Source: Selaginella moellendorffii
Taxonomy: Eukaryota > Plantae > Lycopodiophyta
Reading direction: 5' to 3'
DNA length: 64,000 nucleotides
Assembly (NCBI RefSeq): GCF_000143415.4
Contig: NW_003314288.1
Coordinates: 930,735-994,734 of the forward strand
Positions 1 through 64,000 of this stretch are shown here, one piece after another; positions within the stretch are counted from its first letter, which is position 1, and every line of letters begins with the position of its first letter. The notes beneath the pieces were generated by a model. It had not been told where the DNA came from. It saw only the letters and a list, made by a program, of their open reading frames with translations, and ran no database searches. Position numbers and translations under genes: made by a program.

Positions 1-3000
1 GACCTTGTCCTTGTTTAGCCATAAGATCACCTAGTAATCTCATTTTGACCCCTTAATAGGTCTACCAATAGGAATTAGGTCTTCCAGACCTTACTAAGTT
101 GTTGACTAAGTTGTGGGGGCATCCCCCACACTTGGCGGTGCGCCCAAGCTAGCCCTTCCGGCCAAGGATCCATAGCAACTGAGACTGGGTGTCCCTATCT
201 CATTCACCACGTCCTTGGTGCTTTTTGCACCAAAGTGTTCAAGTTAGATATGCCGAGCTTTCACTCTAAGCAATCTAACCGTGCATCACGACTTCGGGGC
301 ATCCCCCGCTTGGCGGTGTGCCCAAACCAATCTCCTCATTGAGAGTCCATGACCACTGAAATATGAGTGTCCTCATATTCCAAACCATCACCACGCCCTA
401 GCGATTTGGGACTCGAACCCAAGCACTAGAGGGTCGGGACTTGAACCCAACCTCCGTATATGCATCTACGGACGGCATCACCCAGGATGCCTGGCGTGAC
501 TCCCCACGCCGATGCACCAATTTATACTCAAAGCGCGCTACAGATCACAGCTTAGGAACCTAGTTCCTCCACACTGCCAAGTCCTCTCACTTGACAAGTC
601 TGTGATCATGCATGGACTCCTCCATGCTTGGCCCCATGGCCCACCCCTTTTGAAGTTATCACCTTCAACTAGGGTATTTGTTCCCCTGACTTGACAATCT
701 CGCTTTGGCAAGCCCTCCGACCACTGTAACATGGTTCCTGCACAAGCGTGAAAGCCCTTGATCATCGACTTTCATTCAAAGCCCTCTCTTTGAACACTCG
801 GGAACTACTTCCCTAACCTTGATAGCCTTGCCTCATGGCAAGCTTCAAGACCACGCTTCTGCTGCGCCACTCTAATTTTGCGCGTTCCTTGAACCATTTA
901 CGCTTGGCCTTTCTAGGTACTAAGCTACCTAGAATCATCTTTGGGAACCTTGAAGGAACTCTGTCCTTTAGCTTGCTAAGGCCTCCCTTTTTGCAAGCTT
1001 GCCAATTACCATATAGTCTAACATGGACATTTCCATATTTTAGACTCTCCATGGCATCACGGTTGCTAGCGGCAACACCCTCGAGCCCCCACTTGATTCT
1101 CCACTCCCAGCTGGCATAACCAACCTTGGTTATGCCTTTCGATTCCTATGGTTTGGTTCTACCCCCATACTTCTTGCTTTTGGCTTCACACCTTTCCTTC
1201 GGTCATTCTCCTCCAGACCAGGAGGATAGCTTTGCACTTTCTATCATGCCTTAGCAAGTATTCTTAGGGATGAACCTACCCGATAGCCTAGGGAGTGGTT
1301 CCTCAATCTAGGTATGCTCACCCTATAATCCCACACCCCGAGATTATGTTGTTGCTTAAGGGCCTTTACATGCCCATTGCTAGTTTTGCCAAAATTCCAT
1401 TTTTGGCTTTGTCCAATTCGAGTAGACAGTCTTCTCCTGTCTCCGCCACCTTGGACATTTGGGATAGCACCTTCTATCCATCATTCGCCAGGGACTTAGT
1501 CCCTTGGGCCTTATCTATTGCCCTCGCGACATCAAACACCACCTCCTGGTGTTCTAGAGTGTTCGGGTGTCCTAATGACGGCTTCCTTGACAATGAGTAT
1601 TTCCTTTCATGACATTGACTTACTATATCGCAACATAAGCAACTTATCCCCCGTAAGGGTATATCCAACTTCCTTATGCCATTAAGAAGGCTTGGGTAGC
1701 TACCTTCTACCCGTTTAACCAATTATTTTGCACCTCTTACTTAGTTGCCTCATAGTTGTCAAGTCCTACAACTCATTACTGGTGCTTCCACACCTCCATC
1801 ATTATCTGGGTCACCACACTCCAACTGCATGCTCTGCAACTTAGGTTATGCCATTCCCATTTCCATTGGGATTCCTTTGGCAAGGGGTTCTCATGAACCC
1901 ACCAACATAGCCTCAAGGTATCACATCTTGGCACATTTGGTGTCTCCACACCATCGGCTCTACGAGCCTACCTCTATGACACTTTTTTTTTGTGTCTAAG
2001 TCTTTGCCAAGACCAATACCACTCTTTCTCATGCCAACCATCCGTTAGCACTGCACCATAGAGGTCACACACAACTTTGTTTCAAAGTTGTTTTCTTTTG
2101 GGAACACCCTTCCCACGACTTTAGCATGGCACCTTTTGCCATCGATGAGATACCCTTTATTCTTATCCTTGGATCCTATGATCCCCCCCATCCTTCGTGG
2201 GGTACCACTCAGTCCAAATGCTTCCATCAATCCTTTAGGATTATTCCTTGACTCTATTGGAGTCATCCAGCTTTTTGGACTTTGTCATCCGACGACCCAT
2301 GAGGTCCTACCTTTGAGGTGCCAGCTCACTGGAATACAACTTCTTGTATTCAGGTCCTACTCACAAGGACCATCTTTGCAAGTGTTACTCCGACACTTGA
2401 TTTGTTCTCTTGGGGCAACCTTTGGCCTCTTAGGACCACTTGTCCATGTGATGAGAATACCAACTCATCCTCTAAGTACATTCCCAACTCCTTGGGTTGT
2501 TCCAGCATTTATCAAGGGGAACCTCAGCTACCATTTCGAGGACTTGTGTCCTCTCCTATACTTGACCTCCCATGGTCATCAATTCCGGTCTCAAAGTTAT
2601 GAGCACCGGCCTCAACTATATGAGGGTAATCTTGTGACTCCTTTATTATTTTGGAGTCTACATCTTTCCCGTGATCCCAATTATAGTTGTTTACCACAAC
2701 TACGTTAGCCCGTTTGCTGCGTCAAACACTCATCTGGATCACATCCTCAGCTCTCTGAGGAAACCTTATACTATTCCCAAGATCCCAAAGTCGTTCTATT
2801 ATTGGCCCTTTTCTATCCACCACATCGTGCCCAAGTTCACGTATGAAATTGAGTGGAGAGCCATGTCCTCTCGACGTGCTACTCCTCAAGGATAGGCCCC
2901 CTCCTAGGACCTTCCAATGCCAACATCAATGGTGATATACTTGAGCACAATTAAAAGTCGGACTAAGGAACAGCTCTGATACCAAGTTGTAAGCGACTAA

Positions 3001-4240
3001 TTTTTCCATTCTACTTTAGTCACTTAACCACACCTTCAACCGCTTGGAGGAGTCTCATTCACAACCTCCTTAAGTCCAATTCAGGACTTGGGGCTTGCTA
3101 GCCCAAGAATGGCATCCATGCCACTCATCGCTTGCACTTAGTCCAAGTGCTCCACGTGTCCGGTCCCAAGACCGACACCCAAAGGCACCACTAACATATC
3201 AGCCCGTTATGCTAAGGCCATGCCCATTCACCTTTGCTGCACTAGTGGTCCAATACCACTTGCATCACAATCCCATCTCTCCAAGACTGGGCCATCCGTC
3301 CACGAGTGGTCAACCCAGATCCACTCTTTAGCATCCTTAGGATGCCCACAGATATGGGGAATAGCCTTCCCCAATATCCCTTTGTCAGTTCCTACCAAGT
3401 CCCTTTTCTGTACATGGCCATGTTCGCCAACACTACCACTCGATCAAGGCCCACAGGCCCGACCACTAAGTCCCATGGTCCTCTGGGACTTCCTCACCAC
3501 ACAACTATGCCCTTGGTCACTACCCCAGAGGACTGCTCCTCTTCCTTTCCACAGTCTGGGCCTTTGGGACAACATTTCCGAACACCGTGGCCTTACGCGA
3601 GCCACCTGGGTACTCTCCCCGCCTTTCGCCTTTAGGTGCTCTAGCCATGGGCTTAGAGCGAGGTTCCATTGAGCCACGCCTGGTATCCAAGTAAGTAGTG
3701 CCACCCACACTTGGACTGGGAGCATCGGCCAATCGATCTCCCGGGGGAACTAGAGTCGGCTCTTGAACACTTCACCAAACCACCCCGCTTGTCAGTCCGT
3801 ATTCACTCTAGTCTTGGACTTCCCAGTGGTCAGTTCATCACCCAACACTGGGTCTGGCCTTCCTAGGCCAAACTGGCCTTTCCTGGCCAAACTGGCTCCA
3901 CTGCAGTCCTCCCCCTTACTATACTTTTGGAGCTCACCAAACCCCCCAGGGTCTGGGAGACGAACGCTTTGGGCTTTCACCCTCTCAGACTCGAACTCGG
4001 ACTCGGACTCGGACTCGGACTCGGGCTCGGGCTCGGTCTCAGCCTTGGCCTCAGTCTCGGTCCTGGTCCCGGTCCCGGTCTCGGTCTTGGTCTCGGTCTC
4101 GGTCTCGGTCTCGGTCCCGGTCCCGGTCTCGGTCTCGACCTCGGACTCCATCTCGGGTCCTTCTCGGACTCCATCTTGGACTCCATCTTGGACTCCGTCT
4201 CGGTCCATCTCGGACTCTATCTCGGACTCCATCTCGGGCT
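1..4240 (-). mobile_element. Non-autonomous LTR retrotransposon (LARD-like), minus-strand copy: 5'-truncated LTR 4240->2988, PBS, internal region running off the left edge
   Basis: GCTCTGATACCA at 2973-2984 is the reverse complement of the tRNA-iMet PBS TGGTATCAGAGC and lies 3 nt from the LTR end (TGTAAGCG at 2988). 2988-4240 is the reverse complement of about 8120-9373. No gag or pol motifs were recognised in the internal region. Confidence 0.75.
2973..2984 (-). promoter_or_regulatory. Primer-binding site (tRNA-iMet)
   Basis: Minus strand reads ...CGCTTACA-ACT-TGGTATCAGAGC. Confidence 0.85.
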
Positions 4241-7200
4241 CCAAAAAGCTGGATGACTCCAATAGAGTCAAGGAATAATCCTAAAGGATTGATGGAAGCA
4301 TTTGGATTGAGTGGTACCCCACGAAGGATGGGGGGGATCATAGGATCCAAGGATAAGAATAAAGGGTATCTCATCGATGGCAAAAGGTGCCATGCTAAAG
4401 TCGTGGGAAGGGTGTTCCCAAAAGAAAACAACTTTGAAACAAAGTTGTGTGTGACCTCTATGGTGCAGTGCTAATGGATGGTTGGCATGAGAAAGAGTGG
4501 TATTGGTCTTGGCAAAGACTTAGACACAAAAAAAAAAGTGTCATAGAGGTAGGCTCGTGGAGCCGATGGTGTAGAGACACCAAATGTGCCAAGGTGTGAT
4601 ACTTTGAGGCTATGTTGGTGGGTTCATGAGAACCCCCTGCCAAAGGAATCCCAATGGAAATGGGAATGGCATAACCTAAGTTGCAAAGTATGCAGTTGGA
4701 GTGTGGTGACCCAGATAATGATGGAGGTGTGGAAGCACCAACAATGAGTTGTAGGACTTGACAACTATGAGGCAACTAAGCAAGAGGTGCAAAATAGTTG
4801 GTTAAACGGGTAGAAGGTAGCTACCCAAGCCTTCTTAATGGCATAAGGAAGTTGGATATACCCTTACGGGGGATAAGTTGCTTATGTTGCGATATAGTAA
4901 GTCAATGTCATGAAAGGAAATACTCATTGTCAAGGAAGCCGTCATTAGGACACCCGAACACTCTAGAACACCAGGAGGTGGTGTTTGATGTCGCGAGGGC
5001 AATAGATAAGGCCCAAGGGACTAAGTCCCTGGCGAATGATGGATAGAAGGTGCTATCCCAAATGTCCAAGGTGGCGGAGACAGGAGAAGACTGTCTACTC
5101 GAATTGGACAAAGCCAAAAATGGAATTTTGGCAAAACTAGCGATGGGCATGTAAAGGCCCTTAAGCAACAACATAATCTCGGTGTGTGGGATTATAGGGT
5201 GAGCATACCTGGATTGAGGAACCACTCCCTAGGCTATCGGGTAGGTTCATCCCTAAGAATACTTGCTAAGGCATAATAGAAAGTGCAAAGCTATCCTCCT
5301 AGTCGAGAGGAGAATGACCGAAGGAAAGGTGTGAAGCCAAAAGCAAGAAGTATGGGGGTAGAACCAAACCATAGGAATCGAAGGGCATAACCAAGGGTAG
5401 TTATGCCAGCTGGGAGTGGAGAATCAAGTGGGGGCTCGAGAGTGTTGCCGCTAGCAACCGTGATGCCATGGAGAGTCTAAAATATGGAAATGTCCATGTT
5501 AGACTATATGGTAATTGGAAAGCTTGCAAAAAGGGAGGCCTTAGCAAGCTAAGGGACAGAGTTCCTTCAAGGTTCCCAAAGATGATTCTAGGTAGCTTAG
5601 TACCTAGAAAGGCCAAGCGTAAATAGTTCAATGTACGCGCGAAATCAGAGTGGCGCAGCAGAAGCGTGGCTTGAAGCTTGCCATGAGGCAAGGCTATCAA
5701 GGTTATGGAAGTAGTTCCCGAGTGTTCAAAGAGAGGGCTTTGAACGAAAGTCGATGATCAAGGGCTTTCACGCTTGTGCAGGAACCATGTTACAGTGGTC
5801 GGAGGACTTGCCAAAGCGAGATTGGCAAGTCAGGGGAACAAATACCCTAGTTGAAGGTGATAACTTCAAAAAGGGTGGGCTATGGGGCCAAGCATGGAGG
5901 AGTCCATGCATGATCACAGACTTGTCAAGTGAGAGGACTTGGCAATGTGGAGGAACTAGGTTCCTAAGCTGTGATCTATAGCGCGCTTTGAGTATAAGTT
6001 GGTGCACCGGCGTGGGGAGTCACGCCAGGCATCCTGGGTGATGCCGTCCGTAGATGCATATACGGAGGTTGGGTTCGAGTCCCGACCCTCTAGTGCTTGG
6101 GTTCGAGTCCCAAATCACTAAGGCGTGGTGATGGTTTGGAATATGAGGACACTCATATTTCGGTGGTCATGGACTCTCAGTGAGGAGACTGGTTTGGGCA
6201 CACCGCTAAGCGAGGGATGCCTCGGAGTCGTGATGCACGGTTAGATTGCTTAGAGTGAAAGCTCGGCATATCTAACTTGAACACTTTGGTGCAAAAGGCA
6301 TCAAGGACGTGGTGAATGAGATGGGGACACCCAGTCTCAGTTGCTATGGATCCTTGGCCGGAAGGGCTAGCTTGGGCGCACCGCCAAGTGTGGGGGATGC
6401 CCCCGGGGTCATAGTCAACAACTTAGTAAGGTCTGGAAGACCTAGTCCCTATTGGTAGACCTATTAAGGGGTCAAGACGAGATCACTAGGTGATCTTGTG
6501 GCTAAACAAGGACAAGGTCTTTGTTTGGGTTAAAGGATATGATTCCTAGTTCAAAGTGTTGATTTGAACTACTGATAATGGTGTGGCTTGGTCAAGGTGA
6601 CCAAGTGGGAAGAGCACCTATGGGAAATGAGCTATGTCACGGCTATGGCATAGTAAGTCCGAGGAAAGTGGCCTTTATGAAAGATCCAAGGGAGGGTCTC
6701 AAAAGTTGGGCCATAGATAAAGCCCACAGCAGGAAATGCTAAAGTGACATACTAGGGGTGAGCACCCTTTGGACTTGGCAAAGTAAAGTCTTTGCTATGG
6801 AATCAAGAGAATACCTCAAGGAGGGAGGTAATGATCCTATGTTGCTTGGTGCAACAATCCAAGGATAGGAGCAAAAGACGAGTGCCCAAGATAGGGCCGT
6901 GGAATCCATTGGAAAGAATCCAAGTGGCAAAGTTAACCAAGGAACACTAATGTGTTTGATGCTAATGGATTGCGGAAAAAGAAGTGGACTTCCAAGGATG
7001 GATTCCCAAGTGCTCCAGTTTGGCAAAGGAAAGGCTCCAAGTGAGGGAGCAACTAAGTAGCCAAAAGATAGGGCCGTGGACAGCCCTAGCACAAATAATG
7101 ATAAATGGAACGTAATGCCAATGGTGGCACAAAAATAGAAAAGAGAATGAGGGTGCCCTCGAGTAGAGAACTTCCTAGGAGGGGAAGTGGGGTTGCACAA

Positions 7201-9373
7201 AATGTGCAAGGCAAGGTGTCGGAGACACCTAGGAAATTGACTCCAAAAAGTCAAAAATAAACGTTCCAAAGTGCAAAGGTAGATCAATGGAATTTGTGAC
7301 TACTCAAAAATGAGTAGTGGAATTGAGTTAGAGAGGGTGCCTCTAACGGGTTTAGCGAGAGCTGAACCAATAAAAAGGAGCAACCCACCCCAGGTGGTCA
7401 AGTGAGTCTCTAAGTTGGAGAGACTATCCTCCTTAGAGGATGGGCAAGGCATGGTGAGCCTTCAATGTCAAACTATTGACAAATATTGGCTAGGTGCCAA
7501 GGATGGAAATGGTAACACATGCGAGTGTTACTTTATAAAATGGTTTACCGTTCGATGAAGACATCGAACTTCGTCTATGGGTGGTGGAGTTGTGAGACAC
7601 AAAATCCCTAGGCCCCAAAGTGGAGCCGGAAAGGGTGCCACGTGGTAGTGGCCGAAGCGAAAGCCCAAACGAGCGTAACACGTTTGGACTAAAAGCTCTA
7701 ACTTAGAAGGTCGAGAACGGGAGTGGAACTCCCAACAAAGTGCTCAAGGAGCGAGCACGAAGCGAGCAATAAGCAAGGCTCCAAAAAGGGACCCAAAAAG
7801 AACCAACACATGACACGTGGAAGTGTCCGAGATGGAGTCTGAGACGGACCCTAGTTGGAGTCCGAGATGGACTCGAAGTGGAGTCCGATATGGAGTCCGA
7901 AGTGGAGTCCGAGGTGGACCGAGACGGAGTCCGAGATGGAGTCCGAGGTGGACCGAGACGGAGTCCGAGATAGACCCGAGATGGAGTCCGAGATGGAGTC
8001 CGAGATGGACCCGAGATGGAGTCCGAGATGGAGTCCGAGGTGGACCGAGACGGAGTCCGAGATGGACCCGAGATGGAGTCCGAGATGGACCGAGACGGAG
8101 TCTGAGATGGAGTCCGAGATGGAGTCCGAGATGGACCGAGATGGAGTCCGAGAAGGACCCGAGATGGAGTCCGAGGTCGAGACCGAGACCGGGACCAAGA
8201 CCGAGACCGAGACTGGGACCAAGACCGAGACCGAGACTGAGACCGGGACCGAGACCGAGACCCGGACCGGGACCGAGACCGAGACCGAGGCCAAGGCTGA
8301 GAATGAGCCCAAGCCCGAGTCTGAGTCCGAGTCCGAGTCCGATTCCGAGTCCGAGTCCGAGTCCGAGTTCGAGTCTGAGAGGGTGAAAGCCCAAAGCGTT
8401 CGTCTCCTAGACCCTGGGGGGTTTGGTGAGCTCCAAAAGTATAGTAAGGGGGAGGACTGCAGTGGAGCCAGTTTGGCCAGGAAAGGTCAGTTTGGCCCAG
8501 GAAGGCCAGACCCAGTGTTGGGTGATGAACTGACCACTGGGAAGTCCAAGACTAGAGTGAATATGGACCGACAAGCGGGGTGGCTTGGTGAAGTGTTCAA
8601 GAGCCGGCTCTAGTTCCCCCGGGAGATCGACTGGCCGATGCTCCCAGTCCAAGTGTGGGTGGCACTACCTACTTGGATACCAGGCGTGGCTCAACGGAAC
8701 CTCGCTCTAAGCCCATGGCTAGAGCACCTAAAGGCGAAAGGCGGGGAGAGTACCCAGGTGGCTCGCGTAAGGCCACGGTGTTCGGAAATGTTGTCCCAAA
8801 GGCCTAGACTGTGGAAAGGAAGAGGAGCAGTCCTCTGGGGTAGTGACCAAGGACACAGTCGTGTGGTGAGGATGTCCCAGAGGACCATGGACTTAGGGGT
8901 CGGGCCTGTGGGCCTCGATCCAGTGGCAGTGTTGGTAAACACGGCCAAGGGCAGAAAGGGACTTGGTAGGAACTGACAAGGGGACTTTGGGGAAGGCAAT
9001 TCCCCAGGTCTGTGGGCATCCTAAGGATGCTAAGGAGTGGATCTAGGATGACCACTTGTGGACAGATGGCCCAGTCTTGGAGAGACGGGATTGTGATGCA
9101 AGTGGTATTGGACCACTAGTGCAGCAAAGGTGAATGGGCATGGCCTTAGCGTAACGGGCCGAGATGCCAGTGGTACCTTTGGGTGTTGGTCTTGGAACCG
9201 GACACGTGGAGCACTTGGACCAGGTGCAAGTGTTGAGTGGCATGGATGCCATTCTTGGGGCTAGCAAGTCCCAAGTCCTGAATTGGACTAATGGAGGTTG
9301 TGAATGAGACTCCTCCAAGTGGTCGGAGGTGTGGTTAAGTGACTAAGTAGAATGGAAAATTTAGTCGTTTACA
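4241..9373 (+). mobile_element. Second copy of the same non-autonomous LTR element (plus strand, 5'-truncated): internal region 4241-7590, 3' LTR 7591-9373
   Basis: 4241-6519 is the reverse complement of 2278-1 with scattered substitutions. A purine-rich PPT-like tract GGGTGGTGGAG precedes TGTGAGAC at 7591. The LTR ends ...GTCGTTTACA at 9373, matching the LTR end next to the PBS in the other copy. Confidence 0.75.
7820..8375 (+). repeat. Hexamer/12-mer tandem repeat inside the LTR (GGAGTCCGAGAT, GAGACC, GAGTCC); reverse-complement copy at about 3985-4240
   Basis: Directly visible tandem units. They generate low-complexity ORFs in several frames (ESEM, PRWS, LG repeats). Confidence 0.95.
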
Positions 9374-12300
9374 AGACAACAACAACAAAACCAGGAAAGC
9401 AAATTCAAGAAAATGATAATTCAAGAAAACTCTAGCACAACATCAAATGTACAAACACAATCTTGATCCACTCAAGAAATAAGTGTAAGATTACATACAA
9501 GAAATACGAGAAGAGAAGAAACACTTGTAGAAAAAATTAGAAGTAAACAAGCAATAAAAGACTCAAGCTTAAATCGAAATCCTTGAGACTATATTCAAGA
9601 CATTCGACAAAATGACCTAAGCCACACAAGTTGGCAAATCAAGCAACATCAACACAACCAATGTCAAGGAAGACACAATCAACCAAAATTTAGACTTAGA
9701 TCAAGATTTACCACCACTCGAAATTCCTGATTACAAAGATTACAACACCGACAACTTTCAACCTTATCTAGCTTCTCTAGAAACTAAACCATCACCAACA
9801 GTAGAAAGATGGCACTCATCAACCCAACAACACCCTATGGCATCATGATTACATATCCAATCTTCACCAGTAGCAAAACTAAAGATGCAGAAAGACATTT
9901 CCAGCAATTCAACTAAATTATATAAGTCAATCAGTAAGAAGACAACAAAGAACTTCTATTCCCTTTCACACTTAAAAGAAAAAGATTAGAATGGTATTAT
10001 AATCTTGATGAAAAACTTAAGTTTCAGAAAAAGTTAAGCGATTCAAAGAGAAGTACCAACCCGGTGGCACAACAGCTAAATACTTAGAACATCTCAAAAG
10101 CATCAAACAAGGCAATAAAGAAGATATCAAAAACTATACCCAAAGATTCAAATATCAAGCAAAGTGCTACAAAAATTTACTCACTGAACAAGGTAAGTAT
10201 ATTTGGTATGTACAGGGATTGAAGAAGATATACCAGCAAATGGTTACTCTCACAAGTACAAAAGAAGATCTAGATGCTGAGACCTTTATTGACAATATTT
10301 CCAAGAAAATCAAGAACCTCAAGAAATAGCTTTGAAAATTTTTAAGAGTAGAAACAACAAGAACAAACGACTCTTCTGATGATAAGGAAGAATACAAACT
10401 CAAAGTCATGAAGAAAGACAAGAATCAAGACTTACCAAAATACTTAAAAAAGTTACAATCAAGAATGAACTTAAAGGAGTATAGTGTACAAAATGTAAGA
10501 ACAAAAGGCATATCCTAATAAAGTGTAAACTATTAATTCCTAAGTGTTAGATCTGTGAAAAATAAGGATATATAACAAAGATCTGTTGATACAAAAGAGC
10601 AACTAAAGTCACACGAGTCAAGAACATACCTTGAACTCCTACACCAACTAAAAGACATTACAATAAACCCAGACAAGAATCATAACAGTGGTAATTGAAC
10701 TACCAAAATCAAGGTACATATAATCATAACCCTAGATACCATCGACAATACAACAATGGCAACCAAAACAATCAATATCAGCAACTATACCAATAGGCTT
10801 ATCAGCAGCCTTATCGAGACAACCAACAATGGAGACCACCACCCCAGCAAAACAACTATTAATAACAATACCACAACAATCGACAATGGAAACCACCTCT
10901 GCAATAACTAAACTATCAACAACAAAATCAACAATATGATCCACCACCTAGAATATTTCCTTGCAACAACTATCAATAGCAACCTCAAACTCAAGAAATC
11001 CAACCTCAATACCAACAACAAAACCAAGGAAATCGACCTCAGCAACATTGAAGACCTCCTCCAACAACAAGAAATGTCAACATCGACTAAATCGAAGATG
11101 AACACTTTGAAGATGAACCTAAGGTAAGAGCTCTAACTTGAAGTCAGAAAAAACACTACACTCCTGAAGATGACCTTGAGGAAAAGTCAAAGAAAAAAAA
11201 CTCCAAGATGAAGTGCAAAAAATCTCAAGGCACGAATGATAACAAAACAAGAAGCTAGTCAACACAATTCAGCAAACCCTTCAACAACAACAACCTGAAA
11301 TTGAAGACGATCAGGAAATTGTGACTAAAACTTTGTTAAGAAAAGAGAAACAACCAAAACCCATCACCAACATTTTTCAACAAGGTATCACACTCACCCT
11401 TTTATAGGTAGCTTTATACTTGAGAAAACAACTTCTCAAGATATGTCAAACTTCTCCACCAAAACACTTCAGCTTAAGTCAAGAAAAAAACCAACAACTC
11501 ATCCCATAAGGCAAACATTCAACCTAGCGACTATGATGAAGATGTATCATGCATCCCAATCACGATAGGAAAAAACAAAGTTATATAAGTAATCATCAAT
11601 AGTAGAGCAAATATCAACATTATCGAGTATTCAAGTTGCAAAACAATGAGACTTGGACTAATCCACTCTACACTCTTCAACATCAAGATGGTTGACAATC
11701 GGAGTGTACAACCATCAGGAATCATGCATAATATTCCTATCAAGATTAAAGATCAAGAATTTAAGATAGCTTTCATCGTACTCATGGCGAAAGACCAAAG
11801 CTACTATGAAGTACTCCTCAAATGAACTTGGCTCAAGACAATAGACATTATCACATACTGGAGGAACAATACCATCACCATTTTAGTTGCAATAGACTAC
11901 ATGACAAAATGGGCTGAAGCTTAACCATTAAAGATTATTACAACAAAGAACACAATAAAGTTCATCTATGAAAACATCATCACAAGATATGGCTTACCTT
12001 GAGAACTTGTCATTTATCAAAGAACACACTTCATCAATAAAACCATCAAGATTCTAACTCATGAATTCACTATTCAGCACAAGGCTTCAACACCGTACTA
12101 CCCTCAAGGCAATGGTCAAGCAGAGTCTACAAACAAGACACTCAAAAACATTCTCATGAAAATCGTGAAAATAAATTAGAAAGACTAGGACGATCACATC
12201 TACAATGCCCTATAGGCATATTAAACCACATATAAAGTTTCAACAAATTTGACACCATTCAAGCTCACCTATGGCCTTGAAGTTTTGACACCACTCAAGT

Positions 12301-12398
12301 ATATAGTTCCATCACTACGAATGGCAATATAATATGAAATCAACCAAGAAGAATTGATCAAAAGAAGACTAACCATGCTAGAATAACTTATTGCTAGC
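9374..12398 (+). mobile_element. Degenerate A-rich Ty3/gypsy remnant: gag with CCHC knuckles, aspartic protease, RT/RNaseH deleted, integrase
   Basis: About 10486-10590 reads CTKCKNKRHILIKC and C*ICEK*GYITKIC. About 11548-11840 is protease-like (VIINSRANINII...YEVLLK*TWL). About 11880 jumps straight to integrase (LVAIDYMTKWAEA...STPYYPQGNGQAESTNK). Many stops. Confidence 0.85.
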
Positions 12399-12399
12399 T

Positions 12400-15100
12400 A
12401 GGATCCTTTGACTATCTCATTTTGAAGCTTTGGAATGCTCAAGGAGTCTTTTCAAACTCAGCAAAGTTGCTGCTTCATATGATGGCCGAGGCTAACTATT
12501 ATCAAGCAGTTCTTTTGATAGAGTTATGCAATCTCATGTGCAAGGCACTACTTTGATAATGTCCTATGACTAAGGAGGAACATGAGATGCATATGAGGCA
12601 AATGCTGCCACTATTGAGGGAGAACAAGCTGTATTCTAAACTGTCAAAGTGTGAGTTCTTCTTGGAGGAGATCAACTATCTTGGGCCACAAGATGGTGTG
12701 CAGGAAGATCCTCAAAAGACTCAGATAGTCGTTGACTAGCTTGTTCCCCCTACTGTGCATGGGTTTCCTTGGTATGGTGGGAGTCTTTTGCCGGTTTGTG
12801 AAGGACTTCTCCTTGATTGCTGCTCCTTTGATGGATATGCTTCGAAACACCACCAAGCATGCTAAGTTGGTGTGGGGTGAAAGTGTCAAGAAGCATTTGA
12901 GCGGTTAAAGCAATCATGTATATTCTACAGAGATTTGCTTGTGATAAGCCACTTGTGGTAGAAGGCTAAGGCTCACACTATGGAGTCTATGTATTCAGAG
13001 GGTATGGCTCATGAGTCCTTTTCTCTTTCTGATCCTAGTGAGGCCATGGGTGTCAGTGTGGACCAAGGAGAGAATGTATCTACTCGTGTTCTAGTTGACA
13101 CTACTGTCACTAAGCTTTCTGAAGGAGTGAAGAAGAATTGTATCAACTCATCTGAGCTGTACGGTTGTTTGTGCAATGAGTTGTGCATAGCCAAGTGCTC
13201 AGTGTCCTCTTTGACTTTGGTGCTACACATACTTTCATTAACAAGGCTAGTGATGAGGGTATAGGAGCTGTCTTGGTGCAAGACTGCTGTCCTATTGCCT
13301 ACATAAGCCACAAGTTTGACGCAACTTAGTTGAACTGCCAACTCGGGTTGTAGTTGTTGCAGTCAAAGAGTGGAGGCATTATCTATATGGTTTGGATTTT
13401 TCATGTGGATAACTTTACCACTTGTCACTCTTTTCACTCGCTAGATAGAGCTTCGAAGCTAGCTAGCTCATTGACTGGAGTTTTTGCAGGAAATGGATGT
13501 GCAGATTCCAAACCACCAGAGGAGTTTAGCTCTGGGGTTTAAGGTGACAAAAACCGATTTCCCGAGGATTCCCGAGTAAAAGTCAAAGGGTAATTTTGAC
13601 TGCAGATTACTCGTGAATACGGAAGATTGATGTTTAAAGCAAAGTTGCTAGGTTTTCCAAGATCTACAACTTTTCTTTAAGACAATTTTCCTGTTTCTGA
13701 AAGGAGTAGACAGTAAAGGTGGTTGTTTCTCCATTGTCTAGGATGGTGAACTCTATCTCATTTGGGAAGCTCTCCAGTGGTTTGCTGGATGAAATTAAGG
13801 AGCTTGCTGACTTTGACTCTTTGTAGTGAAGGCACGTGCAGTTGTTTTGAAGGCCTCTTCCAATGCGATTGTGCTTCCTTCGATGTACAAGATGGTTTCC
13901 TAGTCAAGATAAATCGGGCTATGGTTCCTAGAGATGATGTTCTTTTACAGTGGATTCTGTAAGAGTGTCCGTTGCACCAAGTGCAGGACATCGAGGATGT
14001 GTGTTCTGGTAGAGACGCATTTATTTTGGCCTGGAATGAAATCAGGTGTTGATAAGTATGTGCACAGTTGTTAGACTGGCCTGACGGTCACAATGGATTG
14101 TCAGAAGCATGAAGGTCTCTACCATAGTTAACCTCAATGGAAGTGGGATAGCATTTTCTATGAGTTTCATAGTAGGCACTTCAAGGCAATGATGCTATCT
14201 GGGTTGTTGTGGATTGTGTGATGATGTTGGCTCACTTCTTCCTTGTGAAGATGAATGCTAAGGCTTTTGACCTTGCTCAGCTGTATTTCTCTATGGGCTG
14301 CCTAAGGATGCTGTAAGTGATCGGGATCCCACGTTCACTTTGGAGTTTTGGCAGACGGTGTTCCAGAAGCTTGAGACAAAGCTGAGCATGAACATCCACA
14401 GTCAGATGGACAAACAAAACAAGTTAATTAGGTGCTGGAAGACATGCTGAGATCGATTGTTGGTCATCCGAAGAGGCAAGGTATTTGGGAGAAGTACCTG
14501 CCTTTGTTAGAGTTTGCCCATAACTGTGCCTTCCATTTGGCTATTGAGATGGCTCCGTTTATGGAAATGTATGGCTTTCAACCTCGGTCCCCTGTTGGTA
14601 TGAACTTGGCTACTCTTAAGGTGCACCAGGCAAAGGAGTTGGCTGATGAGCATCGTCAGCACAAGCAGTTTCAGGTTGGAGACAAGGTTTTCCTTCGGTT
14701 GTCTGAAGCTTCTCTTCAAGGTGGAGGTAGTTCTAAGTTGTCGCCATAGTACTGTGGGCCTTGGATTATTCTCAAACGAGTTGAAGACCTTGCCTATCAA
14801 CTAGACTTGCCTAGTGGTGTGAAGATTTCTATGTAGGAAGTTGAAGGCGTGTTTGCATTCTGGTAATATCTTGGACCAGTCTGCGATCAAGATTCCAGAG
14901 ATAGATGTTTGAAGGTTGGCCCTACTTGTGTGTTATAGCAACGGCTAGCACACACACATCATAAGACTTGGAGAGAGTTACTTGTTCAGTGGAATGGTTA
15001 TTCTCCATATGATGCTACATGGGAAGCTGAGGATGATGTTGTTTCCTAATTTTGAGTATGACTTCGATGACATTCCAGAGGAAGAGGAGAAGTAGTCGCT
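12400..15100 (+). mobile_element. Degenerate chromovirus (Ty3/gypsy) remnant: RT, RNaseH and integrase pieces plus chromodomain
   Basis: KLSKCEFFLEEINYLG at about 12640; integrase C-terminus (LPLLEFAHN, FQVGDKVFL, YCGPW) at 14430-14830; chromodomain-like LLVQWNGYSPYDATWEAE at about 14980-15030. Confidence 0.85.
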
Positions 15101-15189
15101 TGCTCCTATCCTTTCTTTTCTGACCCCGTTGATGGCTGGAGGTGTTGTGTCACATGAGACAGTTAGTGGTTTTGTTAGCGGGATGCTTT

Positions 15190-16165
15190 GCTAGCTTCTC
15201 TCTCCTCAGCTACTGTTCATCATAGTTGGAGCAGAGGGAAAAATGTCACCGTATTTCGTGATGAACCAGCTGATTCTGGACCTAGGTCTCTGATCAAAGA
15301 GCCAAATACCAACTGCAAATTTGCATGTGAAGAGGTGTTCAAGCATCTCCACGGGGTTTTCATTGCATAGAATACACAGAGTTTTGTGAACTGTGAGCCA
15401 ATCACCAACAGGGATGCTGTCTTGCACAAGAAGCCAGCTTACCTTAGCTTCCACCAGTGTCTTCCACATGTTCACAATGTACTTCCGATTCTTCAATTTT
15501 CGCATAAGCTTGGTGTCAATTTTATCCATCAAAAGCTCTCTGCCATGCTTAGACCTGTACATAAAAAAAGACACACTGAACTCATTACCTTCCCAGGATA
15601 ACTGAGCCGGATCCTATATAAGATCAGATATAGGTACTCCCAAAACTAGTGTATTGCAGAGCATTCTCCCAGTTGAACCTTAGGATCCAGTTCAGTGTAT
15701 TTCCCTCTCTGATGTATCTTCCTGATCCTTTTACCGAAGGCCATCCTGGGAACTGGGACCTCCTCGGGAACTATACATGGAAACAGTGCACCACTGTTAT
15801 GGGGATAAAAAACAATACCTTGAGGTGATGGGGTTGTTTCCATAACAAAGATGATTTGAGTCTCAGCACCATCAAGCATTATCCAATCACGAACCTCGAT
15901 AACTTCAGTTTGTAAAGCAAGATGAAGGCGATCACAAGCGATGCTGCCTTAAGCTTTGATGTGGAGTTTTCATCCTGGGTTGTAATGGGTTGTCATGAGG
16001 CCATGTTTGCTCCAAGCGGACGTTAAACAAATACCTGACTTTACCTTTTTCATTGTATCATACCTTGTCCACTGCTGAGGAAGAAAAACAAGATCCCAAC
16101 AAGAACTTTGCTGTAAGTGATGGCTTGCTAGCTCTTTGTAGATCAAATAAGTCTTTGATCGAAGC
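15190..16165 (-). mobile_element. LINE (non-LTR retrotransposon) 3' remnant with zf-RVT-like motif
   Basis: Minus ORF 15206-15574 has W-K...KVSWLL...CILC...EMLEHLFTCKFA..IW, the zinc-binding motif found after the RT in plant LINE ORF2. Copies lie at about 45495-46900 (minus) and about 20768-21430 (plus, scrambled). Confidence 0.7.
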
Positions 16166-17091
16166 CTATGCCACCTAGGCCAAAGGCCTCGTTGATTATA
16201 TATGTCGTTGGTGATCAAGTGTTGGTGAGTTATCCGGTGTTGTGGATCCAAGGTTTTTGCTGCGTAGGTCCTTATCACATCGTCCAACAAGTTGGTCCAC
16301 AAATCTATGTGGTTACACTCAATGCACAACGTCAAGAGAAGATCCATGTGAAGCGGTTGAACAGATTAATGTAAGGATTCTACCATATATTCTATGGTAG
16401 ATATAGATAAACTCAACAAGATTGGAATACACTAAATTTTTAATAATAATAAATTAAAAAATTTTAATGTGTATTTATGGAGCCCACAAGAGTAGGAGTG
16501 AGGTGTTATCATATTATGAATCCCACAAGATCAAGAGTGAGAGGTGTTAATCATATTATTTATATGCTCCATATGATCCTGAAGTTTAGGGGGCCCAGGT
16601 AAGTTGGAGGAAAGAAAAAAAAGAATTAATTAGAGTTATTGTGAAATTAGAGTATAAATGTGAGTTAAGAGTTAACACGAGCTAAAAGAGGGAAGTAGGA
16701 ATGCTGGGATGGAGTTCCACCAGGTAGAAAAGACAAGTCATACCTCAAGCCTCAGATTGCTCCCACCCTGCCTCCACCCGGTTGCCTACTTTAACCAAGC
16801 CCCGAACCACCCAGCAGTCTTGGCGCACAGGGATGACATCAGCCCTAACCTCTTGCTCCACTGCTCCTACTTCTGAGCTGCTAGCAGCTTCTCCCCTCCT
16901 TAAAAAAAACGGTCTGTTGTTCTCTTGGGAGTTCAAGAGGCGTCCTCTTCACCGTCTCCTCTGTTTTTGCTAGCTAGTTAGCTCTTACAAGGAGCACAAG
17001 CCAAGTTCAGCTCCATGCTCAGCTCTATCATCTCCTCTTTAAGACACCTCACCTCTTTGAAGCCATTCAGGAGAGCTAGCACGCTTCACGT

Positions 17092-17715
17092 CTAGACGTC
17101 CCCCCCCCCCCCCTCCTTTTTTTGTGCGATTGTCTCTTCAAACTCATCATACTTATTCAACTCACCAACCTTACCAAGCCGAGTGCAGGTTTTGAAACCC
17201 CATGAGTCACCTTGGCCTTTTTCCATCTTCCAGTTGAGCTCTCCAACAATCTTGACGTGCAGATGCGTGCAAACTGCTCCTTGAGCCAGGACCATTTCTC
17301 CAGGAGATAACTTATGCTACAACACTCTCCACTCGATGATCTCAATGTGGAAAGATCCACAAAGCTGTCCCACTCATCATAGTTGTAGAAGAAATCATCC
17401 TCATACTGCATCTGCAACCTTGCTCGAGCCCAAACCTCCACCATTGCAAGCTTCTCCCTCATCTTGATCAGCTCACACTTGAGGTGGCAAAACAAGTTCA
17501 GGTCCTGAGGAACAACACCTTTCCCGGGTACCTGTCTCGAATCCTGTGAAAGTACAGTGGACGATGTGGTGTTTCAGATCGCAGCGGAATGATAACTTGA
17601 TGAAAGCAACAAAACCATTGAGCTCGCTCTTTGGGGATCAATTATCATTTCCTCCTTTGAAGCAATGAGCAGCAGGCCTTGATCACATCCAGAAGTACTA
17701 GAGATAGTCTGCAAA
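17092..17715 (-). pseudogene. Unknown protein-coding remnant (paralog of 47695-48375)
   Basis: Minus-strand reading KCELIKMREKLAMVEVWARARLQMQYEDDFFYNYDEW is shared with copy B; putative acceptor TTTTGCAG near 17712-17719; frameshifted. No family recognised. Confidence 0.35.
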
Positions 17716-18399
17716 AGCAAGTTTGACACCAGTTATTTTGGCAACACAGAAGAAAAAGAAGAAAAATAAACTCAGGTTTCAAAATTTATAGAGATCCATA
17801 CAATCCAAAATCCTCCATGAACTTAATGCCACTTTCAGCACCTCCAAGCTCTGCCGAAAAACGTAGCCACGGTATGCCACAATCATTTGCTTGAAAATCT
17901 GAAGATGTCAATCAAAGCATGCAAGCAAAAACATGAAGTAAAGAAGCGCAGGTTGACAACAAAGGAGATAAACTGAGCAAGGCCAAGAACACATATAAGG
18001 ACTGAATGTAAACACGTGAGGCCTCGCGTGGTTTTTTCCTCCGTGTGTGGCTTCATGTGCGAAGAGTTTGGTGTGGTAAGGTATGTTGTGGAGCAGCCAG
18101 AGCCCCAGGGTGAATATAAGCACGTGAGGCCTTGTGAGGTTTTACCACCACCCGAGGACTCCTGTGTATGGGCCCCAGGCGAGAGTCATTTGCGAAAGTG
18201 TTCTGCATGAAACTGGTGCCCTGAGGCTTCTGGCCGAAGAGCATTTTTTATTTAATTTGTGTAGAGTGTGGTTTATTTTTGCATATTGAGTGTATCGATA
18301 TCTTTTAGTTAGCAGATTATATTGAAGAACTGAAGACTACCTACAGTTAAGTGCATGCAGCAACAGATCATATAAAAAATGAATGAAGAGAATAACAAA

Positions 18400-18710
18400 T
18401 CGGGATTTCTAGGAAGTTCGTGTTGTTAGTAATAATAATAATAATCATAAAAACCTGACGCATGCATACCCTAGAAATCCCGATTTGTTATTACTTAACT
18501 GTAGTAGTAAAAAGCTCGTGTTTTCTGTTTTTTCTTTTTCTAATTCTTTTCCTTTTTAAACTTTACAATGTCACAGTACATGCATAATTTTCAGACAATC
18601 TTCTAACTGGCTGAACATCTAGGGTTTGTGTGGTGTGTGTGTATCTCAACAATCTCATGCAGTGGAAAACGTTTTTCAGGGATCCCACTTTCTGGTGGGA
18701 CAACAGGTTG
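18400..18710 (+). pseudogene. 5' fragment of a third PDF-PPR gene copy, with its promoter/ATG segment locally inverted
   Basis: 18620-18709 encodes GFVWCVYLNNLMQWKTFFRDPTFWWDNR. About 18458-18619 is the reverse complement of the 49144-49392 upstream region, including the ATG. Confidence 0.8.
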
Positions 18711-18883
18711 GGAGCTTTGATCAAAGACTTATTGGATCTACAAAGAGCTAGCAAGCCAAAGTTCTTGTTGGGATCTTGTTTTTCTTCCTCAGCAGTGGAC
18801 AAGGTATGATACAATGAAAAAGGTAAAGTCAGGTATTTGTTTAATGTCTGCTTGGAGCAAACCTGATAGCCTCATGACAACCC

Positions 18884-20877
18884 TGACACAAACCACTGAA
18901 ATATTTTAAGAATATTCCATGGCTTGTGGGATTTAACACTTTATTTGTCAAGAAGTTTGAAGAGGTTGATCTCGTAAACCAGCTGTTAAAGATCAGGCAA
19001 GGGACTTTGTCTTTGGATGTGTATGCCCGCAAGTTCTGCGATCTTTGCTTTAGTTTCATGGGCACCTATATGAGTTGCTGAAGGTGCAATATTTCATCAA
19101 AGGATTGAATTCTATGGATGTGCAATAGAAGGTCAAGAAGGATTTTCCAGCAACATTGACTAATGCTATCACTAAGGCTTAGATCTTTTCGCCCGAACCG
19201 TCAGTCAACTTAGTCAACTCTGGTCAACGAGATGGTCTATGGAGTAGTCAACGTGATGACCAGCTCACCAATGCTTCATATTCGGGGAAGAAATTGTCGT
19301 TATTTTGTTGTGGCTCGAAGCATGAAGATGGCAATGAGGCTAAGAGACTTCATTTGGACCAGCAAAAGAAGGACAATGTAGAGGGCAATTGTTTTCGTTG
19401 CCGCAGGGATGGATATTAGAACAAGGATTGTTTTGAAGGGGTTAATGAATGATAAGATGACTGTGGTGGAAATTATAGGCAATGATGTGAGTGATAGTGC
19501 TTTTGAGGCCGTATTGCTTCAAGTTAAGCATCCTTTCACATTCATAAGCCACAAGTTTGATGCCACATAATGGAATTGACCTACTCGAGAATGGCAATAT
19601 TATCTATATGGATTGGACTTCCATGTAAATTCAAATTATCAATCTCTCCAGATATAGATCTTCAAGGCCGTCTTGCTCGTTGGCAAGAGTCCTTGCAGGA
19701 AATGTTTGTTAAGATCCGGTACAAGCATAGAGGTGACAATAAAGTGGCTAATGCATTATCTAGGATGGTAAATTCTATCTCATTCGTGAAGCTATCCAGT
19801 GATCTCTTGGATGAGCTTAAGGAGTTTGCTGACTTCAACTCCTTTATCACTGATATTCGCACGAAGGTTTTGTTGAAGGACGCCTCTAGAGATTTGAAGG
19901 GTGACAAGTTTGCGTCATTCTAAATATGAGATGGAATCCTGGTGAAGAAGGGACGTGTAGTGGTTCCTCATGTTGCCAAACTCATTAAACAGATTTTAGT
20001 CACATAGAATGTTGGATGAATCTTCAAACTAACTAACAAATCCAAAGTGTATACAAGATCCCCCACATGCTATATGATTGTCCAAGGTCCACAATATTGT
20101 GAAGACAACTTAGCACTGCCACCTCCTTTCAGAGACTATTGTGCATCTAATAGCTTAAGGAAAACTTTGTCACCAACTTTGTACTCTTGATGATGATGAT
20201 GCTTATCACCCAATCTTTTGTCTCACTCTTGCATCCAGCCAATATTCTTGCTCAAAGATTGGTGAAAACATATTGGAAGACAATTAGGGAGTTGTTAGTT
20301 TAGTGGAATAATTATTCCATGGACAAAGTTACATGGGAAACTGAGGATGACACGAAGAAAGTGTTTTCAAGTTTTGGTTATGACTTGGATGACATTCTTG
20401 AGGAAGGGGAGAATTGAGTTCTATAACCGTATTGCTATATGATTTGAGCTGTTTATTCTATTCTCATTCTCTTGTTTCCATGACCGTATTGTCATGTGAG
20501 AAAGTTGTATTGCTTTCTTTCGTTCATTGTTGTTTATCACGACATTGGTGTTGCCGTTTGCACATTTTTTCTCCATGGCCATATTGCCTTGGACTCCCTT
20601 CATATGAGGCTTTTTTAGCTTCTCGAAGCTGTCATATGTGGCTGGGTCATGAGGGAGGGGAAAATGACACGAACCACATGAATATTCTAAGAATATTCTA
20701 TGGCCTGTGGGATTTAAGGCCATAATGCTTTAAGAGTTGGGAGGTTGGCCTAGGGTTCACTCTCTTATTCGTGGATAAAATTGACACCAAGCTTATGCGA
20801 AAGCTGAAGAATCAGAAGTACATTGTGAACATGTGGAAGACACTGGTGGAAGCTAAGGTAAGCTGGCTTCTTGTTCA
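18884..20877 (+). mobile_element. Internally deleted chromovirus with truncated LTRs, internal inversion and AACCC target-site duplication
   Basis: TGACAC...GTGGGATTTAA direct repeat at 18884 and 20665, the second preceded by the PPT GAGGGAGGGGAAAA. Gag knuckle CFRCRRDG at about 19390; RLARWQESLQEM...NKVANALSR at about 19670-19765; integrase C-terminus on the minus strand at about 20000-20260; chromodomain at about 20285-20345. AACCC at 18879-18883 and 20878-20882. Confidence 0.7.
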
Positions 20878-21904
20878 AACCCATTACAACCCAGGATGAA
20901 AACTCCATATCAAAGCTTAAGGCAGCATCACTTGTGATTGCCTTCATCTTGCTTTACAAACTGAAGTTATCAAGGTTCGTGATTGGATAATGCTTGATGG
21001 TGTTGAGACTCAAATCATCTTTGTTATGGAAAAAACCCCATCTCAAGGTATTGTTTTCTATCCCCATAACAGTGGTGCACTGTTTCCATGTATAGTTCCC
21101 GAGGAGGTCCCAGTTCCCAGGATGGCCTTTGGTAAAAGGATCAGGACAATACATCAGAGAGGGAAATACACTGAACTGGATCCTAAGGTTCAACTGGGAG
21201 AATGCTCTGCAATACACTAGTTTGGGGAGTACCTATATCTGATCTTATATAGGATCCAGTTCAGTTATCCTGGAAAGGTAATGAGTTCAGTGTGTCTTTT
21301 TTTATGTACAGGTCTAAGCATGGCAGAGAGCCGCAGGACAGCATCCCTGTTGGTGATTGGCTCACAGTTCACAAAACTCTGTATTCTATGCAAGGAAAAT
21401 CCTTGGAGATGCTTGAACACCTCTTCACATGCAAGTCGTCACGAATAGATCTACCTGTTTCTTCTCCTTGCTCAGCATTGAATGGATCTCCATCCCAATG
21501 CGTAGAGCTCTCTCCCTCTTCTCGCGGACGAGAGTCATTTGCGAAAGTGTTCTGCATGAAACTGGTGCCCTGAGGCTTCTGGCCGTGTTGCCCCACGAAG
21601 TGTTAGTAATAATAATAATAATCATAGAAACCTTGAAAATTATGCATGTACTGATTCTTCAGCTCTTGAGCAACTGATTGCTGCTGGCTCACTTTCTATA
21701 ATATCAAAGAGAATTTTTTTTAACAATAAACATCTAAGCTGCTGCAGTTAAGCTGTGACATTGTAAAGTTTTAAAAGAAAATGAATTTGAAAAAGAAAAA
21801 ACAGAAAACACGAGCTTTTTACTACTACAGTTAAGTAATAACAAATTGGGATTTCTAGGGTATGCGTGCGGCGCTAGGGTTTGTGTGGTGTGTGTGACAA
21901 TCTC

Positions 21905-23590
21905 ATGGAGTTCAGGGATCCCACTTTCTGGTGGGACAACAGGTACAAGAAGAAAAACAAGTTCTTCTCAGAGTCCTACCCGGATTTCAAACATGTTTCT
22001 ACCGGAGAGAGCCTGTGGATCGCCAACAGGAAAACACCAACCTTGGTCTCTGCAACACTCGAGTCGCTCGCTGACCCAGCTATAGGTAAGGCCACCACGG
22101 CCCGCTACAAATCTCCACATACCCCACCTGTAGCTGGTGATGAACCGGTGAGTTTAGGGACGCTGATACACCGCGTGAGAGACTCAGCTGAGAGCAGATC
22201 CCTTTCTTTGGGAAAACAAGCCCATGAAGCTGTGCTCAAGAGTGATGAGCACAAAAGCAACATCTACTTGTTGACGGGATTGATCGATATGTACTGCAAG
22301 TGTGGCGAGCTTGAGGAGGCTCGCAAGATTTTCGACTCCATGGGAACCCGGAGTGTTGTGTCCTACAACGCGATCATCCAGGGCTGCGGCTCGAACGGGC
22401 AACCTGAGCTTGCTCTGGAGTACTACTCTGCCCTGAGAGCTTGTACCACCATTCAACCCAACGATTGGACACATGTCGCGGTGATCAGTGCCTGCTCCAG
22501 ACTTGCTACCGAATCCAGCGAGAAGAGGGAGAGAGCTCTACGCATCGGGATGGAAGTCCATTCAATGCTGAGCAAGGAGAAGAAACAGCTAGATCTGTTC
22601 GTGGCGAATTGCCTGGTAGACATGTACTGCAAGTGTGGCGAGCTTGAGGAGGCTTGCAAGATTTTCCACTCCATGGGAACCCGGAGTGTTGTGTCCTACA
22701 CCGCGATCATCCAGGGCTGCAACACGAACGGGCGAGCTGAACTTGCTCTGGAGTACTACTCTGCCTTGAGAGCTTGTACCACCATTCAACCCAACGATCG
22801 GACTCATCTCGCGGTGATCAGCGCCTGCTCCACACTTGCTACCGAATCCAGCGAGAAGAGGGAGAGAGCTCTACGCATCGGGATGGAGATCCATTCAATG
22901 CTGAGCAAGGAGAAGAAACAGCTAGATCTTTTCGTGGCGAATTGCCTGGTAGACATGTACTGCAAGTGTGGCGAGCTTGAGGAGGCTCGCAAGATTTTCC
23001 ACTCCATGGGAACTCGGAGTGTTGTGTCCTACACCGCGATCATCCAGGGCTGCAACACGAACGGGCGAGCTGAACTTGCTCTGGAGTACTACTCTGCCCT
23101 GAGAGCTGATAACACCATTCAAGCTAATGCTTGCACCTACACCTGCGTCCTTGTTGCTTGCGGGAGTGTGATGGCGATCAAGCTCGGGAGGGAGATTCAC
23201 CAGCTGGCGAAGCATAAAGGGCTGCTGAAAAACGATCCAGTTCTGGGCTCCAGCCTGGTGACCTTCTACGGCAAATGCGGCGATGTTGATTCTGCTCAGG
23301 AAGCGTTTGACGAGTGCCAAGCTCGGGACAACACGGGTCTCTGGAACTCTCTCATACAGGCTTACACTCTCCAGGGCCGATCGATCGAGGCCTTGGAGCG
23401 TTTCTATTCCATGACTCAGGAGGAGGGCTGTAAAGCTGACGATGTGAGTTTTGTCTCGGTGTTGAACGCTTGCAGCCATGGTGGTCTGGTCGGGAAAGGA
23501 AGGCAGCTTCTGGATGAAATGCCCAAGCAGTATGGAGTCAAGCCACGTCTGGAGCATTATGTATGCCTGATCGATATGCTCGGGCGAGCT
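21905..23590 (+). CDS. PDF-motif PLS-PPR protein, paralog A (3 S-P units; 3' end, probably E/DYW, lies in the assembly gap; 5' end lesioned)
   Basis: Near-identical to 49387-52459. The 333-bp unit anchor ATGTACTGCAAG occurs at 22289, 22622 and 22955. The ATG at 21862 runs into TGA after MRAALGFVWCV; the next ATG at 21905 opens MEFRDPTFWWDNR...YPDFKH. Confidence 0.8.
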
Positions 23591-24208
23591 NNNNNNNNNN
23601 NNNNNNNNNNNNNNNNNNNNNNNNNNNNNNNNNNNNNNNNNNNNNNNNNNNNNNNNNNNNNNNNNNNNNNNNNNNNNNNNNNNNNNNNNNNNNNNNNNNN
23701 NNNNNNNNNNNNNNNNNNNNNNNNNNNNNNNNNNNNNNNNNNNNNNNNNNNNNNNNNNNNNNNNNNNNNNNNNNNNNNNNNNNNNNNNNNNNNNNNNNNN
23801 NNNNNNNNNNNNNNNNNNNNNNNNNNNNNNNNNNNNNNNNNNNNNNNNNNNNNNNNNNNNNNNNNNNNNNNNNNNNNNNNNNNNNNNNNNNNNNNNNNNN
23901 NNNNNNNNNNNNNNNNNNNNNNNNNNNNNNNNNNNNNNNNNNNNNNNNNNNNNNNNNNNNNNNNNNNNNNNNNNNNNNNNNNNNNNNNNNNNNNNNNNNN
24001 NNNNNNNNNNNNNNNNNNNNNNNNNNNNNNNNNNNNNNNNNNNNNNNNNNNNNNNNNNNNNNNNNNNNNNNNNNNNNNNNNNNNNNNNNNNNNNNNNNNN
24101 NNNNNNNNNNNNNNNNNNNNNNNNNNNNNNNNNNNNNNNNNNNNNNNNNNNNNNNNNNNNNNNNNNNNNNNNNNNNNNNNNNNNNNNNNNNNNNNNNNNN
24201 NNNNNNNN
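23591..24208. other. Assembly gap (618 N)
   Basis: Run of N. The equivalent interval in paralog B (about 52460-53368) holds the end of S2, E1-E2-DYW and the 3' flank. Confidence 1.
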
Positions 24209-25836
24209 CCCAAAACGGAGCGCCCAGATTCAGATAATAAGCCTTAGTATGAAGACTTGCCGGTACCTAAACTCTTTGCTGATAGCAAATACCGCCTCAT
24301 GTTCCGGGAGCAAGGTGATGGCGGCTTGCGGCATGACCAACTTTGGGTTTGTGCTGCTAGAGCACGTTGAAGACGTGTGGAAGCTGGTGACAACGGCATT
24401 TGTTTCTTGCGACGTACTCACCAGTTCCTCGGCGACGTCTTCCTTCCAGATTTTTTGAGATTGTCGTGAGTGGTGACCTGCTTGCTCTCTCCTGTGACGA
24501 CTTCTTCCAGCCTCTGGTGCCCAACCTCAAGGTGGATGGAGCTAGCCCTACACAGTGTGTGTGTGTGTGTATCAACCAGCAGATGCACAAATCGTTGAGA
24601 ATTAGCAACAAGTGTGTATCATAGGCTTAGTACGTAATGTACTAGTGTACATGTACATGTGTTTCAGCTAAATATAATGGGCCAAATACACCGAAGAAAT
24701 GTGTATAAGAAGAGTAGAAACAAATTAAGAAATGTAAATTAAGAAGTGCAAAAGAAATGAAAATAAAAATTGTCCGTCCTCTCAGTTTGCTGAAATTAAG
24801 TTGGATTCAATTCTTCCACCTCCAAATATTGTGTGATTGAGTTGTAAGTTAATTAATAGTAGAAAATAAGAAAAAAAACAAACATTGAAAAATAGTGTTT
24901 GATAGTATCTTCTTTGCTTTTAGTTATTTATTTTCGAAAGAAAATTAGTGGGGGAGTGCTGGTAAAGATATCTTTGCCGTTCATTGGTGGTTAATTAAAT
25001 GAGCATGTTTAGAGATGTTTATAAGAGTTTAGCTCTGGACCAAGAGTTACCCGAAAATTAAAGTTCAAAATTAACGTTTTCCCTATTTGCACAATAACTT
25101 AAGCTAAAGTAATGTACTTACCCTTATTTTTTATGGGAAAATTATTAGTATTTTACGAAAAAGAAGGCGAATTTAGAGGATTCTTAACTGTTGGGGTCAT
25201 TTTATTTTAAGGGAAGTTGTTAAAAATTATTCCGGAAATATTTGAGAAAAGGCTTTGGCGTGCCTGCGAAGAAGATCTGTGGCAGCAGCCGCGGAGATTT
25301 ATGAGGAGAGGCCTGAGGCGGTGGAGGAAGCAGGTAATCCGATTTTAGGGTTGGAAGAGGAAACAGAGCTCTGGGAAATGGGGCCGATCGAGCTGGATCT
25401 GGGCCTGCTCGTGCTCTATCTTCACCAACAGGAGGAGGAAGAGGTGCCCATGGAGGGAGAGGTGGCCATGGAGTGGGAGGAGGGCGCGGGTGGCCGGGGT
25501 TGGCCGCGGATCTCTGAATGGCCCCGGGAGGATTAGGCCATGGTTCTGAGGCGGCTCGAGGAGGGGGTGCCCCGGGAGGAGGAGGCCATGGTTCTACTCT
25601 AGGAGGAGGACGCCGCGGTTCTTCTCCGGGAGGAGGAGGCCATGGATCATCGCCAGGAGGAGGCCAAGCCTGGGTGGGAGGAGCCGAAGCCACAGCGGGA
25701 GGAGTCCAAGCCGCGCCCGGAGGAGCCCAAGCCACGTCCGGAAGTTCCCCTGGAGCACAGCGTGCCGGGAGCTCCAACTGCTTTGAGAAACAGAGATGGC
25801 GGTGAGTTTACATTTCTTAGGTTGCATGCATGCTGA

Positions 25837-26097
25837 GTGATTGAAAGCTCCCGGCAGGGTCATGAAGAAGAGGGAGATGACAGCGTCCCCGATCTGGAAC
25901 AAGATCCGGATGCTCACATGGAGGAGCTGGCTGTCCAGTTTGTGGATACCTCGGGTTTTGCTGCACCTGCTGCTGCGAAGAGAACCCGGGGAAAGAACTG
26001 GAACCATGCTGAGACCATGCTCCTGATTGATCTCGTTCGGGAAAAACATCTCGCGAAGATTGCGGGGGAGGGAGGAGCAGCCAGCATGTTCTCATGA
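25837..26097 (+). pseudogene. PIF/Harbinger Myb/SANT-like (trihelix) DNA-binding protein fragment
   Basis: KRTRGKNWNHAETMLLIDLVREK motif immediately upstream of a Harbinger transposase. Confidence 0.7.
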
Positions 26098-26153
26098 CGA
26101 AGACACAGCGCATCTTTCACCCTTTTGCTTTAGGGTTTAAATGCACATTGCGG

Positions 26154-27450
26154 ATGACAAGAGCCCCGCTGCCTGAGGAAGAAGACCGTGAACTTGAGGT
26201 TCGTCGGGCTGTGATTGGGAGGAGGTTTTGCATCGGCCTGTGGTGGGTGAAGCCTCGAAATGTCACCACCTGGAGTAAGTTTTCTTTGGAGTATTACGAT
26301 GTGGGGAGGTGGAAGAGGAAACTTCAGATGGTGAAGAGGACGTTCTTCACCATTTGTGGCATGCTGGAGAGCGAGATCCGGAAGCACGATACCGGTTGGA
26401 GGAGTGTGGTGCTGGTGGACAAGCTTTTCAAGAACACAGATTACTTGGATCTGGCAGACAAGTTCGGCATCGGGGAGTCCACAGCTCATGAGATTTTCAT
26501 GGACACTACTGTGGCGATTGTCAAGTGTCTCAGGTACAAGATTCATTTTCCTTCAACCGCCAAGGAGGTTCGAGCTGTTGCTGCTGGCTTTCGACAAGTG
26601 ACAGGTACATTTTCTTATGTTTTTTGGATTGTTATAAGTTTTGATGACCAATAGGAACCCGACTGCCTAATGTTGCTGGAGCGATCGACTGTACTCCGAG
26701 ATCATCCGACCTACTAGACTGGACGGCAAGAGCTACTACGATCGGAAGCAGCGTTACTCGGTCATCTTGCAAGGGGTTTGTGATGCCCAGAAGAGGTTCC
26801 TCAGTGTCTACGCTGGGTGGCCAGGTATGTTTCTTTGTGTGTTGTGGATGGTTCTAAAATGTTCTTTTTGCTTTCAGGACGCGTCCACGACATGAGGGTT
26901 TTTCGTAATTCAACCCTCAGGAACAAGATTGTAGCAAGGGAGCTGCTGACATCGCCCGTGGTGTTAGCATATGACGATAGGATCAAGCCATACCTAGTGG
27001 GGGACAAAGGGTACCAACTCCAGATTCCACACACAAGTAAGTCTTCTTCATTCTACTTTCTTTTGTTCACTTGTTTTGGTTGTTGCTCAGCTCTGAACCC
27101 GACACCATCCAAGGCAGCTTTCAACCTTCATCACCACCTTGCTCGGATTGTTATTGAGCAAGCATTTGGACTTCTTAAAATGAAGTTCAGATGCTTGGAT
27201 CAAAAACAAAGGATCCAGCCAAAGTACCTTCCCAACATCATCAAGAGTTGTTCTTGATTGATGTTGGGGAGACTGATCTTTGGGCGGACATCCAAGCTTG
27301 GAGGAAAGAGGTGAAAAGGCTCAAGGACCAGGACCTCTTTGTTGATTACAGTGATCCTGAGCAAGCGGAAGGGGAGCCTCGTGAGGAGTTGCACAGTCCA
27401 GAGGATGTGAAAGAGGTTAGAGAGAACCTCACGTTTTCCCTGTGTCTTTG
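26154..27450 (+). mobile_element. PIF/Harbinger DDE transposase (HARBI1/DDE_Tnp_4-like), interrupted by introns and lesions
   Basis: LADKFGIGESTAHEI HTH; LPNVAGAIDCT at about 26665-26695; YSVILQGVCD...GWPGRVHDMRVF; YLVGDKGY; RIVIEQAFGLLKMKFRCL. Element ends were not located. Confidence 0.9.
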
Positions 27451-27949
27451 CCAGTGGCGTTCGTGTTTGCTTTGAAATTTGCCGGGATATAATTCTAAGC
27501 ATTTGAATTTGAATTTGAAATTTCAAAATTTGAATTAAGTGAATTTTAAGTGTTCGAATGCATTGTTTTAAAGTGCGAATCCGAGGGTGTTTTTCCACTT
27601 AAATCTAAGACATGTGCGAATGCAAAAGTCCTTATAAGTTTACTTTGCAACACAAATTTTTTCAATGTGCGAACCCAACTTTCTTAATTTTTAAAGTGGG
27701 TCGCTTAAGTTTTTTTTCACTGCGAATTGGTTCTTTCTCAACATAAAAGATAATGTTTTGCCAAGCTTGCCACAACCACTGGCAACCTTGATTGCCAATG
27801 ATGTTGTCCTTGGCTGTGGTATCTATAACCATACAGCTAGGGCCAAAGTTACACCACCAATGGCCCATAGCAAGCACAGCCATGGTGGCACAAGGTCTCG
27901 GCCATGGTTAGCACTACCTTGGCTGCCCTTAGCCGTGGCATAGCCATCT

Positions 27950-28280
27950 ACTAGAGGAGCTAGAGGAGAGCTGTTGTAGGAGGAGTGCTAGAGGAGTTGG
28001 AGGAGAGCTGTTGCACGAGAAGTGCTGGAGGAGCTGGAGAGCTGTTATAGGAGGAGTGCTGGAGGAGACTCGGGGTTTTCGAGGAGCTAAAGGGTGAGAA
28101 ATAATGATTTGATGAAAATAAAAAAGAAACTGAAAAATCCAAGAGTAGGATTGGCAAAAGTACAATGTGGAAGAGAGTTGTTGCAGGAGGAGCACTAGAG
28201 GACATGGAGGAGAGTTGCTACAGGAAGAGTGTTGGAGGGAGGAGATATGTTGCATTGCAGGAAAGTAAGAGCCACTAGAG
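27950..28280 (+). repeat. Degenerate purine-rich tandem repeats (GAGGAGAGCTGTTG.AGGAGGAG..CT)
   Basis: Several imperfect copies downstream of the transposase; possibly subterminal repeats. Confidence 0.5.
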
Positions 28281-28859
28281 GAGTTGGGTACTCATTTTAA
28301 TGCATTTTTTTATTCATATATAATTTTGAATTTTAGTACTTCTTGTTTATCTCTCAAAGAGTTCAACTAATGCTTTTGTATCAATTTTATTCTTCCTAAA
28401 GCAAATAGTGAAGAATATAAGGAAGAAGTCCTACACTCTTGCAATACTAAAATCTTGCAAACTTTCCTTTAAGAACATTATTACTAGTCAAAAAGTTCAC
28501 TTTTTTTGAGTAGTCTGATGTGTTTGTCTTTATAGCATGTCCATAAACAGAAAACAAGGAACTTTTTACTTGCTCCTCATAGTAAAGTATCACAGTGATA
28601 GAAGAAGTTTGAGCTTCTTCTCCATGCCATGGGCAACAATATAATCAAGTGGCTGTAGTAATTGATACAAAAGTTCTCCTGGATCTTGCTTGTTAGGCTG
28701 GCGTGGCTAAGACACTGATAAAGGTAAGTTCTGCAAAGAATTAAGGTTTTGCTGGATTGTCCTTACTGGGCTTACAGTTAGATCATGGGTGATCAGGAGC
28801 TCACAGTTTTGCACAAGATTTGATCAAACATGTTTCTTCCTTGAGCTAGGATCCTTGAT

Positions 28860-29050
28860 CTTCCATGGGTGGTGATCAATGCATTCACAAAAGATGCCGG
28901 AATGAAATCCAACAGCTTAAGCACTTTCAAAAGACTCCCATTTTAGCCATTTGCAGTGATCATTGCATTCCAAGAGACCAAGGTCCTCTTGCTCAAAACT
29001 TCCTGCTATGCTCATGATCACATTTCCAAGATTGAGCTCCATGTTTCTAG
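28860..29050 (-). pseudogene. Degraded PPR fragment
   Basis: Minus strand reads KRTLVSWNAMITANG*NG...LKLL. Confidence 0.45.
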
Positions 29051-29091
29051 AATTCTTCTGTGAATCGTCACTTCTTTCTCATACTGCACAG

Positions 29092-31235
29092 GTCACAAAT
29101 CACCCACGAAATCACCTCATGGAGGCTGCAACACTCAATAGTTCTAGGACTGGCAGACAAGGACAGCCACTGCCCCTTACGTGGGGAATGTGCACATTAC
29201 AGAGGTTCGTTTCTGTTTTCCAGTCTGTCTTTTAACTCCTCAAATGTCATGATCATTATGAAGAAGGGAACCCATTGAGAAAATACAGTGTTGGGCAGAC
29301 TGTTCGAGCTAAAATCCTTTCAAAACGCAAAACCAGCAGAAAGCACAGAAATGCTGCCACTTTGGATTTATCTCTACGTCCATCTGAGCTTGCAGGTCTA
29401 TATGGTGGCCCTTTGAATTAGCTTACTTATCATGACTTGCAGGAAACGATGCTGCATGCTCAGTGATTACTGACCGTAACCATTGAACAGTCGATTATCA
29501 GATACGTTCAAGAAGTAAAGGACAACTGGGCATGGCTAGTCCTCTCACCCCATCTTAAAGGCTGCCTTTTTATACTGGACACGTCTGACGATCCCTCGGA
29601 GCTTGAACGTTTTAAAGAGCGCTTCAAAGTCGGTGACCCGTTCCAGTGCCATATAAGAAGTGTTAACCACGAAAGGAAGCATGTGGATTTGTCTCTACAC
29701 CTGAAAACAAGTGACGAACAATTCAAGAAAGGCGACCTGTTAGGCCGACGAATCACACGAGTTTTTGCTGGTGTTGGCAGACATACTGTGCAAGGCAGAT
29801 GGGAAAGTATCAGAAAAGTTCATGTAACGATACATGGATTGATGACCCAGCCAGTTTATTTTTCGTAAGGTCTTGGATTTAAAACGACCAGGGAGGGGAA
29901 AGATGGGCTTGGAACTTTCAGTAAGTTGGTGGACGTGGTGGTTTTGAGTCCCTTCCGAGCTATCAAACACTTGAAAGGTAACTTCCGAGATTTGCATTAA
30001 ATTTTTTTGACTCTGCATCCAATGCTCGTATTGTCAATTCCGTGTTGGAACGTAAGCAAGATATGAAGTGCAAGTAAGCAGAAACCTTGCATGCTGTGGA
30101 CGTGACTTGTTTTTGTGTTGCAGGGTTTTGTCAAGAATGTGATGGAGAAAGGTTGTTTTGTGGTCCTGGCACCTTCACTTGAAGCTAGAATTCAACTGAA
30201 GAACCTATCGAACTCGTTTGTACAAAACCCTGCAGAAATGTTTCCACCAGGCAAGGTGATATCGGGAAGGTATGAACTTTTCTCCATATGGAAGTGTTTG
30301 CTGATATCTTCTTCTTCGTCAGAATTTTAAGCATCGAGCCATTGTCTGGGCACATTGAAATGTCTTTGGTGGCAACAACATCACAAGATTCAAGTGGCTG
30401 GAAGAAGTTTGGTGCTGGAGAGATCATTAGTGACCGCATACACAACATTGAAGCATTTGGGATCTTCATCAGCCTTGCCCAGAGCGATGTGGTAAGCTCT
30501 CTCTCTATCTTGGTTTCAAGTTCTTAGTCTGTGCTCCAGGTTGCTTGTGTCATGTCTCTGAAGTGTCTTACGATTTTATTCAAGACTTGTCAACAACTTA
30601 CAAAGTCGGCCAATGGGTTCAAGTAAAGATTCTAAAGGTGAGAACGAAAGCTTTAGTAAAACCACAGGGTTATGACCCTGAGGATGGCATCAAGCCGATG
30701 GAGGAAGAAGCTATAAATGAAGAGCCTTCAAAGACAAATGCGCTCATGGATAATGATGAGAGGGAGGAGGAGGACTACTTGGATCTGGCATCAAAACGAT
30801 TCCCACAGCTATGCATGGCGATCCACTCTCAACAAAGACGTTGAGGATACAGTGCCAATTGACTCGAAAGAGCAGAGTTACTTCTTGTTTATATTTACTC
30901 TTCTCATGTCCTGCTTCTCAACAGGGAGGCTGCAGCAAAAGAGAAGTTATTACAGAAGGACCAGCCTCCAGAGACCAAGGACGACTTTGAAAGGCTTGTA
31001 GCAGCGTCACCAAATAGTAGCTACATGTGAATCAAATGCATGGCTTATTGGTTGTGTCTTGCGGACCTGGACAAGGTGCGAGCAGTGGCTGAAAGGTAAC
31101 ACTCTACTCGCATTTGATTCTATTTTTCTTGAGGTGTTACAATCCAAGCTCTTTTTTATAGGGCATTGGAGAAGATAATTTATCAAGAAGAAATGGAAAA
31201 GATGAACATATGGATGGCTTATCTCAACCTAGAGA
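29092..31235 (+). pseudogene. RRP5: rRNA biogenesis protein RRP5 fragment (S1 repeats plus first HAT repeats), intron-containing
   Basis: S1 repeats (YVQEVKDNWAWLVLSPHLKG...FKVGD; GFVKNVMEKGCFVVLAPSLEARIQLKNLS...FPPGKVISGRILSIEPLSGHIEMSL) and a HAT region (PETKDDFERLVAASPNSSYM*IKCMAY; EKMNIWMAYLNLE). Stops and deletions; both ends missing. Confidence 0.85.
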
Positions 31236-31400
31236 AGCATTTGAAGAGCAAATGGCAATTACTTTAGGTGGTTATAATGATCATGGAAACTACTATAGTA
31301 AGCATGCTTGTGTTCGGGGATGGAGATCAAGGGTATGGTAGAAGACCTCAATGTTTTGAGTGCTAATGTTAGGGATATATTACAACAAAGTGTGGCAATT

Positions 31401-34400
31401 TGTTACAACATGGTCAACATCGGTCAAAGGGAGGCTCAAGGGTTTATAAAGGCATGTTAGGTAAGGAACTTAAAAGTGATGGCACAAAAGAGCTTTTGAG
31501 GTAGCTTGGGGGTGGTTGGGTTCAAGAGGAGGTGTAGTCTAGTCTAGGAAGACTAGATCGTTGATTCTTCATGCCGGGTCATAACATTAGTATCAGAGGC
31601 GTTGGCTGACTAAGTTGAACATTGGAATCCTATTGTTGATGGTAGTGCCGATGATGGTGCTGACAGAGCTGCAGAGGTTTGGACCATGGAAGATGTTGCT
31701 CACGAGCTGTGAACTTTTAATAAAAATCAGCAAGAGATGCAAGACAAGATGTATGGCATGATGGGGTACCTTGCATGAGCGTGTTGAGGCACTTGAGGTT
31801 GGTTGTGATGGCACTCCAAGTAAACATTCCTTAGTGGATTAACTCAAGATTCTAACCTTTTTTGGTGGATGAGTGTCTAACTTGGTTAGCCAATGTGAAG
31901 AAGTTCTTGGTTGCTAGAAGAACTCTAGATGCAGAGGCTTTAGTGGCTATTCTAATGGTTTTATGTGATGTGGGTCTTTGGTGGTGGAATTAGTTTGAGG
32001 AGTCACCATTAGTGTTTATGATGGATGAGTTTAAGGCTGCTTTCCATTTACGTTTTGCCCTTCACTATGACATGAAAAATGTTCATACTGAACTTTAACA
32101 TTTTCAGCAAGGGAAAATGAAGCTTGGGGACTATATTGAGAAGCTAACTCATTTAATTAGTTGTGTTCCAACGAAGGATCTAGATCAGAACAAGTCCTAC
32201 TTTATTGATGGCCTTCATAGTGAGAGCATGTGGCAACACTTGCGTCATTCTCAGCCTACAAAAAGTTTGGAAGAGCTCTTTGATGCTGCTCGTTGACTTG
32301 ACAATGACAAGTATAAGTCTCACAAGTGTTTGAGGAGTCCTTCTGTTGAGAATCGTCGTGATGATCATTGTGAACACAAGGATGGGAATAAACATCACAA
32401 GCTGAAGTCTATGGTGGCTACTTTAGGTACACAGGGGTCAAAGAAGCAGAAATTCTTTGTGAAGAATTATAAACAAGGTCGTCATCATTGTGGCAAATTA
32501 AGACATTACGAAGCTGATTGTCCATAGTGAAGAGCAAACAACATAGTAACAAGAATGGCCAATCTTCTACAAATAGTAAGTCAGATACTAAGAAGTTGCA
32601 AACTTTGTAGCGTAAAGATGACGAGCACGACCATTTTGGTTGGAGGAAGAGGCTTTCGATTGTTGCTCGTCAACTTAACTATGTGTGAAACAAGATAAAG
32701 ATCGGAGACACTCGTGCATCAGTTTTAATGTTGGAGGGCATGTTCTATAGCGGTTCAATGTGGATTTTACTGGATAGTGGAAGTGATGACAACTTTGTTT
32801 CCACAAGTTTGTTGAAGAGCATGGCCTGGTGACACAAGGAGTTCTTTCATATATAGTAGAAAGTGCAACTATCTCTACTCAGCATTTCGATACTTGTCTA
32901 GAAAGGCTAGAAGTGTTGGTTGGCAAAACTACACTTGTGGAGGTTTTTTATCTCGTGTGGATCTCATTCTTGGGATGCTATAGTTAGTGAAGGTGGATCT
33001 GGAGATAAAGTGGAGTATTAAGTATGTCTTATTGGAGTACAATGACGTTAAAAATGTGTGGTTTGGAGAGGGAGTTCAACCTCCAGTTGTTATGCTCTCC
33101 GCTACATCTTTGAAGCGGGCTTGTCGTAATAAAAAAGCACTTGCTGTTTGTTCATGACTTGGGGGACCAAGCCATGTGTGGAGGAGAGGTAGCAATGCAG
33201 ACTATACTCAAAGAATTCTCTAATGTTTTTTCCTCTAAATTTCCTTATGGATTGCCTCCATTACAAAGTGTGGAGCATGGGATTACATTAGAGCCGAGGA
33301 CATGGCCAATTTACCAACGTCCATTTCAATTGAGTTATGCTGAAGAGCAAAAAGTTTAACAAGAAGTCAAGGAGTTACTTAAGTTTGGATTTATTTAACC
33401 AAATAACCCTTCATTTGGTGCTCTAGTTTTGCTTGTGAAGAAGGACGGTTCAATGAAGATGTATATTGACTACCGTGCCTTGAACAAAAAGACCATGAAG
33501 GATAAGATACCGATGCCACATGTGGATAATATCTTAGACAAGTTTGGTGAAGCACGAGTGTTTACTAAGATTGGTTTGAGGAGTGGATATCATCAGATTG
33601 CCATGGATGATGCATTTATCTCCAAGATGGCATTCAATACGAGTTTCGGGCATTTTGAGTTTACAGTTATGCCATTTGGTTTGACGAATGCACTAGCCAC
33701 ATTTACTCGGTTGATGACAAAGGTCTTTAGCCATTATCTTTATGAGTTTGTGGAGATTTTCTTGAATGATATTCTTGTTTTCAGCAAGAATATAGAGGAG
33801 CATAAGGTGCATTTGTGCAAGGTTCTTTTGTTACTCCGTGATAACAAACTTTATGTGAAAAAGAGAAAATGTGGGTTTGGAAAGTTGAAGGTAGAATATC
33901 TAAGCCATATTATGACATCCAAGATCCAAGGAAGGTGGCTATAGTGGAGAATTGGCCTACACTAATTTCAGTGGCTAAGTTACGCAATTTCCTTAGTATG
34001 CTAGTTACTACCGATATTTTCAGCATAAGTTTGCAGAGGTGGCTATTCCTTTGACACGATTTTTGCACAAGAACGTGCCATTTGAGTGGAAGAAGCCACA
34101 TGAGGATAGTATTGTGGCATTGAAACGATTGTTAAATGAGGCTCTAGTGCTTTGCATTGCTGATCCATCAAAACCTTATGAGGTGACATGTAATACGAGT
34201 GGTTATGCACTGGGAGGAGTTCTCATGCAAAAGGGACAGCCTATTGTATATGAGAGTCAAACTTTGAATCTAGCGGAGCAACACTATTGTACATATAAAC
34301 AACAGTTACTCTCCATAATTCATGCTTTGTGGACGTGGCAGCATTATCTTTATGGTGTAGTGTTCACGGTGTTGACAGATCACAAACCCCTTATATATAT

Positions 34401-36145
34401 CTTTTCATACAGAAGAAGTTGAACATTAGGCAAACTTGTTGGATGGTCAAACTCATGGAGTTTGGGGAGTTTCCTATTGAGCATCATTCCGGAAAATTGA
34501 ATGTGGTGGTAGATGCTTTATCTCGTGTTTGCCATATGATGGCGTTACAAATATGGTTTTGTTATCATTTGAGTAAGGTGGTTAGCGAGTTTGGGTAGTT
34601 GGTTGAGTGTGCTCAAGCGCAAGATTCTTGTTGCAAGGCCCAGATGGAAGCACTTTTCTCATTGGTGGATGGGATTCTTTACTACAATGGCCATGTGTAT
34701 TTGCCATAGATGGATGTGTTAATTACTTAGGTTTTATTTCACTATCATGATCGTCCAGAGGCTAGTCATTTTGGAGGGAAGAAGACATATAAGTTGATTA
34801 AGCATAATTTTTATTGGAGGAATATGAAGGATGATATCCTCGAGTACTATAAGTCATGTGAGCTCTGTCAACAGGTAAAGGTGCCATGGGAGAAGTCGGG
34901 AGGACTTTTGCAACTTCTACCTATTCCTTAAAGTATCTCTATAGACTTCATCATTTGTTTGCCACGAACACAGAGGCAAAAGGAGGAAATATGGGTTATA
35001 GTTAATCGTTTGACGAAGTATGTGCGGTTGTTGGCTCTTCAGAAGAGTGTCACTGCCTTAGACTTGGCTACAGTATACTTGGAGAAAGTTTTTCCTGATT
35101 TTGGTTTGCCGGAAGACATCATTAGCAATCGAGATTCAAAGTTCACTAGTGGATTTTGGAAGAGTTTTGCAAAGGCTATGCAAGTGACTCTGAAACTCTT
35201 GAGTGGAGATCATTCTTAGACGAATGAGTGTGTGAATCAGGTGGTGGAGGATATGCTATGCTATAGCATTGGTCAAAGGCAGGAATAATAAAATCTATAT
35301 CTTCCATTGGTGCAATTTGCCTATAACAATAGCCAACACAGTGGAACCAAGCTAAATCCTTACTTTGCCATGTTTGGAAAGCATCCTTGAATAGTGGTGG
35401 AGTTGAACATTTAAATAAGGATGTTCAAAAAAAGCTTGATTTAGAGGCGATTGATCTGGCCACAAAACTTGATGAAATTCTGGTAGTGTGCAAATGGAAT
35501 TTGTAAGCAACTTAGGACAGAGTAGAGAAGTTTGCTAATGAGCATTGCTAATTCTGGGAATATAAGGTGGGTGATCTTATCTTTGTGCGAATGATCTTTT
35601 TGTCAAGTGAGTAGTGGAACACCTTAGTGCCTTTGTGGAATGGGAAGAGTGATAAATTTTCTCATCGGTATGTTAGTCTATATGAAGTGCTGGAGTGCAT
35701 TGGTAAGGTGGCTTATCAAGTGCGGCTGCCAGCTAGGGTGAAAATTCATCCGATATTTTATGTTAGCTAATTGAAAGGTATACTATCTCGGAATGATAGG
35801 CCCAATGCCTCTTTGATGTATATGGCTATGGAAGATGGATCAAGAGCTTGAGCAGGGTTCTTTAGAAAGGGTGATTACCGGTACAACTCATCCTTGGGAC
35901 AAGGACTTTGTTGGGGGGAAGAATTGTTAGGCACCAGCTTTGACCACATGGTTAATGTCAGTCAAAGGGAGGCTCAAGGGTTTATGAAGGCATGTCAGGA
36001 TAAAAAATTTAACCTACCCTAGGGCTCACAGTGAGAGGAGCTTTTGAGGTAGCTCGGGGGTGGTTAGGTGGTGAGGAACCTCAAGAAGAGGCATAGTCTA
36101 GTCTAGGAAAATTAGATTGTTGACTTTTTGTTCCATGTCATAACA
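31401..36145 (+). mobile_element. Full-length but decayed Ty3/gypsy element; LTRs 31401-31586 and 35925-36145; TSD CAATT
   Basis: CAATT at 31396-31400 and 36146-36150; TG...CA LTR ends; PBS TAGTATCAGAG at about 31588; PPT GGGGGGAAGAA before 35925. Domain order gag, protease LLDSGS, RT (FTKIGLRSGYHQI, FLNDILVFS), RNaseH, integrase; many stops. Confidence 0.92.
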
Positions 36146-36469
36146 CAATTGTTGTTCATGATGTGAGGAATATGATGGATGGGGACATAACATTGGAACT
36201 TGTGCCATGCTAAAAAATATTCTTATGCTCTTTTGACATTTATGGATAATAGCATAACATGCAATATAGAATTAATGGAGGATGAGTAGTTTATATCTGT
36301 TTTTGCTGGAGTCATAAATAGTATAAATGTGATGATCTTGGTGGACTTTGGCTTACCAATTTCCTCTATTCAGTGTTTAATTGTTTGAAGTTTCATTATA
36401 GAAAGTCCCTTGTACTTGACCTTTATGACTTTTTTTTACTAATCATAAGTCATCAGTATAGATATTATG

Positions 36470-37030
36470 TATGGAAACGCTGGTTGTCTACACACAGTGT
36501 GGGCATTTGGAGGAATCAAGAAGGATCTTTGATGCATTGCCGGGCAAGAACATTGCATTGCGGACGGTGCTCGTGAGCGCGTATGCCGAGAGTGGGCATC
36601 TGGCTGAGGCCAAGGCAGCGTTCGATTGAATGGCAGTGCGGGACGTAGTTTCCTCCACTGGGATGGTCAAGGTGCTGGGTGATTGCAGGCAGATTGGATC
36701 GAGCAAGGTGGTGTTTGATGCGATGCCCAAGAGGAACTGCAAGACGTGCTCCGGGGATTTGCTCGCAGTGGAGAGTTTGGGCGAGCGAAAGAGGTGCTGG
36801 ATCGGATGCCCAAGATGAATGTGGTAGCATGAACGATCCTTGTGCAGGGTTTCATACAGTGCAGGCGAGTGGGCGATGTGAAGGCCGCATTTGATTCCAT
36901 GCCCGAGAAGAACAGCATCACTCGCGCGGTGATGTTTGTCGTGTTTGTGGAGAATGGATTCATGGAGGAGGCAGAGGATGTCTTCCTGGAGATTGTCCAC
37001 CGAAACATGATCCTCTGGGGGGTGATATAT
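36470..37030 (+). pseudogene. Truncated PPR pseudogene (inverted duplicate of the 5' part of 57594-58973)
   Basis: METLVVYTQCGHLEESRRIFDALPGKNIA... with frameshifts and stops; matches the reverse complement of about 58410-58973. Confidence 0.85.
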
Positions 37031-37939
37031 GACCTGTTTAGTATTTGCACACACATCAATTTTGTTATATTTATATTCTTTATTTTTCCACAATACCTAT
37101 CTTTTATGGCTTCAGTTAGGTTATAGTCATTTACACCTTTGAGTGTTTCTTCAATTTAGGCACTATATTTTTTGGTTTCCTTAAGCAAACCAGCATAGGA
37201 TATACCTGGGTATTCTTGAATATTCTATAATTTAATTATTGATATTTATTTAGAATAATTTTGTGTTTATAAATTAAAAAACATTTTAATACTGGTCATC
37301 ATGTTGACTATATATAGTTGACCGACGGTTTCGGCAAAAGGATGTTCTAATTTATTTTCAAACCTTTTAAATCTAAGAATTACTAGTTCAATGTTTGGAT
37401 ATATAAATTGCACGGATCCTCGCCTTTAGCATTTCCCAAGTGGACACTAGTCCTTTATTAGCCTCTGTTGTTCTCCACCAAAGCTTAAGATTATCTGCCA
37501 AGTATAGTTTAACACATGGGACCTTCTCTGAACTCAATAATAACAATGCTCAAAAGTAATCCTCCATATCGTAAAATCAATCTTCTACCACTTTATAGTC
37601 ATTCATGTTTGCAAGTGTGATTTTGTGGTGATGAAGCAAGAGCAACAAAAAGTCCTCTAGACAAGTTAACTTCTAGTTTAACCAGCTGCCACCCCTATGC
37701 AATCAAAGGGTAGAGGGCTAGCTCTTGATTTTTTTTGGTTGTTCTCTAGGCTTCAATCTGTTAGGAGTGATGCAAAGAGACTGTTATTGATCAGGCCAGG
37801 GATTTCCAACCCAAAGCTATGTTTCTCATACCTGAAAAGTGTATCCATAAAATATACATATCCTCTTGTAGTTTATCTTCTAAATAGAAGACAAGTGCAT
37901 GAGGTTGTACATATCGAAGTACAAACCAAAGAAGCAGAA

Positions 37940-39900
37940 GTACACATTGTGCCTGAAGATCAACACAAGACAGCTTTCATCAATCCATAGGGAGCATACA
38001 CCTACTTTTGCATGCCTTTCAATTTCTCCAATGCACCATTCATGTTCAATGGATCATCATTGACACTTTTTGAGAATACCTCACCAAATTTATGCGAGTA
38101 TTTATGGATGACTTTAGTGTCTTCAGTAACAAAGAAGATCATCTCCAATGCTTAAAGAAATGCTTCATCAAATGCCATGAACACAATATCACATTGAACC
38201 CTGACAAGTGTATTTTCTTCATCAAATTAGGAATTCTACTTGAACATGTAGTTTCCAAAGAAGGAATCCTCATCGACAAGGACAAGACCCTCACAATCAC
38301 CAACATACAATATCCATTTGATATTTGAAGCCTTCAATCATTCCTCGGTAAGATGGGATACCATCAAAGATTCATCAAAGACTACGCTAAGATTGCAAAA
38401 CCCATCACTGAATTCCTCAAGAAGAATCAAGCTTACAATTGGACTCAAAATTGTCAAAATGCCTTCATCAACCTCAAGAATTCCCTCACCCAAGCTCCAA
38501 TACTTGCTCAACCAAATTGGAACAAAGACTTCAATATCCAAGTCAACACCTCCAACTATGCCCTCAGAGCGATCCTTTTGCAACAATAAGAAGATCATAA
38601 AGACCAACCAATCTACTATGCAAGTCGAAGACTCAACTCAGCCAAAATGAACTACACTACAACTGAAAAAGAAGCTCTAGCAATGATCTACACACTCCAA
38701 AAGTTTTGATACTACTTACTCGGTAACTTCCTCCATTTTCTCAACAAAACAATCCTCACCGGCAGAATTGCATGATGGTTCTAACTACTTCAAGAATACA
38801 ACTTTGAGATCATCTACAAACCTGGAAGAGAACATGAACACCTAAGCCACATTACAACCGATGAACAACCGAAACACAACATGGATGACTTTCCTGACTC
38901 CAATATCCTTTGAATCCACACATCACTAACCTAGATGGACAACATCTACTACTACCTTACAATAGCAACAATACCAAGTTGATATTCAACATCCGACAAG
39001 CGCAAGAAATTTATCTTGAGGACAAGAATATATTCAGTCGTGGGAAAAAAACTGTACAAACAAGGAAGAGACAACGTATTACAAAGATGTGCAAACCTAG
39101 AAGAAACAAAAGATCTACTTGAAAAAGCCTACTGTGGACAAGTAGGAGGATATTTTGCTGAAGAAATCACAGCTTGAAAAATTTCACAAGTAAGACTTTG
39201 GTGGCTAACACTTTGGCATAACTAAGCCAAGTTCTGTGAAAAATGCGACATCTACCAATGAACCAAGTATGCACCAAAGAAATAAACTCAAGAACTTCAT
39301 CCAAAAACTCCACTCAAACCTTTTCAATGATGGGGACTCGACTTTGTTGGTCCACTTATGACAAGCTCCAAGCAAAACTAGTACATTCTAATTGCAATAG
39401 ACTATATCGCAAAATGGGTTGAAGCTCAATTAATAAAGACTGCTACAACAAAGAACATAACAAGATCATTTACGAAAACATCATCACAAGATATGGCTTA
39501 CCTTGAGAACTTGTCACTGATCAAGGAACACACTTCATCAATGAAACCATCAAGATTTTGACTCAAGAATTCACTATCCAGCACAAGGTTTCAACACTGT
39601 ACTATCCTCAAGGTAACGGTAAAGCAGAGTCTACAAACAAGACACTCAAAAACATCCTCATGAAAATTGTGAAAATAAATCAGAAAGACTGGGACGATCA
39701 CATCTACGATGCTCTGTAGACATATCAAACTACATATAAGGTTTCAACAAATTTGACACCATTCAAGCTCACCTACAGCCTTGAAGCTTTGACACCACTT
39801 GAGTATAACGTTCCATCACTAAAAATGGCAATATAATACAAAATCAACCAAGAAAAATCGATCAGAAAAATGACTAACCATGCTAGAACAACTTATTGCT
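37940..39900 (+). mobile_element. A-rich Ty3/gypsy RT-RNaseH-integrase remnant (same family as 9374-12398)
   Basis: PEDQHKTAF; RVFMDDFSVFS; RNaseH QVNTSNYALRAIL...NYTTTEKEALAM; integrase PFQ*WGLDFVGP and LIAIDYIAKWVEA. Confidence 0.88.
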
Positions 39901-40593
39901 AGATGACATCCTTTGACTATCTCGTTTTGAAGCTTTGGAATGCTCAAGGAGTCTTTTCTAACTCAGCAAAGATGTTGCTTCATATGATGGCCGAGGCTAA
40001 CTATTATCAAACAATTCTATTGATAGAGTTATGCAATCTCATGTGTGAGGCACTACTTTGATGATGTCCTATGACTAAGGAGGAACATGAGATGCATGTG
40101 AGGCAAATGCTGCCACTATTGAGGGAGAATAAGCTGTATTCTAAACTGTCAAAGCGTGAATTCTTCTTGGAGGAGATCACCTATCTCAGACATGTGGTGC
40201 CATGAGATGGTGTGCAGGAAGATCCTCAAAAGACTTAGATAGTCGTTGACAGTGGATTCTGTAAGAGTGTCTGTTGATCGAGGACGTGTGTTCTGGCAGA
40301 GACACATTTATTTTGGCCTGAAATGAAGTCAGGTGTTGATAAGTATGTGCACAGTTGTTAGACCGGCCAGGCAGTCACAATGGATTGTCAGAAGCATGAA
40401 GGTCTCTACCATAGTTAACCTTAGTGGAAGTGGGATAGCATTTTCTATGAGTTTCATAATATGCCCTTCAAGGCAATGATGCTATCTAGGTTGTTGTGGA
40501 TTGTGTGATGATGTTAGCTCACTTCTTCCTTGTGAAGACGAATGCTAAGGCTTTTGACCTTGCTTAGCTGTATTTCTCTATGGGCTTCCTAAG

Positions 40594-43500
40594 TGTTAGG
40601 CGCCAACTTTGACCACGTGGTTAGGGAGGCTTAAGGGTATATTAAGGCATGTTAGGGTAAGGGACTTAACCTACAATGGAGCGGCATAGTGGAGCTTTTG
40701 AGGTAGCTTGGGGGTGGTTGGGTGGTGAGGAACCTCAAGAGGTGGCGTAACATAGTCTAAGGTGACTAGATCTCTGTCTTTTTGTGCCAGATTATAACAT
40801 TGGTATCAGAGGAGTTGGTTGTGATGGATGACCAAGCTGAATGCTGGAATCCTATTGTCGATGGTGGTGCCGACGAAGCTGCGGAGATTTGGACCATTCA
40901 AGATGTGGTTCATGAGCTGTGAGCCCTTATAGCCAATCTTCTTCTCATGGTAAGTTAGATACTAAAAAGTTGCAAACTTTGCAATGTGAGGATGACAAAA
41001 ACAACCATTCCGGTCAGAGGAAGAGACTTTCGATCATTGCTCGTCAGCTCAACTGTGTGTGGAACAAGATGGAGCTCGAGGATATGCGTGAATCAGCTTT
41101 AATGCTGGAGGGCGTGTTTCGTGGCAATCCAGTGTGGATTTTACTGGATAGTGGGAGCGATGACAACTTTGTTTCGGCAAAGTTTGTTATGGAGCATGGC
41201 CTGGTCACACACGGAGTTCTTTCATACACAGTGGAAGGTGCAGCTACCTCTGCTCAGCATTTTGATGCTTGTGTTGAGGGGCTGGAAGTGTTGGTTGGCA
41301 AAACCACACTTGTGGAGACTTTTTATCTCACGGATATCCATTGTGTGGATCTCATTCTTGGGATGCCATGGTTGGTGAAGGTGGATCCAAAGATAAAGTG
41401 GAGAATTAAGCGTATCTCATTGGAGTATGGTGGCGTTAAAGATGTGTGGTTTGGCAAGGGCATTCAACCACCAATTGTTATGCTCTCTGTTACATCTTTG
41501 AAGCAGGCTTGTCATAATGGAAAAGCACTTTCGAGTTACTTGCTGTTTGTTCGTGACTTGGGGGACCAAAGCACGTGTGGGGGAGAAGCAACAGTAAGGG
41601 ATGTACTTGACAAGTTTTCTGATATTTTTCCATCTGAACTTCCTCATGGATTACCTCCGTTATGAGGTGTGGAACATGGGATTATATTGAAGCCGGGGAT
41701 GCGGCCAATTTATCGGCATCCATTTCAGTTAAGTTATGTGGAGGAGCAAGAAGTTCAGTGACAAGTCAAGGAGTTACTTGAGTTTGGATTTATTCAGCCA
41801 AGTAAGTCTTTGTTTGGTGCTTTGGTCTTGCTTGTGAAGAAGGACGGTTTAATGCGAATGTGTATTGACTACCACGCTTTGAACAAAAAGACAATGAAGG
41901 ATAAAATGCCAATGCCACATGTGGATGATATCCTAGACAAGCTTGGTGAAGCACGAGTGTTTACCAAGATTGATTTGAGGAGTGGATATCATCAGATTGC
42001 AATGGATGATGCATCTATCTCCAAGACGGCATTCAACACAAGCTTTGGACATTTTGAGTTTATAGTTATGTCGTTTAGTTTGACGAATGCACCAACCACA
42101 TTTACTTGGTTGATGACAGAGGTATTTGGATGTTATTTTCATGAGTTTATAAAGATTTTCTTGGACGATATTCTTGTTTTTAGCAAGAATATGGAGGAGC
42201 ATAAGGTACATTTGCACAAGGTTCTTTTGTTACTTCGAGACAACAAACTTTATGCAAAAAAGAGCAAATGTGAATTTGCAAAGTTGGAGGTGGAATATCT
42301 AGGCCATATTGTGACATCTAAGGGTGTCAAGATGGATCCAAAGAAGGTGGTTGTGGTGGAAAACTGGCCTACACCGACTACAGTGGCCGAGTTATGCAGT
42401 TTCCTTAGTATGGCTAGTTACTACCGATGTTTCCAACATAAGTTTGCAGAGGTGGCTATTCCTTTGATGCTATTGTTACGCAAGAATGTGCCATTTGAGT
42501 GGAAGAAGCCACAAGAGGAGAGTTTTGTGGCGCTGAAATGATTGTTGAGCAAGACTCCAGTGTTTCGCATTGCTGATCCATTGAAACCTTATGAGGTGAC
42601 ATGTGATGTGAGTGGTTATGCACTAGGAGGAGTTCTCATGCAAGAGGGACAGCCTATTGCATATGAGAGTCAAACTTTGAATTCTGCAAAGCAACAATAT
42701 TCCACATATGAGCAAGAGTTACTCTCTATTGTTCATGCTTTGCGGACGTGGCAGCACTACCTTTATCTTGTAGTGTTTGTAGTGTTGATAGATCACAAAC
42801 CACTTGTGTATATTTTCACATAGAAGGAGTTGAACACTAGGCAAGTTCATTGGATAGTCAAACTCATGGAGTTTGGGGGGTTTCCTATTGAGCATTGTCC
42901 GGGAAAATCAAATGTGGTGGTAGATGCTTTATCTCGTGTTCGTCATATAATGACGTTACAAACATGATTTTGTCATCATTTGAGTAAGGTGGTTAGCGAG
43001 TTTGGGCAGTTGGTTGAGCATGCTCAGGCTTAGGATGTTGAAGTGGCCTCTTTATGAGACTAGATGGAAGCCCCTTTCTCATTGGTGGATGGGATTCTCT
43101 ATTATAATGGCCGTGTATATTTGCCACTGGTGGATGTGTTAATTACTCAAGTTTTATTCAACTATCATGATTGTCTAGAGGCCAGACATTTTGGGGGGAA
43201 AAAGACATATGAGTTGATTAAGTGCAACTTTTATTGGACAAATATGAAGGTTGATATCCTCAAGTATTGTAAATCATGCGAGCTTTGTCAGCGGGTTAAG
43301 GTGCCACAGGAGAAGCCAGGGGGACTTTTGCAACCTTTACCTATTCCTCAGAGCTGTTGGTGTAGTATCTTTATGGACTTGATCATTTGTTTGCCACAAA
43401 CACAGAGGCAAAAGGAGCAAATATGGGTCATAGTGGATCGGTTGACAAAGTATGTGTGGTTGTTAGCTCTTCGAAAGATTGTCACTGCCTCAGACTTGGC

Positions 43501-44591
43501 TGCGGTTTACTTAGAGAAGGTTTTTCCTGATTTTGGTTTGTCGGAAGACATCATTAGTGATCGAGATTCAAAGTTCACCAGTGGATTTTGGAAAAGCTTT
43601 GTAAAGGTTATACAAGTGACTTTGAAACTCTCGAGTGGAGATCATCCTCAGATGGATGGGCAAACCGAGTGTGTGAATCATGTGAGGTATTATATGCTAT
43701 ATTGTAGCATTAGTCAAAGGCAAGGACAGTGGAATTTATATCTTCTATTGGTGCAATTTGCTTACAACAATAGCCAATACAGTGGAACCAAGCTAAGTCT
43801 TTACTTTGCCATATTTGGAAGGCATCTTCAAACAGTGGTGGAGTTGGGATTGCATTTGAATAAGGACATTCAAGATGAGTTTGATTCCGAGACGACTGAT
43901 CTGGCCACAGAACTTGATGAGATTTTGGTGGTGTGCAAACGGAATTTGCAAGTAACTCAAGATAGAGCAGAGAAGTTTGCTAATGAGTATCGCCAATTCC
44001 GGGAATATAAGGTGGGTGATCTCGTCTTTGTGCGGGTGATCTTTCCGTCAAGTGAGCGATGGAACACCTTGGTGCCTTTATGGATAGGGAAGAGTGATAA
44101 ACTTTCCTATCGATATGCTAGTCCATATGAAGTGCTGGAGCGCATTGGTAAAGCGGCTTATCGGGTGCAGCTGCCAGCTGGGGTGAAAATTCATCCAGTA
44201 TTTTATGTCAGCCAATTGAAAGGTGTACTATCTCGGAGTGATGAGCCCAATGCCTCCCTGATGTATACGGCTGTGGAAGATGGACCAGGAGTTTGAGCAA
44301 GGTTCCCTAGAAAGGGTGATCACTGGTACAACTCGTCCTTGGGACAAGGACTTTATTGGGGGGGAAGAATTGTTAGGTGCCAGCTTTGACCACGTGGTCA
44401 ACATCAGTCAAAGGGAGGCTCAAAGGTATATTATGGCATGTTAGGGTAAAGGACTTAACCTACCCTAGGGCTCACAGTGGAGCGGCACTGCAGTGGAACT
44501 TTTGAGGCAACTCAAGGTGAGGAACCTCAAGAGGTGGCATAGCATAGTCTAGAGCAACTAGATCTATGTCTTTTTGCACCAGATCATAACA
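40594..44591 (+). mobile_element. Ty3/gypsy element (same family as 31401-36145) with gag deletion; LTRs 40594-40799 and 44371-44591; TSD CTAAG/TTAAG
   Basis: PBS TGGTATCAGAG at 40801; PPT GGGGGGGAAGAA before 44371; protease LLDSGS, RT FLDDILVFS, integrase H-H-C-C ORF 43064-44296. The empty site (single CTAAG) is at 14302-14306 in the paralogous segment. Confidence 0.95.
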
Positions 44592-45494
44592 TTAAGGATG
44601 TTGTAAGTGACCGGGATCCCACGTTCACTTTGGTGTTTTGGCAGACAATGTTCCAGAAGCTTGAGACAAAGCTAAGCATCAGCATCCACAATCAGATGAA
44701 CAAACAAAATGAGTTAATTAGGTGCTGGAAGACATGCTAAGATTATTGGTCATCTGAAGAGGCAAGGTATTTGGGAGAAGTACCTGCCTTTGTTAGAGTT
44801 TGCCCATAACTATGCCTTCCATTTGGCTATTGAGATGGCTTTGTTTATAGCAATGTATGGCTTTCAACCTTGGTCCCCGGCTGGTATGAACTTGGCTTCT
44901 CTTAAGGTGCACCAGGCAAAGGAGTTGGCTGATGAGCATTGTCAGCACAAGCAGTTTCAGGTTGGAGACAAGGTTTTCCTTCGGTTGTCTGAAGCTCAAT
45001 GAGCTCTTCAAGGTGGAGGTAGTTCTAAGTTCTCGCCATAGTACTGTGGGCCTTGGATTATTCTCAAACGAGTTGGAGACCTTGCCTATCAACTAGACTT
45101 GCCTAGTGGTGTGAAGATTCATCCTGTCTTCTATGTAGGAAGTTGAAGGCATGTTTGCATTCTGGTAATATCTTGGACCAGTCTGCGATCAAGATTTCAG
45201 AGATAGATGTTTGAAGGTTGGCCCTACTTGTGTGTTATAGCAACGGCTAGCGCGCACACATCATAAGACTTGGAGAGAGTTACTTGTTCAATGGAATGGT
45301 TATTCTCCATATGATGCTACATGAGAAGCTGAGGATGATGTTGTTTCCTAATTTTGAGTATGACTTGGATGACATTCCAAAGGAAGAGGAGAAGTAGTCA
45401 CTTGCTCCTATCCTTTTTTTCTTTTCTGACCCCGTTGAGGGCTGGAGGTGTTGTGTCACATGAGACAGTTAGTGGTTTTGTTAGCGGGATGCTT

Positions 45495-46900
45495 TGCTAG
45501 CTTCTCTCTCCTCAGCTACTGTTCATCATAGTTGGAGCAGATGGAAAAATGTCAACGTATTTCGTGATGAACCAGCTGATTCTGGACCTAGGTCTCTGAT
45601 CAAAGAGCCAAATACCAACTGCAAATTTGCATGTGAAGAGGTGTTCAAGCATCTCCACGGGGTTTTCATTGCATAGAATACACAGAGTTTTGTGAACTGT
45701 GAGCCAATCACCAACAGGGATGCTGTCCTGCACAAGAAGCCAGCTTACCTTAGCTTCCACCAGTGTCTTCCACATGTTCACAATGTACTTCCGATTCTTC
45801 AACTTCTGCATAAGCCTGGTGTCAATTTTATCCATCAAAAGCTCTCTGCCATGCTTAGACCTGTACATAAAAAAAGACGCACTGAACTCATTACCTTCCC
45901 AGGATAACTGAGCCGGATCTTATATAAGATCAGATTTAGGTACTCCCCAAACTAGTGTATTGCAGAGCATTCTCCCAGTTGAACCTTAGGATCCAGTTCA
46001 GTGTATTTCCCTCTCTGATGTATCGTCCTGATCCTTTTACCGAAGGCCATCCTGGGAACTGGGACCTCCTTGGGAACTATACATGGAAACAGTGCACCAC
46101 TGTTATGGGGATAAAAAAAAATACCTTGAGGTGATGGGGTTGTTTCCATAACAAAGATGATTTGAGTCTCAGCACCATCAAGCATTATCGAATCACGAAC
46201 CTCGATAACTTCAGTTTGTAAAGCAAGATGAAGGCGATCACAAGCGATGCTGCCTTAAGCTTTGATGTGGAGTTTTTATCCTGGGTTGTGAAGGGTTGTC
46301 ATGAGGCCATCCGATGAGCAGGGTTTGCTCCAAGCGGACGTTAAACAAATACCTGACTTTACCTTTTTCATTGTATCATACCTTGTCCACTGCTGAGGAA
46401 GAAAAACAAGATCCCAACAAGAACTTTGCTGTAAGTGATGGCTTGCTAGCTCTTTGTAGATCCAATAAGTCTTTGATCGAAGCTCCCACATTTCTATGCC
46501 ACCTAGGCCAAAGACCTCTACCCAAGCCTGGAGCTGAACAGTCACCTATATACTGTTGATTACTGTACTTATGTGCTACGTTGAAGAACAAGCGATCAGC
46601 TAATGCCTCTGTCAGATGGTCTGGTTCTTTCTGACTTAACCTGGGTAGGAGTGTGACTTCCATATCTTCAACATCTCTTTTGCTATTCCATCCTGGACCT
46701 TCTTTGTGTTGAGAGGAGCAGTGCCAATCGATTCCTTGTTTCTAGTTACCACCCTGTCTAGGCAAGATCTTCAGTTTCGTGGGTATAAACCTGACACAAT
46801 CACTTTGAAGAGAAGAGCTTTGGATTGAATTCCTGGTGTGGCACATTCCGAATAACTGAATTCCACTCTACTTTTGCCCGCACCCACTGGAGTTTCTAAA
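45495..46900 (-). mobile_element. LINE ORF2 remnant (zf-RVT-like), copy B
   Basis: Same sequence as 15190-16165 with about 400 bp extra. Confidence 0.7.
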
Positions 46901-47694
46901 GTTTCTACATATGTCGTTGGAGATCAAGTGTTGGTGAGTTATCGGGTGTTGCGGATCCAAGGTTTTTGCTGCGTAGGTCCTTATCACATCGTCCAACAAG
47001 TTGGTCCACAAATCTTTGTGGGGCACTCAATGCACAACGTCAAGAGAAGATCCATGTGAAGCAGTTAGCTCGATATTGTGTGTGAACGGATTGATGTAAG
47101 GATTCTACCATATATTCTATGGTAGATATAGATAAACTCAACAAGATTGTATTTATGGAGCCCACAAGAGTAGGAGTGAGGTGTTATCATATTCTGAATC
47201 CCACAAGAGTGAGAGGTGTTAATCACATTTTTTATATGCTCCGAGGTTTAGGGATATGAGGGGGAAGGGAAAAAAAGAATTAATTAGAGTGAAAATGCGA
47301 GTTATTGTGAAATTGGAGTATAAATGTGACGAGCTAAGAGTAAAAACGTGATGTAGCAGCTTAAAAGAGGGAAGTAGGAATGCTCGGATGGAGTTCCACC
47401 AGGTAGAAAAGACTAGTCATACCTCAAGCCTCGGATTGCTCCCAACCCCCTGCCTCCACCCGGTTGCCTACTTTAACCAAGCAGTCTTGGCGCACAGGGA
47501 TGACATCAGCCCTAACCTCTTGCTCCACTGCTCCTACTTCTGAGCTTCTCCCCCCCTTAACAAAAAAGGTCTGTTCTCTTGGAGTTCAAGAGGCATCCTC
47601 TTCACCATCTCCTCTGTTTTTGCTAGCTAGTTAGCTCTTACAAGAAGGAGCAAAAGCCAAGTTCAGCTCCATGCTCAGCTCTATTATCTCCTCT

Positions 47695-48375
47695 TTAAGA
47701 CACCTCACCTCTTTGAAGCCATTCAGGAGAGCTAGCACGCTTCACGTCTAGACGTCTCCCCCTTTTCTTTTTTTTTGCGATTGTCTCTTCAAACTCATCA
47801 TACTTATTTAACTCACCAAACCTTACCAAGCCGAGTGCAGGTTTTGAAACCCCATGAGTCACCTTGGCCTTTTTCCATCTTCCAGTTGAGCTCTCCAACA
47901 ATCTTGACGTGCGGATGCGTGCAAACTGCTCCTTGAGCCAGGACCATTTCTCCAGGAGATAACTTATGCTACAACACTCTCCGCTCGACGATCTCAATGT
48001 GGAAAGATCCACAAAGCTGTCCCACTCATCATAGTTGTAGAAGAAATCATCCTCATACTGCATCTGCAACCTTGCTCGAGCCCAAGCCTCCGCCATCGCA
48101 AGCTTCTCCCTCATCTTGATCAGCTCACACTTGAGGCGGCAAAACAAGTCCAGGTCCTGAGGAACAACAATGGAATACACCTTTCCTGGGTACCTGTCTC
48201 GAAACATGTGAAAGTACAGTGGACGATGTGGTGTTTCAGATTGCAGCGGAATGATAACTTAATGAAAGCAACAAAACCATCAAGCTCGCTCTTTGGGGAT
48301 CACTTATCATATCCTCCTTTGAAGCAATGAGCAGCAGGCCTTGATCGCATCCAGAAGTACTAGAGATAGTCTGCA
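47695..48375 (-). pseudogene. Unknown protein-coding remnant, divergently oriented upstream of the PPR-DYW gene
   Basis: 170-aa ORF 47695-48207 plus an upstream in-frame extension with stops; family not recognised. Confidence 0.35.
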
Positions 48376-49386
48376 AAAGCAAGTTTGACACCAGTTATTT
48401 TGGCAACACAGAAGAAAAAGAAGAAAAATAAACTCAAGTTTCAAAATTTATGGAGATCCATACAATCCAAATCAAGATCAATCTTCCACGAACTTAATGC
48501 CGCTTTCAGCACCTCCAAGCTCTGCCGAAAAACGTAGCCACGGTATGCCACAATTGTTCGCTTGAAAACCTGAAGATGTCAATCGAAGCATGCAAGCAAA
48601 AACATGAAGTAAAGAAGCGCAGGTGGACAACAAAGGAGATGAACTGAGCGGGGCCAAGAACACATATAAGGACTGAATGTAAGCATGTGAGGCCTTGCGC
48701 GGTTTTTCCTCCATGCATGGCTTCATGTGCGAAGAGTTTGGTGTGGTAAGGTATGTTGCGGAGCAGCCAGAAGCCCAGGGTGAATATAAGTACGTGAGGC
48801 CTTGTGAGGTTTTACCACTGCCCGAGGACTTGTGTGCATGGGCCCCGGGCGAGACTCATTTGTGAAAGTGTTCTGCATGAAACTGGTGCCCTGAGGCTTC
48901 TGGCCGTGTCGCCTCATGAAGAGCATTTTTTATTTAATTTGTGTAGAGTGTGGTTTATTTTTGCATATTGAGTGTATCAGTATCTTTTAGTTAGCAGATT
49001 ATATTGAAGAACTGAAGACTACCTACAGTTAAGTGCATGCAGCAACAGATTATATAAAAAATGAATGCAGAGAATAACAAATCGGGATTTCTAGGAAGTT
49101 CGTGCGTGTTGTTAGTAATAATAATAATAATCATAGAAACCTGATGTTCAGCCAGTTAGAAGATTGTCTGAAAATTATGCATGTACTGATTCTTCAGCTC
49201 TTGAGCAACTGATTGCTGCTGGCTCACTTTCTATATATATCAAAGAGACAATAAACATCTAAGCTGCTGCAGTTAAGCTGTGACATTGTAAAGTTTAAAA
49301 AGGAAAAGAATTAGAAAAAGAAAAAACAGAAACCACGAGCTTTTTACTGCTACAGTTAAGTACTAACAAATCGGGATTGCTAGGGT

Positions 49387-52300
49387 ATGCGTGCGGCGCT
49401 AAGGTTTGTGTGGTGTGTGTCATTTCTCAACAATCTCATGGAGTGGAAAACGTTTTTCAGGGATCCCACTTTCTGGTGGGACAACAGGTTCAAGAAGAAA
49501 AACAAGTTCTTCTCAGAGTCCTACCCGGATTTCAAACATGTTTCTACCGGAGAGAGCCTGTGGATCGCCAACAGGAAAACACCAACCTGGGTCTCTGCAA
49601 AACTCGAGTCGCTCGCTGACCCAGCTGTAGGTAAGGCCACCACGGCCCGCTACAAATCTCCACATACCCCAGCTGAGGAACCGGTGAGTTTAGGGAGGCT
49701 GATACACCGCGTGAGAGACTCAGCTGAGAGCAGATCCCTTTCTTTGGGAAAACAAGCCCATGAAGCTGTGCTCAAGAGTGATGAGCACAAAAGCAACATC
49801 TACTTGTTGACGGGATTGATCGATATGTACTGCAAGTGTGGCGAGCTTGAGGAGGCTCGCAAGATTTTCGACTCCATGGGAACCCGGAGTGTTGTGTCCT
49901 ACAACGCGATCATCCAGGGCTGCGGCTCGAACGGGCAAGCTGAACTTGCTCTGGAGTACTACTCTGCCCTGAGAGCTTGTACCACCATTCAACCCAACGA
50001 TCGGACACATGTCGCGGTGATCAGCGCCTGCTCCAGACTTGCTACCGAATCCAGCGAGAAGAGGGAGAGAGCTCTACGCATCGGGATGGAGATCCATTCA
50101 ATGCTGAGCAAGGAGAAGAAACAGCTAGATCTGTTCGTGGCGACTTGCCTGGTAGACATGTACTGCAAGTGTGGCGAGCTTGAGGAGGCTCGCAAGATTT
50201 TCCACTCCATGGGAACTCGGAGTGTTGTGTCCTACAACGCGATCATCCACGGCTGCGGCTCGAACGGGCAAGCTGAACTTGCTCTGGAGTACTACTCTGC
50301 CCTGAGAGCTGATAACACCATTCAACCCGACGATTGGACACATGTCGCGGTGATCAGCGCCTGCTCCACACTTGCTACCGAATCCAGTGAGAAGAGGGAG
50401 AGAGCTCTACGCATCGGGATGGAAGTCCATTCAGTACTGAGCAAGGAGAAGAAACATCTAGGTCTGTTCGTGGCGAATTGCCTGGTAGACATGTACTGCA
50501 AGTGTGGCGAGCTTGAGGAGGCTCGCAAGATTTTCCACTCCATGGGAACTCGGAGTGTTGTGTCCTACAACGCGATCATCCAGGGATGTGGCTCGAACGG
50601 GCAAGCTGAACTTGCTCTGGAGTACTACTCTGCCCTGAGAGCTTGTACCACCATTCAACCCAACGATCGGACTCATGTCGCGGTGATCAGCACCTGCTCC
50701 ACACTTGCTACCGAATCCAGGGAGAAGAGGGAGAGAGCTCTACGCATCGGGATGGAGATCCATTCAATGCTGAGCAAGGAGAAGAAACAGCTAGATCTGT
50801 TCGTGGCGAATTGCCTGGTAGACATGTACTGCAAGTGTGGCGAGCTTGAGGAGGCTCGCAAGATTTTCCACTCCATGGGAACTCGGAGTGTTGTGTCCTA
50901 CACCGCAATCATCCAGGGCTGCAACACGAACGGGCGAGCTGAACTTGCTCTGGAGTACTACTCTGCCCTGAGAGCTTGTACCACCATTCAACCCAACGAT
51001 CGGACTCATGTCGCGGTGATCAGCGCCTGCTCCACACTTGCTACCGAATCCAGCGAGAAGAGGGAGAGAGCTCTACGCATCGGGATGGAAGTCCATTCAG
51101 TACTGAGCAAGGAGAAGAAACATCTAGGTCTGTACATGGCGAATTGCCTGGTAGACATGTACTGCAAGTGTGGCGAGCTTGAGGAGGCTCGCAAGATTTT
51201 CCACTCCATGGGAACTCGGAGTGTTGTGTCCTACACCGCAATCATCCAGGGCTGCAACACGAACGGGCGAGCTGAACTTGCTCTGGAGTACTACTCTGCC
51301 CTGAGAGTTGATAACACCATTGAACCCGACGATCGGACTCATGTCGCAGTGATCAGCACCTGCTCCAGACTTGCTACCGAATCCAGCGAGAAGAGGGAGA
51401 GAGCTCTACGCCTCGGGATGGAGATCCATTCAATGCTGAGCAAGGAGAAGAAACAGGTAGATCTGTTCGTGGCGACTTGCCTGGTAGACATGTACTGCAA
51501 GTGTGGCGAGCTTGAGGAGGCTCGCAAGATTTTCCACTCCATGGGAACTCGGAGTGTTGTGTCCTACACCGCGATCATCCAGGGCTGCAACACGAACGGC
51601 CGAGCTGAACTTGCTCTGGAGTACTACTCTGCCCTGAGAGCTGATAACACGATTCAACCCGACGATCAGACTCATGTCGTGGTGATCAGCGCCTGCTCCA
51701 CACTTGCTACCGAATCCAGCGAGAAGAGGGAGAGAGCTCTACGCATCGGGATGGAGATCCATTCAATGCTGAGCAAGGAGAAGAAACAGCTAGATCTGTT
51801 CGTGGCGAATTGCCTGGTAGACATGTACTGCAAGTGTGGGGAGCTTGAGGAGGCTCGCAAGATTTTCAACTCCATGGGAACTCGGAGTGTTGTGTCCTAC
51901 ACTGCGATCATCCAGGGCTGCAACACGAACGGGCGAGCTGAACTTGCTCTGGAGTACTACTCTGCCCTGAGAGCTGATAACACCATTCAAGCTGATGCTT
52001 GCACCTACAGCTGCGTCCTTGTTGCTTGCGGGAGTGTGATGGCGATCAAGCTCGGGAGGGAGATTCACCAGCTGGCGAAGTATAAAGGGCTGCTGAAAAA
52101 CAATCCAGTTCTGGGCTCCAGCCTGGTGAGCTTCTACGGCAAATGCGGCGATGTTGATTCTGCTCAGGAAGCGTTTGACGAGTGCCGAGCTCGGGACGAC
52201 ACGGGTCTCTGGAACTCTCTCATACAGGCTTACACTCTCCAGGGCCGATCGATTGAGGCCTTGGAGCGTTTCTATTCCATGACTCAGGAGGAGGGCTGTA

Positions 52301-53124
52301 AAGCTGACGATGTGAGTTTTGTTTCGGTGTTGAACGCTTGCAGCCATGGTGGTCTGGTCAGGAAAGGAAGGCAGCTTCTGGATGAAATGCCCAAGCAGTA
52401 TGGAGTCAAGCCACGTCTGGAGCATTATGTGTGCCTGATCGATATGCTCGGGCGAGCTAACCTCCTCGACGAAGCTGTGAGAGTTCTCAGAGCCATGCCT
52501 TTTGAACCGGATGCAGTGGTTTGGACGTCCCTGCTCGGAGCCTGCCGGAAGTGGAAGAATTACACGATTGGCAAACTCGCGTTTGAGCGTCTTGTGGAGA
52601 TGGATCCCAAGAGCGGCACGCCCTATGCATTGATGGCCAATATATTTGGAAACGTGGGGATGCTCAGTGAAAGGGCCGCTGTTGTGGAGAGAATGAGAGG
52701 TGAAGGCAGCTTCAGGGAGCCCGGGAGAAGCTGGTGGACGGATGTTAGCTCAGGAAAAGTGCATTCTTTTTCTGTCGGGGATAGGAGTCACTCACAGAGC
52801 GACGAGATTGCGGCCAAGCTCAAGCAATTGTTGCTGAGAATGAAAGAGGAGGGGTACGCGAGCGATGTGATCAACGTTCTAAAAGACATACCCGAGGAAG
52901 ATCACCTGTGCGGCCACAGTGAGAAGCTTGCGCTGGGGTGTGCTCTGGTGAACTCGCACCAGAAGGAGACCATCAGAATCGTGAAAAATCTCCGAGTTTG
53001 TGACGATTGCCATGCGGCCACTGCTCTCATCTCTAAGCTGGAAAAAAGGCTAATCATCTGCAAAGATGCCAGTCGGGTTCATGTGTTCCAGGATGGCAGA
53101 TGTTCCTGTGACAACTACTTTTGA
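49387..53124 (+). CDS. PLS-class PPR RNA-editing factor with N-terminal OSB-type PDF motif and C-terminal E1-E2-DYW (WW subtype) cytidine deaminase
   Basis: Intronless 1245-aa ORF. PDF motif at aa 20-73; about 26 P/L/S motifs ending P2-L2-S2; E1 AVVWTSLLGACR; PGRSWWTD box at 52720; intact HSEKLA and CDDCH zinc ligands; ends GRCSCDNYF. Confidence 0.95.
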   Translation: MRAALRFVWCVSFLNNLMEWKTFFRDPTFWWDNRFKKKNKFFSESYPDFKHVSTGESLWIANRKTPTWVSAKLESLADPAVGKATTARYKSPHTPAEEPVSLGRLIHRVRDSAESRSLSLGKQAHEAVLKSDEHKSNIYLLTGLIDMYCKCGELEEARKIFDSMGTRSVVSYNAIIQGCGSNGQAELALEYYSALRACTTIQPNDRTHVAVISACSRLATESSEKRERALRIGMEIHSMLSKEKKQLDLFVATCLVDMYCKCGELEEARKIFHSMGTRSVVSYNAIIHGCGSNGQAELALEYYSALRADNTIQPDDWTHVAVISACSTLATESSEKRERALRIGMEVHSVLSKEKKHLGLFVANCLVDMYCKCGELEEARKIFHSMGTRSVVSYNAIIQGCGSNGQAELALEYYSALRACTTIQPNDRTHVAVISTCSTLATESREKRERALRIGMEIHSMLSKEKKQLDLFVANCLVDMYCKCGELEEARKIFHSMGTRSVVSYTAIIQGCNTNGRAELALEYYSALRACTTIQPNDRTHVAVISACSTLATESSEKRERALRIGMEVHSVLSKEKKHLGLYMANCLVDMYCKCGELEEARKIFHSMGTRSVVSYTAIIQGCNTNGRAELALEYYSALRVDNTIEPDDRTHVAVISTCSRLATESSEKRERALRLGMEIHSMLSKEKKQVDLFVATCLVDMYCKCGELEEARKIFHSMGTRSVVSYTAIIQGCNTNGRAELALEYYSALRADNTIQPDDQTHVVVISACSTLATESSEKRERALRIGMEIHSMLSKEKKQLDLFVANCLVDMYCKCGELEEARKIFNSMGTRSVVSYTAIIQGCNTNGRAELALEYYSALRADNTIQADACTYSCVLVACGSVMAIKLGREIHQLAKYKGLLKNNPVLGSSLVSFYGKCGDVDSAQEAFDECRARDDTGLWNSLIQAYTLQGRSIEALERFYSMTQEEGCKADDVSFVSVLNACSHGGLVRKGRQLLDEMPKQYGVKPRLEHYVCLIDMLGRANLLDEAVRVLRAMPFEPDAVVWTSLLGACRKWKNYTIGKLAFERLVEMDPKSGTPYALMANIFGNVGMLSERAAVVERMRGEGSFREPGRSWWTDVSSGKVHSFSVGDRSHSQSDEIAAKLKQLLLRMKEEGYASDVINVLKDIPEEDHLCGHSEKLALGCALVNSHQKETIRIVKNLRVCDDCHAATALISKLEKRLIICKDASRVHVFQDGRCSCDNYF
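49798..51990 (+). repeat. 333-bp tandem repeat (S-P-L triplet, 111 aa), 6 full units plus a final S-P
   Basis: ATGTACTGCAAGTGTGG at 49825, 50158, 50491, 50824, 51157, 51490 and 51823, an exact 333-bp period. Confidence 0.97.
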
Positions 53125-54742
53125 AAACATGTCAGTGCTCTTTCTTGCAGTTATCCCTGGTTTTAAACCCTCCGTGAGTCAAGCAGAAACATGGGCTGCT
53201 GAGTGAGCATGCCTCATCAAAGTACTGCCGCCAACCTGAACTTCACGGAGAAAAAACTTAACATTTAGAAGTTAAAACTATGCAAAAGAACGATGACACG
53301 TTGTCTTAAATTTAAATTTCTTTTTGCTAGCAGAATCGGGGAATGCTGACTAAATCTGCCAACAGGTGCCCCAAAACGGAGCGCCCAGATTCAGATAATA
53401 AGCCTTAGTATGAAGACTTGCAAGTACCCAAACTCTTTGCTGATAGCAAGTACTGCCTCATGTTCCGGGAGCAAGGTGATGGCGGCTTGCGGCATGACCA
53501 ACTTTGGGTTTGTGCTCCTAGAGCACGTTGAAGACGTGTGGAAGCTGGTGACGAGCGACGTACTCACCAGTTCCTCGGCAACGTCTTCCTTCCAGATTTT
53601 TTGAGCTTGTCGTGAGTGGTGACCTGCTTGCTCTCTCCTGTGACGACTTCTTCCAGCCTCTGGTGCCCAACCTCAAGGCTCTCTTGTGGATGGAGCTAGC
53701 CCTACACAGTGTGTGTGTGTGTATCAACCAGCAGATGCACAAATCGTTGAGAATTAGCAACAACTGTGTATCATAGGCTTAGTAGTGTACATGTACATGT
53801 GTTTCAGCTAAATATAATGGGCCAAATACACCGAAGAAGTGTGTATAAGAAGAGTAGAAACAAATTAAGAAATGTAAATTAAGAAGTGCAAAAGAAATGA
53901 AAATAAAAATTGTCCAGCCTCATCAGTTTGCTGAAATTAAGTTGGATTCAATTCTTCCAGCTCCAAATATTGTGTGATTGAGTTGTAAGTTAATTAATAG
54001 TAGAAAATAAGAAAAAAAACAAAGTGTTTGATAATATCTTCTTTGCTTTTAGTTTTTTATTTTCTAGTGGGGGAGTGCTGGTAAAAATATCTTTGCCGTT
54101 CATTGGTGGTTAATTAAATGAGCATGTTTAGAGATGTTTATAAGATGGACCAAGAGTTACCCGAAAATTAAAGTTCAAAATTTACGTTTTCCCTATTTGC
54201 ACAATAACTTAAGCTAAAGTAATGTACTTACCCTTATTTTTTATGTGAAAATTATTAGTATCTACGAAAAAAAAGGGAGGATTCTTAAGTAATTTTCAAA
54301 AACCCCGAACAAATCTAAAGTGTTGGGGTCAATAATTCCGGAAATATTCGAGAAGATCCTTAGGTTATCGCGGCACGTAATCCGATTTTAGGGTTGGAAA
54401 AGGAAACAGAGCTCTGGGAAATGGGGCCTGCTCGTGACCAACAGGAGGAGGAAGAGGTGCCCATGGTGGCCATGGGGAGGAGGGCGCGGGGTGGCCGGGG
54501 TTGGCCGCGGATCTCTGAATCTGGCCCCGGGAGGATTAGGCCATGGTTCTGAGGCGGCTCGAGGAGGGGGTGCCCCGGGAGGAGGAGGCCATGGTTCTAC
54601 TCTAGGAGGAGGACGCCGCGGTTCTTCTCCGGGAGGAGGCCATGGATCATCGCCAGGAGGAGGCCAAGCCTCGGTGGGAGGAGCCGAAGCCACAGCGGGA
54701 GGAGTCCAAGCCGCGCCCGGAGGAGCCCAAGCCACGTCCGGA

Positions 54743-55459
54743 GGAGTCGATCCAATTCGCAACATCAACAGGTACTTGATGTCTGGAGAGAGTGCTGGAA
54801 CCGACTGGCTCCCTCCGGAGTGCGATATCTCCATCAGGCCCGGTTGGTTTTGGCACAGGAACGAGGCTCCAAAGTCCCTGGAGCAGCTGCTCGACGTTTT
54901 CTACAAATCATCCGCCAGGAACTGCTTGCTCCTGCTCAACGTCCCTCCAAACTCGTCGGGACTGATCGACGAATCCCACTTCCAGACGCTGGAGCGGTTT
55001 AGCTCCGCCATAGATTCCATCTTCAGCGTCAACTTAGCAGCGAATCCTTTGTCCGTGACAGCAAGCAGCGTTCGCAGCTCTTCGTTCGGGCCGAAGTAAA
55101 TCCTTGACGAGTGTATGGAAACTTTCTGGGCTCCAATGCAAGGGGAGTCGACCGGCTGGATCGAGCTTGATCTTGGCAAGGTCTCAAAGTTCAACGCACT
55201 GGAGATCCGAGAGCCAGTAAACATGGGACAAAGGGTCATGGAATATCACGTCGAGGCATGGGACAGCGAGCTGGGCTGGTACCTGGTGAGCAACGGTAGC
55301 ACCATTGGTTACAGGAAAGTGGATCGACTGGAAGAGGATCAAGAATGCGCTGCTCGGCTCGTTCGACTGCTGATTGACGCGTCGCGGGGAGATCCATTGA
55401 TCTGCTTTTTTCGTTTGTACTTCGATATGTACAACCTCAGGCACTTGTCTTCTATTTAG
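54743..55459 (+). pseudogene. Alpha-L-fucosidase (GH29, plant FUC1-like) C-terminal half with F5/8-type domain; one in-frame stop
   Basis: DWLPPECDISIRPGWFWH...KSLEQLLDVFYKS..RNCLLLLNVPPNSSGLI; TAA at 55097-55099; the same frame continues FWAP...EIREPVNMGQRV...GSTIGYRKV. The N-terminal catalytic half is absent. Confidence 0.88.
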
Positions 55460-57593
55460 AAGAGAAACTACAAGAGGATATGTATATTTCTTTTCAGGTA
55501 TGAGAAACATAGCTTTGGGTTGGAAATCCCTGGCCTGATCAATAACAGTCTCTTTGCATCACTCCTCCTAGAGAACAACCAAAAAAAATCAAGAGCTAGC
55601 CCTCTAACCTTTGAGCTCGTGGAAAGTACCCTTGCATGGAGGTGGCAGCTGGTTAAACTTGAGAAGTTAGCTTGTCTGGAGGACCTCCTGTTGCTCCTGC
55701 TTCCTTGCCACAAAATCACACCTGCAAACACGTCCAAACACTGAACTAGTACTTCTCAGATTTAAAAGCTTTGAAAATACATTAGAACATCTTTTTGCCA
55801 TGTAGTCAACGTGATGACCATTATTAAAATGTTTTTAATTTATAAACACAAAATTATTCTAAATAAATATCAACAATTAAATTATAGAATATTCAAGAAT
55901 ACCCAGGTATATCCTATGTTAGTTTGCTTAAGCAAACCAAAAATATAGTGCCTAAATTGAAGAAATACTCAAAGGTGTAAATGACTATAACTTAACTGAA
56001 GCCATAAAAGATAGGTATTGTGGAAAAATAAAAAATATATGTGTGCAAATACTAAACAGGTCATACACCTTGTGGGTGTTCTTTTGCAAATAGCCTGCAG
56101 AAAAAAAGCTATTAAAATAAATATTTGATTTGTAAAGAATACTTGATGCATTAAAAATATGAGCTTATATAACACTTTTTCTCCATCTAGCATGTCATAG
56201 AGGACAAAGTAGCAATCTATTTAAATTATAACTCAATATAGATTAAAATCACTAAAGGATGATCCTAACGATTCAAAACAACTATTATACTTGTCTCAAA
56301 AAGCTAGTAATATTCTAATCTGAATACCAATCCTGGATTTGGAATGATGCTAGACTGGAAGATAAAGGGAACTGAAGTATATCTCTAGTTGAGTCTAGTA
56401 TTCCTGAGAGTTTAAGAATGATTAAGATTGTAGTCCAATATGTTAGTTTTGAAAATTTCATATACTTATATTCCATGGTATTGGAAGAGAAGGGAATAGA
56501 TTGGTCACGAAACATTGAACAAGTGCTAGTTGCCATTGAAGAAGCAATATTGCCCTATACTACAACATTATATATAAAACTCCACCCTGCAGAATAGAAA
56601 AAAAGTTTTCGAAAGGAATGGATGAGTAGGAAATGGCACTTGTGATATTTCTTATTTCCAATGGGGAGAATTGTTTGGGATGTTGAGCATCCCTGATTTC
56701 TATGCTAGATAATATGTTTGATAACATATGTCAAACTTCTCATCATCAAATTACTTAACTATCCTTCATTATGCATATATTAATTCCTAAAGCTCTCCAA
56801 GGATTTGGTTCTTGACAGATTATGGCATTGACTTTGCGGAAGATTTGATAAATTTCCTTGTAAAATCGCCTTGCATACATGCTTTGCAAAGAACAATCCA
56901 GTCAACATAGATTAAGCCCATCATAAAAGTGGGCCAATTGTCTTTAAACTTAATTCTCTGTATCAACATCCCATGAAGCCTTCGTAAATGCTAGCCGTCA
57001 ACGAATGGGCTGAGGCCCAGCTCCAGCAACATGCTGTGCAATGCTTCGCAAGCGGAGAGGATACCATATGGAACACAGAGAGGAGAACATATGAAGCATG
57101 TCGGGAGGCAACCAGGGAGATAGGATACAAAAGGAAGGCAATGGGAACGAGCTATCACCTTACTGCAATCAGCCCATCTCCACCCGCGCCTCAAACGCAA
57201 GCTTTCCACACCACTACTTCCCACTTTAAACAAGAGCTCATGAGAGACTTCCACGGCTCACTCTCACTGGCATGGTCTTGAGAATCTGGATTGCCACGCC
57301 TACCATGGCACTGATGTGGAGCAGGAGGAGCGCAGTGCTGCTGCTGAAATTCACAACAGCAGCATTGGATCTTGCATTGCTGACTATAGCAAACCCACTG
57401 CACTTAACATTCCAGATGCATGGGACACCACGGACTCATATGCGAGAGGCGGAGGACTATGCTCCTCATGAAGACTCTCCTATGCTCAATCCTCTGTGCG
57501 TCCCGCTCTCCATCCATGGGGGATGGGGCGGCTCACGGAATGGCTGGATATCAACGATTGATCTTTGGGTCAACACATCAAAACAGTGAAGAA

Positions 57594-58973
57594 TCAAGTC
57601 TGAACTGCTCTGAAGATGTTCTCCAGCATCACATAAGGCAATGCATCACTCACAAGGCTGGACTGGCACGTAAATTCCGCAGCATGCATCCCTCGATTCA
57701 TCTCCCCGTGGTTTTTACACGCGGTAACAAACGTTGCCGATGCAACTCCATCAGCTGGCAAAGGCATATTCTCCAGGACATCCTCGGCCTCTTCCAATCG
57801 CCCTAGCCGTCCTAGAGCATCAACAATGCAGGTGTAGTGGTCTTGCGAAGGGTCCAATCCATTGTCAAAGCTCATTGCCGTGAAGTAGCTTGCTTCCTTG
57901 ACGAGCCCCAGATGGCTACACGCCGTCAAAACGATGGCAAACGCTACCTTGTTGGGATCAAAGCCGTGAAGAAACATCACCCACAAGAGCTGGATCGCAG
58001 AATACGCATGGCCGGTCTGGGCATATGCTGCTAGCATCGTGTTCCAGGAGACCAAATTCCAAGTTGGTATTCTATCAAACGTCTTCTTCGCTTCACAAAT
58101 ATTTGCATCTAAAGCGTATACCACGAGAATTGTGTTCCATGAATAGGAATCCCAGCAGCAACACAAAGAAAACGCTCGTATAGCGTCTTTGAAACAACCT
58201 CTCTGGGCATAAACAGCGATTATCGAGTTCCATGAAACAAGATCTCTGTGTGGCATTGCTTCAAACAATTGTTTTCCTTGATTAGCGTCACCGTTTTGCG
58301 CGTATGACTTGATCATAATCCTCCACGAAAGTATGCTGTGCAGAGGCATCCTATCAAACAAACTCTTGGCTTGAATCAAATCCCCATTTTCGGCATAGCA
58401 GCAGTGCATCGCCCCCCAGAGGATCGCGTTTTGGTGTACAATCTCCTGGAAGACATCCTCCGCCTCCTCCACGAATCCATTCTCCGCAAACATGACGAGC
58501 ATCACCGCGTGAGTGATGCTGTTCTTCTTGGGCATGGAATCAAACGGGGCCTTCGCATCACCCCCTCGCCCGCGCTGCGCGAAACCCTGCACGAGGATCG
58601 TCCACACTACCACATTCGTCTCGGGCATCCGATCCAGCACCTCTCTCGCTCGCCCAATCTCTCCGCCACGAGCAAATCCCTGCAGCAGTGTCGCCCACGT
58701 CTTGCAGTTCCTCTCGGGCATCGCATCAAACACCGCCTTGCTCGATCCAATCCGCCCGCAATCGCCCAGCGCCTTGACCATCGCAGTGGAGGAAACTACG
58801 TCCTGCACCGCCATTCGATCGAACGCTGCCTTGGCCTCGCCCGGATGCCCACTCTCGGCATACGCGGTCGCGAGTGCCGTCCACGACGCGATGTTCTTGG
58901 CTGGCAATGCATCAAAGATCCTTCTCAATTCCTCCAAATGCCCACACCGCGCGTAGGCAACCAGTGTTTCCAT
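57594..58973 (-). CDS. PLS-class PPR protein rich in tandem short (S/SS) motifs, ending P2-L2-S2-E1 with a partial E2; no DYW
   Basis: 459-aa ORF of 31-aa motifs (e.g. VVSSTAMVKALGDCGRIGSSKAVFDAMPERN), then LTACSHLGLV, HYTCIVDALGRLGRLEEAE, and a degenerate E1. May be a young pseudogene. Confidence 0.8.
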   Translation of the reverse strand: METLVAYARCGHLEELRRIFDALPAKNIASWTALATAYAESGHPGEAKAAFDRMAVQDVVSSTAMVKALGDCGRIGSSKAVFDAMPERNCKTWATLLQGFARGGEIGRAREVLDRMPETNVVVWTILVQGFAQRGRGGDAKAPFDSMPKKNSITHAVMLVMFAENGFVEEAEDVFQEIVHQNAILWGAMHCCYAENGDLIQAKSLFDRMPLHSILSWRIMIKSYAQNGDANQGKQLFEAMPHRDLVSWNSIIAVYAQRGCFKDAIRAFSLCCCWDSYSWNTILVVYALDANICEAKKTFDRIPTWNLVSWNTMLAAYAQTGHAYSAIQLLWVMFLHGFDPNKVAFAIVLTACSHLGLVKEASYFTAMSFDNGLDPSQDHYTCIVDALGRLGRLEEAEDVLENMPLPADGVASATFVTACKNHGEMNRGMHAAEFTCQSSLVSDALPYVMLENIFRAVQT

Positions 58974-59375
58974 ACATAATATCTATGCTGATGACTTATG
59001 ATTAGTAAACACAAGTACAAGAAACTTGCTATAATGAAACTTCAAACAATTAAACACTGAATAGAGGAAATTGCTAAGCCAAAGTCCACCAAGATCATCA
59101 CATTTATACTATTTACGACTCCAGCAAAAACAAACATAAACTACTCATCCTCCATTAATTCTATATTGCATGTTATGAAAGAGAGTGGAGGAGAGAGAAT
59201 AGAAGGACTTTTGTTATTTGTTGGTGATAGAGAAGAAGCACAAGAAATAGAACTCCTATTATCCATAAATGTCAAAAGAGAATAAGAATGTTTTTTAGCA
59301 TATTATTGACATTTGGCACAAGTTCCAGTGTTATGTCCCTATTCATGATATTCCTCACATTATGGACAACAATTG

Positions 59376-59902
59376 TGTTATGACACGGCATGAAAAGTCA
59401 ACGATCTAGTCTTCCTAAACTAGATTACACCTCCTTTTGAAATTCTTCACAGCTCAACCACCTCTGAACTACCTCAAAAAGTCCTCTACACTGCCGCTCC
59501 ACAATGAGCCCTATGTTAAGTTTTTTACCCTAACATGCCTTCATAAACCCTTGAGCCTCCCTTTGACTAACGTTAACCACATGGTCAAACAATTCTTCCC
59601 CTTAATAAAGTCTTTGTCCCAAGGATGAGTTGTACTAGTTTTCATCCTTTCTAGGGAACCCTGCTCTTAAGCTCTTGATCCATCTTTCATAGCCGTATAC
59701 ATCAAGGAGGCATTGGGCCCAGGATTTTGAGATAGTATACATTTCAATTGGCTAACATAAAATACGGAATGAATTTTCACCCCAATTGACAACTGCACCT
59801 GATAAGCCGCCTTACCGATGTGCTTCAGCACTTCATATGGGCCAGCATACCGATGAGAAAGTTTATCACTCTTCCCATTTCGCAAGGCACTAAAGTGTTC
59901 CA
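59376..59902 (-). mobile_element. 3' LTR plus integrase tail of the 31401-36145 gypsy family, cut off at about 59902
   Basis: TGTTATGAC at 59376 is the reverse complement of the LTR end; KSDKLSHRYAGPYEVL...KIHSVFYVSQLK on the minus strand. Confidence 0.9.
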
Positions 59903-60010
59903 GTGAGTTGGCAGGACAGGATCCCTGGGGGCTGGGTAGTTTTTGAGCTGAGCTCACGATCTAAGCTCAAGTCAATAAAAGTCAACGAAAGTCAAAGGAA
60001 GTCAATACAA
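59901..60010 (+). mobile_element. Putative left terminus of a DNA transposon (CAGTG... plus four GTCAA repeats at 10-bp period)
   Basis: Gypsy homology stops abruptly at CAGTGAGTTGG; GTCAATAAAA-GTCAACGAAA-GTCAAAGGAA-GTCAATAC at 59971-60008. No partner terminus in the window. Confidence 0.4.
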
Positions 60011-60205
60011 TCCCCTAACTAGCGAAAGTTTAATGGCACTACCTTAGTTCATCCCGAACCAAGAATTTTTAACATAAAATCTAGGTGTTTAAGGTATTCC
60101 ATAAGCTCATGTAGATTATTGGTTCGACATGAACTAATCTTTTAGTCTACAAAAAAAGAAAATAATATACTAAACAATATAATTTATATTAAAATCAGAA
60201 TATAT

Positions 60206-63200
60206 TCAATCTTCTTCTACTTCCATATCCAGAAAAGTAGAAATGGGTATAGTGGAATGCTCCTTCACTATAGGCTCGTGTTGTATGTAATGTTGTGCCA
60301 TACGTTTAGCATAAATAGGTAAGTGGAATTGACTTCAGTCCATATGATCATCCATATCATCAAGATCAAGTGTGTGGACTGAAACACTGTGTGTGATAAG
60401 TGTAGACCTAATAAAATAGAAACATTTGAGAATAAATATTATAGATTATTTCAAGCACTAACATCACTTGTCGCAAAATCTCATAAGAATGTCCTCAAAG
60501 GCACCCTCCTTCTCAAGTGCAAAAACTGCTCGGCCTGTCTCTTTTGCTGCCTGCACCATTGATCCAAATCCTGCTGTAGCATCAAGCACAATCCCCCTTG
60601 GCGGACAGAATAACTCCAACAAGATTTGCATGGCCGTGACTGAACGATGTCGATAACCAAGGAACGCTGGGTGAAGAACGTCTGAGTCAATGACATTTGG
60701 GATGATGTCTGTAGAGCTGTCATATCCTGGTAAAGCAAGAGCAGCACGCTCGTCAGCTCGTGTGGCATTACGCCGGTTCCCAATGTGGCATAGAGCATGG
60801 TAGTTCCAGGAATAAATCTGGAAAAAAAAAATAGAATAGAGTTAATTTATAAATAAAGAAGTCACACACCTTTCGCGTCTGCCTGCTAGTGCCTTTTGTG
60901 TCCACCGCCATACTCGAAAGAAGGCAGCCAGATGAAAACTCAACAAATCCATCATCGTTGTCAGCCAAGTGTGCAAGAAGGCCTTCCTACATTAGAGAGT
61001 GAGGAAGGATCATGACAACCACACCCTCGTATGTCATGAAGCTGCTCGCAACCTTTAAGGCTTGGGAAGTGTGTTGGGCCTGCAACACATTCCATGACGG
61101 AGTATCCCCCTGCGGCGGTGGCATCCCATCGGGAAGATCGAAAAATATGAAATCGATCTTCCCATAAGGTGTGAGCTGACCCAAACCATGGATCCACCGA
61201 TCAAGCATGTAGAGCTCCCAACTAGTAGCATCTAAAAGCTGTGTGTAATCCCCAATGAGAACAGCAACTTCCCCAACACTGGCCGTTGGGGATAGAGGGC
61301 GAACCTGAAAATCAACTATTAGAACTTGAAGATAAAATTCATGCTTACTAACCTGTTTATGCATCGCTGCAAAGGAGAGCTCTTCTAGGTCGTCATTTGT
61401 AGCCGTAGGGAGGGATGGGAAGAATGTCTTAGTCCGCCGAAAAGACTGATGGCTGCTCTCTGCAACATCTATAAAAAAAAAAGTGAAGTCAAGAATGAAT
61501 AAAAGAATGTTCCAAATCAAAGTCCTTACTCTCATGAAAGGCTTCATGACGGCCCCTTCGGGGGTTGCGAGGAGCAGGTGCTAGAATCTTTTGTGCTGGA
61601 ATTTCCTGTACAGTTTCCTCTAGTTCAACGGTATTTGAATTTGGCATCTCCTGAATGGTTTCCTGAGTGCTGACTCCTAGGTTTAGTTGTTGAACTTCAA
61701 CAACGTCATTATCACAATCAGAAAGAGCCTTTGGAACATAAGAATATAACTCAAGGTTAATATTTCCTAGCTAAGTGTTGAGTTTCAAGTGAACCTGGAT
61801 GATATTCAAGGTAGAGATCTAGCTCGAAGTCTGATGTTGGCATCTGCTCCACGAGTTCAAGGTACCACGGGCATAGCTCCCTCTCATGTGTACAAGGACA
61901 GTAGAACTCTGGCTCATACATCCCAAGCTTCTTGCCTCTAGTCAAGAGCTTCTGCAAAACACCAGTTGTGTATACCGGTGCGCCGGGGCAATATTTTAAA
62001 TATCTACAAAGTAAAACAAAAATATAAATACCAATATATAAATGAGAATTGAAAAAATACTTGTAAACCATGGGCCTCGCAAGAAATGGTTGTCCTGGTT
62101 GGTTCTTGAACTCAGCCGAACTCGTCCCACCACGTGGAAGCCAACCATTCCCTAGCTCCACAAGACAAGCACGAATATATTCTTCGAGAGTGATACCTGT
62201 GCGGGTGCTGGAAAGAAACTTCTCATCCTAGACTTGTAGCATCTCCTCACCAGCGGCAATACTCTGAGAAATGTACACCTTCTCCTTCATCACCTTCTCC
62301 ATCCTTATCTCGCAGCGTTTTTTGTTGTTTCACAGCCAAGTGTTGAGAAGTTCCAAGAAAACACTTTGTTCAGCCAAGGACATTTTACTCTTCGAGATGT
62401 TGTAAATGAGTTCCTCCTGTGCTTTACCAGTTCCTACACACACAAAGAGTTATGAAATGTTTCACAAATTTTATAAGAACTTACGAATGCGAGAACAAAT
62501 CTCGGCAATGCTATCAAGCCATTCCTTCCTGCGTCGTATGTCTGCAATCGAGAGCAACTTTTTCACCTTTGTTCTCTTTGTATTCAAAATTCGCTGCTCA
62601 ATCGCTTGCCACTCCATCTCCTTTTGTTGCTCATCTCCTTGGGCATTTTTAAAGAATGACACTCTTTCTCCTTTGATTATGGGCTGCAAGAAACATTATG
62701 TAAGTCGATACATCCTTCAATACTAATTTACCTTTGCCCAGACAGCAACTAGAAAGTCAAGTGGCAGTTGGTACCAAGTCTGCAATTCTTGGCCTTTCCT
62801 AGCTGCTAGCTTCACTTGAATTGCTTCAAATACCTCACGATTGTACAACGTTTGGACTTCCTCTAGCGAGAGCATGCCAATAAATCGAAGGTGCTCAATG
62901 TCATGTACCAATGTATGAGCTTGAAATGCAAATTGGTTTAGCCTGCAAAAACACAATATTTAACTAATTTTACAAAAAATAAATTCTTACATGTTGATCT
63001 TATGGCATGCCATGTTGAGCTTCACAGTGTGCTCCCGAGTCATTGGTTCGACAAGTGTGACTGGAACACTAATGTGTCATTCTTCGTCATCTCGGAACTT
63101 CTCTTGAATGCACTTCCAAAATGCCAGCCACCTATGGTTTCCATCGATCACCCAAAAGAGCTTTCCAATGAACCCTGCTGTCTTCACATGTTGTCCTAAG

Positions 63201-63919
63201 AATCCATCAAACTCACGAGACTTTCGCAGCCATATAGGATCCCATTTTTCCTCAAGTTCAGTAGTCACTGACTCTGTCCGGCTGGTTCTAGGGAAAGTTG
63301 GTGAAACGATGAAGGTACCAGCTGTGCTCCCAAACCCGACCTCGGCAAAGGAGCTGTAGATAGCTATGTTGAGGTCGTAAGCTGAGCGCACCCAATGGCT
63401 TTGAACCAATCGGCACAAAGGAACTAGAAATCAATGAGGGCCATTCCACGCCATTTTCTGTAACACTTTAGTGACTATCCGTTCTTGAGCTTGGATAATC
63501 GTGTCCCAAACACGATCATTCAAGATGGTGTCAGAATCATGCATGCATAATCCCTCACCACCACTAGCTCCCCCTGCACCACCAGCCTGAGGAGTAGTAG
63601 GAGCAGCTACCATGCCCCCAGTAGCCTCTGTAGTAGATCCACCTACAACGCTACCAATAACATCCTCAGCTGGTTCATCGACCTGGCCGCGAACAGCCTC
63701 AGCAACCGAAGGCACAGCACCCCCACCACCGGCAACATCAGATACAAGTACCCCACCACCAGTACCCGCAGCCTCAGGAGCACTAGTACCAACAGCCTCA
63801 ATAACACTAACATCGATTTGAGTGTTCATCTCAACATCCATGTCATTGTTATGCTCATCGTTGCCTCCAGCATGACTAGCCGAAACTTCATTGGATACTT
63901 GAGATGAATCTCCACTCAA
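60206..63919 (-). pseudogene. Multi-exon gene for a ParB/Srx-like domain plus beta-class N6-adenine/N4-cytosine DNA methyltransferase-like domain; several in-frame stops
   Basis: FWVIDGNHRWLA (VIDGNHR at 63131-63151). VLIGD...KIDFIFFDLPDG (motif IV-like DLPD at 61128-61139) precedes LLELFCPPRGIVLDATAGFGSMVQAAKETGRAVFALE (motif I at 60560-60589). Short GT-AG introns, e.g. 62990-62943, about 62731-62685, 61351-61306, about 60869-60818. Confidence 0.78.
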
Positions 63920-64000
63920 TCGGCCAAGCCCACAGCGATCAAGGCGGCTGCCTTTTCCTGGAGATCGAGACCATTGAGGCTGGCCTCGGCACTTCCTCTA

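What the first reader, a model, noticed from the sequence alone, without database searches (positions are those of the whole stretch)
49444..49605. ssDNA-binding PDF motif fused to a PPR-DYW cytidine deaminase
Seen: aa 20-73 read WKTFFRDPTFWWDNRFKKKNKFFSESYPDFKHVSTGESLWIANRKTPTWVSAKL, in frame with about 26 PPR motifs and a DYW domain that has intact HxE and CxxC. Established: W..FF..P..WWDNR..K...PDFKH..TGE.LW....P.WV is the PDF motif of plant organellar OSB proteins, where it mediates ssDNA binding. PLS-DYW proteins are site-specific C-to-U editors and normally carry only a transit peptide upstream of the PPRs. I know of no described PDF-PPR-DYW architecture but cannot search. Inference: an editor tethered to nucleoid ssDNA or R-loops for co-transcriptional editing, or, more speculatively, a sequence-programmed ssDNA cytidine deaminase acting on organellar DNA. 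The motif occurs in three local copies (18650, 21905, 49444), so this is a family feature.
Basis: partly seen in the sequence, partly recalled or inferred. Interest (0 to 1): 0.9.

Follow-up and report, generated by a model that had tools for sequence, protein, structure and literature searches.

The report
RNA editor carrying a DNA-binding module
This spikemoss gene for a plant RNA-editing enzyme really does begin with a small single-stranded-DNA-binding module borrowed from organelle genome-maintenance proteins; the pairing recurs in ferns and peat mosses, I found no paper describing it, and its function is untested.

Summary
Confirmed. Window 49387-53124 (Selaginella moellendorffii) is one intronless 1245-codon ORF: OSB-type PDF domain (aa 19-74; 49.7 bits against named OSB motifs, shuffles at most 11.4), 26 PLS motifs, E1/E2 and a DYW:PG deaminase with all zinc ligands. 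The two other local copies are damaged products of a segmental duplication and are not independent evidence. The architecture is nevertheless old and selected: PDF-PPR(-DYW) genes occur in a second Selaginella family, Adiantum, 25 peat-moss-type loci and three ESM Atlas clusters, with a homologous junction, dN/dS about 0.19, and an intron shared with OSB-type genes. Peat-moss-type members have organellar presequences; the transcribed Selaginella paralog appears to have none. The window copy lacks three DYW residues and is not shown to be expressed. Paralogs shuffle near-identical 333-nt PPR triplets, changing their predicted targets. Best reading: a C-to-U RNA editor with a built-in single-strand-binding anchor. 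Nothing supports DNA editing. No paper found; this scan noted the same architecture on other pieces of this genome.

The parts
49387..53124 (+). Intronless ORF, 1245 aa, PDF-PLS-E1-E2-DYW. The real start may be the second ATG (49438), directly before the PDF domain.
   Evidence: the first ATG is in frame in only some paralogs
49441..49608 (+). OSB-type PDF domain (aa 19-74)
   Evidence: AF2 model pLDDT 92; Atlas TM 0.86 to an OSB cluster
49609..49797 (+). Linker with a degenerate first P motif, then the first L motif
   Evidence: aligns with the P1-L1 motifs that follow PDF in peat-moss-type and fern-type proteins
49798..51996 (+). Seven S-P(-long L) units of 111 aa / 333 nt, 90-96% identical in DNA; P-motif code pairs NN, ND, NN, TN, TD, TD, TD
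51997..52512 (+). L1-S1-P2-L2-S2 motifs
52513..52716 (+). E1 and E2 motifs
52717..53124 (+). DYW:PG cytidine deaminase domain: PG box, HSE (52915), CDDC (52999), second-zinc ligands present; 3-residue deletion at about 52899; ends NYF
21881..23590 (+). Duplicated paralog: PDF partly deleted, three triplets, runs into an N gap (23591-24208) before E/DYW
18619..18709 (+). Remnant: first third of the PDF domain, cut at an inversion breakpoint

Best explanation
The gene belongs to an old lineage of PLS-E(-DYW) C-to-U RNA editing factors of seed-free land plants that captured the PDF domain from an OSB-type gene. The PPR array reads a single-stranded RNA by the PPR code and the DYW:PG domain deaminates a cytidine 3' of it (established for the family, not shown for this protein). 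The PDF domain caps the N-terminal end of the solenoid, which lies at the 5' side of the bound RNA, and acts as a sequence-independent single-strand anchor: it grips upstream RNA or the ssDNA of transcribed nucleoid regions and raises occupancy on the target (inferred). In S. moellendorffii one subfamily was recently multiplied by segmental duplication and diversifies its targets by gain, loss and exchange of near-identical 333-nt triplets. The window copy is one such young duplicate and may be weakened or silent.
For: Shown: one ORF with all domains; PDF homology; the same architecture in a second Selaginella family (P0100), Adiantum (P0102), a fern-like transcript with 3 PDFs (P0026), 25 peat-moss-type loci of which 4 reach a DYW domain, and three Atlas PPR clusters of 127, 63 and 57 members (TM 0.79-0.88). 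Homologous PDF-P-L-S junction across lineages. dN/dS about 0.19 for fused PDFs. Phase-0 intron after WWDxRxxK shared by OSB-type genes and the P0100 and P0102 genes. Presequence-like extensions of 22-114 aa on 24 of 25 peat-moss-type ORFs. AF2 model of PDF plus four PPR motifs confident through the linker (pLDDT 93.5, pTM 0.79). Contigs of three probable RNA runs join PDF to the first PPR motifs and cover the coding region but not the upstream flank. Literature: PDF is sufficient for ssDNA binding in OSB1 (PMC6963530); PPR-DYW proteins alone edit RNA (PMC6397227).
Against: No binding, editing or localisation data exist for any fused PDF. OSBs prefer ssDNA to RNA (PMC4166229), so RNA anchoring is an extrapolation. 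The transcribed paralog has an in-frame stop five codons before an ATG only 11 residues ahead of the PDF tryptophan, so no presequence is evident; P0100 also starts at the PDF with upstream stops in the genomic frame. All laid contigs carry two 9-nt insertions that the window copy lacks, so this copy is not shown to be expressed. No organellar target could be tested.
Confidence: 0.55

Rival explanations
1. This Selaginella subfamily works outside organelles. With no presequence it stays in the cytosol or nucleus and edits or binds nuclear, transposon or viral RNA, and triplet shuffling generates new specificities.
For: In-frame stop just upstream of the PDF in contigs of three probable RNA runs; first ATG out of frame or lost in several paralogs; P0100 and P0102 models also start at the PDF; all four P-motif code pairs reshuffled among 9 copies.
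Against: Contigs cannot show the true 5' end or rare spliced leaders, and 'RNA' is the tool's guess. Peat-moss-type homologs carry presequences. The code residues vary as linked blocks with non-code neighbours, as expected from plain repeat recombination. Extreme organellar editing in Selaginella already explains PPR expansion (PMC4174432 abstract; 3,861 PPR genes, PMC13386178).
Confidence: 0.15
2. In the fusion, PDF is a structural N-terminal cap or a protein-contact module (for example for dimer formation or for E-DYW complementation) and no longer binds nucleic acid.
For: Short ordered linker and confident joint model; PDF present on PPR-E proteins lacking DYW (P0100, P0026); purifying selection does not say what is being selected.
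Against: The aromatic and basic residues invariant in OSB PDFs are all kept; some fusions carry 2-3 tandem PDFs as OSBs do (P0102, P0026), which a single cap would not need.
Confidence: 0.15
3. The window copy itself is a decaying duplicate with little or no activity (compatible with the best explanation at family level).
For: 3-residue deletion next to HSE; not matched by the laid contigs at two diagnostic indels; several sister copies are frameshifted or truncated.
Against: A 3.7-kb ORF is fully open; all zinc ligands and the catalytic Glu are present; L003 shares the deletion with an open ORF; contigs drop rare variants.
Confidence: 0.4
4. The protein is a sequence-programmed ssDNA cytidine deaminase acting on organellar or other DNA.
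For: PDF binds ssDNA; designer PPRs can read ssDNA with lower affinity (PMC13041630); the bacterial DYW-family relative SsdA deaminates ssDNA (PMC11789416).
Against: The DYW domain is of ordinary plant PG type; PDF is at the far end from the deaminase; many PDF-PPRs lack DYW; no paper found showing DNA deamination by a plant PPR-DYW; targeted DNA mutagenesis by a multi-copy gene would be costly (inference).
Confidence: 0.04

Closest known systems
PLS-class PPR-DYW:PG C-to-U editing factors (PPR65, PPR56, OTP86; Pfam PF14432, PF20431)
   Same: PLS array, P2-L2-S2, E1, E2, PG box, HxE and CxxC, second zinc site
   Different: N-terminal PDF domain; no evident presequence in this subfamily; seven near-identical triplets with 44-aa long L motifs; EKE deletion and NYF ending
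Organellar ssDNA-binding proteins OSB1-4 (Zaegel et al. 2006, as cited in PMC6963530; survey PMC13393729)
   Same: PDF domain: sequence, predicted fold, and in related fusion genes the same intron position
   Different: No OB-fold/SSB domain; PDF is N-terminal and single; linked to a PPR array and a deaminase
PPR proteins fused to accessory editing domains (RRM-PPR, MORF-P, RanBP2-ZnF-PPR; PMC13386178)
   Same: An accessory nucleic-acid-binding or helper domain joined in cis to a PPR protein
   Different: PDF is not among the domains that survey reports (0 occurrences); its known ligand is ssDNA
SsdA and APOBEC-type ssDNA cytidine deaminases
   Same: Deaminase superfamily; SsdA is classed with the DYW clade
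   Different: No evidence of DNA activity here; plant-type PG box, gating region and PPR guide

Membership tests
PLS-DYW editing factor | PLS-type PPR array ending in P2-L2-S2 | tested here: met
   (26 motifs)
PLS-DYW editing factor | E1 and E2 motifs and PG box | tested here: met
PLS-DYW editing factor | DYW domain with HxE, CxxC and second-zinc ligands | tested here: met
   PF14432 94.8 bits; alignment to 7o4e, 7w86, 9kfx
PLS-DYW editing factor | Undamaged segment before HxE and terminal D-Y/F-W | tested here: inconclusive
   3-residue deletion in this copy; the subfamily ends NYF; loss of the terminal W abolished editing in PPR65, effect of F unknown
PLS-DYW editing factor | Organellar targeting peptide | tested here: inconclusive
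   17-19 residues before PDF in the window, about 11 in the transcribed paralog; present in peat-moss-type homologs; no predictor available
PLS-DYW editing factor | Site-specific C-to-U activity on an organellar RNA | not testable with these tools
   no organellar sequences or assay available
PDF domain | About 50-aa motif with W..L/F...P..WWD.R..K...PDFK.K...LW...P.WV | tested here: met
PDF domain | ssDNA binding | not testable with these tools
   shown for OSB1 only (PMC6963530)
OSB protein | OB-fold/SSB-like domain upstream of C-terminal PDF motif(s) | tested here: not met
   no PF00436 in the window protein; it is not an OSB
DYW:KP (U-to-C) editors | KP-type DYW with altered catalytic motif | tested here: not met
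   PG box and HSE present; the KP definition is from my own knowledge and abstracts

The most novel reading that the evidence does not exclude
The presequence-less Selaginella subfamily is an extra-organellar, rapidly re-programmed cytidine deaminase system: PDF anchors it on single-stranded nucleic acid and shuffling of near-identical PPR triplets creates new target specificities, possibly against transposon or viral nucleic acid, with ssDNA as a possible substrate.
Probability: 0.1. Interest if true: 0.92.

Novelty: new variant of a known kind. Interest (0 to 1): 0.56.

Why it matters
Seed-free plants edit hundreds to thousands of organellar sites without the MORF helpers of seed plants, and how their PPR editors gain affinity or reach transcripts is open. 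A conserved, unannotated single-strand-binding module on many of their PLS proteins (it has no Pfam model, so surveys miss it) gives a direct test: delete or transplant PDF in the E. coli editing assay. It would also be the first physical link between organellar genome-maintenance proteins and RNA editing, and a candidate affinity module for designer PPR editors. The subfamily's near-identical, reshuffled triplets are a natural experiment in how new editing specificities arise.

Tried and rejected
Exact look-up of the 1245-aa protein: not on record; RefSeq models of paralogs splice out the repeat block, but no such joint was seen in the contigs. Word-indexed homolog searches with the PDF region found only Selaginella paralogs (low sensitivity). 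No solved structure by sequence or fold (best Z 2.8); BFVD gave nothing; PHROGs gave nothing convincing. The Atlas feature hit to mycobacteriophage gp49 (0.81) is below the reliable range and was not adopted. Bacterial genome scan: one 536-nt contig that looks like an algal contaminant. The PDF tree (73 rows, 63 columns) is poorly resolved: one origin of the fusion is neither rejected (p-AU 0.36) nor shown. Chance match rejected. Misassembly rejected: the junction lies within single contigs of three other runs and in paralogs on three scaffolds. The three local copies rejected as independent evidence. Zaegel 2006 was not readable and is cited through reviews.

Full report
Observation. The window holds a stop-free ORF at 49387-53124 (+), 1245 aa. 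Residues 20-73 are as quoted. Pfam finds PPR, E, E+ and DYW models but nothing on the N-terminus. Near-identical paralogs are RefSeq proteins of Selaginella moellendorffii. I parse 26 PLS motifs: one L, seven S-P pairs separated by six 44-aa long L motifs, then L1-S1-P2-L2-S2, followed by E1, E2 and a PG-type DYW domain.

Is it a PDF domain? An unindexed search with the 63-aa segment returned 482 proteins at E below 0.001. 40 of 103 scanned hits carry the SSB domain, and those with names include OSB2, OSB3 and OSB4. A profile made from 7 PDF units of four named OSBs scores the segment 49.7 bits in the protein, and 57.4 bits as an isolated segment against at most 11.4 for 2000 shuffles; those OSBs were first found with the query, so this test is not fully independent. 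16 of 17 well-conserved columns are kept. AlphaFold2 gives a confident small alpha/beta domain (pLDDT 92) with no solved relative and TM 0.86 to an OSB cluster in the ESM Atlas.

Local copies. Self-comparison shows a segmental duplication (about 12-26 kb versus 39-55 kb) with inversions. The 18650 copy is 92 nt of the 5' end cut at an inversion breakpoint. The 21905 copy has lost WKTFF and runs into an assembly gap. They are not independent evidence. Six fetched loci on three scaffolds add further copies about 95% identical, with 2 to 7 triplets; three (L002, L003, L004) have complete ORFs, and others are frameshifted or truncated.

Distribution. The architecture is not confined to this subfamily. 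It occurs in a second Selaginella family (P0100, PDF-PPR-E), in Adiantum (P0102, two PDFs) and in a fern-like transcript (P0026, three PDFs). A metagenome scan gave 25 loci with PDF and PLS repeats in one ORF; their PDFs are 59-77% identical to a Sphagnum protein fragment and one neighbouring locus is 92% identical, so I take them as peat-moss DNA (inference). Four reach a DYW domain and three end in canonical DYW. The Atlas fold search hits three PPR clusters of 127, 63 and 57 members. In all lineages the PDF is followed in register by P-L-S motifs, the P being degenerate in Selaginella. Fused PDFs have dN/dS about 0.19 (50 non-independent pairs). A phase-0 intron after WWDxRxxK is shared by three OSB-type genomic loci (PDF at the C-terminal end, no PPR) and by the P0100 and P0102 genes; the window gene lacks it. 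This points to capture of PDF exons from an OSB-type gene, with later intron loss (inference). The PDF tree groups the window with P0100 (100/89) but cannot decide between one and several fusions.

Expression. In three probable RNA runs, contigs cover 49413 to about 53300, not the upstream 1.1 kb, and one contig per run spans the PDF and the first PPR motifs; no joint supports the intron that RefSeq models draw through the repeats. The repeats break the contigs, so no single PDF-to-DYW molecule is shown, and the RNA label is the tool's guess. All these contigs carry 9-nt insertions at 49673 and 52899 and a different sequence before 49413, so they come from a paralog or another haplotype, not demonstrably from this copy. 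Read in frame, that upstream sequence has a stop five codons before an ATG that lies 11 residues ahead of the PDF tryptophan. The transcribed paralog therefore has no room for a presequence unless an unseen leader is spliced on. By contrast, 24 of 25 peat-moss-type ORFs have 22-114 residues, mostly rich in Arg/Ser and poor in acidic residues, before the PDF.

Catalytic domain. Both zinc sites and the catalytic Glu align with OTP86, DYW1 and a synthetic PPR-DYW structure, but the window copy (and L003) lacks three residues just before HSE, and the whole subfamily ends in NYF. In PPR65, mutation of the terminal Trp abolished editing (PMC6397227); the effect of Phe there is unknown. Activity of this copy is thus uncertain.

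PPR array. The 333-nt units are 90-96% identical within the gene. Across nine copies the P-motif code pairs switch among NN, ND, TN and TD and the S-motif position 5 between T and N, so each paralog predicts a different target. The code residues travel in linked blocks with non-code neighbours, which fits repeat recombination and does not by itself show selection for new targets. No organellar sequence was available to test targets.

Mechanism. Established for the family: PPR-DYW proteins alone perform site-specific C-to-U editing (PMC6397227); the OSB1 PDF suffices for ssDNA binding (PMC6963530) and OSBs prefer ssDNA to RNA (PMC4166229); OSB1 limits R-loops (PMC8330923). Shown here: a conserved, selected fusion, and a model of a peat-moss-type member in which PDF, linker and the first PPR motifs are all confidently ordered (pLDDT 93.5, pTM 0.79). 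Inferred: PDF caps the 5'-reading end of the solenoid and anchors it non-specifically on single-stranded nucleic acid, either upstream RNA or nucleoid ssDNA (0.55). Rivals: an extra-organellar role for this subfamily (0.15), a purely structural or protein-contact role of PDF (0.15), DNA deamination (0.04). Separately, there is about a 0.4 chance that this particular copy is non-functional.

Comparison with what is known. It works like a PLS-DYW:PG editor and meets the sequence criteria, with targeting and the DYW details inconclusive. It is not an OSB (no OB fold). Full-text searches found no paper combining PDF with PPR/DYW; a 2026 OSB survey kept only proteins with both PDF and OB fold and never mentions PPR (PMC13393729), and a 2026 survey of editing-factor fusions never mentions PDF (PMC13386178). 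Most subscription papers are outside the library, so absence is not proven. Earlier AI notes of this scan report the same architecture on other pieces of this genome; I used them as leads only.

Verdict. Real, old, apparently undescribed domain architecture; new variant of a known kind; function untested. Interest 0.56.

Noticed in passing
L008:186-2709; L012:805-2692; L009-L011, L013: Phage contigs encode 184-270 aa proteins ending in a truncated PDF-like motif; in L008 the gene lies between genes that read like a PD-(D/E)XK nuclease and a DnaB-type helicase, in L012 directly before the helicase (identities read from the sequences, not scanned). The Atlas also gives phage clusters at TM 0.68-0.69 and a Rad52-family cluster at 0.50. 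PDF is therefore not plant-specific and may come from a phage replication module.
   Followed up: partly
P0009, P0010 (Effrenium, Cladocopium); P0004, P0005: Dinoflagellate proteins made almost wholly of 5-11 tandem PDF domains behind a signal-peptide-like N-terminus.
   Followed up: partly
window 49798-51996 and L001-L006: RefSeq models of this subfamily splice the whole 333-nt repeat block out as an intron although the frame is open and no joint is seen in contigs: probably mis-annotated, which hides most of the PPR array.
   Followed up: yes
PMC4166229 Table 1: A 2014 survey lists no OSB for S. moellendorffii; if true, PDF would survive in this species only on PPR proteins.
   Followed up: no
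window 40591-44593 and 32555-36145: Decayed Gypsy-type LTR retrotransposon copies (protease, RT, integrase with C-terminal SH3-like domain) inside the duplicated segments.
   Followed up: partly
window 57594-58973 (-), with an inverted partial copy at 36253-37938: Unrelated PLS-type PPR ORF of 459 aa without PDF, E or DYW match.
   Followed up: no
window 1-9374: Large inverted duplications (1-2279 vs 4240-6519; 2987-4243 vs 8074-9374) with a degenerate tandem repeat near 7825-8383.
   Followed up: no
window 54434-55099: ORF with a weak alpha-L-fucosidase match (E 3e-5), probably an exon of a neighbouring gene.
   Followed up: no
   Followed up: partly

Follow-up and report, generated by a model that had tools for sequence, protein, structure and literature searches.

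The organelles of Selaginella moellendorffii contain thousands of editing sites. With 3,861 PPR genes the species ranked highest of 364 surveyed (PMC13386178). In the window analysed here (the whole stretch of 64,000 nucleotides), one PPR gene, gene B, contains a series of near-identical tandem units, and the question is how such an array evolves and whether exchange between its units alters the RNA that the protein is predicted to read. An earlier note, made from the sequence alone, had proposed a TALE-like array in which recombination reprograms specificity. We consider it probable that gene B carries a young intragenic S-P-L array of a PLS editing-type family, which recombines and thereby incidentally rewrites the predicted code.

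Gene B belongs to the PLS-E1-E2-DYW class of PPR genes and encloses the whole array within a single ORF. Its parts outside the array are as follows.

49387-53124, + strand: gene B, intact 1245-aa ORF (ORF list, Pfam, motif parse)
49444-49605, + strand: N-terminal OSB-type 'PDF' motif region, ..DPTFWWDNR..YPDFKH.. (translation)
51997-52851, + strand: non-repeated L-S-P2-L2-S2-E1-E2 part (Pfam, motif parse)
52852-53121, + strand: DYW cytidine-deaminase domain (Pfam DYW_deaminase, 2.9e-27)

The motif order was found to be a PDF-type head, L, (S-P-L)x6, S-P, L-S-P2-L2-S2, E1, E2 and DYW. The repeating P-L-S order was detected with Pfam (PPR_2 2e-99, PPR 3.8e-91, PPR_1 3.2e-60) and by a manual parse, in which S31-P36-L44 recurred. 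E_motif (aa 1058-1116, 5.2e-9) and Eplus_motif (E+; aa 1125-1152, 9.4e-6) both scored above the Pfam cut-off, and the zinc-binding HxE and CxxCH of the deaminase were legible in the translation as HSE (HSEKLA) and CDDCH. The D-Y-W tripeptide was absent from the C-terminus: B and its paralogs C and D (see below) all finish with the variant ending ..CSCDNYF. A 9-nt stretch (EKE) after 52899 is present in C and D and missing from B. Single bases that distinguish B are 52010 G, 52081 T and 52254 T. The N-terminus has the PDF-type motif, not an obvious transit peptide. Judged by this architecture, gene B would be an organellar RNA-editing-type gene, with a putative editing activity. PLS-class PPR-DYW C-to-U editing factors are built as (P1-L1-S1)n-P2-L2-S2-E1-E2-DYW (PMC8110955). 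Gene B shares with them the motif order, E1/E2, a PG-box-like start of the deaminase, HxE and CxxCH, and the residues of its motifs (N or T at position 5; N, D or S at the last position) agree with the published code. It differs in the length of its L and P motifs (44 and 36 residues), in its NYF end and PDF-type N-terminus and in its triplets, which are 91-98% identical in nucleotides, whereas 254 other PLS proteins had a median best internal identity of about 50% over 100 aa.

The array was recovered as the earlier note had described it. Tandem Repeats Finder (TRF) gave a 333-bp period at 49825-51990, with 6.5 indel-free copies and 95% matches, and the motif parse placed the register from 49798. 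Each unit encodes 111 residues, S(31)+P(36)+L(44). The units are listed with the residues at position 5 and the last position (5/last) of each motif.

49798-50130, + strand: unit B1, S TS, P NN, L VD; first 24 nt of the S motif divergent
50131-50463, + strand: unit B2, S TS, P ND (left block type 1 with right block type 2), L VG
50464-50796, + strand: unit B3, S NS, P NN, L VD; absent from paralogs C and D
50797-51129, + strand: unit B4, S NS, P TN (left block type 2 with right block type 1), L VG; positional counterparts A2, C3 and D3
51130-51462, + strand: unit B5, S NS, P TD, L VD; five substitutions unique among all known units
51463-51795, + strand: unit B6, S TS, P TD, L VD
51796-51996, + strand: unit B7, S and P only, S NS, P TD; TRF repeat end at 51990

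Cutting by S(31)+P(36)+L(44) reproduced exactly the P-motif pairs claimed for A and B, those of gene B being NN ND NN TN TD TD TD in order. The N/T toggle at S position 5 and the L motifs ending in D or G were seen as well, and the predicted target string proved to be a correct derivation from the published PPR code. Within the P motif we found two blocks of linked nucleotide differences, a left block (5 differences, unit nt 107-140) and a right block (4 differences, nt 181-199), and alignment of the units confirmed that all four left-right combinations occur. The linkage of code residues to their surroundings is looser than had been stated. Position-5 N travels with GS..Q and T with NT..R in A and B, but GS..R occurs in D2 and NT..Q in C7; at the last position N accompanies the CT block and D the DN block, yet the DN block of A3 ends in N (..DNTIQAN).

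The units are mosaics. For the A and B units a minimum of five recombination events (Rmin 5) was obtained, with a PHI-like permutation p of 0.0001-0.0005, and 13 internal units from four genes gave Rmin 5 and p 0.0002. These recombination tests were significant, and a tree cannot explain the units (Rmin 5, p<=0.0005). All four gametes were seen for three block pairs. Segment distances between units showed tracts of zero difference alternating with tracts of 7-10 differences; B4 and B5, for example, share 136 nt without a single difference, and the following 130 nt contain 10. One exchange interval separates the left half-block of the P motif from the right. Recurrent mutation was considered as a source of the four combinations and rejected, since each block consists of 4-5 linked differences. 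Synonymous divergence among units (pS 0.03-0.15, pooled 0.07) was comparable in size to the divergence between genes.

A second copy, paralog A, lies upstream in the window, within the partner of a duplicated segment.

21881-23590, + strand: paralog A, 5' portion, ending at the assembly gap (motif parse)
23591-24208, no strand: assembly gap of 618 N inside paralog A (N run)
39384-54742, + strand: segment B, tandem segmental duplication with its partner at 11879-25742 (self-BLAST, repeat families D9-D13)

The array of paralog A (22262-23128; 2.5 copies at 22289-23122 in TRF) has three units with S/P pairs TS NN, NS TN and NS TN. The P pairs NN, TN, TN agree with the earlier count of three units, but the ORF enters the gap and its 3' half is outside the window sequence. 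A and B are spaced 27.5 kb apart, as clustered close paralogues with chimeric structure. The non-coding identity of the duplicated segments is 89-95%, and they differ by insertions or deletions of 3-4 kb, one of which is a dispersed repeat. With non-coding identity this low and indels this large, the possibility that A and B are mis-joined haplotypes was rejected.

Two further loci of the family were found in GCA_000143415.2, L001 (gene C) and L002 (gene D), both reached through the only near-identical representative, a partial protein model, that an exhaustive search with units B2+B3 returned. Gene C has an open ORF of 1209 aa and 7 units (P pairs NN ND TN TD TD TD TD); gene D has an open ORF of 1097 aa and 6 units (NN ND TN TD TD TD), one TD unit fewer than C. 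The four known genes thus hold 3, 6, 7 and 7 units, 23 in total, and both number and order of units vary between genes only 3-4% apart at synonymous sites. Because they do, the predicted 5/last strings differ between close genes. The gene is 98.2% alike in C and D, but its upstream flank is not shared; the flanks of C, D and B show no simple match.

The C-terminal part and the positionally matching units are under purifying selection. Omega was 0.21 (B-C) and 0.32 (B-D) in the C-terminal E/DYW part, with the non-repeated L-S-P2-L2-S2-E1-E2 stretch, at dS 0.033, and 0.29-0.41 in positionally matching units (0.29-0.30 for B against C and D), so that both parts fall at about 0.2-0.4. Against this background the code positions are unusually variable. 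S5, P5 and P-last ranked 4-11 of 111 columns by entropy (permutation p 0.001-0.01). In a McDonald-Kreitman-like comparison, variation shared among units comprised 16 nonsynonymous and 4 synonymous codons, whereas matching units had 21 of each (Fisher p 0.02). In both tests the units are not independent. An RVD-like pattern of variation is not supported: 36 of the 111 columns vary, and each P code residue changes along with 2-3 neighbouring non-code residues in a linked block, not as an isolated hypervariable site. Since the code residues vary within such blocks, their high entropy may be inherited from two ancestral unit types and not selected.

These observations suggest a simple mechanism. 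Being so alike, the units would be prone to misaligned pairing. Unequal crossing-over would then add or remove whole units, and crossing-over or short-tract gene conversion within units would produce chimeric motifs. As the two exchange-separated blocks of the P motif each hold one code residue (position 5 or the last position), such chimeras would yield NN, ND, TN and TD. The genes of the A-D family look functional, to judge from open ORFs and an omega of about 0.2-0.4, and shuffling is therefore predicted most likely to alter the upstream nucleotides readable by the N-terminal two-thirds of the protein, while the invariant C-terminal motifs would keep the core of the site, predicted as C, G/A, n, G, U at -10 to -6. 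The earlier idea that recombination reprograms these genes fits our data insofar as the predicted code string is altered between close genes; its upkeep as a generator of evolvability is not supported.

Could the array of B instead be an artefact, its unit number and order arising from the assembly of near-identical repeats of two haplotypes? Gaps exist (the 618 N in paralog A) and the assembly contains both haplotypes (PMC3680112). The public reads (four runs) are represented by Logan contigs, whose length of 60-1250 nt is insufficient for phasing 333-bp units, so the unit order in B comes from the original assembly; 20 public runs contain about 55% of the sequence words. The private B5 allele at 51412 had no coverage in the independent DNA run, and the sole contig there (run X1) has the common base. 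Against a collapsed or inflated assembly, the B units are all distinct, with at least 9 nt differences between any two, and five of the seven carry substitutions private among the A and B units (B2, B3, B5 and B6 among all 23 known units). B3 has three (50586, 50589 and 50721) that occur in no other of the 23, and its bins were covered, with no discordant bases listed, by a probably independent run of 2024, guessed to be DNA. The architecture and open reading frames recur at three other loci, each assembled separately. We consider an artefact very unlikely. We also regard it as rather unlikely that the array is a neutral by-product. On this view B, and perhaps A, would be a recently duplicated, redundant or decaying copy with little or no expression, the additional units would contribute nothing to the reading of RNA, and the mosaics would simply be traces of unequal crossing-over. 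Presumed RNA runs (whether X3 and X4 are RNA or DNA is a guess) contained non-B alleles in unique sequence and at diagnostic sites and left the unique 5' part of B uncovered. A-B omega outside the array was 0.7-1.6, on very few changes, so either A or B may be relaxed, and B5 differs from its counterpart C4 by 11 nonsynonymous and 3 synonymous changes. However, the 3.7-kb ORF of B is open, its omega against C and D is low in both the C-terminal part and the matching units, and one contig among the guessed-RNA runs bears a B-private allele (C at 51600 in B6; 73 nt, run X4).

Two further explanations assign selection a larger part. Under concerted evolution, ancient triplets would be homogenised by conversion while selection for a fixed target preserves the code and diversity is erased. 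The recurrence of homogeneous triplet arrays among distantly related members of the PDF-headed subfamily and the conspicuousness of the code residues against a uniform background would fit, but unit number and order differ among genes 3-4% apart, the pS between units resembles the divergence between genes, and no orthologue above 42% identity was found among 1.8 billion representative proteins, which makes this account improbable. We also doubt the strong form of the original proposal, a TALE-like array kept homogeneous for rapid retargeting, with recombination as a selected specificity generator. In its favour, few columns vary more than those of the code, unit types differ from one another by an excess of amino-acid changes, close paralogs have different code strings, and relatives in other plants retain triplet arrays. 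On the other side, the linked blocks include non-code residues, older arrays of other plants show a weak enrichment of variation at the code residues (p 0.01-0.37), and selection for evolvability is indistinguishable from a by-product on present data. A recombining young array that rewrites its predicted code incidentally is the reading we prefer.

TALE, RipTAL and Bat arrays, found in bacterial DNA-binding effectors, consist of near-identical modules in which one or two residues set the base preference, and they evolve by repeat gain, loss and recombination. Gene B has near-identical tandem modules (95% matches, 6.5 copies) in common with them, without homology. They bind DNA, whereas B has a predicted RNA target and a module of three motifs (111 aa), and the variation of B is not confined to specificity residues. 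Another parallel is offered by the clusters of P-class restorer-of-fertility-like (RFL) genes, in which PPR motifs are duplicated, deleted and transposed through unequal crossing-over or gene conversion, with altered RNA recognition proposed as a consequence (Melonek et al. 2016, PMC5075784). Clustered paralogues, chimeric genes and motif-level recombination are shared with the A-D family. Gene B, as a PLS gene with a DYW domain, falls outside the P-class RFL clade; RFLs lack a deaminase, and the RNAs they bind are mitochondrial CMS transcripts. Exchange among RFLs is mainly between genes, with motifs far less alike, whereas the exchange unit of B would be a three-motif triplet within one editing-type gene. 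Motif-level recombination in PPR genes has thus been published for the P class (PMC5075784). In the full-text literature that could be searched, no description of near-identical PLS triplet arrays in editing factors was found.

Gain, loss and recombination of whole triplets offer a concrete and testable route to new predicted editing specificities. The designer editor dsn3PLS-DYW likewise consists of repeated, consensus-like P-L-S triplets, differing mainly at positions 5/last and followed by P2-L2-S2-E1-E2-DYW (Royan et al. 2021, PMC8110955). It is synthetic, with three triplets of canonical motif length, whereas the natural arrays have six to seven and a predicted RNA target. The natural array suggests that a PLS array can be long and nearly uniform and still be tolerated, and a comparison of its modules shows the residues at which they vary.

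How far the array type extends was assessed by searching for relatives. An exact-protein look-up returned no record for gene B, and a word-index search with the whole protein gave a best match of 35% identity, so B is unannotated and without a close orthologue of comparable length. Given the lack of orthologues above 42% identity, the unit type is lineage-specific and probably recent. More distant PDF-headed PPR-DYW relatives in Sphagnum, Diphasiastrum and Adiantum have arrays of 4-8 similar triplets with 60-88% identity. It is conceivable, though we regard it as speculative, that in mosses, lycophytes and ferns the PDF-headed PPR-DYW subfamily has homogeneous, recombining PLS arrays in which unit gain, unit loss and half-motif exchange regularly yield new specificities. 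If so, the Selaginella family would be this process caught in the act and a natural modular PLS scaffold for designed editors. The same PDF-type head as in gene B was found in the Sphagnum and Diphasiastrum relatives.

Gene B is a single unbroken ORF of 1245 amino acids, and the array under study lies within it. In its product Pfam detects numerous PPR motifs, E and E+ motifs and a DYW_deaminase domain (2.9e-27); the translation contains the zinc signatures HSE and CDDCH, and its C-terminus reads CSCDNYF. Judged by this architecture, (P-L-S)n-P2-L2-S2-E1-E2-DYW as defined in PMC8110955, gene B is a predicted PLS-class PPR-DYW RNA-editing factor. Tandem Repeats Finder detected the same period in gene B and in paralog A, the ORF of which runs into an assembly gap.

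49387-53124, + strand: gene B
49825-51990, + strand: gene B repeat, 333-bp period, 6.5 copies, 95% matches, 0 indels
22289-23122, + strand: paralog A repeat, same 333-bp period, 2.5 copies
23591-24208: 618-N assembly gap met by the paralog A ORF

Aligned by eye to canonical motif starts, the 111-residue units each break down into an S motif of 31 residues, a P motif of 36 and an L motif of 44. The resulting register begins at 49798, where the earlier note had put it, and the residues at P positions 5 and last agree with its table: NN, ND, NN, TN, TD, TD, TD in gene B (units B1-B7) and NN, TN, TN in the three units of paralog A (A1-A3). In both genes S position 5 toggles between N and T with S always last, and the L motif ends in D or G. 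The proposed pairing of final N with the CT block and of final D with the DN block held in general, the exception being A3, which has the DN block yet ends in N. The array observation is therefore confirmed with small corrections only. The position 5/last code is valid for P and S motifs, and L motifs mostly take no part in recognition (PMC7190159). In the published code TN denotes A, TD G, ND U, NN C or U and NS C.

An exhaustive search of 1.8 billion representative proteins with units B2+B3 returned just one near-identical protein (96% identity), every other match being at most 42% identical. This protein and its cluster mate are the partial S. moellendorffii models EFJ11447.1 and EFJ23586.1. 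Their loci, both in assembly GCA_000143415.2 and distinct from the window, were 95-96.6% identical to gene B.

L001, GL377646.1:1-12042: gene C, open ORF of 1209 aa, 7 units, P pairs NN ND TN TD TD TD TD
L002, GL377592.1:302633-319514: gene D, open ORF of 1097 aa, 6 units, P pairs NN ND TN TD TD TD

Four members of the family are known, with 3, 6, 7 and 7 units; the units are clearly mosaic, and the family is under purifying selection. Genes A-D are 0.8-3.8% apart at synonymous sites, yet unit number and order differ. By best match, B1=C1=D1=A1, B2=C2=D2, B4=C3=D3 (approximately A2), B5~C4=D4 and B7=C7=D6=A3; B3 lacks a counterpart in both C and D, and the TD units of C outnumber those of D by one. 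Genes A and B are true tandem paralogues, the non-coding DNA of segments 11879-25742 and 39384-54742 being 89-95% identical with kilobase-scale (3-4 kb) insertion/deletion differences. The v1.0 assembly included both haplotypes (PMC3680112); genes C and D, which may be alleles or separate loci, are 98.2% identical, and their upstream flank is not common to both. C and D also lack about 92 nt encoding the PDF-type N-terminal motif of A and B (L001 1977-1995 and near 7700 in L002, compared with 49420-49530 of the window); their long ORFs begin downstream of the missing stretch, and the N-terminus differs from that of A/B.

We found 48 variable nucleotide sites among the 10 units of A and B, and grouped them as two-state blocks.

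P-left block: unit nt 107, 127, 128, 130, 140, all amino-acid changing, P position 5 included
P-right block: unit nt 181, 182, 185, 199, last P position included
L-right block: unit nt 294-332, last L position included

All four left-right combinations, which the earlier note had reported for the P motif, were present for each pair of these blocks. Segment-wise distances between units swing between zero and many: B4 and B5 show 0 differences over 136 nt and then 10 over the following 130 nt, and B2 matches B4 throughout L-right and has 7 differences from it in each of the two segments before. The mosaicism of the units was borne out by a Hudson-Kaplan Rmin of 5 (eight units) and by a PHI-like pairwise-incompatibility permutation (p 0.0001-0.0005); the 13 internal units of A-D gave Rmin 5 and p 0.0002. 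A tree-like unit history is rejected. Recurrent mutation was ruled out as the source of the block combinations, because each block comprises 4-5 linked differences.

The number or order of the B units is unlikely to be an artefact of assembly. Every pair of B units has at least 9 nt differences; five B units have substitutions absent from all the other units of A and B (for four of the five, absent from the rest of the 23 known units too), and the same architecture occurs at three other loci. This evidence against an artefact is indirect. About 55% of sampled words were found in 20 public runs from 7 studies. The four runs compared (X1-X4) all consist of short Logan contigs, too short for phasing units. 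X2, which dates from 2024 and was guessed to be DNA, covered 30 of 30 bins, the B3 region included, and listed no discordant base at the B3 private sites; its depth was near nil at 51165-51315. The private B6 allele at 51600 was present in one 73-nt contig of X4. X1 and X4 contigs carried A, C or D alleles, not those of B, at 52010, 52081, 52254 and 52980 and a 9-nt insertion after 52899. In runs guessed to be RNA, the unique 5' part of gene B had no coverage; if these runs are RNA, this gene family is probably transcribed.

Unit B5 (51130-51462) has five substitutions absent from all other known units, four of them amino-acid changing; none touches the code letters, and they could be either genuine divergence or errors in the original assembly's sequence. 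At the one that was checked, 51412, which lies outside X2 coverage, the only contig, from X1, has the common base. At three diagnostic sites a public 1250-nt contig (X1 record 8, at 51961-53201) reads the non-B alleles that A, C and D share; it also has a 9-nt insertion in frame and a T at 52863, a base absent from both C and D. This contig may be the missing 3' half of paralog A behind the 618-N gap, in which case A would be intact there.

Selection estimates for the family
C-terminal ~375 codons (L-S-P2-L2-S2-E1-E2-DYW), B vs C: omega 0.21, dS 0.033
C-terminal ~375 codons (L-S-P2-L2-S2-E1-E2-DYW), B vs D: omega 0.32, dS 0.033
Positionally matching units, pooled, B-C: omega 0.29
Positionally matching units, B-D: omega 0.30
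Positionally matching units, C-D: omega 0.36
Positionally matching units, A-B: omega 0.41
Non-matching units, all A and B unit pairs pooled: pN/pS 0.66, several pairs >1

Outside the array, A and B differ by very few changes with omega 0.7-1.6, so one of the two copies may be relaxed. Codons whose variation is common to at least two internal units gave 16 nonsynonymous to 4 synonymous, against 21:21 for matching units of B and C (Fisher p 0.02), and S5, P5 and P-last ranked 4-11 in entropy among 111 columns (permutation p 0.001-0.01); as related units are not independent, both sets of figures are nominal. RVD-like hypervariability at code residues was not supported: the P code residues belong to linked blocks that also include non-code residues (P positions 12, 13, 16, 30, 31), and the two kinds change together. 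Variability at code positions could equally be a legacy of two ancestral unit types. The likeness to TALEs proposed earlier stands for modular near-identical repeats and falls for variation confined to specificity residues; it is an analogy only.

The mosaic array is real, with stronger support than a reading of the sequence alone could give. It most likely reflects ordinary repeat dynamics, unequal crossing-over and conversion among units. The module under exchange happens to bear the RNA code, so that predicted specificity shifts as a by-product. Published work on P-class restorer-of-fertility-like clusters describes PPR motifs being duplicated, deleted and transposed through unequal crossing-over and gene conversion, with recognition proposed to be altered as a result (PMC5075784). 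The nearest man-made counterpart is the designer dsn3PLS-DYW, built of consensus triplets (PMC8110955). We found no description of near-identical PLS triplet arrays in editing factors in the full-text library searched.

The best internal identity within 100 aa was 96% in B; its median was 50% in 254 PLS proteins taken from homology searches, a set skewed towards repeat-rich proteins. Looser arrays of 4-8 similar triplets were seen in other PLS proteins.

P0008, Sphagnum magellanicum: triplet identity 70-86%
P0124, P0193, P0049, Diphasiastrum complanatum: triplet identity 60-88%
P0038, Adiantum capillus-veneris: triplet identity 60-76%
P0004, JGI protein: triplet identity 60-80%

Most of these have a PDF-type N-terminal head as in B (49444-49605), and in the biased sample (n=254) internal identity was higher for proteins with this head than for those lacking it (Mann-Whitney p 0.0008). 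Units of the Diphasiastrum and Sphagnum proteins resemble those of a paralogue roughly as much as the other units of their own protein, so these arrays are older. No S. moellendorffii PPR protein among the matches listed exceeded ~60% internal identity. P0123 (GAB4825152.1, Ancistrocladus abbreviatus; annotated PPR, 1095 aa) is made up of a 97-aa unit repeated ~11 times at nearly 100% identity. It is either the same phenomenon at its extreme in an angiosperm, or else an artefact of assembly or annotation.

An antisense ORF of 209-211 aa crosses the array end and is open in 4/4 gene copies (- strand; 51790-52425, 22922-23557, L001 4259-4888, L002 9639-10274); it is probably a side effect of sense-strand codon composition. 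Downstream of both PPR paralogues (25434-25736 and 54578-54748) is a G/C-rich 21/27/42-bp tandem repeat, Gly/Pro-rich in frames of either strand; in L002 a gene fragment with an F5/8 type C domain comes after it. A dispersed repeat of 3.5 kb is present in two copies, 83% identical (32555-36037 and 40929-44482), and the second explains the 4-kb insertion of segment B relative to segment A. Two blocks of 6/12-bp satellite at 3854-4243 and 7825-8509 consist of (CTCGGT)n and the reverse-complementary (GTCCGAGATGGA)n. A 19-bp tandem repeat flanks each block, one consensus looking reverse-complementary to the other, and GC skew flips sign between 2001-4000 and 4001-6000; together these look like the inverted ends of a ~4.7-kb element.
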